Shown here: piece by piece, positions 1-64,000 of the stretch
How positions within the stretch are numbered: the first letter of the stretch is position 1
Layout of the letters: each line of letters starts with the position of its first letter
From: Clostridia bacterium
GTDB taxonomy: Bacteria > Bacillota > Clostridia > TANB77 > CAG-465
Reading direction: 5' to 3'
Length of the DNA stretch: 64,000 bases
Assembly: GCA_045537895.1 (NCBI GenBank)
Contig: JAZSQI010000022.1
Coordinates: 19,290 to 83,289, forward strand
The notes under the pieces: model-generated
What the model was told of the DNA's origin: nothing
The model's database searches: none
The model's input: the letters and a program-made list of their open reading frames with translations, nothing else
Made by a program: the position numbers and the translations under genes

Positions 1-2
1 TA

Positions 3-752
3 ATAGATGATAAAATCAAATATTTAATTATATATAATGGTGCTAAGAAAAATAAAATCTTAACTTCAATAACTATTTTATTAATTTCAATTATTTTAGC
101 TATTTTAACATATTTTTTGTCCATTTTTAGTATAAAGATAATAAGTACATCAATAATTTTATCAATTGTATCTTTTTGTGTTCCTTATTTAGCAATAAAT
201 CTGCTAGTAAATAGTAATATTAGAAAAATAAAAATAATATTACCGTCGTATATAGTTAATCTAAAAAACAATATGGAGGTTACAAACAATATAATAAAGG
301 CGATTAAAATAACAAAGGTAGAACCACCTTTAGAACATAGTATAAATGTATTTAATTACAAAGTGGAAAAAGGAATAAATGTATATCAATGTTTTGATGA
401 ATTAAAAGAAAATATTAATATAGAAGTGTTTAGCAACTTAATTGATGCTTTTAAAGTCTGTTATAGTAATGGAGGAGATTTTTCAAGGGTATTAAATAAA
501 TATATTGATATTGTTTCAAAAGAAAACATTGAAAAATCGAAACTTAAGGAAAATAGTAGTGCAACAATTTTAACTTTGATAATAATGGTAGTAATAAATA
601 TATTATTACTCTTTAGTGTTGTATTATCAAATATTGATTATAGAAAAATAATATTGGAAAGTTTTGCAGGACATATAATAATAAATTTTGAAATTATAAG
701 CTATATTATTGTAGTGTATTTTGTATATAAAGTGTATAAGATGGAGGGATAA
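3..752 (+). CDS. Type II secretion system F-domain (TadB/TadC-like) polytopic membrane protein, possibly 5'-truncated by the window edge
   Basis: The ORF track starts at TTG 117, but the frame has no stop back to position 3. Several hydrophobic helices flank a soluble segment with T2SSF/TadB-like layout. The assignment is by overall pattern only. Confidence 0.4.
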   Translation: MDDKIKYLIIYNGAKKNKILTSITILLISIILAILTYFLSIFSIKIISTSIILSIVSFCVPYLAINLLVNSNIRKIKIILPSYIVNLKNNMEVTNNIIKAIKITKVEPPLEHSINVFNYKVEKGINVYQCFDELKENINIEVFSNLIDAFKVCYSNGGDFSRVLNKYIDIVSKENIEKSKLKENSSATILTLIIMVVINILLLFSVVLSNIDYRKIILESFAGHIIINFEIISYIIVVYFVYKVYKMEG

Positions 753-754
753 AT

Positions 755-1495
755 ATGCAAGTATTTTTAGAAAATAGAGATATTTTAAATTCGGTAAAAG
801 AAATTAGCAAAGAATTAGAATTAGATAAGGAGCTAGACGGACTAAAAGGTCAATTAAGTAAAATTGTGACTAATACAGTCGATAAGGTAGCAACGTATAC
901 TATAAAAGCAATGCCAATTCCTGAGGGATTTAAAGATGTACTTTATGATGTGAAAGATGCTTTTAAAACAAAAGATTTTAAAGAAATAATAACAACAGTT
1001 GTTAATAGTTCAGTAAGGGAAGGATTAGAAATATTAGGTCTAGATAAAACCTCTATTAAAAGCTTGAAGGAAGTTAAAGAAATTGCAGAAAAAGGAGGAT
1101 TGATTTATGGTGTTAAGGCTGGTGTTGAGATTATAGCAAAAAAATACTTGAGAAATAATATAGTATCAGATTATATATATGATTTTTTTGATAAGTTAAA
1201 AGACAGTCCTTTTACTAATGATTTTTCGGAAAAGCTTGAAGGAAGCATAAGGAAAATAGAAGAATTAAAAGATAAGTTTTTAGATAAATGTGAAGAATTT
1301 AAACAAGCATATGAAAATTTTGATGTGGAGAAAATAAAGAACTTAGCAAATGAGGTAGAAGAATCTTTTAAAAATGTAAAACTAGATAAAGAATGTATAA
1401 GGAAAAATAAAACAATACAAAATATATCTATGTTAGTCAGTAACAAAAATTCTAAGCTTACAGATGCTCAGTTGCAACTCTGCAACATAATGTAG
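755..1495 (+). CDS. Hypothetical K/E-rich, probably coiled-coil protein
   Basis: 246-aa ORF starting 3 nt after the previous stop. No motif recognised. Confidence 0.45.
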   Translation: MQVFLENRDILNSVKEISKELELDKELDGLKGQLSKIVTNTVDKVATYTIKAMPIPEGFKDVLYDVKDAFKTKDFKEIITTVVNSSVREGLEILGLDKTSIKSLKEVKEIAEKGGLIYGVKAGVEIIAKKYLRNNIVSDYIYDFFDKLKDSPFTNDFSEKLEGSIRKIEELKDKFLDKCEEFKQAYENFDVEKIKNLANEVEESFKNVKLDKECIRKNKTIQNISMLVSNKNSKLTDAQLQLCNIM

Positions 1496-1524
1496 TATAA
1501 TATATCTAAATTAGGAGAGATATA

Positions 1525-2700
1525 ATGGAGAGTAGAAAAAGTAGAAGAAATTTAGAGTATTCTGAAAACAAAAAAACTAAAAAAAGCAAGTGGAAACTTC
1601 CTTGTATAATAAGTATAGCTGTTATGATTTTTGTATATTATCAGGTATATATATTGTTTAATTATACAATGGGGAAACCAGTAACAGAAAAACAAATATC
1701 GTTATATAAATGGATGGTAAATAAAATGCATTCTTCAGAAGAAATTCAGAAAGAAGGGAAGTTAGAAATTGCTATACTTGGAAATATAAAAGTGAAAAAG
1801 GAGCTTCTTGAATCATATGAAACGGACGGAATAGTAGATTATAGTTCAATATTTTCCAATATATCTTTTGAAGAATATGATTATACTATTGCAAATTTGA
1901 ATACTAGCATAGTTCAAGATACGAAACCAAATGGTATGTTTTACGGTAATACTAAATTATTAAAAGAACTAAATAATATAGGGGTTGATATACTTATTAC
2001 TGCCACAAAAGAGCTTAGTGCAGAAAAAGATAAACTTGTAAGTGAAACGTGCCAAAGCATTGTATCTCACGGAATACAATATGTGGGAAGTAACATAGAC
2101 GAAGACTCGTATTATATAATAGATAAAGATAATATAAAGATTGGTGTTTTAGCATATGTAAGTGAGAATTATTGTAAAAATAGTAAAACAAATGTATACA
2201 GCAGTAAAAAATTAAAAGAAGATATAGCAAAGCTAAAAAAAGAAAATGTGGATGGAATAATTGTGTTTGTTGATACATTAAGAAATAATCAAGAAAAAGT
2301 TAGGGAAGATAAAAAAGAGTTATTAAATGAAATTTTAAAGGAAAATGTAGATTTAATTATTTCAAGCGATACTAATAATCAACTCTTATATCAAAAAGAT
2401 GGAAACTCTAAATATATTAAATTTTCATTAGGAGATGTTATAGGTCTTCAAGAAAAAGATGGCGAAGACACATCAAAAGTAATAAAGGTAAGCATAAATA
2501 AAAAACAGGTAAATGGAAAAAATAGTATAGAATTTAAGGTTGATGACAATAAAACATTAGTAGCTCTTTCTAACGCAGACAAGACAAAATATAAAATAGT
2601 AGATTTAGATAGAGAAATTGAAAATTTTGATAAAAGTTCTCCAAGAATAACGGTTGCAGAATATAATTATTTATTGGAATTAAAGGAAAATATAGATTAG
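1525..2700 (+). CDS. Membrane-anchored CapA/PGA_cap-like (metallophosphatase-fold) protein with degenerate metal-binding motifs
   Basis: RBS GGAGAG lies upstream. N-terminal TM is CIISIAVMIFVYYQVYILF. Block order resembles CapA (ILGN.., IANLNTS, ILITATKE, IGVLAYV, GIIVFVDT, DLIISSDTN), but the canonical GD, NxE, NNH and HxH residues are replaced. Confidence 0.35.
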   Translation: MESRKSRRNLEYSENKKTKKSKWKLPCIISIAVMIFVYYQVYILFNYTMGKPVTEKQISLYKWMVNKMHSSEEIQKEGKLEIAILGNIKVKKELLESYETDGIVDYSSIFSNISFEEYDYTIANLNTSIVQDTKPNGMFYGNTKLLKELNNIGVDILITATKELSAEKDKLVSETCQSIVSHGIQYVGSNIDEDSYYIIDKDNIKIGVLAYVSENYCKNSKTNVYSSKKLKEDIAKLKKENVDGIIVFVDTLRNNQEKVREDKKELLNEILKENVDLIISSDTNNQLLYQKDGNSKYIKFSLGDVIGLQEKDGEDTSKVIKVSINKKQVNGKNSIEFKVDDNKTLVALSNADKTKYKIVDLDREIENFDKSSPRITVAEYNYLLELKENID

Positions 2701-2714
2701 AAGAGGCTTAAAAG

Positions 2715-2743
2715 TTGATTTATAGCTAGCTCGATGATATAAT
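2715..2743 (+). promoter_or_regulatory. Sigma-A type promoter for the alcohol dehydrogenase gene
   Basis: TTGATT, 17-nt spacer, then TGaTATAAT (extended -10). Confidence 0.45.
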
Positions 2744-2821
2744 AGACGCCAAGGAGGAATATACAAAAAGTATATCAAAATATGTTATTGATATAGGAAA
2801 AAATAAAGGAGGAAATAATTT

Positions 2822-3976
2822 ATGTCAGAAAGATTTGTATTAAATGAAACTTCATATTTTGGAAGAGGGTGCACAGCTGAGCTTCCAAATGAAGTTAAAA
2901 CAAGAGGATTTAAAAAGGTTTTGCTTGTAACTGATAAAACTTTACTTTCGTGTAAGGTGGCAGAGAAAGTTACAACTGTTTTGGATGAAGCAAATATTGA
3001 ATATGTTGTTTATTCAGACGTAAAACCAAACCCAACAGTAAAAAATGTTCAAGATGGTGTAGTAGTTTGTAAAGAAAACAATGCTGATGTTATTGTTGCA
3101 GTTGGTGGTGGTTCAGTAATTGATACTGCAAAAGGTATTTCTATTGTAATGACAAATCCTGAAAGAGCAGATGTTGTTTCATTAAATGGATTATCTAATA
3201 CTATTAATAAAGGAATGCCTATGATTGCTCTTCCAACAACTCATGGTACAGCAGCAGAGGTAACAATTAACTACGTTATTACAGATGAAGAAAGACAGAT
3301 AAAAATGGTATGTGTAGACCCACATGACATTCCATTAGTTGCAATTGTTGATTCGGAGCTTATGGAAACACTTCCAAAATCTGTAGCTGCTTCAACTGGA
3401 ATGGATGCATTAACACATGCTGTTGAAGGTTATATTACTAAAGGTCATAACAAGATGGCAGATATGTTCCATATGAAAGCAATTGAATTGATATTTGAAA
3501 ATTTACCGGCAGCAGTAAATGATAAAGATGTAGAAGCAATTGAAAATATGGCACTTGCTCAATATATAGCTGGTATGGGATTTTCTAATGTTGGACTTGG
3601 AATAGTCCATTCAATGGCACATCAGTTAGGCGCTGTTTATGATACACCTCATGGTCTTGCAAATACAATATTGTTACCAACAGTTATGAGATTTAATGGA
3701 GTCGTATGCGCTGATAGATTTAAAGAAATTTTAAGTCGTTTGGGTGTGTCAGATGCAGCAAGTTTAAGTGATGAAGAAGCAATAGACACGTTTATTGGTA
3801 AAATTGAGGAGCTATCTAAATCTGTTGGAATTACTGAAACAGTTAAAGATACTGGTTGCAGAGAAGAGGATTTAGATATGCTTGCAGAAAAAGCAATGGA
3901 AGATCCTTGCAAGCCTGGTAATCCAAGAGAAGTAACTAAAGAAGATTTTATAAAATTATATAAAGAGGCAATGTAA
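2822..3976 (+). CDS. Iron-containing (group III) alcohol dehydrogenase, lactaldehyde/propanediol/butanol dehydrogenase type
   Basis: GGGSVIDTAKG NAD-binding motif, conserved His cluster (THAVEGY, IVHSMAHQLG, PHG), strong RBS AAGGAGGA, 384 aa. Confidence 0.9.
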   Translation: MSERFVLNETSYFGRGCTAELPNEVKTRGFKKVLLVTDKTLLSCKVAEKVTTVLDEANIEYVVYSDVKPNPTVKNVQDGVVVCKENNADVIVAVGGGSVIDTAKGISIVMTNPERADVVSLNGLSNTINKGMPMIALPTTHGTAAEVTINYVITDEERQIKMVCVDPHDIPLVAIVDSELMETLPKSVAASTGMDALTHAVEGYITKGHNKMADMFHMKAIELIFENLPAAVNDKDVEAIENMALAQYIAGMGFSNVGLGIVHSMAHQLGAVYDTPHGLANTILLPTVMRFNGVVCADRFKEILSRLGVSDAASLSDEEAIDTFIGKIEELSKSVGITETVKDTGCREEDLDMLAEKAMEDPCKPGNPREVTKEDFIKLYKEAM

Positions 3977-4079
3977 TAAAACATACAAAAACACTAAACA
4001 CTCTAGAAGTTTAACTTTTAGAGTGTTTTATATATTGTATTTATTTGTATGGTAGTATATAATAACAAAAAAAGGAGAG

Positions 4080-4427
4080 ATGAAAATGAATTTTTATGAT
4101 AAAGTACATGAATTAGTTAGATGTTTTAAACAAACAGAGGAGTATAAAACATATATAAATTTAAAAGAAGAAATAAAAAAAGATGCAAAATATTCATCTA
4201 TGTTAAAAGATTTTAAAGAAAAGCAAACAAAGATGCAGATGTCATATATAGAGTCAGGTAGTAAAGATGAAAATGCGCAAAAAGAACTAGAAAATATTTA
4301 TTCGTTACTTATACAAAGTGAGACAGTAAGAAGTTTCTTAGAATCAGAAATTAGATTAAATGTGCTTCTTGCTGATATGCAAAAAATAATAGGAGAAGGT
4401 TTGAAAGATATAGTTGAATTTGAATAA
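4080..4427 (+). CDS. YlbF/YmcA-family (UPF0342-like) regulatory protein
   Basis: 115-aa helical protein whose N-terminus (YDKVHELVRCFKQTEEYKTYINLKEEIKKD) is typical of YlbF-like proteins. Confidence 0.55.
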   Translation: MKMNFYDKVHELVRCFKQTEEYKTYINLKEEIKKDAKYSSMLKDFKEKQTKMQMSYIESGSKDENAQKELENIYSLLIQSETVRSFLESEIRLNVLLADMQKIIGEGLKDIVEFE

Positions 4428-4437
4428 AGAGGTATAA

Positions 4438-5016
4438 ATGAAAGATATTTTACAAAGGAAGCCAGAAAAAATATGTAAAGATATATTAAAAATGCTTGAT
4501 AATGAAAACGTAAATGTAGAAATAGACAATAATAGTAAAAGTAGCTTGTATGTATTTTTAAATAACACAATGTATATATCAAATAAAACAAACGATAAAA
4601 AAAGTATTGATGAGCAAAACAAATCAAAAATTCTTGTTATAGCTCATGAATGTGCACACTCTAATCAAGCTAAATATTTACAAATATTAAATTTTGTGTT
4701 AGCAAATTTAGAAATAATATTGTTTGCTATAGTTTTAATATCAAGCTTATTTCTAAGCAAGAATAGTGTATTATTAAATAGTTACATTATAGTTTCTTTT
4801 CTATCAATTATCATACGTTGGTATTTAGAAATGAATGCTACTATCAATTCTGTAAAGATTACAGCTAGATACATGATTAAAAACAATGTACAAAAAGAGC
4901 CTGTAAAAGATTTGATTGGCTTTTATAAAAGAAAATTATTAAAAACATTACCAATATTTTTGTTATGGCTATTTTTATTTAAAGTGCTGAGATTAGTTTT
5001 AGCCATAGTGATATGA
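4438..5016 (+). CDS. Membrane protein with HExxH zinc-metallopeptidase-like motif
   Basis: VIAHECAHS motif followed by several TM helices. Confidence 0.4.
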   Translation: MKDILQRKPEKICKDILKMLDNENVNVEIDNNSKSSLYVFLNNTMYISNKTNDKKSIDEQNKSKILVIAHECAHSNQAKYLQILNFVLANLEIILFAIVLISSLFLSKNSVLLNSYIIVSFLSIIIRWYLEMNATINSVKITARYMIKNNVQKEPVKDLIGFYKRKLLKTLPIFLLWLFLFKVLRLVLAIVI

Positions 5017-5046
5017 TACAAGGCATATCATCATATATATGTATAG

Positions 5047-5802
5047 GTGATGTGTGTGAAATTAAAAATAATGAAAAAAAGGTATTTTTTTGTTGGTATT
5101 ACAATACTTTTTGCCATGATAGGTTATGAATTTTCAGTTAGGTATGATTTATCTCAGCAAGTTATAAAAACAAATTCTACTCCTATAACAAATAAAGTTA
5201 TAGTATTAGATGCTGGGCATGGGCTTCCTGATGAGGGAGCTGTTGGGTTTACTGGAACAACTGAGCAAGCTATAAATTTAGAAATAGTGTTAAAGGTGCA
5301 AAAGTTGATTGAACAAAGTGGAGCAAAAGTTATACTAACAAGAAGCGATGAAAACGGAATCTATTCGGCTGATAGTACTAGTATAAGAAATAAGAAGATT
5401 AGTGATATAAAAAATAGAGAGTATATAGTTGATAATAGTAATGCAGATGTTTTTGTATCTATACATTTAAATAAATATGAAGACAGTAAATACAGTGGAT
5501 GGCAAACATTTTACCAAAGTAAAATTGATGATAGTAAAATACTAGCAACAAATATACAAACAGAATTAAATAATAATATTAATGAAAATAATGATAGGGT
5601 TCCGATGGCAATAAAAGGCGTGTATTTAATGGAACATATAAATATTCCAGGAGTAGTTGTTGAATGTGGTTTTATATCTAATCCAGAAGAAGAACGACTA
5701 TTAAAACAGGATACACACCAAGCAAGACTTGCATGGGGAATCTATGCAGGTTTGCAACAATATTTTAAACAAATAGATGAAATAAATTTGGAGGAAAAGT
5801 GA
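5047..5802 (+). CDS. cwlD: Germination-specific N-acetylmuramoyl-L-alanine amidase CwlD (start codon uncertain, 5047-5071)
   Basis: Amidase_3 motifs LDAGHG..D.GAVG, NLEI, ILTRSDE, ADVFVSIHLN and ECGFISNPEE. N-terminal membrane anchor. Confidence 0.8.
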   Translation: MMCVKLKIMKKRYFFVGITILFAMIGYEFSVRYDLSQQVIKTNSTPITNKVIVLDAGHGLPDEGAVGFTGTTEQAINLEIVLKVQKLIEQSGAKVILTRSDENGIYSADSTSIRNKKISDIKNREYIVDNSNADVFVSIHLNKYEDSKYSGWQTFYQSKIDDSKILATNIQTELNNNINENNDRVPMAIKGVYLMEHINIPGVVVECGFISNPEEERLLKQDTHQARLAWGIYAGLQQYFKQIDEINLEEK

Positions 5803-6266
5803 AAGAAAAGTTTATGAAGGAGGCCTTAAAAGAGGCTAAAAAAGCAATGATTAAAGAAGAGGTTCCGGTTGGAGCTGTAATAGTACTTAATGATAAAATA
5901 ATAGCAAGAGCTCATAATTTAAGAGAAACAAAGAAAAATAGTTTGTGCCATGCAGAGATAATTGCAATAAATAAAGCTTGTAAGAAGCTTAATAATTTTA
6001 GACTAGAAGACTGTGAAATGTATATAACTATGGAGCCTTGTCTTATGTGTGCTGGCGCAATAGTTCAATCTAGAGTAAAAAAAATAATTATAGGAGCAAG
6101 AGACACTAAATATGGTATGGCAGGAACAGTTTTTAATGCATTTGAATTAAAAAGTAATCATAAGGTAGAAGTAGAAATAGGAGTATTGGAAGATGAATGT
6201 TCTAGTATAATAAAAGACTTCTTTAAACAGCTTAGACAAAATCATAAAAATAATAACAAAAAGTAA
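5799..6266 (+). CDS. tadA: tRNA adenosine(34) deaminase
   Basis: CHAEIIAI and PCLMCAGA zinc-binding motifs, 155 aa, 4-nt overlap with cwlD. Confidence 0.9.
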   Translation: MKEKFMKEALKEAKKAMIKEEVPVGAVIVLNDKIIARAHNLRETKKNSLCHAEIIAINKACKKLNNFRLEDCEMYITMEPCLMCAGAIVQSRVKKIIIGARDTKYGMAGTVFNAFELKSNHKVEVEIGVLEDECSSIIKDFFKQLRQNHKNNNKK

Positions 6267-6335
6267 TATATTGCATAGTATATAGTGTAAGAGAAATCTT
6301 ACACTATTATTTATTATAAATAAGGGAGTGCTAAT

Positions 6336-6761
6336 ATGTGTGGAATTAAAAATTGCGGATGTATAGCAGCAATTATAGGTATTGTGCTTGGAATAATAGT
6401 AGGAGTACTATTTTTCTTAGGAACAATAGCAGCTACAGCTATTGTTACACCAATAATAATAGCAGGCGTAATTGCAGCAGTTGTTCTACTTTTAGTTATT
6501 ATATTATTATCAATAGTTGAATTAAGAGAGGGCGCTACATTGCCAGTTTGTACTTGTAGAAATGTTATTGGGCTTGCAATTACAAGCATTATAACAATAG
6601 TAGCAACTATAGCTTCTTTTGCGATAACATTAGCATCAGGAAGTGTAGCTATAGCATTATTAATTGCAATAGGAGCAGGGGCATTTTTTGCAATGCTTAT
6701 ACTGTTACTTTGCTGGTTAGTATGTATAACTGAAAAAAACTGCAAGGCTATTCGCGATTAA
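6336..6761 (+). CDS. Small, very hydrophobic Cys-containing membrane protein
   Basis: RBS AGGGAG 7 nt upstream of the ATG and an intrinsic terminator just downstream. The mirror ORF on the minus strand has neither signal. Confidence 0.4.
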   Translation: MCGIKNCGCIAAIIGIVLGIIVGVLFFLGTIAATAIVTPIIIAGVIAAVVLLLVIILLSIVELREGATLPVCTCRNVIGLAITSIITIVATIASFAITLASGSVAIALLIAIGAGAFFAMLILLLCWLVCITEKNCKAIRD

Positions 6762-6764
6762 TTA

Positions 6765-6796
6765 AAAACCATTCATCTTTAGGTGAATGGTTTTTA
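6765..6796 (+). terminator. Rho-independent terminator
   Basis: AACCATTCA / TGAATGGTT stem followed by a T run. Confidence 0.6.
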
Positions 6797-6853
6797 ATTT
6801 TTATATATTAGTCAAAAATATAAAAATATGCAAGCTTAAAAGCTTGCGTTTGT

Positions 6854-6929
6854 TGGTGCTCCCGAGACGATTCGAACGTCCGACCAATAGTTTAGGAAAC
6901 TACTGCTCTATCCCCTGAGCTACGGAAGC
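6854..6929 (-). tRNA. tRNA-Arg(CCT)
   Basis: Hand-folded 76-nt cloverleaf: GCTTCCG/CGGGAGC acceptor, GCTC/GAGC D-stem, anticodon loop TTCCTAA, GGACG-TTCGAAT-CGTCT T-arm, encoded CCA. Confidence 0.9.
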
Positions 6930-7074
6930 ATAAATTAATTATATATTAATTCTCAAAAAAATCAATATATAGTAACATATTTACAGCACATGTTGTCATC
7001 TTTTTATAGTTTATTGCTTAATATAAATTTAAATGGTATAATTTTTGTATAATTTAAAAGTTGGAGGAATATAT

Positions 7075-9210
7075 ATGGGTTTAATAGAATGTCCTAAGTG
7101 TAAAAAGAAGAATACAGATGTAATAGACACATGTACACATTGTGGATATAATTTTTCTAAGATTCTAAAAAATGATAAATTATCATTAAGAAATGCAATT
7201 TTGACATCGTTGCAAGCAAATTTAGATTATGGTTATACATATTTAAATAGTAATGAATTAGATTATTCTGATGAAAAAAATTTTACAGCTACTATTTTAA
7301 ATAAAAAGATAGTAGTAACAAGCAGAGAGAAAAATAGTTTGAATTTAGTAAATTTGGTTACGGAGGCATCTGTAAAGGTAAAGCAAAAAGCAAATGAGCT
7401 TCGCATAAAGCAGTCACTACAGACAGATAATACAGGGGATGATTTACTAGAGTTTATAGATAAACTATCTAAATTGCTACTAGAATTTAATTCGGATATA
7501 GTTAAATACTTGATAGATGATGTTAAAATACCAGCTGATGAATTAGAACCGATTATTAATATTTTTACTGACTATTTAGATTTATATGTTGAAAAGTGCA
7601 AACAAAACCTAAACAACTTTATGATTAAGCATAGTCAAAATATTGAAAACTATACCAATAAATTATCGGCTATAAATTCTAATGCAGCAAAACAAGGGGC
7701 AGCCAATATAGGTGCAGCAATGGGTGGCTCTTCATTAATTGGAGCAATAGGTATGTTTGCCGCAAAAGGAGAACTTGAAGCAAAATCAGACCAAGCGAAA
7801 AATGATTTTAATCAGAAAACGAATCTAAATGTAAATATAACAACAACACAGTTTATAGCTTCATTTAGCCAGTTAATAGATGAATATTTAAAAGTGTTTT
7901 ATGAAACAGCTTTTAAAAAGTTTTCTATGTTTGACGAAGGTGTTCTGGATTCTACAAGTGATTTTTTTGATAAAGTTTATGATACAAAGAATATACTGAA
8001 TGTATTTGGTAAATTAAATAATGAAGAAAAAGAAGATATCAAAAAAATGATAGAATATATCGGAAAAGATAACTATTTAACTGAGCTATATGAACTAACA
8101 GATGAGGAAATAATAAAGTACTATGAAAAATATAATAATGATTCGTATGAATCTCCTAACTTAGAACTTTTAATGATGTTAACAGATAAAAGAGCAGACG
8201 ATTACAAAAAAATAGTGCTAGATAAATATATTCTAAAAAAATATGAGAATAATATTTATACATTAAAAGGGCAGAAAAAGTATATAAGTTTTAAACAAGA
8301 ATGTAGAAACTGTCGTAAAGAAATAGAAAATAATTTATATTTAAAAAACTCAAATAAAGAGATGCTTATAGAAAAAATTAATAATTTAGAAAATGAAAAG
8401 ATTACTAAACATAGAAACAAATTATTAATAATATTTGGCAGTATTACCCTGATTATTATGATTGCTATATGCATTATAATTGGCGCTGTTAATAAGAAAA
8501 ATAGCATAAATATAACAGGCAAGACATTTAGAGATGGGAATAACTATATAAAATTCTTAGATGAATATATAATCTTAGGTACTGAGCGTGATGATGGGCA
8601 TTATGAACTAGAAAAAATCGATTGCTCTATAACTTATGATTCAAATGAGGATGGACATGGTTATAGACATTACGTATGTGGTGATAAATTAGAATTCTAT
8701 ACATCTATTTTTGCTAACAGTAAATCGCTAGATATTGATTTTGAAGATGGGCAGAGAGGCTTGCTTTCATCTGGTGATTATACTTTTACAAGTATAGATT
8801 TAGACAAGGTTTCGAATATAGAAAAACAAATGGAACTTTGCGCTGATAAAGGTCGCTATTGTGATTATAAGATAGATAAAAATAAAATAACGGGTTATTA
8901 TATAAATGATACCGGAATATTATTTAAAATTGAAAGAGATGGAGAATATAACTTGTTGTATGAGGTTATAAGTACAGCACAATTAAGAAAATTAATAAAA
9001 GAAGATTTTGAATTTAAAGTTTCACGTGCTGAGTATTATAGCAATAAACTAAGCAATACAGGTAATAACTACACATTAGAATTATCGTGGAGGGCGCCGT
9101 ATAAAATAAACTTTACGATAGAGGATACTGTTATTAATATAAAAAAAGAAGATAATAGAGATTTAGATTCAAAATTCATAGGAAAATATTATAAGTATAA
9201 AGATCTTTAA
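7075..9210 (+). CDS. Zinc-ribbon, single-pass membrane protein of unknown function
   Basis: ATG at 7075 is preceded by GGAGGA. N-terminal CPKC..CTHC zinc ribbon, Gly/Ala-rich segment, TM helix LLIIFGSITLIIMIAICIIIGAV, then about 230 aa of C-terminal domain. Confidence 0.5.
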   Translation: MGLIECPKCKKKNTDVIDTCTHCGYNFSKILKNDKLSLRNAILTSLQANLDYGYTYLNSNELDYSDEKNFTATILNKKIVVTSREKNSLNLVNLVTEASVKVKQKANELRIKQSLQTDNTGDDLLEFIDKLSKLLLEFNSDIVKYLIDDVKIPADELEPIINIFTDYLDLYVEKCKQNLNNFMIKHSQNIENYTNKLSAINSNAAKQGAANIGAAMGGSSLIGAIGMFAAKGELEAKSDQAKNDFNQKTNLNVNITTTQFIASFSQLIDEYLKVFYETAFKKFSMFDEGVLDSTSDFFDKVYDTKNILNVFGKLNNEEKEDIKKMIEYIGKDNYLTELYELTDEEIIKYYEKYNNDSYESPNLELLMMLTDKRADDYKKIVLDKYILKKYENNIYTLKGQKKYISFKQECRNCRKEIENNLYLKNSNKEMLIEKINNLENEKITKHRNKLLIIFGSITLIIMIAICIIIGAVNKKNSINITGKTFRDGNNYIKFLDEYIILGTERDDGHYELEKIDCSITYDSNEDGHGYRHYVCGDKLEFYTSIFANSKSLDIDFEDGQRGLLSSGDYTFTSIDLDKVSNIEKQMELCADKGRYCDYKIDKNKITGYYINDTGILFKIERDGEYNLLYEVISTAQLRKLIKEDFEFKVSRAEYYSNKLSNTGNNYTLELSWRAPYKINFTIEDTVINIKKEDNRDLDSKFIGKYYKYKDL

Positions 9211-9320
9211 CAGACAATAATTAAGAATAATTCCATAAAGTAAATTGTGATTCTATGGGATTATTCTTTTTTGTAGATATTATATAGTGATGCATGATTT
9301 TAAAATTATTAGAGCACGTC

Positions 9321-9349
9321 TTGATTTATTTGCTATAACCTGTTATACT
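9321..9349 (+). promoter_or_regulatory. Sigma-A type promoter of the now-split host tRNA-Arg(ACG)
   Basis: TTGATT, 17 nt, TGtTATACT (extended -10), about 60 nt upstream of the tRNA 5' half. Confidence 0.45.
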
Positions 9350-9409
9350 TATTAAGTAAATAAGTGTGTTAGACTAAGTATGTTAGATAGCTTAAATACA
9401 ACAATATTA

Positions 9410-9448
9410 GTACTCATAGCTCAATTGGATAGAGCGTTGGACTACGAA
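9410..9448 (+). pseudogene. 5' half of host tRNA-Arg(ACG): acceptor 5' strand, D-arm, anticodon stem 5' strand and loop
   Basis: GTACTCA TA GCTC AATTGGATA GAGC G TTGGA CTACGAA is followed by non-tRNA sequence. It pairs perfectly with the 3' half at 19693-19730. Confidence 0.75.
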
Positions 9449-9495
9449 ACACACTGACGATTCCATAGAAGTGCTAGTATAATTAAGTTATAGAG

Positions 9496-9530
9496 TTTGA
9501 ATTTTGGTGATTCCCCCAAAATTCCCCAAA
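9496..9530 (+). repeat. Left-end copy of the island-terminal direct repeat (TTGAATTTT..ATTCCCCAAAATTCCCCA)
   Basis: Imperfect direct repeat of 19505-19533. The ATTCCCCAAA unit is itself doubled. Confidence 0.6.
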
Positions 9531-9553
9531 TCAAACTTTATTTTAAAAAATAT

Positions 9554-9630
9554 GTAGCTGTAGCTTAACTGGATAGAGCCCTTGGCTACGAACCAAGAGG
9601 TTGCAGGTTCGAGTCCTGTCAGCTACACCA
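9554..9630 (+). tRNA. tRNA-Arg(ACG), island-borne complete copy
   Basis: 77-nt cloverleaf: GTAGCTG/CAGCTAC acceptor, CTTGG/CCAAG anticodon stem, loop CTACGAA, GCAGG-TTCGAGT-CCTGT T-arm, CCA. The stem sequences differ from the split host gene. Confidence 0.9.
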
Positions 9631-9631
9631 T

Positions 9632-9661
9632 CAAGTATATTTAAATATGCTTGATTTTTTT
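9632..9661. terminator. Hairpin terminator shared by the island tRNA and the convergent integrase gene
   Basis: CAAGTATAT-TTAA-ATATGCTTG followed by T8. Confidence 0.55.
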
Positions 9662-10931
9662 ATATGTCTAATTTGTCTAATTCTTGTTTTTTCCTTTCAT
9701 CCGATACATGAATATAATATTTTTTAGTAGTTGCTGGATCAGAATGTCCCATTAGCTTTTTTAATACTACATCAGATACTCCTTTTTCACTGCATAAAGT
9801 AGCAAAACTATGTCTTAAACCATAAGCAGTAATATTATCATCTAAATTATACTTTCTTCTAAATGATGGCATTTTTCTGCTCAAATTATCTGATATATAT
9901 GGCTCTCTTTTTTCATTTAGAAACACATAATCTGATTCTGACCATTTTCCCTTTATTTCTTTTAGCTCTGTCATTCTTTTTTCTTTAAGTTTTTCTAAAA
10001 GTCTTTTTAATCGTGGTCTTATAGGTATAGTTCTGTAACTATCAATAGTTTTTAATTCACTATCCTTACGAATTCTATTTATCACTATTAGATTTTCATC
10101 ATACTCTAATTCTTCTACAAATGAATTTTCAACTTTAATTATTTCATTATAAAAATCTATACTTTTCCATTTTAGACCACAACCTTCTTCTGGTCGCATA
10201 CCTGTTTGTAACAATGTAGCAAGTAATAATACCCATTCTCTTGCATCTTGTTCCATTATATTTAACCATTCTATTTGCTCTTTTTCTGATAAATGTTTAA
10301 TTTCTTTTCTTGACTCTTTTGGAAGTTCAATGTCTTTTATAGGATTTATAGTAATATAGTTTTGCTTTTTTGCATAGTCCATGCAAAACTTCATTACAAG
10401 AAAACAATCTCTTGCACATTTTCTACCAATATTTTTGCTGTCTATATAATCTTGAAACATTTTTCTAGTTATATTAGAAACATCCATTTGACCAAAAACA
10501 GGAACAAGATATGTTTTAATTGGCCTAACATACGATTCTAATGTCTTTGATGCTATTCTTTTGCCAACATCCTTTTGTTTTTCCATTATCCAACCTTTTG
10601 CTATATTAACAAATTTTGTTGTAGTATTTACTTTATCTACTATTTCTTTTTGGAATTCAGTACCTGTATATTCTCTCATACTTACAAGTTTTTCATTACA
10701 TTCTTCTATTATACTCATTTTAGAAATATTATTTTTTCTTCTAGCCTCTATATGAGCATCAATTATAGCTTCTTCTAATTTTTTCCTAGCCTCCTTTTCT
10801 GATATGGAACTATACTTTGATAACCTTAATGTATTATCATCTATAATTATGGTTATTCTTGCCTCATAACCACCTGATTTTTTCCTTATACTGATAGTTC
10901 CTTTTTTAGCTCTTTCTTTTATCTTATTCAT
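9660..10931 (-). CDS. int: Tyrosine-type site-specific integrase
   Basis: C-terminal catalytic signature LRHSFATLC ... LMGHSDPATTKKYYIH, N-terminal SAM-like/arm-binding region, located next to a tRNA. Confidence 0.9.
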   Translation of the reverse strand: MNKIKERAKKGTISIRKKSGGYEARITIIIDDNTLRLSKYSSISEKEARKKLEEAIIDAHIEARRKNNISKMSIIEECNEKLVSMREYTGTEFQKEIVDKVNTTTKFVNIAKGWIMEKQKDVGKRIASKTLESYVRPIKTYLVPVFGQMDVSNITRKMFQDYIDSKNIGRKCARDCFLVMKFCMDYAKKQNYITINPIKDIELPKESRKEIKHLSEKEQIEWLNIMEQDAREWVLLLATLLQTGMRPEEGCGLKWKSIDFYNEIIKVENSFVEELEYDENLIVINRIRKDSELKTIDSYRTIPIRPRLKRLLEKLKEKRMTELKEIKGKWSESDYVFLNEKREPYISDNLSRKMPSFRRKYNLDDNITAYGLRHSFATLCSEKGVSDVVLKKLMGHSDPATTKKYYIHVSDERKKQELDKLDI

Positions 10932-10947
10932 TTTATTTCCTCCTTAC

Positions 10948-11000
10948 AAAAAAGAAGTTATAAAATAATTCAATGACACTATTATTATAACTTCTTTTTT
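10948..11000 (-). promoter_or_regulatory. Perfect 16-bp-stem hairpin between the xis-like gene and int (possible attenuator or terminator)
   Basis: AAAAAAGAAGTTATAA (10948-10963) and TTATAACTTCTTTTTT (10985-11000). On the minus strand it is followed by a T run and then the int RBS. Confidence 0.45.
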
Positions 11001-11023
11001 CTATTAAAGTCTAATAATTATAG

Positions 11024-11209
11024 TTAATAATTGTATTTTCCATAATTATTTGAAATCCATTTTTGTAAATTATTTTTATCAATTATTATTTTCCTTTTAA
11101 ACTTTATACAGGGGAATCCCTCTGTCTTTACAAGTTCTAACATCAGATTTCTTCCAATGCCTAAAAGCTTTCTAGCTTCATCTATACCTATATATTCTTT
11201 TTGTTCCAT
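11024..11209 (-). CDS. xis: Excisionase-type (MerR/HTH_17-like) small DNA-binding protein
   Basis: 61 aa. IDEARKLLGIGRNLMLELVKTEGFPCIKFKRKIIIDKNNLQKWI matches the helix-turn-helix excisionase pattern. Lies directly upstream of int. Confidence 0.65.
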   Translation of the reverse strand: MEQKEYIGIDEARKLLGIGRNLMLELVKTEGFPCIKFKRKIIIDKNNLQKWISNNYGKYNY

Positions 11210-11376
11210 CTATTTACTCCTTAATCTATATGTTTTTTTCTAAGGTATAAGTTGAATTTGAATTATCTTAACATTCACATAGGGATTTGCCCCCTCTCCG
11301 CTTGCAACCGAGCAACTCCTCAGCATCACACTAAGCCAAGTTGAAGTATCATTATTTTGTCTTATACCTATCTATG

Positions 11377-11392
11377 ACACCTATATAGGTGT
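11377..11392. promoter_or_regulatory. Perfect 16-bp palindrome ACACCTATATAGGTGT upstream of xis-int (candidate operator)
   Basis: The sequence is exactly self-complementary and sits in the 400-bp region upstream of xis. Confidence 0.4.
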
Positions 11393-11612
11393 ATTTGTCA
11401 ATGTGCAAGTGAAAGTATCACTACCTTTCACTTACTTAAACTCTTAAAGAATAGATAGTCGGACAAAAATACAAAAAAATTTAATAATTTATTGAAAAAA
11501 CAATTAATAATATTAAAATAGTGTTGGAAATAACAATAAAAAATAAAGAGGTTATCCACATTATCAACAATGTGTAGCCTCTTTATCTACTTTATATATA
11601 CTTCGTATAATA

Positions 11613-12728
11613 TTAATCTGGATATATTTCTCCTTTAATCATTATACTTTCTACTTTTGAGCCATTATTTTTCATACGACTAATTCCCATGTCAGAACCA
11701 CCCACAAAATAAACATAATCATCTATTAAGTCATAGTCGTGTACTCTTTCTGCTATTATTTGTTTTTCATTTTTACCATTTATATCTATTTTATATAGTT
11801 TATTTCCCATATCAGTTTTATAATAAATATAATTGTTTGTCATTTGATATTCTTCTATGTATTCATCTATAATTAATTTTTCATTTTTTCCATCTAAATC
11901 AGTTTTATATAGTTTACCTGACTTTAAGTAGAAAATGCTATCATTATGAACAACCAAATCACTCATATTTCCTGTTTCAATTATTTTACTTTCATTACTG
12001 AAATTTATATCTGAAACATATAATCCTTGTTCGTATACATCTGAGAATACAGAAGAATCAGTTGTACTTATTTTGTTATAATATACTTTATCTTTATACA
12101 TATACATTTCTCCAATACCTTTTATTATTAGGGTATCATCTTTATCTTGATTATATTTATATAAGTTTGCTTCATTATGGCTCTTTGCAGGAAGACCATA
12201 TTCATCCACTTCATCTATAATTTCTACTATGGTATTATAATAAATATCATTATTTATTACACCAAAAAACAATTTAGCTGAGTCTATAATTTTTGTATCA
12301 GAAAATACCGCAGTAGTTTGATTATAATCTTGTTTCTTTAAATCAATAGGGTAAATTGCTTTTTTATTTCCAGAACTAGCCGATACATATAATATATTGT
12401 CTTTTTCAAATTCTATTTTAGGTGTTTGTCTTAATATTTGAGTTTTATTTCCTTTACTGTCTAACCTTATAATTTGATTACCATCACCATAATTTTTATA
12501 ATATACTGCATTACTTCCTTTATATGCAATCCTTGAATTAGTTGAATTTTTTATTCCATTACCAATATACTTATCTATCTTATTAGAATTGCTTTCTGTT
12601 TTGTTACCTACGCTTGTCGTTTTGTCTACTTCTGATGTATTATCTTTCATCAATATCGTTGACACAACAATTCCACTTATAATAACTACTACAAGTATAA
12701 TTATTCCTATTATCACACTTTTTTTCAT
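11613..12728 (-). CDS. Membrane-anchored DUF5050-like beta-propeller repeat protein
   Basis: N-terminal TM anchor, then repeated units of the type IYY.., GKLYKTDLDGKNEKLI and NKLYKIDINGKNEKQI. Confidence 0.5.
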   Translation of the reverse strand: MKKSVIIGIIILVVVIISGIVVSTILMKDNTSEVDKTTSVGNKTESNSNKIDKYIGNGIKNSTNSRIAYKGSNAVYYKNYGDGNQIIRLDSKGNKTQILRQTPKIEFEKDNILYVSASSGNKKAIYPIDLKKQDYNQTTAVFSDTKIIDSAKLFFGVINNDIYYNTIVEIIDEVDEYGLPAKSHNEANLYKYNQDKDDTLIIKGIGEMYMYKDKVYYNKISTTDSSVFSDVYEQGLYVSDINFSNESKIIETGNMSDLVVHNDSIFYLKSGKLYKTDLDGKNEKLIIDEYIEEYQMTNNYIYYKTDMGNKLYKIDINGKNEKQIIAERVHDYDLIDDYVYFVGGSDMGISRMKNNGSKVESIMIKGEIYPD

Positions 12729-12744
12729 ATGTAACCTCCATTAT

Positions 12745-13686
12745 TTATCCTATATTACTATCTATTACAATATTAGCTACTATATCTTCTGCCATTCTTT
12801 TAACAAATGTCAAAGTATTTATTGTATCCTCATATTGTTTTTTATCAATAGCTTTTCCCATATCAAAATTAAATATTGTTTTTTGATGAAATCTTATATA
12901 TAGCTTGTCATTATTTATAGCAATATCAAATCCAATATTATAAATTTTATTTTTCATTTCTAAAAGTTTTTCCATTTTATCAGCTGTTAATATTTGCCTA
13001 GCTATTATTTCATTTGTTGCAGAAACATTAAATATCTCTTCAAATTCTCGCATATCCAGCTCAATTTTATTACTTTTTACTTCATTTCCTGTTATATTGA
13101 TTCTGGCATTAGTATTAAAGGGAAGATTTATTACTCCTACTAATCCACCAAAAAGTTGTTCAGTTCTAGTTTCTAAATGGTCATTATGGTCATAGTAACT
13201 TACTTCGTGATAAGTAAAAACATTTGCCAACTTTAATTTATAACCTTCTGGATTAATTGGTATTTCTGTCAAACCGTGTGAAGAATACTTGTCCCAATCA
13301 TATTCTTCATTATCACTTACTATATTATAGTCTGAATTTTCTATTCCATTTGTAACATCACTACTGGCATCTCCAAAAATCCTTTTTAATAAAGGTGTTA
13401 TTATTTTTTCATTAAGCAAACTTATATAATTTCCATCATCACTTTTATATTGCTTTACTTCTAGTTCATGAACATGCTTAAATAGCAGAATATCCCAGAT
13501 TAAACAAAAAGGGAATAAAGGTAGCGTAATAATTACTAAAATAAATATTAATACTTTTTTTACTGTTAATTTTTTTTCGTTTTTCCTATGTTCCATATAA
13601 ACTTGCATAGGTTCCTCTAAGCTTTTTATATTTTGATTATATATTTCATCAAATATTTCGAAAAAATTATACTCCATTAAATTCAC
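12745..13686 (-). CDS. DUF3137-like membrane protein (usual LemA partner)
   Basis: TM hairpin VLIFILVIITLPLFPFCLIWDILLF followed by a soluble domain. Starts 10 nt after the LemA stop. Confidence 0.45.
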   Translation of the reverse strand: MNLMEYNFFEIFDEIYNQNIKSLEEPMQVYMEHRKNEKKLTVKKVLIFILVIITLPLFPFCLIWDILLFKHVHELEVKQYKSDDGNYISLLNEKIITPLLKRIFGDASSDVTNGIENSDYNIVSDNEEYDWDKYSSHGLTEIPINPEGYKLKLANVFTYHEVSYYDHNDHLETRTEQLFGGLVGVINLPFNTNARINITGNEVKSNKIELDMREFEEIFNVSATNEIIARQILTADKMEKLLEMKNKIYNIGFDIAINNDKLYIRFHQKTIFNFDMGKAIDKKQYEDTINTLTFVKRMAEDIVANIVIDSNIG

Positions 13687-13695
13687 CTCCCACTT

Positions 13696-14403
13696 TTAAA
13701 CATTCACAACATTTCTTTCTTCTGGTTTTGCTTCAAAAAGATTTTGCTCTCTATATCCAAATATATTAGCTACTATGGAATTAGGGAATTTTTTAATTAG
13801 TATATTATATTCTGTAACTTGCATATTATATGTTCTTCTAGCTGCTTGAATTTGATTCTCCATTCTAGCCAGTTGTTTTTGTAAGTCTAAGAAATTTTCG
13901 TTTGCTTTTAACTCTGGATATGCCTCAATTCTAGCAATAAGATTGTTATATTCATTATCCAAATCCGATTTAGCAATTACATTTTTTTCGTTAATATCAA
14001 ATTCTGTTCTTAATTTTATTATACTTTCAAGTGTTTCTTTTTCATAATTAGAATATGCTTTTACTGTTTCAACTAGATTTGGTATTAAATCAAATCTTTG
14101 TTTTAAATATACATCAATACTGCTCAAAACATTTTCAAATTTTTCTTTTAACGATACTATTTTATTATACAGTTTTATTATATTAATAATTAATATGATT
14201 ATAACAGTTATAGCCAATATTAATAATTTGCTTCCAACATATTCAAAGAACATCTTGTCGTAGTAAAAATTCAAAAATTCACCATCTGAAAAATCATCTA
14301 ACCTGCTTATCTCTTCCTTATATTGCACATAACCCATAAACACCGAGTAAACTACCATCAAAACAAGTGCCCATACTATAACCGAACCTACACTTTTATT
14401 CAT
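13696..14403 (-). CDS. lemA: LemA family protein (island copy, with N-terminal extension)
   Basis: [44 protein letters not shown] and FPNSIVANIFGY motifs. Has two N-terminal TM segments, whereas the core paralogue has one. Confidence 0.85.
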   Translation of the reverse strand: MNKSVGSVIVWALVLMVVYSVFMGYVQYKEEISRLDDFSDGEFLNFYYDKMFFEYVGSKLLILAITVIIILIINIIKLYNKIVSLKEKFENVLSSIDVYLKQRFDLIPNLVETVKAYSNYEKETLESIIKLRTEFDINEKNVIAKSDLDNEYNNLIARIEAYPELKANENFLDLQKQLARMENQIQAARRTYNMQVTEYNILIKKFPNSIVANIFGYREQNLFEAKPEERNVVNV

Positions 14404-14515
14404 ATTTCACCTCCACTTACAATATTAAAAAAATTCTATCACAAACATATGGGTAATGCAAGTATCTTATTTGTAAAATACTTATAAGATAAAATAGCAA
14501 AAGGGAGTGAATATA

Positions 14516-14740
14516 ATGATTAAATTCAATATACCAAATTTACTTAAAAGAAAAAACAAATCTAAATATTGGCTATGCCAAAAAATGAATATTACTTCTA
14601 GAAATATAAATAGATTAATACGTGGAGATACAACTTCTATATCCTTTAAGTATTTAGAACAATTTTGTTATTATCTTGATTGTACTCCTGAAGAACTTAT
14701 AACAATAGAATTTGAACCTGAAACTTATGATAATAATTAA
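14516..14740 (+). CDS. XRE/Cro-type helix-turn-helix regulator, divergent from the LemA operon
   Basis: ATG at 14516 lies 9 nt after AAGGGAG. SKYWLCQKMNITSRNINRLIRGDTTSISFKYLEQFCYYLDCTPEELI is HTH_26-like. Hairpin terminator at 14741-14783. Confidence 0.6.
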   Translation: MIKFNIPNLLKRKNKSKYWLCQKMNITSRNINRLIRGDTTSISFKYLEQFCYYLDCTPEELITIEFEPETYDNN

Positions 14741-14856
14741 AAACACATTAACTAGTTTTGATGATACTATTAATGTGTTTTTATTTTAAAATTATTATTT
14801 ATTTTGATATTTAAATTCACTATTTTTACTTCCTTTTATTTCGTAGAGCAAGAATA

Positions 14857-14944
14857 GTTGTCAGACAGACAACCTTTAACAGCTTGAAAGCAGAGCTTCC
14901 AACAGGTATGACACACATATTTTTGTCTGCTATTTGTCAGACAA
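14857..14944. promoter_or_regulatory. Cluster of GACA/TGTC-type palindromes in the intergenic region
   Basis: GTTGTC-AGACA-GACAAC (14857-14873), GACA-N10-TGTC (14910-14927), TTGTC-A-GACAA (14934-14944). Confidence 0.35.
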
Positions 14945-15023
14945 GTTATTAAAGTAATTTTCTAATAAAATATCTAGTAATTCAAAAAATTCATAATCAT
15001 TATTAAATCTATATTTGTATTTT

Positions 15024-15490
15024 TTATATATTTTTTTTGGATAGCTTTCCTGTGAATTTGTCTTTTGTTTTTCCATTTATTATTTCAAATACATTATCTT
15101 TTGTTATTGTGCCATACACTTCTCTTAATTTTTTTGCTTGTGCCATTGTAAGTTTAATATTTGTTTCTTCAATTATTTCATTTACTATCTCTTGCTCTTC
15201 TTGTTTTAAATATGAAAGTTCTACACCCACCATTACTCCTAATATGTCATTATTTACTTTATGTTTTAAATCAGCAGTTAACTCTGTAAGCCTAATAAAT
15301 CGTTGAATAGTAGCTCTACTATCTTCACTTCATTTGCTAATTTTTCTACTGAATAATCCTCCTGCTCAATTTGAGCAGTTGACTCACAAGTATTGGTATC
15401 ACTAGATTTCTCTTAATTTTCTTTTTTAACTTTTTTAATCAATTCTAGTTGTTTTTTATATGCTAAACCTTTCTCACAAGGCAAAATATT
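15024..15490 (-). pseudogene. ParB-like (mobile-element type) gene remnant: 5'-truncated, with an in-frame stop and a frameshift
   Basis: Hand translation gives ILPCEKGLAYKKQLELIKKVKKEN*..DYSVEKLANEV(frameshift)EDSRATIQRFIRLTELTADLKHKVNNDILGVMVGVELSYLKQEEQ.. The N-terminal ParB nuclease domain is absent. Only the last 69 aa form an ORF. Confidence 0.55.
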
Positions 15491-15518
15491 TTTGTTTATC
15501 TCCCTTATATTATATTTA

Positions 15519-16811
15519 TTACCACCAATCAAAATATGATGTGCTTATATTTAATTCTTTTTCTTTGTCCTCTTTACTTGCTTCGTGGTTTCTTTTTCCA
15601 AGCAATTCGTCCTCAACATCTATGTTAGGATCAAACCAATCTGCTTTTTGAGTTGCCCACTCTATCCAAGCTTTGGTGTCTTCATCTAAATTATTACTTG
15701 ATGAAACAGCCGCTATATAATTTCTAATATCACATGCAATTCTATAGTCTTCTGCTATGTTTAGTAATTTTTTAATATTATTTGCCTCTGTTATTTTTCT
15801 GTTTTTTATTTCTTCTTTTCGTCTTTTTTCTTCTTGGTATATTCTTTCTCTTTCTTCTTGTTCTAACCTTGCAACCTTAATTTGTTCTGATTTTTCATAC
15901 AATTTAATTATTATATCTCGTACTTTTTCTTCTAATTTAATACTGTCTGTTTCTTTTATATAATTTCTATTTCCAAATATTATTTTTAACTTCCCATTAT
16001 AAATATAATCATATTTTCTTATATTGGGTTTATACGCATATCTATTCCACTTCTTTTTATCTTCATACTCTAATAATTGTCTAGCTTCTTCTTTTGTCAA
16101 TTCGTGGTCTACTTGATTTTTTAATTCTTCTATTTCTATCGTAACTATTTCATTACGTATTTGCATTGAAAAATCATTATTCACCTTACCTCCAAGATCT
16201 TCTATTATATAATAAACTAAACTTAAAAGCCTCATAGCTCTTGTTTTTTCAAGTTTTGAAATATTTGAAAAATATCCAGTTTCAACATAATTACGTATAC
16301 TATAATTAGGGTTATAGTAATTGATCTTTCTTTCCTCTCTACGTTCTTCTTGTATTTTGTTTTTATATTCTGAGATTATCTTATGCATTCTTTTATGATT
16401 ATTAATAGATATATTATCAAGTGACTTTATAACTTTTTTTCGTTCATCCTCAGTCAAAAAAACTAACACATTATTTTCTATTTTGTTTGAAATCTTATTA
16501 TCTTCTTTTATAGTGTCTATTTTTTTGTCTGGAATACTTTTTGTTCCCTTCAAACATAACTTAACTTCGTTTGATTCAAAATCAGGCAATTGGATAATCT
16601 CATCACTAACATCTAACCCCATCTTTTTTCTAGTCCAGTAGCCAGATGTAGGATATGGAATATTGTTTTCTTTACAAACTTTAACCAATTTTGAATAGCT
16701 AAGATTATACTTTTTTGAAACGCCCATTAATGATATTTCCCATATTTCATTATAAAGTTGTTCTCTAGTCATTACAAGCAAGTCAATCATTACAAATTTC
16801 TCTCCCTTCAT
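15519..16811 (-). CDS. Hypothetical protein with an HTH-like N-terminus and a long E/K/R-rich coiled coil
   Basis: 430 aa. N-terminus is REQLYNEIWEISLMGVSKKYNLSYSKLVKVCKENNIPYPTSGYWTRKKMG. No catalytic motif recognised. Confidence 0.5.
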   Translation of the reverse strand: MKGEKFVMIDLLVMTREQLYNEIWEISLMGVSKKYNLSYSKLVKVCKENNIPYPTSGYWTRKKMGLDVSDEIIQLPDFESNEVKLCLKGTKSIPDKKIDTIKEDNKISNKIENNVLVFLTEDERKKVIKSLDNISINNHKRMHKIISEYKNKIQEERREERKINYYNPNYSIRNYVETGYFSNISKLEKTRAMRLLSLVYYIIEDLGGKVNNDFSMQIRNEIVTIEIEELKNQVDHELTKEEARQLLEYEDKKKWNRYAYKPNIRKYDYIYNGKLKIIFGNRNYIKETDSIKLEEKVRDIIIKLYEKSEQIKVARLEQEERERIYQEEKRRKEEIKNRKITEANNIKKLLNIAEDYRIACDIRNYIAAVSSSNNLDEDTKAWIEWATQKADWFDPNIDVEDELLGKRNHEASKEDKEKELNISTSYFDWW

Positions 16812-16865
16812 ATTTTTTATCGTTATCCTTATATTTTCCTAGCGAAAATGCATACTCAAATAACT

Positions 16866-17210
16866 CTAAATCTCTTGTTTTGCATTTTCGCTTAATATAA
16901 AAAGCAAATCATTTTTTAATGATTCAAATTCCTTAATAATAGTCCCCAAATTGTTTTCTATATTTTGAACTCGAATCTCTGATATTCTTCCATATTTATA
17001 CGCTATCATTCTTTCAGCTATAATATGATAAGACCAACTTTCGGAATAAAGTTTATCCTTTTCTTCATTATGAATTGCAAAACCAATTGGCAATAAATTG
17101 TTTTTTAATCCCATAGTTACTGCCATTGCAGAAATCCCCAAATAGTCTCCTGCAATTTTACAAGTGATTTTTGACATGTTTCTAATGTCTTCATCTGTAT
17201 ATTTACTCAT
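16866..17210 (-). CDS. Small phage/ICE-type HTH-like protein
   Basis: 114 aa. IAGDYLGISAMAVTMGLKNNLLPIGFAI resembles small DNA-binding proteins of mobile elements. RBS GGGGG upstream. Confidence 0.4.
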   Translation of the reverse strand: MSKYTDEDIRNMSKITCKIAGDYLGISAMAVTMGLKNNLLPIGFAIHNEEKDKLYSESWSYHIIAERMIAYKYGRISEIRVQNIENNLGTIIKEFESLKNDLLFILSENAKQEI

Positions 17211-17302
17211 AAATACCCCCTAGAATAATTAGTCAATTTATTATTGCTAATTTTGTTTATAATATATCATATATTTTTTGTATTATCTACATATTTCATT
17301 TT

Positions 17303-17320
17303 GTATTACACTTGTAATAC
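17303..17320. promoter_or_regulatory. 18-bp palindrome GTATTACA-CT-TGTAATAC upstream of the 114-aa gene (candidate operator)
   Basis: Inverted repeat seen directly. It lies between the SWIM-gene terminator hairpin (about 17369-17410) and the 17210 start. Confidence 0.35.
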
Positions 17321-17416
17321 GATTAGCAAGTTGATAATTTTAAGTAAAAACCTACTTATAAGCAAAACAACAGTATCTCTTATCTAAAATTAGAGTTACT
17401 GTTGTTATTTTTTAAT

Positions 17417-17908
17417 TTATTTTATTATACGAAAAATATTCATATTGTTCATAGTTCTTAAATCTGTATATATATTTTCATTATCTATTGCAATGTCTTT
17501 AATATATTGTTTTAATTGCTCTTCTGAAATATTAGCTAAATACTTTTCTATATCTTTTGTTCTTTTTGCAATTTGTTTTTCAATATCTTTATCTGTAACT
17601 ATATCTTCTAAATTTTGTTCTATGTATATTAGAGTTGCTGCCATATGTTTACAATAGCTCCCAGCTTCTGCATATGGACAATTACAATACATATCTTCAA
17701 TTTCATTATCTTTTATTTCTATTCTTACATTATATGGATAAGTTCCTTCAACAGTGGAATAAAAATTCCCTTTTCTTTTACAAACATCTTGAACTCTATC
17801 TTCGTAAAAATAGTCTAAACCTCTTTCAAAAATCACATCATCAAAAAATTCTAGTGCTGATTCGTGTATACTATTTCTCAATTTAGAATTTGAACTATAT
17901 CTTGGCAT
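17417..17908 (-). CDS. SWIM zinc-finger protein
   Basis: CNCPYAEAGSYCKH (CxCx8CxH). 163 aa. Starts 25 nt after the upstream ATPase stop. Confidence 0.7.
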   Translation of the reverse strand: MPRYSSNSKLRNSIHESALEFFDDVIFERGLDYFYEDRVQDVCKRKGNFYSTVEGTYPYNVRIEIKDNEIEDMYCNCPYAEAGSYCKHMAATLIYIEQNLEDIVTDKDIEKQIAKRTKDIEKYLANISEEQLKQYIKDIAIDNENIYTDLRTMNNMNIFRIIK

Positions 17909-17933
17909 AGTTTTACCTCTCTTAATTATATTC

Positions 17934-19205
17934 TTAAATATATTCTATAGGAACAAAATATTTATTATCTTCTACTGCAAATATTTCATCTATCATGCAA
18001 AGTACAATTCCATCTCCAACTTCTAGTCCAAACTTATCCACAACATCGAAGTTTTTGAAAGCAGTTTTTCCAGGGTTTGCACTTTTCTTTATTTCTACAG
18101 GATAAACTTTATTATCATAAATTATTAATAAGTCTATTTCCTTTGCATTACTATCTCTATAATAATATAGTCTCATTCTAGGACTCATACCATTGTTAGT
18201 AAATGTTTTTATTATCTCACTAACTACATATGTTTCAAATATAGCACCATTGTATGCACTTTTTTCTAATGTTTCAGCATTTAAATAACCTGTTAAATAA
18301 CAAGCAAGACCTGTATCCATAAAATATATCTTTGGTCTTTTAATTGCTTTTTTAACATTATTATTAGAGTAAGATTGTAACATATATATAAGGTTGGTAT
18401 TTTTAAGAATAGATACCCATTCATCAATTGTTTTACTATCTACTCCTACATCTGTTGCTATATCACTTACGTTATATTCTTGAGCAGTTCTTGCAGCAAC
18501 AGAAGATATAAATCTAAAAAATTTATTTTCATCTTTTACATTTATTAGTTGTCTTACATCTCTTTCGATATATGTTCTAATATATGTTTCATAAAATGCT
18601 GATGTTTTTGTCTCATCTATTTTCCCATTTACAACTTCTGGGTAACTACCATTTAATATTCTTTCAAATAATTTCTTAGTAGATAGTTTTTTTACTTTTA
18701 CTTTTTCTTTTAAAGTTTTAACATCAGGAATAAATATTGTTTCTTCTACGCCTTCTAATTCTCGTGTAGAAAAGCCATACAAATCCAGTATTCCCATTCT
18801 TCCTGCAAGTGATTCACTAACATTAGCCATTGTTTGAAATACTTGTGAACCAGTTAAGAAATACATTGTTTCTAATTCTTTACCATTACCAAACATTGAA
18901 TTTTTTCTTGCTTCATCTACTTTTATTTTTATATATGACAATAGCTGGGGAGCATACTGAAACTCATCTATTATTACTGGAGCTTCATATGTTCTTAAAA
19001 ATAATTCTGGATCTTCTATTGCTTGCTGTCTTACTAGCAGATTATCTAATGATACATAATTTATTTTTCTATTAGAACTAACTGCAAAATAATTTAGCAA
19101 TGTTGTTTTTCCAACCTGTCTTGGTCCTGTTACCATTATAACAGGGAACTTTGTTATTAAAGACTGTATACTCTTTTCTATTGTTCTTGCTTTATATTTT
19201 TCCAT
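17934..19205 (-). CDS. AAA_14-type ATPase with C-terminal DUF4143 (PD-(D/E)xK-like) domain
   Basis: Walker A VTGPRQVGKTT, Walker B VIIDEFQ, C-terminal EIDLLIIYDNKVYPVEIKKS nuclease-like motif. Confidence 0.85.
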   Translation of the reverse strand: MEKYKARTIEKSIQSLITKFPVIMVTGPRQVGKTTLLNYFAVSSNRKINYVSLDNLLVRQQAIEDPELFLRTYEAPVIIDEFQYAPQLLSYIKIKVDEARKNSMFGNGKELETMYFLTGSQVFQTMANVSESLAGRMGILDLYGFSTRELEGVEETIFIPDVKTLKEKVKVKKLSTKKLFERILNGSYPEVVNGKIDETKTSAFYETYIRTYIERDVRQLINVKDENKFFRFISSVAARTAQEYNVSDIATDVGVDSKTIDEWVSILKNTNLIYMLQSYSNNNVKKAIKRPKIYFMDTGLACYLTGYLNAETLEKSAYNGAIFETYVVSEIIKTFTNNGMSPRMRLYYYRDSNAKEIDLLIIYDNKVYPVEIKKSANPGKTAFKNFDVVDKFGLEVGDGIVLCMIDEIFAVEDNKYFVPIEYI

Positions 19206-19259
19206 CTTAACACCTCAATATAAGTGTAACACAAAAACAATATTCTGTCTAGTACTTTT

Positions 19260-19294
19260 TAGAGAAATATGGAGTTTAACTCCATATTTCTCTA
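19260..19294. promoter_or_regulatory. 35-bp near-perfect palindrome upstream of the ATPase gene
   Basis: TAGAGAAATATGGAGTT-T-AACTCCATATTTCTCTA. Confidence 0.4.
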
Positions 19295-19380
19295 AATTCT
19301 ACATTTTTTGCAAATTACTACTTTTTAATTTTGATTTTCTATATGTGTACATTTGTATTATTATATATATATTATTATAG

Positions 19381-19450
19381 GGGACATTTTTGTCCCTACC
19401 CTGAGGACATTTTTGTCACCACCCCTAGGGACATTTTTGTCTATACCCCT
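19381..19450 (+). repeat. Three tandem 22-24-bp direct repeats, each containing GACATTTTTGTC
   Basis: GGGACATTTTTGTCCCTACCCT / GAGGACATTTTTGTCACCACCCCT / AGGGACATTTTTGTCTATACCCCT. Confidence 0.7.
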
Positions 19451-19481
19451 ATGTCATTAATATTTTATAACTTCTTTTATC

Positions 19482-19533
19482 AAAATTGGGGAATGACTGT
19501 TTGACTTGAATTTTATTCCCCAAAAATTCCCCA
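19482..19533 (+). repeat. Right-end copies of the island-terminal repeat (one inverted, one direct)
   Basis: AAAATTGGGGAAT (19482-19494, inverted) and CTTGAATTTTATTCCCCAAAAATTCCCCA (19505-19533, direct copy of 9496-9530). Confidence 0.6.
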
Positions 19534-19685
19534 GTTTTTCTAAATTTTATTAACTTTTATCAAACTTTTTTAAATTTTATTAAACTATATTAAATTTTTA
19601 TAAAATGTTTGTAATTCAGTATTTTAAGCATTTGTGTTGATTTTTACCTGTTTTACCATTAAATCAATTTTGCCATTTGGTGCCT

Positions 19686-19730
19686 CTACGAATCCAAAGG
19701 TTGAGGGTTCGACTCCCTCTGGGTGCACCA
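19686..19730 (+). pseudogene. 3' half of host tRNA-Arg(ACG): loop copy, anticodon stem 3' strand, variable loop, T-arm, acceptor 3' strand, CCA
   Basis: CTACGAA TCCAA AGGTT GAGGG TTCGACT CCCTC TGGGTGC A CCA. It complements the 5' half at 9410-9448. Confidence 0.75.
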
Positions 19731-19733
19731 AAG

Positions 19734-19759
19734 GCAAGTAATAGTTACTTGCTTTTTTT
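19734..19759 (+). terminator. Native terminator of the split tRNA-Arg
   Basis: GCAAGTA-ATAG-TACTTGC followed by T7. Confidence 0.55.
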
Positions 19760-19954
19760 GCGCATGAAAACACACATGACTAAAAATGGTAAAAAATACC
19801 TGCATGTCGATTAATGCTCAAAAAAGGCACTTTGTGTCAAAATAAAACTGATAGTTTTGTAAAAACAGCGTATCGTCATTTTATATTTTGCACAAAATAT
19901 AGTAGTATATATATAAACACTCATAGAGTGATAGCTTCTTTGGAGGTAAAATAT

Positions 19955-20278
19955 ATGGATTATGTGAAATTAGGAGAAAAAATAAAGAAGGAAAGAGTTC
20001 ATAATAGATTAACACAAGAGATGCTAGCAGAAATGGCAGAGATAACTAGTTCATATGTAGGTCAAATTGAAAGAGGAGAACGAAAGGTTACACTATCTAA
20101 ACTTGTGAGAATAGCAAATGTATTAAATGTAAGTGTGGATTATTTATTATCAGACACTATTGATATGATAGATGATGACTTGGAAATAGAAGTGAAAAAT
20201 GCTATGAATAACATGGAAGAAAAAGATAAAAAGATGATAATTGATATAATTAAAATTATAAATGATTACAAAGATTAG
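19955..20278 (+). CDS. XRE-family HTH transcriptional regulator
   Basis: ATG at 19955 follows GGAGGT. LTQEMLAEMAEITSSYVGQIERGERKVTLSKLVRIANVLNVSVDYLL is a canonical Cro/C1 HTH. Confidence 0.75.
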   Translation: MDYVKLGEKIKKERVHNRLTQEMLAEMAEITSSYVGQIERGERKVTLSKLVRIANVLNVSVDYLLSDTIDMIDDDLEIEVKNAMNNMEEKDKKMIIDIIKIINDYKD

Positions 20279-20350
20279 TTTAGCTAATCTTTTTTTATTT
20301 GAATAAAAAATGGTATCAGGACATAGTATGAATATATAGGGTGAATAGAT

Positions 20351-20926
20351 ATGTCAAAAATATGGTCTTTTATGATAATATCAGCTATTGCTTTTTCTTT
20401 TATATGGGGGAATATTGGAGATGTTCCTAATATAATAATGGATTCAAGTATAAATGCTACTGAAAATATCGTAAAACTTATTGGAATGACTTGCTTTTGG
20501 AGTGGTATGTTTAATATACTTCAAAAAACAAGTTTGATAGAAAAATTATCAAAAATCATATCACAGTGCATAAAGAAATTATTTAGGAAAGAGGAAGTAA
20601 ATGATAAAGCAATGGAAAATATAAGTTTGAATATGACTTGCGATATGTTGGGGGTTGGGAATGCAGCAACAGTATATGGATTAAAGGCAATTGAAGAATT
20701 AAATAAAGAAAATGATGATAAAACAAGGGCAAATGATAGCATAATAATGTTTGTTATTTTAAATGCAGCATCTATACAATTAATACCTACGGGTATGATA
20801 ACTCTCAGAGCTATGTATAATTCTCAAAATCCTGTAGAGATAGTTCCTTGGGTATGGCTCGTTACAATAGCCTCGCTAATAGTAGGAATATTATCGTGCA
20901 AAATTTTAAATAAGGTTATTAAGTAA
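20351..20926 (+). CDS. spmA: Spore maturation protein A (nucleoside-recognition domain)
   Basis: 191-aa polytopic protein with an SpmA-like N-terminus, paired with the spmB-like gene downstream. Confidence 0.7.
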   Translation: MSKIWSFMIISAIAFSFIWGNIGDVPNIIMDSSINATENIVKLIGMTCFWSGMFNILQKTSLIEKLSKIISQCIKKLFRKEEVNDKAMENISLNMTCDMLGVGNAATVYGLKAIEELNKENDDKTRANDSIIMFVILNAASIQLIPTGMITLRAMYNSQNPVEIVPWVWLVTIASLIVGILSCKILNKVIK

Positions 20927-20936
20927 GGGATTAAGA

Positions 20937-21461
20937 ATGATAGAATATATTTCAATTATGGCTGTGCCTCTTATGATTTTTGTAATAGTAATTACTGGCA
21001 TAATAGAGAAAAAAGATATATTATCTCTTTTTGTTCAAGGGGCAATAGATGGATTAAAGGTTGTATATAAAATATTTCCTCATATTCTTGCGATTATGGT
21101 TGGCGTTGCTTTATTTAGGGAAACTGGAGCAATGGAAATGGTATTTAAACCGATAAACAGAATATTAAATAGTTTAAATATACCGGAAGATATAGTGACA
21201 CTTTCTATTCTTAGACCAATATCTGGTGGAGCTTCACAATCTGTTGTTATGGATATATTTCAAAATTATGGACCTGATTCTATTCAGGGAAAGATAGCAT
21301 CCGTAATTATGGGTGGAACAGAAACCACCTTTTATGTAATTACAATATTATATGGTGCAGTTGGTATAAAAAAGATAAGGGGAACACTAATATCTGCTCT
21401 TATAGCAGATTTTGTAGCAATAGCTTTATCAATATTTATAGTATTAAAAGGTTTTATATAA
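20937..21461 (+). CDS. spmB: Spore maturation protein B
   Basis: 174-aa polytopic protein adjacent to spmA, in the typical pair arrangement. Confidence 0.7.
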   Translation: MIEYISIMAVPLMIFVIVITGIIEKKDILSLFVQGAIDGLKVVYKIFPHILAIMVGVALFRETGAMEMVFKPINRILNSLNIPEDIVTLSILRPISGGASQSVVMDIFQNYGPDSIQGKIASVIMGGTETTFYVITILYGAVGIKKIRGTLISALIADFVAIALSIFIVLKGFI

Positions 21462-21522
21462 GAAAAAGATATTGTGTTTTACAAAGAAATAGTATATTAT
21501 ATTTTTATAATGAGGTGAAAAT

Positions 21523-21822
21523 ATGGATGTGCTATTTTTATTATTGTTAGTAATAATGTTTATATTTCAAATAATTATGCTAATATTGAGTGCTAGAAAG
21601 AAAAAAAGAAAGATGTTTTTATATACGCTTCTGTTAGAAGTGGTTTGCATATTTGTGGCAATTTTAATTAATTATTACTTTAATGAAATAGCATATAAAT
21701 ATGCCCCGGGCTTTGAAGGCTTTTTTGAAATACTTGCTAGCGTATTATCAGCTTTTTTGTATTTTATAATGTTTATTATTACTTCGATTGCTTTAGTAGT
21801 TAAGACTGCTAAAAACAAATAA
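21523..21822 (+). CDS. Small membrane protein
   Basis: 99 aa, three hydrophobic helices, RBS GAGGTG. Confidence 0.4.
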   Translation: MDVLFLLLLVIMFIFQIIMLILSARKKKRKMFLYTLLLEVVCIFVAILINYYFNEIAYKYAPGFEGFFEILASVLSAFLYFIMFIITSIALVVKTAKNK

Positions 21823-21859
21823 AAAATATATGGTTAATTATGATGAAGGGGAATTATGT

Positions 21860-22336
21860 ATGAGAAGAGATAAAATAAATTACTATTTAGATATTGCGGA
21901 GGTGGTAGCACAAAGAGCTACTTGTTTAAGAAGAAAATATGGTGCAGTTATTGTTAAAAATGATGAAGTTGTAGCATCTGGCTATAATGGTGCTCCAAGA
22001 GGAAGAAAAAATTGTAGCGATTTAGGAAGATGTTTAAGGCAAGAACAAAATATAAAATCGGGAGAAAGGTATGAACTTTGTAGAAGTGTTCATGCAGAAG
22101 CAAATGCTTGTCTTTCTGCGGGCAGAAAAAATTGTATAGGGGCTACAATATATTTAACTGGGCTTGAGGGGGACAAGTATGCAAAAGCAGAGTGTTGTAT
22201 AATGTGTAAACGTTATTTAATCAATTCTGGAATAGAAAGCGTATTTTATAGAATAGACAAAGATAATTATGAAGAAGTAAAAATATCTGACTGGATTGAA
22301 AATGATGAGGGTATGGAAATGTTAGAAAATGTATAG
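21860..22336 (+). CDS. Deoxycytidylate (dCMP) deaminase, ComEB-type
   Basis: HAEANA and CCIMCKRYLINSG zinc motifs. The ATG at 21860 has RBS AAGGGGA. Confidence 0.85.
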   Translation: MRRDKINYYLDIAEVVAQRATCLRRKYGAVIVKNDEVVASGYNGAPRGRKNCSDLGRCLRQEQNIKSGERYELCRSVHAEANACLSAGRKNCIGATIYLTGLEGDKYAKAECCIMCKRYLINSGIESVFYRIDKDNYEEVKISDWIENDEGMEMLENV

Positions 22337-22353
22337 AGAAGGTAGAGTGTAAA

Positions 22354-22662
22354 ATGGCAATTATAAGTATATGTTTGTTAATAATATTAGCATTTGTAAT
22401 AGTTAGCTTAAGTAAGAAAACTAAAGAGGGAGAAAGCCAGGGAAATTCTAATGGAAAATGGAAAAAGATAGGATTGAGCTTACTACTTTGTATACCGTTT
22501 TTTGTGGGGTATTATATGTTGGTAGCTATGATAATATGCATACCATTAGCTATTACTGGTGCTGCAGGACAAGCTGGTTGGGCTTTCGGCATAATAGGTG
22601 GTTTTGCAATATCTCCTATACTTACAGTTGTAACTATATGTAAAGTGGTTTGGAAGAAATAA
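22354..22662 (+). CDS. Small membrane protein
   Basis: 102 aa with three predicted TM helices. Confidence 0.4.
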   Translation: MAIISICLLIILAFVIVSLSKKTKEGESQGNSNGKWKKIGLSLLLCIPFFVGYYMLVAMIICIPLAITGAAGQAGWAFGIIGGFAISPILTVVTICKVVWKK

Positions 22663-22823
22663 TATATGGTTTACTAACATTAATTATTATTTTAATTATA
22701 TATATAGCTTTGGGAATTTATTTAGAAAAAAGAAAATGTAGAGAACAACATCTCTATATTTTTTATATTAAAATTACATTTGCAATAATTGACAAAAATC
22801 GATAGAAATTTTACCCGAAAACA

Positions 22824-22852
22824 TTGACTTTGTGAAATTTGCATGATATAAT
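22824..22852 (+). promoter_or_regulatory. Sigma-A type promoter for rpoB-rpoC
   Basis: TTGACT, 17 nt, TATAAT, about 200 nt upstream of the rpoB start. Confidence 0.5.
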
Positions 22853-23051
22853 AAAGAAAATATTTTTGAGACTATCTGGGAAATATGTAAACTAAAATGT
22901 TGAAGGATGGTAGTATTGTTTGAAAAAAAGATTTGTAACGGGTAACAATTAAATATAAAACTAAGTTGATTTTACATAATAAAATCAATTTGGTTTTTTG
23001 TCGCCTTAAGCAAGTTTTTATGTAAATATTTATAATGTGGGGGGATTTATA

Positions 23052-26000
23052 GTGGTTCATGAAGTAAAAAATGGAAAAACAAGTAGAATGAGTTTTTCTA
23101 AAATCGAAGAAATTATCGATATGCCAGATTTAATCGAGGTACAAAAATCATCATATAAATGGTTTTTAGAATCTGGGCTTAAGGATGTACTTTCTGACAT
23201 CTCTCCTATAATCGATTATTCTGGAAATTTAATGTTAGAATTTGTTGATTATAGACTAGAAGATGAAACTAAGTACACAATAGAAGAAGCAAAGGAAAGA
23301 AGCACAACTTATGCATCACGTCTTCAAGTTAAAGCAAGACTTATGAATAAAGAAACTGGAGAAATTAAAGAGCAGGAAATATTTATGGGCGATTTCCCTC
23401 TAATGACAGAAAATGGAACATTTATTATTAATGGTGCAGAAAGAGTTGTAGTAAGTCAGCTTGTCAGATCACCAGGTGTATATTTTGATAAATCTAGAGA
23501 TAAAACTGGTAAGTTCTTATACACAGCAACAGTAATGCCTAACAGAGGAACATGGTTAGAATTTGAAACAGATGCGCAAGATATGCAATGGGCAAGAGTA
23601 GATAGAACTAGAAAAGTGCCTATGACTACTTTAGTTAGAGCTTTAGGCTTTGAAAAAGACAGCGAAATATTAGAAATATTTGAAGATGATATTCTAGCTG
23701 CAACAATAGCAAAAGATCCAATAAAGACAACTGATGATGCATTGCTTGAAATATACAAAAAATTAAGACCAGGAGAACCACTACACGTAGATGCTGCAAA
23801 ATCATTATTGCTTGGATTGTTATTTGACGCTAGAAGATATGATTTATCTAGAGTTGGAAGATATAAATACAACAAAAAATTAAATATAGGAACTAGAGTA
23901 GAAGGAAAAGTTGCTGCTGAAAATATAGTAAGTGAAGATGGAGAACTTATTGTTAAAAAAGGAGATGTTATCTCTAAAGAATCAGCAGAAATGATTAAAG
24001 ATTTAGGAATAAACATCATATACGTAGATGTAGATGGCAAAAAAGTTAAAGTTATAGGTAACAATACAGTTGATATTTCTAAATACTTAGGTATTGAAAT
24101 AGACAAAAATGTTATAAAAGAAGAAGTTTACTTGCCAGCACTTAAAGAATTACTAGAAGAATTAGGCGATGTAAAAGAAAAGAAACTTAAAGAAGAAATT
24201 GCTAGAAACAGAGAAAGATTAGTTATTAAACATATAACAATGGACGATATTATAGCTTCTATTAACTACTTCTTAAACTTTAACTATGGAATGGGAAAAG
24301 TAGAAGATATAGACCATTTAGGAAATAGAAGAGTTAGATGTGTTGGTGAACTTTTACAAAACCAATTTAGAATAGGTTTAACAAGACTTGAAAGAGTTGT
24401 TCGTGAAAGAATGGCTACACAAGATTTAGATATAGCTACACCACAAGCATTAATAAATATTAAACCAGTTGTTGGTGCTATAAAAGAATTCTTTGGAAGT
24501 TCTCAATTATCACAATTCATGGATCACATTAACCCACTTGCAGAGTTAACACACAAAAGAAGAATATCTGCACTTGGACCTGGAGGATTATCTAGAGAAA
24601 GAGCTGGCATGGAAGTTCGTGACGTTCACTATACTCACTATGGAAGACTTTGTCCTATCGAATCTCCAGAAGGACCTAACATTGGTCTTATAAGTTCGTT
24701 ATCTACTTATGCAAAAATAAATAGATATGGATTTATAGAAGCTCCATATAGACCTGTTAATAAAGAAACTGGAGAAGTTTTAAATGAAATAATATATATG
24801 ACAGCAGATACAGAAGATGGATTTGTTGTTGCACAAGCTAACGAAGAGTTAGATGATAAAAACAGATTGAAAAACAAAATAGTTAAAGCAAGATATCAAG
24901 ATGAAACAATAGAAATTGAAAGAGAAAAAGTTGATTACATGGACGTTTCTCCAAAACAATTAGTTTCTGTTGCTACAGCTATGATACCATTCTTAGAGAA
25001 TGACGATGCTAACCGTGCACTTATGGGATCAAACATGCAAAGACAAGCAGTTCCTTTACTTAGAACAGAGAGCCCTATTGTAGGAACAGGTATGGAATAC
25101 AAAGCAGCTATTGACTCTGGAGTATGTATACTTGCAGGTCAAGATGGTGTTGTTAAGTATGTAAGTGCTGACAAAATAATAGTAGAAGGTAAAAAAGGAA
25201 CTGAAGAACATAGATTAACTAAATATAAACGTTCAAACTCTGGAACTTGTTTAAATCAAAAACCAGTTGTATTAAAAGGACAAAAAGTTAAAAAAGGTGA
25301 TGTTCTTGCAGATGGACCTTCAACAAACAATGGTGAAATGTCACTAGGTAAAAATATTCTTATTGGTTTTATGACATGGGAAGGTTACAACTATGAGGAT
25401 GCTATACTAATATCTGAAGATTTAGTTAAAGATGATGTTTTAACATCTATTCACATAGAAGATTATGACTGTGAGGCAAGAGATACAAAACTTGGACCTG
25501 AAGAAATCACAAGAGAAATACCAAATGTTGGTGATGATGCGTTAAAAGACTTAGATGAAAACGGAATAATTAGAATTGGCGCAGAAGTAAGACCAGGAGA
25601 TATCTTAGTTGGTAAAGTAACTCCTAAGGGAGAAACTGAACTTACAGCAGAAGAAAAATTATTAAGAGCAATATTTGGTGAAAAATCAAGAGAAGTTAGA
25701 GATACTTCTTTAAGAGTACCACATGGTGAAGCTGGAACAATCGTTGATGTTAAAATCTTTACAAGAGAAACATCTGATGAACTAGCACCAGGGGTAAATA
25801 AAGTTGTAAGAATTTATATAGCTCAAAAGAGAAAAATATCAGTTGGAGATAAAATGGCTGGACGTCATGGTAACAAAGGTGTTATATCACGTATTCTTCC
25901 AAGAGAAGATATGCCATATCTTCCAGATGGTACACCACTTCAAATAGTGTTAAATCCACTTGGAGTACCTTCTCGTATGAACATCGGTCAAGTATTAGAA

Positions 26001-26729
26001 GTACATTTAGGTTATGTTGCAAAAATGCTTGGTTGGAAGATAGCAACTCCAGTATTTGATGGAGCAAAAGAAGAAGATATAGAAAAATTATTTGAAGAGC
26101 AAGGATTAAGCAAAACATGTAAAACAGTTGTATATGATGGTAGAAGTGGAGAACCATTTGATATGCCAGTTACAGTTGGTTATATGTACATGTTAAAACT
26201 ATATCACTTAGTTGATGATAAGATACATGCTCGTTCAATTGGACCATACTCACTAGTAACTCAACAACCTTTAGGTGGTAAGGCACAATTTGGTGGTCAA
26301 AGATTTGGTGAGATGGAGGTTTGGGCATTAGAAGCTTATGGCGCTGCATATGCACTTCAAGAAATCTTAACTGTAAAATCTGATGATGTAACAGGAAGAT
26401 TAAAAACATATGAAGCTATAGTTAAAGGAGAATCTGTTCCTGAACCAGGAATTCCAGAATCATTTAGAGTTCTTATTAAAGAACTACAAAGCTTAGGCTT
26501 AGATATGACACTATATAATCAAGGCGACGAAGTTGAGATAAAAGAAACAGTTGATACTCTTCACGAGGGAGAATATGATATACCAACAGAAGACCCAATA
26601 ATTGAAGAAAATCCAGATGAGTATATCTTAGATTCTGATGAAGATGAAGAAACATTAATTGATGATATATCAGGAATTCAAATACAAGATATAGATGAAT
26701 TAGATGATGTATTCATCGATGAAGAATAG
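23052..26729 (+). CDS. rpoB: DNA-directed RNA polymerase subunit beta
   Basis: Conserved throughout (e.g. [49 protein letters not shown]). Probable GTG start at 23052 after the GGGGGGA RBS. The track ATG at 23037 overlaps that RBS. Confidence 0.97.
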
Positions 26730-26750
26730 GGAATAAGGAGGAAAAAAGTA

Positions 26751-29700
26751 ATGCAAAACGAAGTAGAAAATTTTGATAGATTAAGTATTGGTCTTGCATC
26801 ACCTGACAAAATGAGAGAATGGTCAAAAGGTGAAGTTAAGAAACCAGAAACTATTAATTACAGAACCCTTAAACCTGAAAGAGATGGACTTTTCTGTGAA
26901 AAAATATTTGGACCTACAAAAGATTGGGAATGTTATTGTGGAAAATACAAAAAAGTTAGATATAAAGGAATTATATGTGACAGATGTGGAGTAGAAGTAA
27001 CTAAAAAAAGCGTTAGAAGAGAAAGAATGGGACACGTGGAGCTTGCAACTCCAGTGTCACACATCTGGTATTTTAAAGGAATACCAAGCAGAATGAGTTT
27101 AATACTTGATGTGTCTCCTAAAGCTTTAGAAAGAGTAATATATTTTGCATCATATATTGTAACTGACCCTAAAGAAACAGGTCTTACATATAAGCAAGTA
27201 ATAAATGAAAAAGAATATAGAGAAGCTATAGAAAAATATGGCTATGGTTCTTTTGAAGTTGGTATGGGTGCAGAAGCTGTTAAGAAACTTTTAATGCAAG
27301 TTGACTTAGAAAAACTTGAAAAAGAAATAAGAGGAGCTTTAGAAAAAGCAACTAGCCAAAAGAGACCAAAATTAATAAAAAGATTAAAAACAGTAGAAGC
27401 ATTTGCAAAATCAGGTAACAAACCTGAATGGATGATATTAGATGTTATCCCTGTTATACCACCTGATTTAAGACCTATGGTTCAACTTGATGGTGGTAGA
27501 TTTGCAACTTCTGACTTAAATGACTTATATAGAAGAGTTATAAACAGAAATAATAGATTAAAAAGATTATTAGAATTAGAAGCACCTGATATAATTATAC
27601 GTAATGAAAAAAGAATGCTACAAGAATCAGTAGATGCTTTAATAGATAATGGAAGACGTGGTAGACCAGTAACAGGAGCTGGAAATAGACCTTTAAAATC
27701 ACTTTCTGATATGCTTAAAGGTAAACAAGGTAGATTCAGACAAAACTTACTTGGTAAGAGAGTTGACTATTCTGGACGTTCAGTTATCGTTGTAGGACCA
27801 GAACTAAAAATACATCAATGTGGTCTTCCAAGAGAAATGGCACTTGAACTTTTCAAACCATTTGTTATGAAAGAACTTGTAAAAAGAGGAATGGCATTTA
27901 ATATTAAAAATGCAAAAAGAATGGTAGAAAGAGCAGCAGTTGAAGTTTGGGATGTTTTAGAAGAAGTAATAAAAGACAGACCAGTTTTACTTAACCGTGC
28001 TCCAACACTTCACAGATTAGGTATTCAAGCATTTGAACCTGTACTTGTAGAAGGTAGAGCTATAAAACTACATCCTCTTGTTTGTACAGCATTTAATGCT
28101 GACTTCGATGGTGACCAAATGGCAGTTCACGTACCATTATCACCTGAAGCTCAATCAGAAGCAAAATTCTTGATGCTTGCATCAAACAATTTATTAAAAC
28201 TACAAGATGGTAAACCAGTTGCAGTTCCAACACAAGATATGATCCTTGGAAGTTACTATTTAACTTTAGAAGTTCCTGGTGAAAAAGGTGAAGGAATGAC
28301 ATTCTATAATTTAGATGAAGCTATGATGGCGTATGATGCTAAAGAACTTGGTCTACATGCTAGAATGAAAATAAGAGTATCAAAAGAAGTAAATGGTGAA
28401 ACAATTACTGGAATAATTGAAACTACAGTAGGTAAAATGATATTTAATGAAATAATACCACAAGATTTAGGATTTATTGATAGAACAAATCCTGAAAATG
28501 AATTACTTAGAGAAATAGATTTCCCAGTAAGAAAGAAAGAACTTGGAGTTATTATTGATAAATGTATTGCTAAACATGGAATTGGTAGAACAGCAGAAGT
28601 TCTAGACAGTATTAAGGCATTAGGATTTAAATATTCTACAAGAGGAGCAGTAACAGTATCTATATCAGATATTGAGGTTCCAGAAGAAAGAGAAACAATT
28701 CTAAATGATGCTGAGAAAAAAGTAGAAGCTATACGTAAAAACTTCAAACGTGGACTTATATCTGATGAAGAAAGACATAATGAAATTATTAAGATATGGT
28801 CAAAAGCTACTGATGATATACAATCTGCAATTATGAATAACAAAAATACATTAAACCCTGTATTCATGATGGCTCATACTGGTGCCAGAGGTAACCCAAC
28901 ACAGATTAGACAATTAGGTGGTATCCGTGGACTTATGGCTAACACATCTGGTGAAACAGTTGAAATCCCAATTCGTTCAAGCTTTAGAGACGGTCTAGAC
29001 GTTTTAGAATACTTTATTTCTACTCACGGTGCTAGAAAAGGTCTTACAGATACAGCTTTAAGAACAGCTGACTCTGGTTACTTAACAAGAAGACTTGTTG
29101 ATGTTAACCAAGATGTTATAGTTACAGAAGACGATTGTGGAACTCATGAAGGAATTACAGTTGAAGCTATAATGGAAAGTGGAGAGCCAATCGAAAAACT
29201 TGAAGAAAGATTAGAAGGCAGATACTTAGCAGAAGACGTTAAGGATGAAGCTGGAAATATAATAGCAGAGAGAAATACATATGTTACAGCAGATTTAGCA
29301 GAAGCTATAGTTAAAGCTGGTAATACAAAAGTAAAAGTAAGATCAGTACTTACTTGCGATTTAGGAAGAGGAGTATGTTGTAAATGTTATGGTAGAAACT
29401 TAGCAACAGGAGAACCTATAACAACAGGAGAAGCAGTTGGTATTATAGCTGCACAATCTATAGGTGAACCAGGAACTCAGCTTACAATGAGAACATTCCA
29501 CTCTGGTGGTGTTGCTGGTGGAGATATCACTCAAGGTCTTCCTAGAGTTGAAGAGTTATTTGAAGCTAGAAAACCTAAGGGTGTTGCTATGATAACTGAA
29601 ATAGCTGGAACAGTTAAGTTAGGAGATAACGGAACTAATAAAACTGTAACAGTAATGTCTGACGATAAACAAGCTGAAACTTATGTAATACCATTTGGTA

Positions 29701-30305
29701 TGAGACTATCAGTTAAAGATGGAGATGTTTTAGCAGCTGGTGATAGAATTACAGAAGGATCATTAAATCCTCATGATATAATTCGTATCAAGGGTGAAGA
29801 AGCAGTTCAAAACTACTTAACTGAAGAAGTTCAAAAGGTATATAGAACTCAAGGTGTTCATATTAATGATAAACACATTGAAATAGTTGCAAAACAAATG
29901 CTTAGAAAGATAAAAGTTGATGATGCTGGAGATACAAACTTGATAGCAGGATCGGTAATTGATATAAATGAATTTAAGAAAGCCAACAGAAAACTAGAAG
30001 AAGGCAAGAAAAAAGCAACAGGAACAAAAGAACTTCTAGGAATAACAAAAGTAGCACTTCTTACAGAATCATTCTTATCAGCAGCATCTTTCCAAGAAAC
30101 AGCAAGAGTATTAACAGATGCAGCTATTAAAGGTAAGACAGATAAATTATTAGGACTAAAAGAAAACGTAATTATTGGTAGATTAATTCCAGCAGGAACA
30201 GGTGTAATTGACTATAAAAATATGGAAGTAAAAGAGGAAGGCAAAGTAGAAGATTATATTACTGATTCTGATATGGTATTAACATCTGATGTTATTGTTG
30301 AATAG
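26751..30305 (+). CDS. rpoC: DNA-directed RNA polymerase subunit beta'
   Basis: [12 protein letters not shown] catalytic motif, N-terminal zinc-binding CYCGKY..CDRCG, 1184 aa. Confidence 0.97.
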
Positions 30306-30314
30306 ATTATATGA

Positions 30315-30339
30315 GAGCATACAAAAGTATGCTCTTTTT
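30315..30339 (+). terminator. rpoC terminator
   Basis: GAGCATAC-AAAA-GTATGCTC followed by T5. Confidence 0.6.
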
Positions 30340-30453
30340 CTACACTTGAAAGTTACATAAAAATATGGTATAATACATATTGTAGTGAAATATGAGGAGA
30401 TTTTACTAATGAAAATCAAAAAATCCAAATTATAATTAAGAAGGAGAGTTTTT

Positions 30454-30978
30454 ATGAAAAAATTATTGGTGGTAGTACTTGTAGGAGCATTGATTATAGG
30501 ATGTTTCTGTGGATGTGGTGAGAACGATAAGAAAAGACAACTTGAAGTAGCAAAAAAACTTGAGCAATCACAACCAACCCCAACAGATATTGAGTATTCT
30601 TTGGAGAGATATAACTTAATAAGAAGAACTTATTGGGTTAACGGCATGACAGAAAAGTCTAGGATGTTGGAATGTCCTGTTCAAAAACCATTAGGTTATA
30701 TTGCACTTTTTGTTGAGGGAATAGGTGTTATAGATACTTACGTTGTTGATGGAAAAGTATCATCTTTAAATAGCTTTTTAACGCCGGATACTACATTTCC
30801 AAACTATTCGGATTCTAAATGGCTTGCAGACGTCGATGGTTCATACGGTGAAAACGACAGTGGAATATTTTTCTTTACTGTAGATGGTGAGTATAAAGAA
30901 TGGACAGGAATTTACTTTTATTCGTCAGCACCATTTGAAGTAGAAGAAACTGTTTTAAAAACTAAGGAGGTAGACTAA
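30454..30978 (+). CDS. Putative lipoprotein
   Basis: Signal peptide with lipobox-like LIIGC. 174 aa. Confidence 0.5.
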   Translation: MKKLLVVVLVGALIIGCFCGCGENDKKRQLEVAKKLEQSQPTPTDIEYSLERYNLIRRTYWVNGMTEKSRMLECPVQKPLGYIALFVEGIGVIDTYVVDGKVSSLNSFLTPDTTFPNYSDSKWLADVDGSYGENDSGIFFFTVDGEYKEWTGIYFYSSAPFEVEETVLKTKEVD

Positions 30979-30979
30979 T

Positions 30980-31366
30980 ATGTCAAGTTTAGGTAAAGGT
31001 CTTGTTATTGCAATTGTAATTATTTTTATCGCCGGTTTGATTTTCTTTACGGCAGTTCCTGCAGGAAGACAACTGTGGAATAATTATACTCATAGTTTAG
31101 AAAAAGCTGATGAAGTTGATTATGCAACTAAAAAGAAAGTCGAGGATACAGCTCGTAGTATGATTGCTTCCTATGAATCAGATAAGCTTACGTATGAGCA
31201 ATACAAAGATAGTGAAAATGAGGAAAAAAGAAGTTGGGCTGAAGCTGCTAAAACAAGAGCAAATAATACAGTATCAAAATACAACAATTATATTCTTCAG
31301 AACTCATATGTTTGGGAAGATAATGTTCCAGCTGATATAAATTATGAGCTTCAAGTAATTAAATAA
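30980..31366 (+). CDS. Membrane-anchored hypothetical protein
   Basis: N-terminal TM helix. Translationally coupled to the lipoprotein gene. Confidence 0.4.
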   Translation: MSSLGKGLVIAIVIIFIAGLIFFTAVPAGRQLWNNYTHSLEKADEVDYATKKKVEDTARSMIASYESDKLTYEQYKDSENEEKRSWAEAAKTRANNTVSKYNNYILQNSYVWEDNVPADINYELQVIK

Positions 31367-31474
31367 TATTTATAACAATAAGTGTAGAGATAAAAATCTC
31401 TACACTTATTTTATATATTTGTTGAAAAAAGATATAATAATCTTATATAATATATAAAGAATATTGGAGGAAAT

Positions 31475-32629
31475 ATGAAAAAATTATTTGGAACATTATT
31501 AGTATGTGTTTTAATAGCAATAGGAGTATATATTGTAATTTATTCCGACGTTATTAGTAATATTTTTGTTAAAGATATAAATATAGAAAGTGTATATATA
31601 AACCAGTTGCAATTAGATAATAATACATATTATTACAGTAAGTTAAATGATAAAGAAAAAAGAATATATAGAGTAATTGCAAATGGAGTTATGAACTTAA
31701 ATAAAAATATGACAGTAGAGGTTACTAAAGAAAATAGTTATGAAAGTACAAAAGAAAATGTAGAGGTGGCGTTAAATGCATTTTTCTCGGACCACCCAGA
31801 AGTTTTCTACGTAAATGATCAATATGAGATATCGGTTTTAGATTTTGTAGCAATAAAAATGATAAATTTAAAACTTGATTATGTTTCAGACGATAAAAAA
31901 GAAATAGAGAGTATGAGCGATGAGATGAATGTTGCAATAGAAAATATAAATGCAAGATTAACAAATGCTAAAACTGATTATGAAAAGGAACTGCTAATTC
32001 ACGACATTATTGCATCAGAGACACAATATTTTGAGCATAATGATTATAAAGATATACCAAATATAAAGCATACGGCGTATGGAGCATTAGTGCAGAAATC
32101 GGCAGTTTGCGATGGTATTACTAAAGCATTTCAAATAGTTTTAAATAAGAATAATATAGAAAGTGTTTTTGCTACTGGAAGAACGGACGGTGTTGCGCAT
32201 GCATGGTGTAAAGTAAAATTAGACAATGATTATTATAACGTAGATGTAACATCTGATAAAACACTTGATGATATAAATAATAAGTTAGTAGTTCACGCAT
32301 ACTTTAATGTTACAGATAAAGAGTTAATGAAGTCACACGTGTTTGATAATTATGAAAAGATGCCTAGTGCGACAGCTACAAAATATAACTATTATTTATA
32401 TAATGATTATACTATTACATATTTTGATAGTTTTGAATATAAATTAGGACAAATAATAAAAAGTCAGAATTCAAAACCATTATTAGAATTTAGCGTTTCA
32501 GGAATCAGTAATGTGCCAGATAAAATAATAAATTCGTTATATAGCCTCAATTTTAACAATTACAAAACAAATAAAATAACAAAAATGGAATATACAAAAA
32601 TAAATGATAATTATATTATAGTAAAATAA
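31475..32629 (+). CDS. Transglutaminase-like cysteine protease-fold protein, membrane anchored
   Basis: Candidate Cys-His-Asp triad: KSAVCDGITKAF, GVAHAWCKV, YYNVDVT. Confidence 0.7.
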   Translation: MKKLFGTLLVCVLIAIGVYIVIYSDVISNIFVKDINIESVYINQLQLDNNTYYYSKLNDKEKRIYRVIANGVMNLNKNMTVEVTKENSYESTKENVEVALNAFFSDHPEVFYVNDQYEISVLDFVAIKMINLKLDYVSDDKKEIESMSDEMNVAIENINARLTNAKTDYEKELLIHDIIASETQYFEHNDYKDIPNIKHTAYGALVQKSAVCDGITKAFQIVLNKNNIESVFATGRTDGVAHAWCKVKLDNDYYNVDVTSDKTLDDINNKLVVHAYFNVTDKELMKSHVFDNYEKMPSATATKYNYYLYNDYTITYFDSFEYKLGQIIKSQNSKPLLEFSVSGISNVPDKIINSLYSLNFNNYKTNKITKMEYTKINDNYIIVK

Positions 32630-32674
32630 TAAAAAGTAAAAATAGGTAGTATTATATAATATAGGAGAACGTAT

Positions 32675-33232
32675 ATGAGATACTATCTATACCGTGATAT
32701 CGAACTTTTAAAAGAAATATATTCTCAATTTGCTAATCTGGATTTAGACTTGGATGTTATAGAAAGAATAGATGCTAGGACTTGCTCTCAGGAAGAGGGA
32801 ATATTTACAGAGCCTGAAACAAAGATAGACGGAAAATGTGATATGAGAGTAAAAATAGGGGCAAGGACATCAAATAGCTCTAACATAACTACAATAAGTG
32901 AATATGCGAATATGGATGATGTAAAAGCTATACATAACAAAAGGTTTTATCATAATCTTATTGAAAATTTAAGAAATAAAAATATAAATTCACAAGGAAT
33001 ATGTGTAGAATCTGGAAAAATGAACTGCCTAAGAAATGAACAAAATGGATTAGATAAGTTTGTTGAGATAAATGGAATATATGTATGGTTTGAAAGCGAT
33101 AAAATGTCAAATGATATACATGTTTTATCTACTATAACAAATAAAATAGAGGTTATTGGATGTATTATAAAAGAAGGAGATGAAATATCTCCTAAAGTGG
33201 TAAAAGCAATAGCTATGTACATAGATACTTAA
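32675..33232 (+). CDS. Hypothetical protein
   Basis: 185-aa ORF with RBS GGAGAA. No motif recognised. Confidence 0.35.
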   Translation: MRYYLYRDIELLKEIYSQFANLDLDLDVIERIDARTCSQEEGIFTEPETKIDGKCDMRVKIGARTSNSSNITTISEYANMDDVKAIHNKRFYHNLIENLRNKNINSQGICVESGKMNCLRNEQNGLDKFVEINGIYVWFESDKMSNDIHVLSTITNKIEVIGCIIKEGDEISPKVVKAIAMYIDT

Positions 33233-33284
33233 AATTATAAAAAACTGATAAATAGAAAAATCTAATTATCAGTTTTTGTTTTTA

Positions 33285-33893
33285 TTATACTTCAGCTATT
33301 GTTTCAGCATTTTCAATTTTTGTAGCTTCTTTTATTGAATTATAGAAATTGGCTGTAGTTGCATTCATATATGGTACTACATATATTGACGCTATTCCAA
33401 AAGTAATTCCTACTAGCAAATACCACCAGAAGAAAGAAAATCCAAGTACAAATAAATCACCTTTATGTCCATTCATCATTTCTTTACTCTTAGTTATAGC
33501 TTGATTGGCAGTAAGTTCAGGATTATCTGCCAGTACATAGTAAGACATTGAGTATGCAAAAGATTTTACAATACCAGGTATTATAAATAGTAGTGACCAT
33601 AAGAATGTATATATTGTAATAAGAATATTCATCCATAAAGCTCTACCTGTTTTGTCAAATCCAGAAAAAACATCACTAACTTTTACTTCCTCTTTTTTAG
33701 TTAGTTTTAAAAATGCTATAGATAAAGAAAGAGAAAAAGCAGGTGTAATGATGAAAGATGCAATACTTCCTACAAATGGAATAAATCCACAAGCCATACC
33801 AATTGCAAAAATTATTAACATCATCACAAAGAATTTACCTATGTTTCCTTTTATTTGTTCTTTTGCCATTGATTTTAACTCGGCTCTTGTCAT
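33285..33893 (-). CDS. DUF975-family membrane protein
   Basis: N-terminus RAELKSMAKEQIKGNIGKFF and the repeated TM layout are typical of DUF975. Confidence 0.65.
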   Translation of the reverse strand: MTRAELKSMAKEQIKGNIGKFFVMMLIIFAIGMACGFIPFVGSIASFIITPAFSLSLSIAFLKLTKKEEVKVSDVFSGFDKTGRALWMNILITIYTFLWSLLFIIPGIVKSFAYSMSYYVLADNPELTANQAITKSKEMMNGHKGDLFVLGFSFFWWYLLVGITFGIASIYVVPYMNATTANFYNSIKEATKIENAETIAEV

Positions 33894-34030
33894 ATAAAAA
33901 CCCCCTTTTCATTATACTATTATTTTAAATAAATAATAAAAATATGTCAATACTTTTAAAATAGAAGGCTATTAAATTTTATAATATACAAAACTCTCAT
34001 TATTATGTAAAACAATGCGCTTTAAAACGA

Positions 34031-34059
34031 TTGACATATGATAAAATTTGTAATATAAT
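34031..34059 (+). promoter_or_regulatory. Sigma-A type promoter for typA
   Basis: TTGACA, 17 nt, TATAAT. Confidence 0.5.
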
Positions 34060-34099
34060 AAATAAGTTAGTTAAATAAATATAGGAAAGAGGAATAAAA

Positions 34100-35911
34100 A
34101 TGAAAAACATAAGAAATGTAGCTATTATTGCCCATGTTGACCATGGTAAAACAACACTTGTTGATAGTTTGCTAAATCAAAGTGGTGTTTTTAGAGCTAA
34201 TGAACAAGTATCTGAAAGAGTAATGGACTCAGGGGATATAGAAAAAGAAAGAGGAATAACAATACTTTCAAAAAATACAGCTATAGAATATAATGGAATG
34301 AAAATTAATATAGTTGATACACCAGGACATGCTGATTTTGGTGGAGAAGTAGAAAGAGTTTTAAAAATGGTAGAGGGTGTTTTATTGGTTGTTGATGCAT
34401 TTGATGGACCTATGCCACAAACTAGATTTGTGCTTAATAAAGCATTGTCATTAAATCTAGTCCCTATTGTTGTTATTAATAAAATAGATAGACCGGGTGC
34501 AAGACCAGAAGCAGTACTAGACGAAGTTTTAGAATTATTCTTAGAACTTGATGCAACAGAAGAACAATTAGATTTTAAAGTTGTTTATGCTTCAGGTAAA
34601 AATAAATTTGCTAAAGCAGAATTAAATGACGAGTCAACAGATATGAAACCACTTTTTGATGCTATTATAAATACAGTTCCAGAACCAACAGGTAGCGAGG
34701 AGGAACCATTACAACTTTTAGTATCAAATATAGATTATGATGAATATACAGGAAGAATAGGTATTGGTAAAATAGAACGTGGAATTATACATAATGGACA
34801 GCAGGTTGCTTTATGTAAGAAGGATGGTACAATAGCAAATATTAAAATAGGTAAACTGTACACATACTCAGGACTAAAAAGAGTAGAAACTGATACTGCT
34901 AAGTGTGGTGATATTGTTGCAGTTACAGGTCTTGAAGGAATAAATATAGGTGAAACAATAGCAGATTTAGAACATCCAGAAGCAGTAGATTTTGTAGATA
35001 TTGATGAACCAACTGTATCTATGACATTTAGTGTAAATAATGGACCGTTTGCTGGAAAAGAAGGAAAATTAATAACTTCTAGACATATAAGAGACAGATT
35101 ATTTAAAGAATTAGAAACAAACGTATCTTTAAGAGTTGAGGAAACGGATACTCCAGATAGCTTTAAAGTGTTTGGTAGAGGAGAACTACACTTATCTATT
35201 CTTATTGAAAACATGAGAAGAGAAGGGTATGAGCTTATGGTATCAAAACCAACAGTTGTATATAAGATGATAGACGGCGTAAAATGCGAACCTATGGAGC
35301 TTGCTACAATTGATATTCCAGAAGAGTACATCGGTAATGTTATGGAGAAAATGGGTAATAGAAAAGGTGAAATGACTAATATGACATCATCTCCATCTCA
35401 AGCAGGATATACAAGATTAGAATTTAAAATACCTGCAAGAGGACTTATAGGATACAGAAATGAATTCTTAACTGATACAAAAGGAACAGGAATACTTAAC
35501 TCTATATTTGCAGGTTATGAACCAGACAGAGGAGAGGTTACTACTAGATCTAGAGGAGTTATAATAGCATTTGAAAAAGGTAAATCAACAACTTATGGTT
35601 TGTTTAATGCACAAGAAAGATCAACGTTATTTATTGGTCCTGGTGTAGAAGTATATATAGGAATGATAGTTGGTGAGAATTCAAGACCTGAAGATATGGC
35701 AGTAAATGTATGTAAAGAAAAACACTTAACAAACACTAGAGCATCAGGAAGTGATGATGCATTAAAACTAGTACCACATAGACAATTATCTTTAGAAGAA
35801 GCATTAGAATTTATTGCTGAAGATGAGCTTGTAGAAGTTACACCTGAAAATATTAGATTAAGAAAGAAAATACTAGACCCTACAGAAAGATTAAGAGCTT
35901 CAAGAAAGTAA
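34100..35911 (+). CDS. typA: Translational GTPase TypA/BipA
   Basis: AIIAHVDHGKTTL, DTPGHADFGGEVER and NKIDR GTPase motifs. 603 aa. Confidence 0.95.
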   Translation: MKNIRNVAIIAHVDHGKTTLVDSLLNQSGVFRANEQVSERVMDSGDIEKERGITILSKNTAIEYNGMKINIVDTPGHADFGGEVERVLKMVEGVLLVVDAFDGPMPQTRFVLNKALSLNLVPIVVINKIDRPGARPEAVLDEVLELFLELDATEEQLDFKVVYASGKNKFAKAELNDESTDMKPLFDAIINTVPEPTGSEEEPLQLLVSNIDYDEYTGRIGIGKIERGIIHNGQQVALCKKDGTIANIKIGKLYTYSGLKRVETDTAKCGDIVAVTGLEGINIGETIADLEHPEAVDFVDIDEPTVSMTFSVNNGPFAGKEGKLITSRHIRDRLFKELETNVSLRVEETDTPDSFKVFGRGELHLSILIENMRREGYELMVSKPTVVYKMIDGVKCEPMELATIDIPEEYIGNVMEKMGNRKGEMTNMTSSPSQAGYTRLEFKIPARGLIGYRNEFLTDTKGTGILNSIFAGYEPDRGEVTTRSRGVIIAFEKGKSTTYGLFNAQERSTLFIGPGVEVYIGMIVGENSRPEDMAVNVCKEKHLTNTRASGSDDALKLVPHRQLSLEEALEFIAEDELVEVTPENIRLRKKILDPTERLRASRK

Positions 35912-35977
35912 TATAAAATAATGTTAAAAGCTTTCACATATAAATATAATAAGGTATTTGTATGTGGAGGCTTTTTT

Positions 35978-36211
35978 ATGGAATGGTATGACTGCACAGA
36001 TCCAGAAGAGTTAGTTCTTATAGCTACAGCTATGGCAATTGGATTGTCTAAAAATTTAACTACAAATCAGGTTAATTCTCTAGGAAATTTTTTAGAAATG
36101 GTAGGCCAAGACATGCTTACAATTGCATCTCAAAGAGTATTGTATGATAATAAATGTGCAAATAATATATCAGATGAAGAAGCAGAGGAACAACTTTTCG
36201 GAGAAACATAA
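35978..36211 (+). CDS. Small hypothetical protein
   Basis: ATG at 35978 follows GGAGG. 77 aa. Confidence 0.35.
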   Translation: MEWYDCTDPEELVLIATAMAIGLSKNLTTNQVNSLGNFLEMVGQDMLTIASQRVLYDNKCANNISDEEAEEQLFGET

Positions 36212-36348
36212 TAAATAATTTAAAGGTGTAAATAAACTGCATTAATAGTGCTAAGAATAGCTAATATACTTGTTTTCTTAGGGGATTAGTGGTATAATTA
36301 GTGGGTAACAAATATTCAAATCCAAGATTAATATTAAGGAGGTTAAAA

Positions 36349-36966
36349 ATGAAAGTATTAGTAATTGGAGCTAATAATTCAGGTAAGGGAACACTTGTTA
36401 ACTTATTAAAAGAAAAAACAAATTTTAAAGCGATTTGCTGTAGTGATGTACTTAAAGATTATGGAATGGACACAGCAACGGGAAAATTATTGCCGGATTC
36501 GTGTGTGGTAAGAATTATGAGTAATCATCTGCTTGATGAAGAAGAAAATAATTTGATAATGGACGGGTTTCCAAGAACACTTGAGCAGGATAAATTTATG
36601 AACGAAGTTTTATTTAAGCCGGATTTAGTGGTTGTTCTTAATATATCTGAAGATGAAGTATTATCAAGAGCAGTCGGAAGAAGACTTTGTGAAAAATGTG
36701 GAGACTCGTATAATCTTAATGGGTTTAAGCTTCCGAAAGTTGATAACGTTTGCGACAAATGTGGTGGAGCGTTATATCAAAGAAAAGATGACAGTGAGGA
36801 AGTTGTAAGGGCAAGATATAATGAGTATATCAGGGAAACATTTCCTATTGTAACAAGGTATAAGTATAACCCAGGAAAAACAGTTGTATGGGAGTTTGAT
36901 GCAACGCAAAGCACAAAAGAGATTGCAGAGGTAGTAGCAAACTATATTAATTACAAGCTAGATTAA
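36349..36966 (+). CDS. Adenylate kinase-like protein with an atypical P-loop
   Basis: MDGFPRTLEQ, Cys4 lid CEKCG..CDKCGG, and RKDD match Adk. The P-loop is GANNSGKGT rather than the canonical GxPGxGKGT. Confidence 0.65.
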   Translation: MKVLVIGANNSGKGTLVNLLKEKTNFKAICCSDVLKDYGMDTATGKLLPDSCVVRIMSNHLLDEEENNLIMDGFPRTLEQDKFMNEVLFKPDLVVVLNISEDEVLSRAVGRRLCEKCGDSYNLNGFKLPKVDNVCDKCGGALYQRKDDSEEVVRARYNEYIRETFPIVTRYKYNPGKTVVWEFDATQSTKEIAEVVANYINYKLD

Positions 36967-37003
36967 AGAAAAGAGAGATAATGAATTTCATTATCTCTCT
37001 AAT

Positions 37004-37483
37004 TTATTTATCTGTGCTACCAAAACCACCTAATCTAGATCCTTCCGCATTATCATTATCAGTAATTAAGAATTTTTGAAAAACAGCTTGAGCTATTCTT
37101 TCTCCTTTTTTTATAGTGATGTCATCGTTTGAAAAATTATATAAGCTTACGAGTATTTCTCCGTCGTTATTGGAGTTAGAATAATAATCACATTCGAAAA
37201 CACCAACACTATTAGCTAAAACTAGTCCTCTTTTTGAAGGCCCACTTGATCTATTAAACAAATACATTACCTCATCTGGCTGGAAGTATGCTTTAATCCC
37301 TGTTTTTACTAAAACAGGTTTATTTATACTTTCTTTATTTTCCTTTACTAGTTTAAATAGTGAAGGTATAAAAGTATCTTCTGCAGCTTCTATATCGTAG
37401 CCTACAGCATGTTTTGTCTGCCTTTTAGGCAAATTTATATTTTTATTTTCGTAGCCTTTGCAAATTTCAAAGCCTCTTAACAT
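37004..37483 (-). CDS. dut: dUTP diphosphatase
   Basis: YDIEAAED, SGPSKRGLVLANSVGVFECDY, GERIAQAVF and GGFGSTD motifs. Confidence 0.85.
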   Translation of the reverse strand: MLRGFEICKGYENKNINLPKRQTKHAVGYDIEAAEDTFIPSLFKLVKENKESINKPVLVKTGIKAYFQPDEVMYLFNRSSGPSKRGLVLANSVGVFECDYYSNSNNDGEILVSLYNFSNDDITIKKGERIAQAVFQKFLITDNDNAEGSRLGGFGSTDK

Positions 37484-37542
37484 TTTAATTCCCCCCCTTA
37501 TAAAAATAAAACAGCATATAAAATAACTGTTTTATTAATAAC

Positions 37543-38424
37543 TTATTTAATATTACGAAGAGCGTTAATTCTATTTTCTAAGCTAGGATGCGTAGACATC
37601 AAATTATCTTTGTTTCTTTTTTCCTTAAAAGGATTAACAATATATAAATGAGCTGTTGATTTGTTCGCAGACTCAATTGGTTCTGAATCGCCAGAAATTT
37701 TAATAAGAGCATCTATAAGACCATCCGGGTTTCTAGTTATTTCTACTGCAGAAGCATCTGCTAAGTATTCTCTTTTTCTAGATATTAAAAGTTGCATTAA
37801 TGTAGCAAATATAGGTGACAGAAGTATAAATATAATAGAAATCAATGCAAATATAGCACTTGCACTATTATTATCACTATCTCTTTTACTTCTAAACATC
37901 CATCTAGAAAAGAAATCAGAAATTATAACTACAAGTCCAACGAAAACTGAAACAACAGTAGATAATAATATATCATAATTTTTTATATGAGATAATTCAT
38001 GAGCTATAACACCCTCTAATTCATATTTGTCTAACTTTTCTATAATTCCTGTAGTTAAACATATTACAGCATTTTCAGGATTCCTACCTGTTGCAAAAGC
38101 ATTTGGAGCACTATCCTGTATTATATAAAGTTTTGGCTTTGGAAGACCAGAAGCAATACATAAGCTTTCCAAAATAGTATCAACAAGTAAATCTTGCTCT
38201 CTTGTTGCAGGTCTAGCTCCATTTAATGCTAAAACCATTTTATCACAGTTGTAATATGAAATAATTGCAGGTATTATAGAAAAAGTAAGAGCAAAAACAA
38301 TTGAAAATATTCCTAAATCGAAATACATACAAATTGCATAAATTCCTACCATTATAACTAATATAAATATAGAAATTATGAAAAATGATGAAACCTTGTT
38401 TTTTCTTACTTCTTCTAAAATCAT
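37543..38424 (-). CDS. htpX: M48-family zinc protease HtpX
   Basis: HELSHIKNYD motif, four TM helices, C-terminal STHPSLENRI. Confidence 0.85.
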   Translation of the reverse strand: MILEEVRKNKVSSFFIISIFILVIMVGIYAICMYFDLGIFSIVFALTFSIIPAIISYYNCDKMVLALNGARPATREQDLLVDTILESLCIASGLPKPKLYIIQDSAPNAFATGRNPENAVICLTTGIIEKLDKYELEGVIAHELSHIKNYDILLSTVVSVFVGLVVIISDFFSRWMFRSKRDSDNNSASAIFALISIIFILLSPIFATLMQLLISRKREYLADASAVEITRNPDGLIDALIKISGDSEPIESANKSTAHLYIVNPFKEKRNKDNLMSTHPSLENRINALRNIK

Positions 38425-38441
38425 ATAATATAATCTCCTGA

Positions 38442-38993
38442 CTAGAACTGTACTTTTACAGCTTCTTTTTCCTCTTCGTTTGTTACTTGGAAGAAAGGCT
38501 CTTCGTTAAATTTAAACATATTAGCTATTATACTGTTTGGAAATACAGCGATTGCTTCGTTGTATTTTTGTACAGTATCGTTATAAAATTGTCTTGCAAA
38601 AGCTATTTTGTCCTCTGTTCCAGCAAGCTCCACTTGTAACGAATTAAAGTTTTCGTTTGCTTTTAAATCTGGATAAGACTCAGCTAAAGCAAATATTGAT
38701 TTTAATGAATTTGAAAGTTCATTACTTGCATTTGCTACTTCGGCTACAGAACCACCAGCAGAAAGCTTGTTTCTAGCTTCTATAACTTTTTCAAGAGTAG
38801 TTTCTTCATGCTTTGCATAACCTTTAACAGTTTCAACTAGATTTGGTATTAAATCAAATCTTCTTTTTAATTGAGTATCGATTTGTGCCCAAGCATTTTT
38901 AACACGTAATCTTAAAGATACTAAGTTGTTGTAAATTCCAACAACAGCAAGAATAAGCACAATAGCGATAATTAAAATAATCCATCCAATCAT
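38442..38993 (-). CDS. lemA: LemA family protein (core copy)
   Basis: [37 protein letters not shown] and [10 protein letters not shown] motifs. The ATG at 38993 is preceded by GGAGG. Confidence 0.85.
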
Positions 38994-39193
38994 TCTACAT
39001 AACCTCCTAATCATTGAATTATGATTATATTTTATCACTAAAACGTACATTTTACAATATTTGAAATATAAAATAATATATGTCATTAAATAAAGTAATT
39101 ATAAATTTTAACATAAATATTTAAAGAAAGTTGATAAATAAAAAAGGAAGTAAAAAATATATTTTACTTCCTTTTATGAATATGAGTTGACAA

Positions 39194-39439
39194 TTATTCG
39201 TTATAATCATAGTTGTATTGCTTTGGAAAGAACATAGCATGTCTTTGACCAGTTTCTTCATCTTCGTATGAATCATACTCCCAACCAAGATCTTCCATTT
39301 CGTCTTCTACAACAGGATAAGTGTCAAATGGCAATCTAATAACAGGATCACCAGTGTTCTTTGCTTCTTCTATCCTTGATTCTAAAATTTCCCTTTGCTT
39401 AACTAGACTAGCTTTGTAAAATTCTGTTGCTGTAATCAT
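39194..39439 (-). CDS. Small acidic hypothetical protein
   Basis: 81-aa ORF with RBS AGGAGGA. Confidence 0.4.
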   Translation of the reverse strand: MITATEFYKASLVKQREILESRIEEAKNTGDPVIRLPFDTYPVVEDEMEDLGWEYDSYEDEETGQRHAMFFPKQYNYDYNE

Positions 39440-39702
39440 GTAATAAGTCCTCCTATTAATTAGATTTTTAGAGTGATTGAAATTTGAATTATCAGAATAA
39501 CATCTAAAATAAAACCTTAGCTAACATTATATCATAATTTTATGTAAAACACAACTAAAATAGATAATAGATATGAGGGCAAAGGTTTTAAAAGGAAAAA
39601 CAGTTACAGTACTAATAAAATTATGAATATATTGATATAGACAAACATATAAATATAATACAAGCTATTATTATAAGTAGATACCAATAATTAGCTTTGA
39701 GT

Positions 39703-39731
39703 TTGACAAAAAAAATCATATGTAGTATAAT
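39703..39731 (+). promoter_or_regulatory. Sigma-A type promoter for the yabE-like gene
   Basis: TTGACA, 17 nt, TATAAT. Confidence 0.5.
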
Positions 39732-39766
39732 GATAATGTCACGTTGTGTCGTAAGGAGGAATATTA

Positions 39767-40849
39767 GTGAACGAAGATAAAATATACATGGTAAGAAAAA
39801 TATTTGTAATGTTAACCTGTATATTAGTATTTATTACTTTAGGACTTATAGTGATAAAGTTTCAAACAAAAGATATAATTGTAGATTATTATGGAAAAGT
39901 TGAACATATCAAGACAATGTCTAACACTGTAGAAGGATTACTTATGCAAAATAAGATTCATATTGATGAAAAAGCAATTGTAACACCTGGTATACAAAGT
40001 AGACTGAAAGATGATATGCTAATAAAGATATATTCTGAAGATTCAGAAGTTGCATTTCTTGATTATAATAAATATTATGAAATGGCAAATGCAAACATTG
40101 TAGAAAAAGTTGTAGAAGAAATACACTATATTGATTATGCAAAGCAAGAAAAGAGTAATGCTTCTATGACAAGAGGAACAACAAAGGTAATACAGCAGGG
40201 TGTTCAAGGTGAAAAAACAGCCACCTATGTTATTAAATATCAAAATGAAACTGAAGTAGCAAGAAAATTAGTTAGTGAAGAAATATCAAAAGAAGCAGTA
40301 GCTGAAATAATTGACGTTGGAACTGCAGTGCCAACAGTATCAAGAAATAGTACATATAGAATTAATGCTGAGTATTTAGTTGAAAATGCAGGATTTAAGG
40401 AATATAGTATTAACTTAAGCAGAGAATTGCAAGTATATGCATATAATATGGCTAATAAATACGGTGTTCCATATGAATTATTCTTAGCGATGATGTATGT
40501 AGAGAGTGGGTTTAATCCTAATGCTATTAGTAAAACAAATGACTATGGAATGTGTCAAATAAATAAAGGCAATCATGCATATATTACTAGACAGATAGGA
40601 GTTACAAACTTCTTAGATCCATATCAGAACATTGAAGCAGGTGCATTTTTCTTGGCAAGGTATTTTAAATCATGGGGGCAAAAAGGATTTGATAGAGCCA
40701 CTTTAGAATTGCACGCTTTAAATGCATATAATAGAGGTGATGCTAGTTATCAAAAATATTTGGCAAAAGGAAATACGGCTACATCATGGTACTATGGTAA
40801 CAAAATAGTAGCAGCTAGAGATAGATTAGTAGCTAATGGGCATTTTTAA
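39767..40849 (+). CDS. YabE-like cell-wall protein: DUF348, G5 and lytic transglycosylase (SLT) domains
   Basis: TM anchor, G5-like TRGTTKVIQQGVQGEKTATYVIKYQNE, SLT motif MMYVESGFNPNAISKTNDYGMCQIN. Located upstream of rsmA, as yabE is in Bacillus. Confidence 0.75.
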   Translation: MNEDKIYMVRKIFVMLTCILVFITLGLIVIKFQTKDIIVDYYGKVEHIKTMSNTVEGLLMQNKIHIDEKAIVTPGIQSRLKDDMLIKIYSEDSEVAFLDYNKYYEMANANIVEKVVEEIHYIDYAKQEKSNASMTRGTTKVIQQGVQGEKTATYVIKYQNETEVARKLVSEEISKEAVAEIIDVGTAVPTVSRNSTYRINAEYLVENAGFKEYSINLSRELQVYAYNMANKYGVPYELFLAMMYVESGFNPNAISKTNDYGMCQINKGNHAYITRQIGVTNFLDPYQNIEAGAFFLARYFKSWGQKGFDRATLELHALNAYNRGDASYQKYLAKGNTATSWYYGNKIVAARDRLVANGHF

Positions 40850-40918
40850 TTTATTTAAAATAAGAGCGTTATGATATGAGGTCATAATGCTTTTTCTTTA
40901 TAGAGAAAGGAAAATAAT

Positions 40919-41788
40919 ATGAATTTAAAACAAAAAACAGATAACATATTAAATGTTTATGGTTTAAAAGCAAAAAAAAGATTTGGACAAAATTTTTTAA
41001 TTGATGAAAAAATAATAGATAAAATAGTTCAAAAATCAAATATATCTAAGGAGGATATAATAATTGAGATAGGACCAGGATTGGGAAATCTGACTGAAAA
41101 ATTATTAGAGAAAGCAAAAATAGTAATAGCGTTTGAAATAGATGAAGATATGATTAGAGTATTAAATGGAAGATTTAAAGATACATCTAATTTTATATTA
41201 ATAAATGAGGACATATTAAAAGCTAATGTGCAAAAAGTATTAGAAGAAAATAATATAGAACAAAAAAATATAAAAGTGGTTGCAAATTTGCCATACTATA
41301 TTACAACACCTATTATGTTTAAAATATTTGAGCAGGTAAGTTATATACAAAGCATGACAATAATGGTTCAAAAAGAGGTTGCAGATAGAATTATAGCTAG
41401 GCCAAAAAGTAAAGATTATGGAGTTTTAACTGTAAATACAAAATATTATGGTGATGCTGTAAAACTTTTTGATGTTCCAAACACATCTTTTGTTCCAGCA
41501 CCTAATGTTACATCATCTATTGTTAAAATAGAAATAATAAGTAGATATAAAGCTGAAAACAGTGAAACATTTTTCAAGCTAGTAAAAGCTGCGTTTTCAC
41601 AAAGGAGAAAAAAATTAATAAATTCGCTAGAAAATAGTAACGTATTTAATCTGCCAAAGCAACAATTAAAAGATTTATTATTAGATAGCTCCGTGGAAGA
41701 AAACTCAAGGGCAGAGGAGCTTGATATACAAACATATATAGACTTATCAAATAAAATATATAATCAAATAAAAAAATCAGAGGCTTAG
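40919..41788 (+). CDS. rsmA: 16S rRNA (adenine1518/1519-N6)-dimethyltransferase
   Basis: FGQNFLID and EIGPGLGNLT SAM motifs, plus NLPYYITTPI. Confidence 0.92.
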   Translation: MNLKQKTDNILNVYGLKAKKRFGQNFLIDEKIIDKIVQKSNISKEDIIIEIGPGLGNLTEKLLEKAKIVIAFEIDEDMIRVLNGRFKDTSNFILINEDILKANVQKVLEENNIEQKNIKVVANLPYYITTPIMFKIFEQVSYIQSMTIMVQKEVADRIIARPKSKDYGVLTVNTKYYGDAVKLFDVPNTSFVPAPNVTSSIVKIEIISRYKAENSETFFKLVKAAFSQRRKKLINSLENSNVFNLPKQQLKDLLLDSSVEENSRAEELDIQTYIDLSNKIYNQIKKSEA

Positions 41789-42843
41789 TTTCCTCTGATT
41801 TTTGATATTGCAGCTAAATGCTGACTGTAAGATTTACTAAAAACATGTTTTCCATCATTTCCAAGAACAAAGAATAAATAATCAGTAGAAGCAGGGTAAA
41901 GAGTTGCCTTTATTGACTCAAGCCCTGGTGATGCTATTGGACCTGCTGGAAGTCCTAGATTTTTATATGTGTTATATGGACTATCAATTTTAGTATCTTC
42001 GTTTGTTAATACAGCTTTTCTTTCTTTTAATATATATTGAACAGTAGCACATGATTCTAAGTAAGGATAAGTTTTACTATTTAGTCTGTTATAAAAGACT
42101 GACGCTACTATATCTCTTTCGCTATCATTTGCAGCTTCTCTTTCAACAATAGAAGCTAAAGTTATTATTTCATGAACTGACATATTTAATTCTGTCGCTT
42201 TGTTTTTCATTTCCTCAGTAAATATAGAATTAAACTTGTCTAACATTTGTTTTAAAACAGCTTCTTCAGAAGCATCTTTTGATATTGTGTATGTTGCAGG
42301 GAATAAATAACCTTCTAGATATACATCAGATATTGTTAAATTATTTAAAAACCAATAATCAAACTTAGTATTTAAAATAGTGTTTTTAAATCCATCTTCA
42401 GTTCCTATTCCGTTTTCTACTAATATGTTTATAATTTGTCTTAATTCATAGCCTTCAGGGATGGTTACTTTTACAGAATTAATAGCGCCACCTACTTGTT
42501 GTAAATTTTTGCTTAATTCTTCATATGACATATTTACATTTAAATAAAAAACACCATATTTATATTTGTTACTATTTCCTTCTTCTGTTGCAAATTCTAT
42601 AAATTTATCTGGATATTTAATGATGTTGTTTTTATATAATATGTTTGCTATCTCTGATAAATATGCACCTTCTGGAATCTCTATTTGAACTTCTTTAGCA
42701 TTTTCTACTTTCTTTGTTTTATAGTGGTCATTTTTTATATCATTCATTTTTAAAAGTATTAAAGTAGCTATTATACCAATAATAATTGCCATAACAGTAA
42801 GAATAATATAAATTGGTTTAATTTCTTTATTAAATATTTTCAT
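41785..42843 (-). CDS. mltG: Endolytic murein transglycosylase MltG (YceG-like)
   Basis: N-terminal TM, then LASIVEREA, NRL, YNTY and GLPAGPIASPG motifs. Confidence 0.9.
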   Translation of the reverse strand: MKIFNKEIKPIYIILTVMAIIIGIIATLILLKMNDIKNDHYKTKKVENAKEVQIEIPEGAYLSEIANILYKNNIIKYPDKFIEFATEEGNSNKYKYGVFYLNVNMSYEELSKNLQQVGGAINSVKVTIPEGYELRQIINILVENGIGTEDGFKNTILNTKFDYWFLNNLTISDVYLEGYLFPATYTISKDASEEAVLKQMLDKFNSIFTEEMKNKATELNMSVHEIITLASIVEREAANDSERDIVASVFYNRLNSKTYPYLESCATVQYILKERKAVLTNEDTKIDSPYNTYKNLGLPAGPIASPGLESIKATLYPASTDYLFFVLGNDGKHVFSKSYSQHLAAISKIRGN

Positions 42844-42992
42844 ACTTCACTCCTTATATCTATATGTAATACTAACACAATGACATTAAAATTACAATAG
42901 AAAAATGCAAAGTACAAAAATATAAAGTAAAGAAATACTATTGCAATATATATGAATATATGATATATGTATCTTGTGTAGGAGGGATTTAA

Positions 42993-43469
42993 ATGTTAAA
43001 GAAAAAAACAAGTATTATATTAATTATATTAGCTATAATTATAGTTATAGTTTGTGTAGTTTGTTTTGGAGGAAAAAAAGGTGATGTTAGTGGCAGTCTT
43101 GAAGATATAATTAGTAAACTCTATCAGGGAATAAGTGAAGATGAACTTCCAATGGCGCTTGGCAATGTAGAATTAACAGATGAAAATATTGAATCATTTA
43201 TCGGCACAACTGAAGTTAAATATACAGAAGCTATAGCAAATGAATCTATGGTTGGTTCAATAGCTCATTCTGTTGTTCTTCTTAGAGTAGAAGATGGTAG
43301 CAATGTAGAAGAAGCAGTTCAAAAAATAAAAGAAAACGTTAATCCAAGAAAATGGATATGTGTTGAAGCAAGCAATGTTATAGTTAAAAATAGAGGCGAT
43401 TTAGTTATTCTAATAATGTCTAATGAGACATTAGCACCGAAATTAGAAACTAATTTTGATAATTTATAA
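42993..43469 (+). CDS. DUF4358-like membrane-anchored protein
   Basis: 158 aa with an N-terminal anchor, immediately upstream of and overlapping the MBOAT gene. Confidence 0.4.
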   Translation: MLKKKTSIILIILAIIIVIVCVVCFGGKKGDVSGSLEDIISKLYQGISEDELPMALGNVELTDENIESFIGTTEVKYTEAIANESMVGSIAHSVVLLRVEDGSNVEEAVQKIKENVNPRKWICVEASNVIVKNRGDLVILIMSNETLAPKLETNFDNL

Positions 43470-44857
43470 TGCTTTTTTCTAGCATAACATTTTTATATTA
43501 TTTTTTGCCTATTATAATTTTATTATATTATTTGATGCCTAAAAAATATAGAAATGTAACGTTATTAGTATTTAGTTTAATATTTTATTTTTACGGGGAA
43601 AAAAGCCCTGTATTAATAATTGCTTGCATATTAAATTATGTGTTTGGAATGTTAATAGGCAAAAGTGATAAAACGGAAAGAAAAATATATTTAATAATAG
43701 GAATAGTAATAAATTTATTATTATTAGTTTATTATAAATATTGTAATTTCTTCATTGAAAACGTTAATGTTTTATTTAATATAGACATTAAATATTTATC
43801 AGTTGTATTACCTCTTGGAATTAGTTTTTTCACGTTCCAGAATATAAGTTATTTAATAGATGTTTATAGAGGAGAGGTAGAAGCTCAAAGAAGTATAGTT
43901 AAATATGCTACATATATAACGTTTTTTCCTCAACTAATCGCAGGACCTATAGTAAGATACAAAGACATAAATGAAGAATTAGAAAATAGAGAAGAAACAG
44001 TCGATACATTTGGCTATGGAGTAAAGAGATTTATAATAGGTCTTTCCAAAAAAGTTTTAATTGCAAATACAATAGGACAAATGTGTACAATATTTGCTGG
44101 TGTTCAAGCTAAAACAACGTTAAGTTATATTATTCAAGCAATTGGGTATACACTTCAAATATATTTTGATTTTTCGGGTTATAGTGATATGGCAATAGGT
44201 TTAGGGGCGTTTTTTGGATTTCATATCAAAGAAAACTTTAATTATCCATTAATTGCAACTAGTATTACAGATTTTTGGAGAAGATGGCATATTTCACTGT
44301 CTAGCTTTTTTAAAGACTATATATATATTCCACTTGGTGGAAATAGAAAAGGAAAAGTAAGACATATATTTAATATATTAATTGTATGGGCACTTACCGG
44401 TTTTTGGCATGGTGCAAATTGGAATTTTATTTTATGGGGAATATATTTCTTTGTGTTTTTAATTATAGAAAAATTAGTATTAAGAAAACATCTTAAAAAC
44501 GGAATATTATCACACATCTATACAATAGTAGTTGTTTTAGTAAGTTTTGTTATATTTAACGTAGAATCTACTTTCGAAATAGGAATATTTATAAAAAACA
44601 TGTTTGGTTTCGGAAATATACAATTTGCTAATTTTGAAACATTATATCATTTAAAAAACTATGCTATAGTTATATTAATAGCTATAATATGTTCAACGCC
44701 ACTTCTTACTAAATGTTTGGAGAAACTAAATAATATGAAAAAAATAAAAGGAATTCTAAGTGTAGTAGAACCGATAGTATATATGATGCTTCTTATAGCT
44801 TGCACAGCATCGTTAGTTTCAAACTCATATAATCCTTTTATATATTTTAGATTTTGA
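43469..44857 (+). CDS. MBOAT-family O-acyltransferase (AlgI/DltB-like)
   Basis: FWRRWHISLSSFFKDYIYIPLGGNRKG and FWHGANW signature. Polytopic. Confidence 0.9.
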   Translation: MLFSSITFLYYFLPIIILLYYLMPKKYRNVTLLVFSLIFYFYGEKSPVLIIACILNYVFGMLIGKSDKTERKIYLIIGIVINLLLLVYYKYCNFFIENVNVLFNIDIKYLSVVLPLGISFFTFQNISYLIDVYRGEVEAQRSIVKYATYITFFPQLIAGPIVRYKDINEELENREETVDTFGYGVKRFIIGLSKKVLIANTIGQMCTIFAGVQAKTTLSYIIQAIGYTLQIYFDFSGYSDMAIGLGAFFGFHIKENFNYPLIATSITDFWRRWHISLSSFFKDYIYIPLGGNRKGKVRHIFNILIVWALTGFWHGANWNFILWGIYFFVFLIIEKLVLRKHLKNGILSHIYTIVVVLVSFVIFNVESTFEIGIFIKNMFGFGNIQFANFETLYHLKNYAIVILIAIICSTPLLTKCLEKLNNMKKIKGILSVVEPIVYMMLLIACTASLVSNSYNPFIYFRF

Positions 44858-44866
44858 GGTGGCAGT

Positions 44867-45931
44867 ATGAAAAATAAAATAATGACATGTGGTTTTTTAA
44901 TTAGTATATTTGGGATTGCAATAGCAAATATTTTTCTAAAAGATAAAGCTGTTTCTGTTTTTGAGAGGAGAAAGCTAGCACAGTTTCCTAAAACAGGCAC
45001 AGACTTCACACAAAAACTTGATGATTATTTAGTAGATCAAATTGTATTTAGAGATGAATTAATAGGACTTAATTCTAGTATTAATAGAAATTTATTAGGA
45101 AAAATTGATGATAAAAACGTATATATAATAGATGATAATATTTATGAGATAAATTACCCATTAGATGAAAATAAATGTATTAAATTTTCTGAAAAATTAA
45201 ATTATATAACAGAAAATTATTTTAATTTTGCAAATGTATACTATACAATAATACCTGACAAAAGTTATTTTCTAGATGAAACAAAATACTTAAAGATGGA
45301 TTATAATAAAATGTATGAAATATTAAAAGAAAATATAAATGGAAAGTATATTGATATAACTAATACGCTTACGGCTAATGATTATTATCGTACAGATATA
45401 CATTGGAAACAAGAAAATTTACTTGATGTAACAAATAAATTATTAAAAAATATGGGAAATTTACTAACAAATACAGAATATAATATTAATGAGTATAATA
45501 ATTTTTATGGTGCATCATATTCTAAAGGAAATAAAAACATAAAGCCAGATACACTAGCATATTTATATAATACTGATATAAATAAACTTTATGCTTATCA
45601 CTTAGAGTTTGGGAATAGATTGATATATGATGAGGAAAAGCTATATGGCGTAGATGCATATGATGTATTCTTGTCAGGCCCAAGTAGTTATATAGAAATT
45701 GAAAATCCAAATGTAAAAGAAGACAAGACACTTATAATTTTTAGAGATTCTTTTGGAAGTAGTATAACACCACTTTTTATTGAGTATTATAGAAAAACGA
45801 TAGTTATAGATTTAAGGTATATAGATTTTTCATATATAAGTGAAAAAATAAAACAAGAAAATTGTGATGTTCTTTATCTATATAGCACCTTAATAATAAA
45901 TAATAGTGATATTTTAAAGGTTAATTATTAA
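44867..45931 (+). CDS. DHHW-family (AlgJ/AlgX-like) protein partnered with the MBOAT
   Basis: N-terminal anchor, YRTDIHW motif (DHHW variant), and the usual position downstream of an MBOAT gene. Confidence 0.65.
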   Translation: MKNKIMTCGFLISIFGIAIANIFLKDKAVSVFERRKLAQFPKTGTDFTQKLDDYLVDQIVFRDELIGLNSSINRNLLGKIDDKNVYIIDDNIYEINYPLDENKCIKFSEKLNYITENYFNFANVYYTIIPDKSYFLDETKYLKMDYNKMYEILKENINGKYIDITNTLTANDYYRTDIHWKQENLLDVTNKLLKNMGNLLTNTEYNINEYNNFYGASYSKGNKNIKPDTLAYLYNTDINKLYAYHLEFGNRLIYDEEKLYGVDAYDVFLSGPSSYIEIENPNVKEDKTLIIFRDSFGSSITPLFIEYYRKTIVIDLRYIDFSYISEKIKQENCDVLYLYSTLIINNSDILKVNY

Positions 45932-45936
45932 ACGCC

Positions 45937-45970
45937 AAAAAAACCTGTTACATAAGCAACAGGCTTTTTT
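45937..45970 (+). terminator. Rho-independent terminator
   Basis: AAAAAAACCTGTT ... AACAGGCTTTTTT. Confidence 0.55.
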
Positions 45971-46124
45971 GCAAAAGAAAGGGTTTGTTATGATTATAAA
46001 AATCATAATAATACAAACAATGATTAATATATATCATATAAAAAATAAAAATGCAAGCAAAAATGTGTGCAAACAATAAAATTAAAATATTTACATAAAA
46101 AATTAGATTTTTTTCAAAAAATAC

Positions 46125-46153
46125 TTGACATATGCTCTTAAATATTGTAAACT
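46125..46153 (+). promoter_or_regulatory. Candidate promoter of the tRNA cluster
   Basis: TTGACA, 17 nt, TAAACT, about 20 nt upstream of tRNA-Lys. Confidence 0.4.
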
Positions 46154-46171
46154 ATTATGGCGATATGTTAT

Positions 46172-46247
46172 GGGCTATTAGCTCAGTTGGCAGAGCACTT
46201 GACTTTTAATCAAGTTGTCCCGCGTTCGAATCGCGGATAGCTCACCA
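46172..46247 (+). tRNA. tRNA-Lys(TTT)
   Basis: GGGCTAT/ATAGCTC acceptor, anticodon arm CTTGA-CTTTTAA-TCAAG, CCGCG-TTCGAAT-CGCGG T-arm, CCA. Confidence 0.9.
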
Positions 46248-46251
46248 TGAT

Positions 46252-46326
46252 GGCCCGTTGGTCAATCGGTTAAGACATCGCCCTTTCACGGCGGAGTGAG
46301 GAGTTCGACTCTCCTACGGGTCACCA
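46252..46326 (+). tRNA. tRNA-Glu(TTC)
   Basis: GGCCCGT/ACGGGTC acceptor, anticodon loop CTTTCAC, AGGAG-TTCGACT-CTCCT T-arm, CCA. Confidence 0.88.
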
Positions 46327-46332
46327 TATCGT

Positions 46333-46408
46333 GCTGGAGTAGCTCAGCTGGTAGAGCAGCTGACTTGTAATCAGCAGGTCGTCAGTTCAATTCTGACCTT
46401 CAGCTCCA
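46333..46408 (+). tRNA. tRNA-Thr(TGT)
   Basis: GCTGGAG/CTTCAGC acceptor, anticodon arm CTGAC-TTGTAAT-CAG (loop CTTGTAA), GTCAG-TTCAATT-CTGAC T-arm, CCA. Confidence 0.88.
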
Positions 46409-46414
46409 AAACTA

Positions 46415-46441
46415 ATCCTTGCAAGTTTTGCAAGGATTTTT
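46415..46441 (+). terminator. Terminator of the tRNA cluster
   Basis: ATCCTTGCA-loop-TGCAAGGAT followed by TTTT. Confidence 0.6.
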
Positions 46442-46489
46442 CATATACAAAAAAACACAACAAATATTTTTGCTGTGTTTTTATACTTA

Positions 46490-47698
46490 TTAATTAGTTT
46501 GTTCAAGTTTATCTGACATATCAATTTTGAATCCTGATTCTAGTGGGGCAACCACAGAATACATTATATTTATGTTGAATGTTTTAAATGTTGATAAGTC
46601 TATACCAATAAGAGATGAAGCACTCTTATACATGAAAGAAGTATTTATAATATTTATATCTTTTTCATATAAATAATCAACTACTAGATTTGAAAATTCT
46701 GCATCTAGTTTTTCTGCTGTGTCGATATTATACATGCTCCATAAACTTGTTTTTTCATCTTGCATTAGCATATATTTTGCATTTGCTCCATTTAAAGTAA
46801 CAATTTGAGCAGGATATTTAAATATTCTATCTACAATTACATCACCATTTAGGTTATATATTTTATTTGCTGTTGTTCCTCTTTTTTGTATTACATAACC
46901 ATCTTCGTTATAATCAAACTCAAAACCTGATTCTGTTTCAATAGAAGTTCCATTATCTAAAATAACATATTCTAAATTTCCTTTTTTACCCATACATGCT
47001 TTATTTGAATCTTTAATTTGCTGAAGACTATCGAATACAGGTTCTATAATTTGTTTATTGTTTTCATCTACTATACCATATTTAATAATTGAATCTTGAA
47101 TTTTTTTTATAATGTATTGACTTTTTCCATCTACAGTTGGGTATGATAATGTAGACACTACATCAGTCTTATCTAAAGTTGTATTTTCAACGGCTTTTGG
47201 AGTGAAGTTGTTAGGTTCTATAAGGTCTAAAAAAGAATATATAGCGCTTATAGAGGCAAAATCTTTATTTGTAACTTTGTTTCCACTACCGTCTACGATT
47301 CTATAAATAGCATCTTTGTCTGTATCTCCATATTGTAGAATATATTTATCTAAGAAACCGTTATCAGACTTTATATATATGAAATCTGTCTCGTAACCAT
47401 CAAGAGTGACAGTTTCTTTAGTAGTTAAGTTATATAAATAACTTGCGTTAGATGCTTTTAAATATAATATGTTATTTATTCTAGCAACTTTTATAAATTG
47501 AGGTTGGACTATAATTTCTCCATTTGCATCCATTACCCCATATGCGTTATTTGCCTCAACTATATAAAGTCTTTCAGATGCATCTTCCAAAATAGGTGAA
47601 GGACCTAAATCTTTTAAAGCAATTACTATACCAAGTCCTATTAATGTAATAGCAACCATAATTAGAATAATTGCTATAATTGTATTTTTATTTACCAT
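46490..47698 (-). CDS. Membrane-anchored WG-repeat protein
   Basis: ATG at 47698 follows AGGGAG. Repeats of the type YGVMDANGEIIVQPQF and KYGIVDENNKQIIEPVF. Confidence 0.5.
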   Translation of the reverse strand: MVNKNTIIAIILIMVAITLIGLGIVIALKDLGPSPILEDASERLYIVEANNAYGVMDANGEIIVQPQFIKVARINNILYLKASNASYLYNLTTKETVTLDGYETDFIYIKSDNGFLDKYILQYGDTDKDAIYRIVDGSGNKVTNKDFASISAIYSFLDLIEPNNFTPKAVENTTLDKTDVVSTLSYPTVDGKSQYIIKKIQDSIIKYGIVDENNKQIIEPVFDSLQQIKDSNKACMGKKGNLEYVILDNGTSIETESGFEFDYNEDGYVIQKRGTTANKIYNLNGDVIVDRIFKYPAQIVTLNGANAKYMLMQDEKTSLWSMYNIDTAEKLDAEFSNLVVDYLYEKDINIINTSFMYKSASSLIGIDLSTFKTFNINIMYSVVAPLESGFKIDMSDKLEQTN

Positions 47699-47882
47699 AG
47701 TATATCTCCCTCTTATCATATGAATATATACCATAATGTTATCGTATTACTTAACTTTTGTCAATGACATTTTAGTAACTTTAGAATAATTTTTTGTAAC
47801 TTAATGTCTACTTTTGTAAGATTGTATATATAGTATGGACAAACAATATTTATGGTAGTATTATTGTACATGAGGTGGGCAT

Positions 47883-64000: not shown

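Follow-up and report, generated by a model that had tools for sequence, protein, structure and literature searches.

The locus analysed here raises the question of what becomes of a host tRNA gene when an integrase-bearing island enters its anticodon loop and neither end of the island rebuilds it. The window, a stretch of 64 kb, contains the two halves of one tRNA-Arg(ACG) gene at 9410-9448 and 19686-19730, which have only the 7 nt CTACGAA in common, and a second, complete tRNA-Arg(ACG) that lies between them. It is highly probable that the island entered the anticodon loop of the host tRNA-Arg(ACG) through the action of its own tyrosine integrase, and that it supplies a complete replacement tRNA.

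The split host gene and its empty site

The features that belong to the host gene are as follows.

9321 to 9349, + strand: promoter-like site of the host tRNA-Arg(ACG) gene, TTGATT-17-TATACT with TG
9410 to 9441, + strand: severed 5' half of the host tRNA-Arg(ACG) (acceptor 5' strand, D arm, anticodon-stem 5' strand)
9442 to 9448, + strand: left copy of the 7-bp crossover core CTACGAA (anticodon loop)
19686 to 19692, + strand: right copy of the 7-bp core CTACGAA
19693 to 19730, + strand: severed 3' half of the host tRNA-Arg(ACG) (anticodon-stem 3' strand, variable loop, T arm, acceptor 3' strand, CCA)
about 19730 to 19760, + strand: original terminator of the host tRNA gene, hairpin and U7, with an equivalent hairpin after the intact tRNA in L087 and L085

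Neither ARAGORN nor Rfam calls a tRNA at either junction, in agreement with the sequence-only reading, which had found none rebuilt there. In-silico deletion of 9449-19692 yields a tRNA-Arg(acg) called by ARAGORN, and this is the 77-nt cloverleaf, its 7/7 acceptor pairs including two G-U, that had been proposed for the halves joined through one CTACGAA. Loci L085 and L087/L088 come from two close relatives (RpoB 96-97% identical) with the same gene order and without the island. In L085, L087 and L088 the syntenic empty site holds an intact, contiguous tRNA-Arg(acg), exactly where the crossover inside the 7-nt anticodon loop had been placed. L087 7228-7266 matches window 9410-9448 at 100% (blastn; 39/39 including the core), and L087 7260-7306 matches window 19686-19732 at 97.9% (46/47 including the core), the sole mismatch of the right half being a G to A change in the T stem. 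The two matches overlap by exactly CTACGAA, which upholds the claim that nothing else is duplicated. Covariance-model support applies to the intact L087 tRNA (Rfam tRNA, 65.1 bits); the joined tRNA of the window is one base off it and is called by ARAGORN alone.

The promoter proposed at 9321-9349 is confirmed as promoter-like, and a matching site, TTGATT-17-TATAAT, is kept upstream of the intact tRNA in L087. The hairpin terminator proposed 3' of the right half is also present, as a hairpin followed by a U-run at about 19730-19757. The 5' half retains the promoter-like site and the 3' half the terminator, and the host gene is left split between them. GC skew reverses exactly at both junctions. 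The left junction runs on into ACACACTGACG, and its identity to the intact tRNA stops after 7 nt. The anticodon stem-loop of the host tRNA-Arg(ACG) serves as attB, the common core is the 7-nt loop CTACGAA only, and attP is without a usable 3' half; the host tRNA gene therefore remains split.

The split could also be a metagenome assembly artefact, a chimeric contig joined via tRNA-like repeats, since the window apparently comes from a metagenome-assembled contig and the integrase cluster lists a single 90-kb contig. This is very improbable: the repeat at the junctions is 7 nt only, too short for assembler error, the flanks on both sides are collinear with relatives, and the arrangement is seen again in dozens of assemblies made independently, one of them a hifiasm chromosome (L056; OZ006978.1). 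Still more remote is the idea that the halves make a working tRNA in trans, as the split tRNA genes of Nanoarchaeum do. The halves are almost undecayed against the relatives, in keeping with such a function, but tRNA genes evolve slowly, so the lack of decay says little. On direct reading, the sequences next to the halves, 9449-9460 (ACACACTGACG) and 19675-19685 (TTTGGTGCCT), are not complementary, and the 3' half has no promoter-like site immediately before it. We know of no bacterial machinery for joining tRNA halves in trans.

The integrase module and the carried tRNA

Insertion by the island's own integrase into the host anticodon loop is the reading followed from here, and the module that would carry it out is made up of the following features.

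9449 to 9553, + strand: P' arm of the island, a 105-nt spacer that holds the arm-type repeat TTCCCCCAAAATTCCCC and a promoter-like site
9454 to 9483, + strand: promoter-like site CTGACG-18-TATAAT in the P' arm
9554 to 9630, + strand (same orientation as the host gene): complete island tRNA-Arg(ACG), CCA encoded (ARAGORN; Rfam tRNA 66.1 bits)
9630 to 9662, + strand: hairpin and U7 terminator after the island tRNA (9630-9655: -10.3 kcal/mol, z -4.15)
9660 to 10931, - strand: tyrosine integrase, 423 aa, in convergent orientation to the island tRNA (PF00589, 1.2e-25; also SAM-like and central domains)
11024 to 11209, - strand: Xis-like small HTH_17 protein (PF12728; PHROG excisionase family), 67-75% identical in related elements
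11277 to 11355, - strand: pemK RNA motif, RF02913 (Rfam), on the strand of the xis-like gene and int and upstream of both (39.1 bits, gathering score 34.8)
19381 to 19458, + strand: three tandem repeats of about 23 nt (GGGACATTTTTGTC...) in the P arm
19516 to 19532, + strand: P-arm arm-type repeat TTCCCCAAAAATTCCCC, 154 nt before the right core

Alignment of the integrase with 21 homologues shows R246, R373, H396 and Y405/Y406 to be invariant and K272 nearly so; Y405/Y406 are the candidate nucleophiles. Its nearest solved structures are the integrases 3nkh and Tn1549 Int (6en0). The Xis-like HTH_17 protein is likely the directionality factor, and the pemK RNA motif also stands upstream of xis-int in the related locus L001 (53.4 bits). 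The arm motif TTCCCC-N5-TTCCCC occurs only twice in the 64 kb, at the island ends, with 0 copies expected, and the copy at 9511-9527 lies at the same position in the spacers of five related elements. The attP arms that flank the core (TTTGGTGCCT / ACACACTGACG) barely resemble the host anticodon stem, so core-type binding sites are not evident. A circular junction of the window's island was not found in public collections.

The island tRNA begins 105 nt past the crossover, between the P' arm and int, and differs from the host tRNA in its acceptor, anticodon and T stems; the ARAGORN and Rfam calls bear out the complete, different tRNA-Arg(ACG) that had been described there. The further claim that this tRNA shares its terminator with int is not convincingly supported: the hairpin at 9630-9655 has a U-tract on the + strand only and is a terminator for the tRNA. 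The promoter-like site in the spacer shows no conservation in related elements, and promoter-like matches are not above shuffle expectation. ARAGORN finds no other tRNA-Arg(acg) in the window.

The course of events can be proposed as follows. Int would bind the arm sites at 9511-9527 and 19516-19532 and exchange strands over the 7 bp of the loop, the arms of the anticodon stem serving as putative core sites. The Xis-like protein would direct excision, upon which the host gene would be restored precisely. The island tRNA may be transcribed by read-through from the host tRNA promoter, from the spacer site, or from both, and its transcript would probably end at the hairpin at 9630-9655. Once TadA edits A34 to I, the island tRNA would take over the decoding of CGU, CGC and CGA. 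With a whole tRNA carried along, the element would need only the CUACGAA loop and no match to the host acceptor or anticodon stems.

Related loci in gut Clostridia

The census comprised 60 loci in which a related integrase (35-53% identity) adjoins a complete tRNA-Arg(ACG) called by ARAGORN. The complete tRNA stands in the same place beside int in all 60 of these ARAGORN-positive loci, and a severed tRNA-Arg 5' half lies 109-156 nt upstream in 49 of them, all from uncultured gut Clostridia. Six related loci are without a severed half, among which at least L009 looks either conventionally restored or secondarily deleted. The remaining Clostridial loci with related integrases lie on short or cut contigs, match the integrase only in part, or have Lys(CTT) as the adjoining tRNA. 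Both junctions are present in five loci, where the joined halves form valid tRNAs and the elements measure 6.6-10.5 kb.

The nearest relative of the integrase has 48% identity, and the stretch int-tRNA-130 nt-TTCGTAG is identical in L001-L004. After TTCGTAG, L001 and L003 continue into the 5' half of a host tRNA, whereas L002 and L004 continue into non-tRNA arm sequence; as read from the sequence, the two kinds of junction match attL-type and attP-type forms, respectively. These forms bear on two other explanations. One holds that this is a conventional tRNA-restoring island in which 9554-9630 is the regenerated host gene and the half-tRNAs are unrelated debris; a tRNA convergent with int and about 30 nt from the int stop is indeed the usual picture of a restored target. 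In L002 and L004, however, the complete tRNA goes along with the element at the attP-type junction, the stems of the island tRNA depart from those of the host tRNA, and the intact tRNA of the island-free relatives matches 9410-9448 plus 19686-19730 and not 9554-9630. The tRNA at the locus in these relatives contradicts the restoring explanation, which retains hardly any probability. The other is a transposon whose 7-bp target-site duplication fell by chance in the anticodon loop, as the 7-nt direct repeat around the insert might suggest. Transposase was not found, the ends read as free of terminal inverted repeats, the island has genes for Int and a Xis-like protein, and the same site is used in 49 loci. 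The attP-type junctions of relatives already contain CTACGAA, so that it is a common core instead of a copy generated upon insertion; a transposon is contradicted by these attP forms and is exceedingly improbable.

Site-specific insertion into the loop also agrees with the range of targets. One element lineage (spacer start ACGCACACCC) is present in tRNAs with seven different anticodon stems, and only two of the tRNA-Arg(ACG) genes and halves compared depart from the CUACGAA loop. There are also nested arrays, in which later elements have inserted in the tRNAs of earlier ones. In the family alignment of the carried tRNAs 99.8% of cells are paired, with double changes in 16 of the 21 pairs; when partners were slid by 1-3 columns as a control, only 37.5-48.8% were paired. 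The carried tRNAs retain their cloverleaf through strong compensatory covariation.

The main competitor accepts the insertion as described and takes the island tRNA as a dispensable passenger, the host having other tRNA-Arg(ACG) genes so that nothing is replaced. It is unlikely, though it deserves more weight than the other alternatives: 64 kb of the genome is in view, and many Clostridia have several copies of a tRNA. Against it stand the constant presence of a complete tRNA beside int in the related loci, and the upkeep of its fold by compensatory changes despite low integrase identity and wholly different cargo. The insertion of later elements in the tRNAs of earlier ones fits those copies being a live target. 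In the one experimentally tested system, moreover, the carried tRNA is required (PMC10865867).

Cargo and comparison with known systems

With one core copy counted, the island measures 10,244 bp (9442-19685), and its cargo region as a whole spans 11613-19205.

11613 to 12728, - strand: DUF5050
12745 to 13686, - strand: DUF3137
13696 to 14403, - strand: LemA
14507 to 14740, + strand: XRE regulator
15024 to 15233, 15519 to 16811 and 16866 to 17210, - strand: proteins without an assigned family
17417 to 17908, - strand: SWIM protein
17934 to 19205, - strand: AAA/DUF4143 ATPase, matching the candidate defence family PDC-S01 (1.8e-108)

This cargo is not common to related elements; that of L048, for example, is metabolic. 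The cargo yielded no match to phage structural, replication or conjugation families. The PHROG matches of the island are only regulators, the excisionase-like protein and a LemA-like match annotated as a virion structural protein. As PHROG reveals no capsid, tail, terminase or lysis genes in the island, and IMG/VR no close relatives of its integrase, the island is not a temperate phage.

Anticodon-loop crossover is reportedly class I in the sublocation scheme of Williams (2002), with HP1 and phage 16-3 as examples. As in classical tRNA-restoring islands of the Islander type (PMC4383910), the tyrosine integrase adjoins a tRNA, the displaced 3' fragment (here 19686-19730) marks the far end, and the crossover falls in a 7-nt anticodon loop flanked by the symmetric anticodon stem. 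Unlike the window's island, which brings a whole separate tRNA, classical islands have the 3' part of the tRNA in their attP, and the gene is regenerated at attL. The sequence-only reading had set the broken gene against the restoration normally achieved by tRNA-targeting integrases; the gene is indeed broken here, but 'always restore' is outdated, a non-restoring strategy having been published (PMC10865867).

That strategy is already known as tRNA-dependent lysogeny, described by Guerrero-Bustamante and Hatfull (mBio 2024) in actinobacteriophages/mycobacterial phages, namely Fionnbharth/K4, cluster L, Cain/K6, BrutonGaster, OneUp, Mollymur and Gaia (PMC10865867), and the present analysis extends it to a large family of islands in gut Clostridia that are not phages. 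Shared features are a tyrosine integrase with flanking arm-type sites, an attB within a host tRNA gene, a core too short to rebuild the tRNA (8-17 bp in the phages, 7 bp here), and the occurrence of restoring and non-restoring members in one integrase family, the contrasts here being L009 and the Lys(CTT) subgroup. The hosts are Clostridia instead of Actinobacteria, the tRNA is Arg-ACG instead of Lys-TTT, Ile2-CAT or Leu-CAA, and instead of phages there are small islands whose cargo varies. Here the att-int module itself contains the tRNA, co-oriented and at 105-156 nt from the crossover, whereas Fionnbharth has its tRNA at a separate genomic location, where it overlaps gene 37 and has a promoter of its own (PMC10865867). 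The requirement for the tRNA is experimental in the actinobacteriophages (PMC10865867), and here we infer it. The integrases matched here are all from Clostridia or, distantly, Acidobacteriota, and kinship with actinobacteriophage integrases is not expected. The prophage Lj965 of Lactobacillus johnsonii and prophages like Mesorhizobium phage Lo5R7ANS are also cited as leaving the target tRNA unrebuilt and as encoding tRNAs that could compensate (PMC10865867, PMC3714127, PMC12429752); they differ from the window's island in being prophages, and the literature describes them in passing only.

What is new here is the occurrence in non-phage islands, the compact xis-int-tRNA-attP cassette with a bare 7-bp anticodon-loop core, and the nesting of elements in each other's replacement tRNA, in which they also depart from the phages of tRNA-dependent lysogeny. 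Taken jointly, the observations tilt slightly towards an undescribed and widespread family of cargo islands with a portable cassette of this kind, a tRNA relay and a Lys(CTT) transition branch. If so, the cassette would be largely independent of host tRNA sequence, needing only the CUACGAA loop of the host tRNA-Arg(ACG). Newcomers would insert into the replacement tRNA of the previous occupant and pass the tRNA supply between elements (the 'tRNA relay'), and nested arrays would record the order in which elements arrived. The tRNA-Lys(CTT) sister branch with its decaying 3' half would represent an evolutionary intermediate between repairing the target tRNA and replacing it. In the Lys(CTT) subgroup the 3' half is full but degenerate, and L058 and L059 retain a vestige of a former 3' half, CCGGAAGGTCAA.

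Split host tRNA gene and its empty site

ARAGORN analysis of the window revealed a complete tRNA-Arg(acg) at 9554-9630 and called no tRNA at 9410-9448 or 19686-19730. An Rfam scan at a permissive E-value similarly recorded 9554-9627 as a tRNA (66.1 bits) and gave no tRNA match at either half site. Direct reading of the two sites yields the halves of a host gene, both of which contain the anticodon loop CTACGAA (the core):

9410-9448, host 5' half and core: GTACTCATAGCTCAATTGGATAGAGCGTTGGA-CTACGAA
19686-19730, core and host 3' half: CTACGAA-TCCAAAGGTTGAGGGTTCGACTCCCTCTGGGTGCACCA

When 9449-19692 was deleted in silico, ARAGORN called a 77-nt tRNA-Arg(acg) cloverleaf, and the sole tRNA in the simulated circular junction was the island's own. 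Both flanks have a positive GC skew, which turns negative between ~9500 and 19500; strand composition thus also marks the insert.

Exact scans of genome and metagenome contig collections for the predicted empty-site 31-mer gave no match because the window and its relatives differ by one base (G/A) in the T stem; the site itself is not absent. Homologues of RpoB (window 23037-26729) with 96-97% identity were used to reach the contigs of these relatives, which are devoid of the island and have the following gene order in common with the window:

CwlD-like amidase, TadA-like deaminase, 140-aa protein, tRNA-Arg(cct) on the minus strand
then tRNA-Arg(acg) on the plus strand, XRE regulator, two Gate-domain proteins, rpoB/rpoC

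By blastn, positions 7228-7266 of one such contig (L087) match window 9410-9448 at 100%, and positions 7260-7306 match window 19686-19732 at 97.9%, the only difference being G to A in the T stem. The two matches overlap by exactly 7 nt, CTACGAA. The intact tRNA of L087 scores 65.1 bits against the Rfam tRNA model, and the promoter-like TTGATT-17-TATA(A/C)T and the tRNA terminator hairpin are present in the window and relatives alike. The sequence-only reading had proposed, as its main test, that island-free relatives without a contiguous tRNA at this locus would speak against it; in the syntenic contigs L085 and L087 the tRNA is contiguous and intact, so the test favours the finding. Its observation of a split tRNA accompanied by a complete island copy is confirmed by ARAGORN, Rfam, the in-silico repair and the empty site, and its interpretation of a tRNA-splitting island is supported. 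Conventional restoration, transposon target duplication, an assembly artefact and halves joined in trans were also considered as readings of the locus and rejected.

The tadA-like gene (window 5799-6266) lies ~3 kb upstream of the tRNA-Arg(ACG) gene, a linkage kept in L085 and L087; this tRNA is the normal substrate of the deaminase TadA. Further variability of the locus is seen in L085, where an inserted HD-domain gene (6280-6924) separates the intact tRNA-Arg(acg) from the XRE gene. A segment of ~2.3 kb (window 6968-9250) with an orphan 721-aa ORF (7045-9210) is missing from both relatives, in which the distance from tRNA-Arg(cct) to tRNA-Arg(acg) is only 90-250 nt. The ORF gave no Pfam/NCBIfam match and no homologue at 1e-30, and the segment appears to be a separate insertion, unrelated to the island, into this tRNA hotspot.

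Integration module and cargo of the island

All island genes except one are on the minus strand. The main features are:

9511-9527, first copy of the arm motif, 63 nt inside the left junction
9660-10931, minus strand, tyrosine integrase (PF00589, 1.2e-25, with SAM-like and central domains)
11024-11209, minus strand, 61-aa HTH_17 protein matching excisionase families
19516-19532, second copy of the arm motif, 154 nt inside the right junction, oriented as the first
Cargo: DUF5050, DUF3137, LemA, XRE regulator, three unassigned proteins, SWIM protein, AAA/DUF4143 ATPase

The motif TTCCCC-N3-6-TTCCCC occurs in exactly 2 copies in 64 kb, with 0 expected, and the two copies are read as putative arm-type sites for the integrase, one in the P' arm (left island end) and one in the P arm (right island end). 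The island tRNA is placed between the P' arm and int, co-oriented with the broken host gene, and folding reveals a hairpin and U7 directly after it. Both tRNA terminator hairpins were missed by a simple terminator scan and confirmed by folding, while promoter scans gave match counts equal to the shuffle expectation in AT-rich DNA and are hence uninformative. The predicted attP of the island is GGTGCCT-CTACGAA-ACACACTG; its predicted circular junction, GGTGCCTCTACGAAACACACTG, was not found in metagenome or viral collections. The P arm also contains, upstream of its arm-type site, three ~23-nt repeats in tandem (GGGACATTTTTGTCCC..., 19381-19458), an array that might bind Xis or some other factor. 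On the minus strand at 11277-11355, Rfam RF02913 marks a pemK RNA motif with a score above the gathering threshold, upstream of xis-int, and again upstream of xis-int in a relative with 48% identity (L001, 9358-9433); it may be a cis-regulatory element for the excision and integration genes.

Among the cargo, a match to the candidate defence family PDC-S01 (1.8e-108) was obtained for the AAA/DUF4143 ATPase, and a partial one to PDC-S62 for the adjoining SWIM zinc-finger protein; the pair (17417-19205, minus strand) may be defence cargo of the island. Family and domain searches gave no assignment for the 430-aa and 114-aa proteins, and no capsid, tail, terminase, lysis, replication or conjugation family was matched by the island proteins.

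Related elements and their tRNAs

The window integrase has distant relatives only, the nearest being 48% identical. The nearest-relative element is represented by 4 contigs with an identical int, a complete convergent tRNA-Arg(acg), 130 nt and then TTCGTAG. In L001 and L003 a different tRNA-Arg 5' half follows in reverse complement, and in L002 and L004 non-tRNA sequence with GGGGAAA repeats; the two arrangements match the predicted attL and attP forms, respectively, of one element.

A family scan, in which the integrase alignment was run against one genome per species, gave 80 loci; uncultured Clostridia from the gut of rabbit, mouse, human and chicken account for ~65. In the census of loci from the nearest-relative contigs and the family scan, the core was sought 95-170 nt away. 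A complete tRNA-Arg(acg) adjoins int at 60 loci, and at 49 of these a severed tRNA-Arg 5' half ending in CTACGAA lies 109-156 nt upstream. Junctions of an attP-like kind are present at 3/60, contig ends cut 2/60, and 6/60 have no core within 95-170 nt, among them L024, which has a severed half at longer spacing. Both junctions are present in five loci, where the elements measure 6.6-10.5 kb and the joined halves form a valid tRNA-Arg(acg) in every case (5/5). Only xis and int are common to the window island and the related elements, the cargo being different, and an IMG/VR search revealed no close relatives.

In five loci (L009, L028, L047, L049 and L063) a host-like promoter directly precedes the complete tRNA, and no severed 5' half is present. 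At the far end of L009 there is a displaced 3' half identical to that of the complete tRNA. Such loci could have arisen by restoration of the conventional kind, or by a secondary deletion running from the host 5' half to that of the element.

The gap-free alignment of 24 distinct island-borne tRNAs displays standard pairs in 99.8% of cloverleaf cells, which drops to 37.5-48.8% in the control with 3' partners slid by 1-3 columns. Both-sided changes are recorded at 16 of 21 pairs, with covariation at all acceptor (7/7) and anticodon-stem (5/5) pairs. No variation is seen in the anticodon loop CTACGAA or at A20 of the D loop; the ArgRS and TadA determinants of tRNA-Arg are among these features. 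As judged from the alignment, the carried tRNAs are under selection.

Mode of integration and relation to known systems

The island has the anticodon stem-loop as attB and a common core of 7 bp, regenerates no tRNA, and carries the cognate tRNA within its att-int module. Tyrosine integrases of several actinobacteriophage clusters, with 8-17-bp cores, direct tRNA-dependent lysogeny at tRNA-Lys-TTT, Ile2-CAT or Leu-CAA genes; the gene is left unrebuilt and viable integration needs the phage tRNA (PMC10865867). Lactobacillus prophage Lj965 is a possible case outside Actinobacteria according to the same authors (PMC10865867), and the idea is mentioned for prophages in other papers too (PMC12429752, PMC3714127). 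The window island displays four defining features of this system and differs in one, phage nature. The literature searched contained no account of tRNA-dependent integration in non-phage islands or in Clostridia. The mechanism is of a known kind; the setting and arrangement are new.

In the proposed mechanism, Int bound to the arm sites would exchange strands across the anticodon loop, and the HTH protein would direct excision, leading to exact repair of the host gene. Transcription of the island tRNA would start at the host promoter (9321-9349) and run on across the 5' fragment and the spacer. Alternatively, it may start from a spacer site (9454-9483, CTGACG-18-TATAAT), a promoter-like sequence not conserved in relatives.

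Among the severed halves, 35 distinct sequences and 15 versions of the anticodon-stem strand were counted, and one element lineage (spacer ACGCACACCC), to which the window spacer ACACACTGACG is most similar, occupies seven different anticodon stems. This diversity of host stems provides a rationale for carrying a whole tRNA, since a host-5'/element-3' hybrid would often mismatch. A sister branch with 33% integrase identity (L042-L044, L046 and L050) targets the anticodon loop of tRNA-Lys(CTT) and also carries a full tRNA-Lys(CTT) copy. Its attP (L046 being the attP-type junction) keeps a degenerate 3' half, so that ARAGORN calls a hybrid tRNA at attL; with some host 5' halves this 3' half forms mispairs, a direct instance of the mismatch. 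In two further loci (L058, L059), only CCGGAAGGTCAA is left of the former 3' half. These observations fit a route that leads from repair to replacement and has the window at its far end, and the family offers a natural series of attP sites from restoring to non-restoring.

The strategy is hereby extended from a few actinobacteriophage clusters to non-phage islands of another phylum, elements abundant in the gut metagenomes of animals and humans. Should a cell have no tRNA-Arg(ICG) other than the carried one, its reading of CGU, CGC and CGA depends on a mobile element; losing this tRNA without precise excision would then be lethal, a toxin-free stabilisation. Island finders that seek a regenerated tRNA and a displaced fragment will mis-call these elements. 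The compact cassette (int, xis, tRNA and ~300 bp of att arms) is a possible integration tool for poorly tractable Clostridia. The principle will not surprise a specialist; the family size, compact cassette, 7-bp core and nesting merit focused study.

Nesting is evident in L008, which has two tandem 5' halves; the second shows full identity to the corresponding half of an L022-type element's carried tRNA and is followed by the spacer of an L007-type element. In L060, the second half is the 5' half of that element's own tRNA, leader included; L014, L033 and L043 are arranged similarly, and in L045 the tandem is joined at attR. The match of second halves to the residents' carried tRNAs indicates that newcomers insert into a resident's replacement tRNA, and the arrays show competition of elements for a single 7-bp site. 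The window contains one element.

Follow-up and report, generated by a model that had tools for sequence, protein, structure and literature searches.

A lineage-specific two-gene variant of the candidate defence family PDC-S01 in gut Clostridia

Introduction

PDC-S01 (COG1373) is a single-gene candidate, described as a fusion of an ATPase with a PD-(D/E)xK domain, and has been reported to rank fourth in frequency among prokaryotic 'defences' (PMC12988326). It is also reported to be among the most frequent 'defence' calls in surveys of bacterial, archaeal and rumen genomes, its role in defence being that of a candidate, and the 145 PDC systems are all described in the literature as candidates only. 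Some BREX, DISARM or type I RM loci have been seen to contain members of the family within them (bioRxiv 10.1101/2024.01.29.577857), and in the sole published phage test one representative, assayed in E. coli B, gave no protection against T7, T5 or T4 (bioRxiv 10.1101/2024.09.26.614923). The architecture of the family combines AAA_14 with DUF4143, and the latter has been listed as PD-(D/E)XK family no. 100 (PMC3424549).

Two further groups of systems bear comparison with the locus described here. Gabija, Septu, OLD-family systems and AAA+/nuclease pairs couple an NTPase to a nuclease and are compact and horizontally mobile. That a SWIM module can operate together with an NTPase motor has its precedent in SNF2 helicases and DpdE; in the protein P0254, for example, SWIM, SNF2_assoc and SNF2 are joined in one chain.

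The locus lies on the minus strand of a 64,000-nucleotide stretch of Clostridia DNA, hereafter referred to as the window. An initial annotation had proposed it as a candidate uncharacterised defence or conflict module, carried on an integrative island and composed of an ATPase with a restriction-endonuclease-type C-terminal motif and a SWIM zinc-finger protein. The data presented below show a known candidate family in a two-gene form peculiar to one lineage, and thus add a lineage-restricted variant, not a new system.

Results

The ATPase matches PDC-S01 over its full length

The upstream gene (17934–19205, minus strand) codes for a protein of 423 aa, in which Pfam assigned AAA_14 (PF13173, 8.9e-24) to residues 21–150 and DUF4143 (PF13635, 9.3e-45) to residues 214–375, the same architecture as in PDC-S01. 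The PADLOC PDC-S01 model PDLC04790 aligned to residues 1–422 over profile positions 8–416 of 422 (E 1.8e-108, 361 bits), and six more PDC-S01 sub-models matched as well. By these profile matches the ATPase is a full-length member of the PADLOC single-gene candidate PDC-S01, in which it is already catalogued, so that, as far as cataloguing goes, 'uncharacterised' no longer describes it. Weak PADLOC matches were also obtained to CARF_PDDEXK and to Csx1 nuclease regions. NCBIfam gave no informative family for the pair, and PDB sequence and profile searches with both proteins returned no relatives, only chance-level P-loop matches.

The three motifs that had been claimed for this protein (Walker A, Walker B and EIDLL..VYPVEIKK) were all found, and their residues are conserved in 50 homologues. 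Specifically, the Walker A sequence GPRQVGKTT (residues 27–35; codons at 19101–19127, minus strand) conforms to GxxxxGK[ST], with G27, R29, Q30, V31, G32, K33, T34 and T35 invariant, and the Walker B sequence VIIDEFQ (residues 77–83; 18957–18977, minus strand) conforms to hhhhDE, with I79, D80 and Q83 invariant and E81 and F82 conserved in at least 90% of the homologues. Within DUF4143, a wHTH-like stretch is followed by a PD-(D/E)xK-type C-terminus, whose putative core E356-I-D358 ... E371-I-K373 (residues 356–374; 18084–18140, minus strand) comprises EIDLL at residue 356 and VYPVEIKK at residue 367. Here E324, E356, D358, E371 and K373 are invariant in the same 50 homologues, and the PD-(D/E)xK motif reads as E324, D358 and E371-I-K373; the earlier domain call was correct as a sequence motif. 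In the 423-aa protein, an N-terminal P-loop ATPase is thus joined to a predicted PD-(D/E)xK-type C-terminus.

The AF2 model of the ATPase, built on a shallow alignment (50 sequences of 71–95% identity), was mediocre (pLDDT 59.6), with residues 103–145 below pLDDT 50; within this stretch lies the sequence SLAGR (residues 132–136), which was considered with regard to an AAA+ arginine finger or sensor and is invariant in the homologues. In this low-confidence model, residues 359–363 and 366–371 form adjacent strands. Foldseek comparison of the model with the PDB gave no significant match: the best ones, which included Nt.BspD6I, Can2 and VC1899, had E of at least 0.043 and TM of at most 0.19, and those to RFC, FtsH and ORC were likewise non-significant (E of at least 0.087).

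The downstream gene encodes a short SWIM protein

The second gene (17417–17908, minus strand) encodes a 163-aa protein consisting of a beta-rich N-terminal region, a CxCx8CxH finger and a helical tail. Its identification as a SWIM protein was confirmed both by motif check and by Pfam, where PF04434 scored 23.0 bits against a cut-off of 19.6 bits. The Zn-binding motif CNCPYAEAGSYCKH (CxCx8CxH, residues 75–88; codons at 17645–17686, minus strand) reads C75-N-C77-x8-C86-K-H88, and its four Zn ligands, together with K87, are invariant across 18 SWIM homologues of 29–85% identity. The AF2 model, predicted from the single sequence, was unusable (pLDDT 40.0).

The protein is equivalent to the N-terminal ~140 aa both of SNF2 helicases and of the ~550-aa members of a large protein family; in a library of 1.84 billion proteins, its top relatives are mostly 540–590 aa long and are matched over their first ~140 residues. 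It aligns to positions 19–139 of the 566 in the PDC-S62 profile (E 7.2e-14), a model that the ~550-aa relatives mostly match in the N-terminal region only, but it is not a PDC-S62 member because the ~400-aa C-terminal part is absent. Weak but specific matches were found to DpdE (8.1e-5, PADLOC) and to the N-terminus of an Snf2-family helicase (NF053675). In contrast to both of these, the SWIM module here is a separate polypeptide, and the NTPase encoded next to it belongs to the AAA_14 P-loop proteins, carries a putative nuclease of its own and is not a helicase.

Both genes are under purifying selection, with dN/dS of 0.035–0.08 for the ATPase and 0.11–0.24 for the SWIM gene, the latter range holding while dS reaches 0.3–0.7; within the pair-bearing clade the ratio stays below 0.25 for ATPase and SWIM alike. 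The dS values of the two genes are comparable, and the non-synonymous rate of SWIM is 3–4 times that of the ATPase. Given the low dN/dS and the invariant Zn ligands, we conclude that both open reading frames are real genes and not chance ones.

The two genes are probably co-transcribed

The operon layout originally described, with SWIM starting 25 nt past the ATPase gene on the minus strand and a terminator hairpin after it, was borne out. The spacer GAATATAATTAAGAGAGGTAAAACT (17909–17933, minus strand) contains an AGAGG Shine-Dalgarno sequence for the SWIM gene and, with its 25 nt, is too short for a promoter or a terminator. Downstream of the SWIM gene, a candidate intrinsic terminator (17362–17406, minus strand) is made of a hairpin followed by UUUU; the hairpin at 17366–17406 has an MFE of -19.6 kcal/mol (z -3.98), none of 200 shuffles being equally stable, and was overlooked by a simple terminator scan because its loop is long. 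On the opposite side, a promoter-like site (TAGACA - 17 nt - TACACT, with an extended TG; 19223–19251, minus strand) was recognised by consensus match only, such matches being no more numerous in the region than expected from shuffled sequence. An Rfam scan of 17200–19900 gave no match at gathering score. With the short gap, its Shine-Dalgarno sequence and the hairpin after SWIM, the ATPase and SWIM genes are probably co-transcribed.

The promoter-like site sits between the ATPase ATG and a perfect palindrome with 19-bp arms, TTTAGAGAAATATGGAGTT A AACTCCATATTTCTCTAAA (19258–19296), a candidate operator which lies 52 nt 5' of the ATG. Of 89 orthologue loci, 53 have a palindrome within 160 nt 5' of the ATPase start codon; most of these palindromes lie 9–80 nt from the ATG, belong to the same family as the one in the window and have arms that co-vary.

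The pair is restricted to a few closely related genomes

A conserved co-occurrence of ATPase and SWIM genes, as had been envisaged, fails at the family level. The pair was found only at ATPase identities of at least 95%, in four genomic contexts: the window, L001, L002 and L087/L088. The gap between the two genes is 24–25 nt in the window, L002 and L087/L088, and the 3' end of the ATPase gene in L001 lies in a run of Ns. The L001 ATPase was also considered as a truncated pseudogene, a reading that was rejected as its translation has XXXX arising from that run.

By comparing these contexts, it appears that a two-gene module of ~1.95 kb (~17364–19308 in the window) is common to L001, L002 and L087 at 88.8–90.1% nucleotide identity, and that its flanks differ among all four. 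Homology between contexts begins at 19296–19309, so that the palindrome coincides with the 5' edge of the module, and homology with L087 stops at 17364. The module, comprising palindrome, promoter-like site, ATPase, SWIM and terminator, has therefore been relocated into at least four genomic contexts in a young clade of gut Clostridia. Helicase or restriction-like neighbours occur in two of the four.

Neither a SWIM homologue nor a CxCx6-25CxH open reading frame was found downstream of the ATPase in any of 80 species-representative orthologue loci. The ATPases of L089 (89% identity) and L091 (93%) are also without SWIM, giving 82 SWIM-less loci with ATPase identities of 56–93%; SWIM is therefore dispensable for ATPase function in general. 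The solo orthologues have varied housekeeping genes as neighbours, such as SpoIID, Hsp33 and U32 peptidase, and no defence islands. On the other side, none of the SWIM relatives of 35–67% identity has an AAA_14/DUF4143 neighbour; their settings, which are unrelated, include the vicinity of an rve fragment, a methylase cluster and a position behind a Cys-rich 225-aa gene, and some stand alone. When metagenomes were scanned with the SWIM protein, the only matches were distant relatives of ~558 aa, and additional copies of the pair did not appear. Judged from these comparisons, the SWIM partner is a recent, lineage-specific add-on in a few closely related gut Clostridia and not part of a conserved two-gene system. 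By definition PDC-S01 consists of a single gene; in the window and three related contexts it is accompanied by a downstream, probably co-transcribed SWIM gene.

The pair is not clearly cargo of an integrative island

It is doubtful that the pair travels on an integrative island, as had been proposed. In L091 the order is a tRNA-Arg-like 3' end, the ATPase gene and HTH_3-Gate-Gate, both the integrase island and SWIM being absent; as the ATPase gene is found there by a tRNA-Arg-like gene with no island and no SWIM, the pair is not clearly island cargo. In the window, the tRNA-Arg 3'-half fragment is 47 nt long (19686–19732) and differs in its acceptor stem, and a search for the tRNA-Arg 3'-end repeat (attR) at the far side of the island did not find it. 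PADLOC, which recognised the ATPase as a PDC-S01 candidate, gave no model match for the other five island proteins scanned.

A phage-derived anti-defence role of the SWIM gene was considered and dropped, since neither gene is typical of phages in PHROGs, phage GenBank and IMG/VR. Specifically, PHROGs contains no relative of either protein and the IMG/VR contigs contain no relative of the ATPase.

Discussion

We tentatively favour, with slightly less than even confidence, the explanation that the locus is a co-transcribed two-gene PDC-S01 variant, that is, an NTPase-gated nuclease tuned by a SWIM accessory subunit. The ATPase would follow the logic of NTPase-gated nuclease conflict systems: it would bind DNA through its wHTH, ATP binding or hydrolysis would permit its nuclease domain to act on DNA that is foreign or aberrant, and the upstream palindrome may be its autoregulatory operator. 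The SWIM protein could be a detached copy of the module found at the N-terminus of DpdE, SNF2 helicases and PDC-S62-like proteins; as an accessory subunit that binds DNA or a partner, it would tune nuclease targeting or activation. With Gabija, Septu, OLD-family systems and AAA+/nuclease pairs the locus shares the coupling of NTPase and putative nuclease, but here the two are fused in one chain, and the PADLOC scan shows no sequence relationship beyond PDC-S01. In addition, a defence phenotype of the pair is a candidate one only. A defence or conflict module is still a reasonable lead, and anti-phage or anti-plasmid activity of the whole candidate family is plausible; what weighs against the lead is that the family has candidate status only, that its tested representative was negative and that the pairing lacks conservation.

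A different history would make SWIM a small gene, functionally independent and promiscuously mobile: its arrival 3' of a solo PDC-S01 gene would date to a recent ancestor, and since then it would simply have travelled with the ~2-kb segment each time this recombined elsewhere. The two families are indeed otherwise unlinked, with none of 82 other orthologue loci holding SWIM and the SWIM relatives scattered over unrelated contexts, and the faster non-synonymous evolution of SWIM points the same way. However, a gene that is just carried along fits poorly with a 24–25 nt spacing that is kept, with its Shine-Dalgarno sequence and free of promoter or terminator, in three of the four contexts, with purifying selection at the dS values reached, and with the clade-specific N-terminal extension of SWIM (residues 1–19), which is conserved among the paired copies. 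We regard this history as unlikely, though worth keeping in view.

The defence label itself would be guilt by association only if PDC-S01-type genes were autonomous selfish or housekeeping DNA-transaction genes to which SWIM is accessory, either as a homing-like single-gene element spread by its own nuclease or as an autoregulated DNA-maintenance factor. Orthologues that stand single between housekeeping genes, homology between contexts with sharp bounds at the upstream palindrome and the stop codon, the strong conservation of that palindrome beside the gene and the co-variation of its arms, the extreme abundance of the family, the negative phage test and the lack of relatives in PHROGs (both proteins) and IMG/VR (ATPase) would all suit such genes. 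The occurrence of the family inside BREX, DISARM or type I RM loci argues instead for immunity, and neither terminal repeats nor target duplications were seen, so that we rate this alternative as improbable. Even less credit can be given to a toxin–antitoxin-like arrangement, in which SWIM would be the inhibitor or regulator silencing a potentially self-toxic ATPase–nuclease until a trigger arrives: a compact, mobile module in which a nuclease is co-transcribed with a small partner that lies downstream and evolves faster would be in keeping with it, but more than 80 close orthologues (56–93% identity) exist partner-free, the nuclease therefore not being intrinsically antidote-dependent, and SWIM domains are not known to act as antitoxins.

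Taking the accessory-subunit explanation as a working basis, the locus offers a natural PDC-S01 variant with a just-acquired SWIM subunit, for which near-isogenic forms with and without SWIM are available for comparison. It also calls for caution, in that adjacent genes on or near islands do not amount to a conserved system.

The most intriguing side finding at the locus is the conserved palindrome with co-varying arms, a concrete candidate DNA ligand for the characterisation of PDC-S01. Two linked readings, which taken jointly we consider a long shot, are that the palindrome may be the cognate site of the gene's own wHTH–nuclease and that SWIM may have been recruited only recently, as a subunit for specificity or sensing. 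If the latter were true, a two-component system would have been caught at birth, arising from a highly abundant candidate family. If the former were true, PDC-S01 genes would be single-gene elements that recognise and regulate themselves and possibly drive their own mobilisation, and the half-site of each lineage would co-evolve with its protein.

The gene pair

An ATPase ORF of 423 aa (17934-19205, minus strand) is followed, after an intergenic gap of 25 nt containing an AGAGG Shine-Dalgarno sequence, by a SWIM ORF of 163 aa on the same strand (17417-17908). The two genes are probably co-transcribed. ORF, motif, Pfam and folding checks reproduced the initial annotation of this pair exactly. 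Specifically, the ATPase carries Walker A (GPRQVGKTT, residues 27-35), Walker B (VIIDEFQ, residues 77-83), EIDLL at residue 356 and VYPVEIKK at residue 367, and the small protein a SWIM finger of the form C75-N-C77-x8-C86-K-H88. Pfam assigned AAA_14 (8.9e-24) and DUF4143 (9.3e-45) to the former and SWIM to the latter (23.0 bits versus a cut-off of 19.6). A minus-strand hairpin followed by UUUU (17366-17406) starts 17 nt past the SWIM stop codon; at -19.6 kcal/mol (z = -3.98) it was equalled in stability by 0 of 200 shuffles, and it had been missed by a consensus terminator scan because its loop is long.

The ATPase belongs to a catalogued family

Over its whole length, the ATPase matched the PADLOC model PDLC04790 of PDC-S01 (E 1.8e-108), and it also matched six sibling PDC-S01 models. 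Members of this family are described as fusing an ATPase to a PD-(D/E)xK domain, and the family is reported to be the fourth commonest 'defence' in prokaryotes, with ~29,500 bacterial and 10,000 archaeal hits (PMC12988326). DUF4143/COG1373 was placed among the PD-(D/E)XK families in 2012 as a domain of unknown function (PMC3424549). Positions invariant in an alignment of 50 sequences include the Walker residues, SLAGR (132-136), E324, D358, E371 and K373. No sequence relatives were found in the PDB. An AF2 model built on this shallow alignment reached a pLDDT of 59.6, and its best Foldseek hits were PD-(D/E)xK enzymes (Nt.BspD6I, Can2) and AAA+ proteins (RFC, FtsH), none of them significant (E >= 0.043, TM <= 0.19). 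Judged by its sequence, the protein fuses a P-loop ATPase, a wHTH-like region and a PD-(D/E)xK motif. The family of defence candidates to which it belongs is known and very abundant, but unvalidated.

The SWIM protein is related to a widespread N-terminal module

HMMER, run exhaustively against 1.84 billion representatives, returned 3,775 relatives of the SWIM protein at E <= 1e-3. The best hits are mostly proteins of 540-590 aa in which the match is confined to the first ~140 residues; Pfam recognises only SWIM in these, apart from a few with SWIM + SNF2_assoc + SNF2 or SWIM + LRR. The protein covers only positions 19-139 of the 566-position PADLOC profile PDC-S62, with which the ~550-aa relatives themselves have little in common beyond the N-terminal SWIM module, and weak matches fall on the N-termini of DpdE and of an Snf2 helicase. 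The partial PDC-S62 match and the N-terminal-only similarity therefore identify it, by homology, as a stand-alone version of an N-terminal SWIM module that is widespread, and not as a member of PDC-S62. Across 18 homologues (29-85% identity) the four Zn ligands, K87, G30, V53, Y59, V61 and L93 are invariant.

The SWIM protein is not typical of phages: it matched no PHROG, and it gave three weak hits among 50,697 phage records and two in IMG/VR. In addition, a 172-aa stand-alone homologue (41% identity) lies within a DNA methyltransferase cluster with a PDDEXK_11 protein in the relative's locus L096 (4218-4736), which suggests that small SWIM proteins are also carried with DNA-modification cassettes.

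The pairing is restricted to one lineage

The pairing is conserved within a narrow clade but not beyond it. In the related locus L002 (ATPase 95%, SWIM 80%), the SWIM gene lies 25 nt downstream of the ATPase, and the neighbours of the pair are HTH_36 and a type IV restriction/PbeA-like helicase; in L087/L088 (NCBI GCA_017474105.1, a Clostridia MAG; 95% and 75%) it lies 24 nt downstream, between dCMP deaminase and DUF6904/UPF0158. In L001 (99% and 85%), genes for a helicase, an HSDR_N protein and a Y1 transposase lie close to the pair; the truncation of the L001 ATPase is only apparent, an artefact of an N run. By blastn, a ~1.95-kb module (window ~17364-19308) is common to L001, L002 and L087 at 88.8-90.1% identity with unrelated flanks. 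The two-gene module is mobile, and both genes are functional and have co-diverged.

Outside this clade, none of 80 species-representative genomes had a SWIM homologue, by phmmer, in the +/-5 kb around the ATPase orthologue (56-90% identity), and no downstream ORF at those loci contained a CxCx6-25CxH motif. The downstream genes there encode SpoIID (as in L089, ATPase 89%), metallo-beta-lactamase, U32 peptidase, Hsp33, HipA_C, serine recombinase and others. In L091/L092, contig ends with an ATPase at 93% identity, what directly follows the gene is a terminator plus a tRNA 3' end in reverse orientation, much like the window's tRNA-Arg; homology to the window stops at 17926, 8 nt past the ATPase stop codon, and this otherwise syntenic site therefore lacks both SWIM and the integrase block. 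Likewise, no AAA_14/DUF4143 neighbour accompanied the SWIM relatives in L103 (67%), L104-L106 (56%), L096 (41%, the methylase cluster), L003-L006 (38%, beside an rve fragment) or L093-L095 (35%); none was found in L097-L102 (42-47%), where the phmmer search used the window ATPase alone, a test of limited sensitivity to very distant PDC-S01 subfamilies. In conclusion, the SWIM pairing is a young variant restricted to one lineage, and the locus represents a lineage-restricted, SWIM-bearing variant of the already catalogued PDC-S01 family.

In a Bacilli/Tenericutes subgroup at 65-66% identity, the ATPase orthologues (L023-L027 and L029; also L026 and L031) are followed after a ~24-nt gap by a gene for a 391-aa metallo-beta-lactamase-fold protein, which may be another lineage-specific partner.

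A palindrome upstream of the ATPase

The ATPase ATG is preceded, at a distance of 52 nt, by a perfect palindrome with 19-bp arms (19258-19296). Palindromes were present in 53 of 89 orthologue loci (L001-L092; 160 nt upstream of the ATG examined), most of the same family and 9-80 nt from the ATG. Co-variation between the arms preserves their two-fold symmetry (for example TAGAGAAATTTGGAG, TAGATAAATTCGGAA, TATACAAATTCCGA and AGACTTTTTTGGAAT). G:T does not dominate the arm mismatches, and therefore an RNA hairpin is not favoured over the operator of a dimeric protein; Rfam gave no match to the region. Nucleotide homology between contexts has its 5' edge at the palindrome, a candidate operator for the ATPase's own wHTH.

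Proposed mechanism and alternatives

We propose that the ATPase would gate its own nuclease on DNA, with the SWIM protein as a putative accessory DNA- or partner-binding subunit and the palindrome as a presumed operator. The role of SWIM is suggested by its N-terminal position on the SNF2 and DpdE motors, whereas here it is a separate protein. Taken whole, this reading is our leading one, held at somewhat under even odds.

A hitch-hiking SWIM gene is a less probable but serious alternative. Constraint on SWIM is 3-4 times weaker than on the ATPase (dN/dS 0.11-0.24 against 0.035-0.08, at comparable dS); the same ratios indicate purifying selection on both genes. That the entire PDC-S01 family is non-immune or selfish seems unlikely to us. 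The PDC class comprises 145 untested 'phage defence candidates' drawn from genes that lie inside BREX, DISARM and type I RM loci (bioRxiv 10.1101/2024.01.29.577857). In the one experimental test found, a PDC-S01 representative did not protect E. coli B from T7, T5 or T4, and was thus one of four non-protective candidates among the eight tested (bioRxiv 10.1101/2024.09.26.614923). The idea that the product of the SWIM gene is a TA-like inhibitor is the one to which we give least credence.

The tRNA-Arg neighbourhood

Next to a tRNA-Arg(ACG) gene (9554-9630) lies a tyrosine integrase (9660-10931, minus strand), followed by DUF5050, DUF3137 and LemA genes (minus), an HTH_26 / Cro/C1-type HTH gene (14507-14740, plus) and minus-strand genes for unknowns of 69, 430 and 114 aa running up to the pair, the last matching phrog_6058. 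PADLOC gave no hits among the five element proteins scanned (371, 313, 235, 430 and 114 aa), and 9554-17210 looks like an integrative element without recognisable defence genes. Neither a direct repeat of the tRNA-Arg 3' end nor the element's right boundary was found.

In window orientation, L091 shows a tRNA-Arg-like 3' end, the ATPase (minus) and HTH_3-Gate-Gate (plus), which is the window's order minus the integrase block and SWIM; in L087 the pair is still close to a tRNA-Arg-like sequence and HTH_3-Gate-Gate genes, in a different arrangement. Given these layouts and the missing repeat, the ATPase module sits in a variable hotspot adjoining tRNA-Arg and is not demonstrably cargo of the integrase element. 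The proposal of an unrecognised defence system on an island is only partly borne out: the domain and sequence description stands, the ATPase falls within the known PDC-S01 family, and carriage by the island is unproven.

Beyond the pair, the 3' half of a tRNA-Arg(ACG) occupies 47 nt (19686-19732), running from its anticodon loop to CCA, and precedes a terminator-like hairpin (~19733-19760); the acceptor stems of this fragment and of the intact tRNA-Arg differ. L001 has a 98%-identical copy of the fragment downstream of SWIM (6597-6643); there the tRNA-Arg region of the window (9442-9699) adjoins 19692, so that the window order is circularly permuted. Fragment and permutation may represent an att remnant left by a small element that circularises. 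Between the promoter region of the ATPase and the fragment stand three tandem repeats of ~23-24 nt each (GGGACATTTTTGTCCCTACCC...; 19381-19458); they are also present in L001 and resemble iterons or arm-type sites. Finally, a 19-nt motif, ATTCCCC(C/A)AAAATTCCCCA, occurs upstream of both the intact tRNA-Arg (9509-9527) and the fragment (19514-19532).
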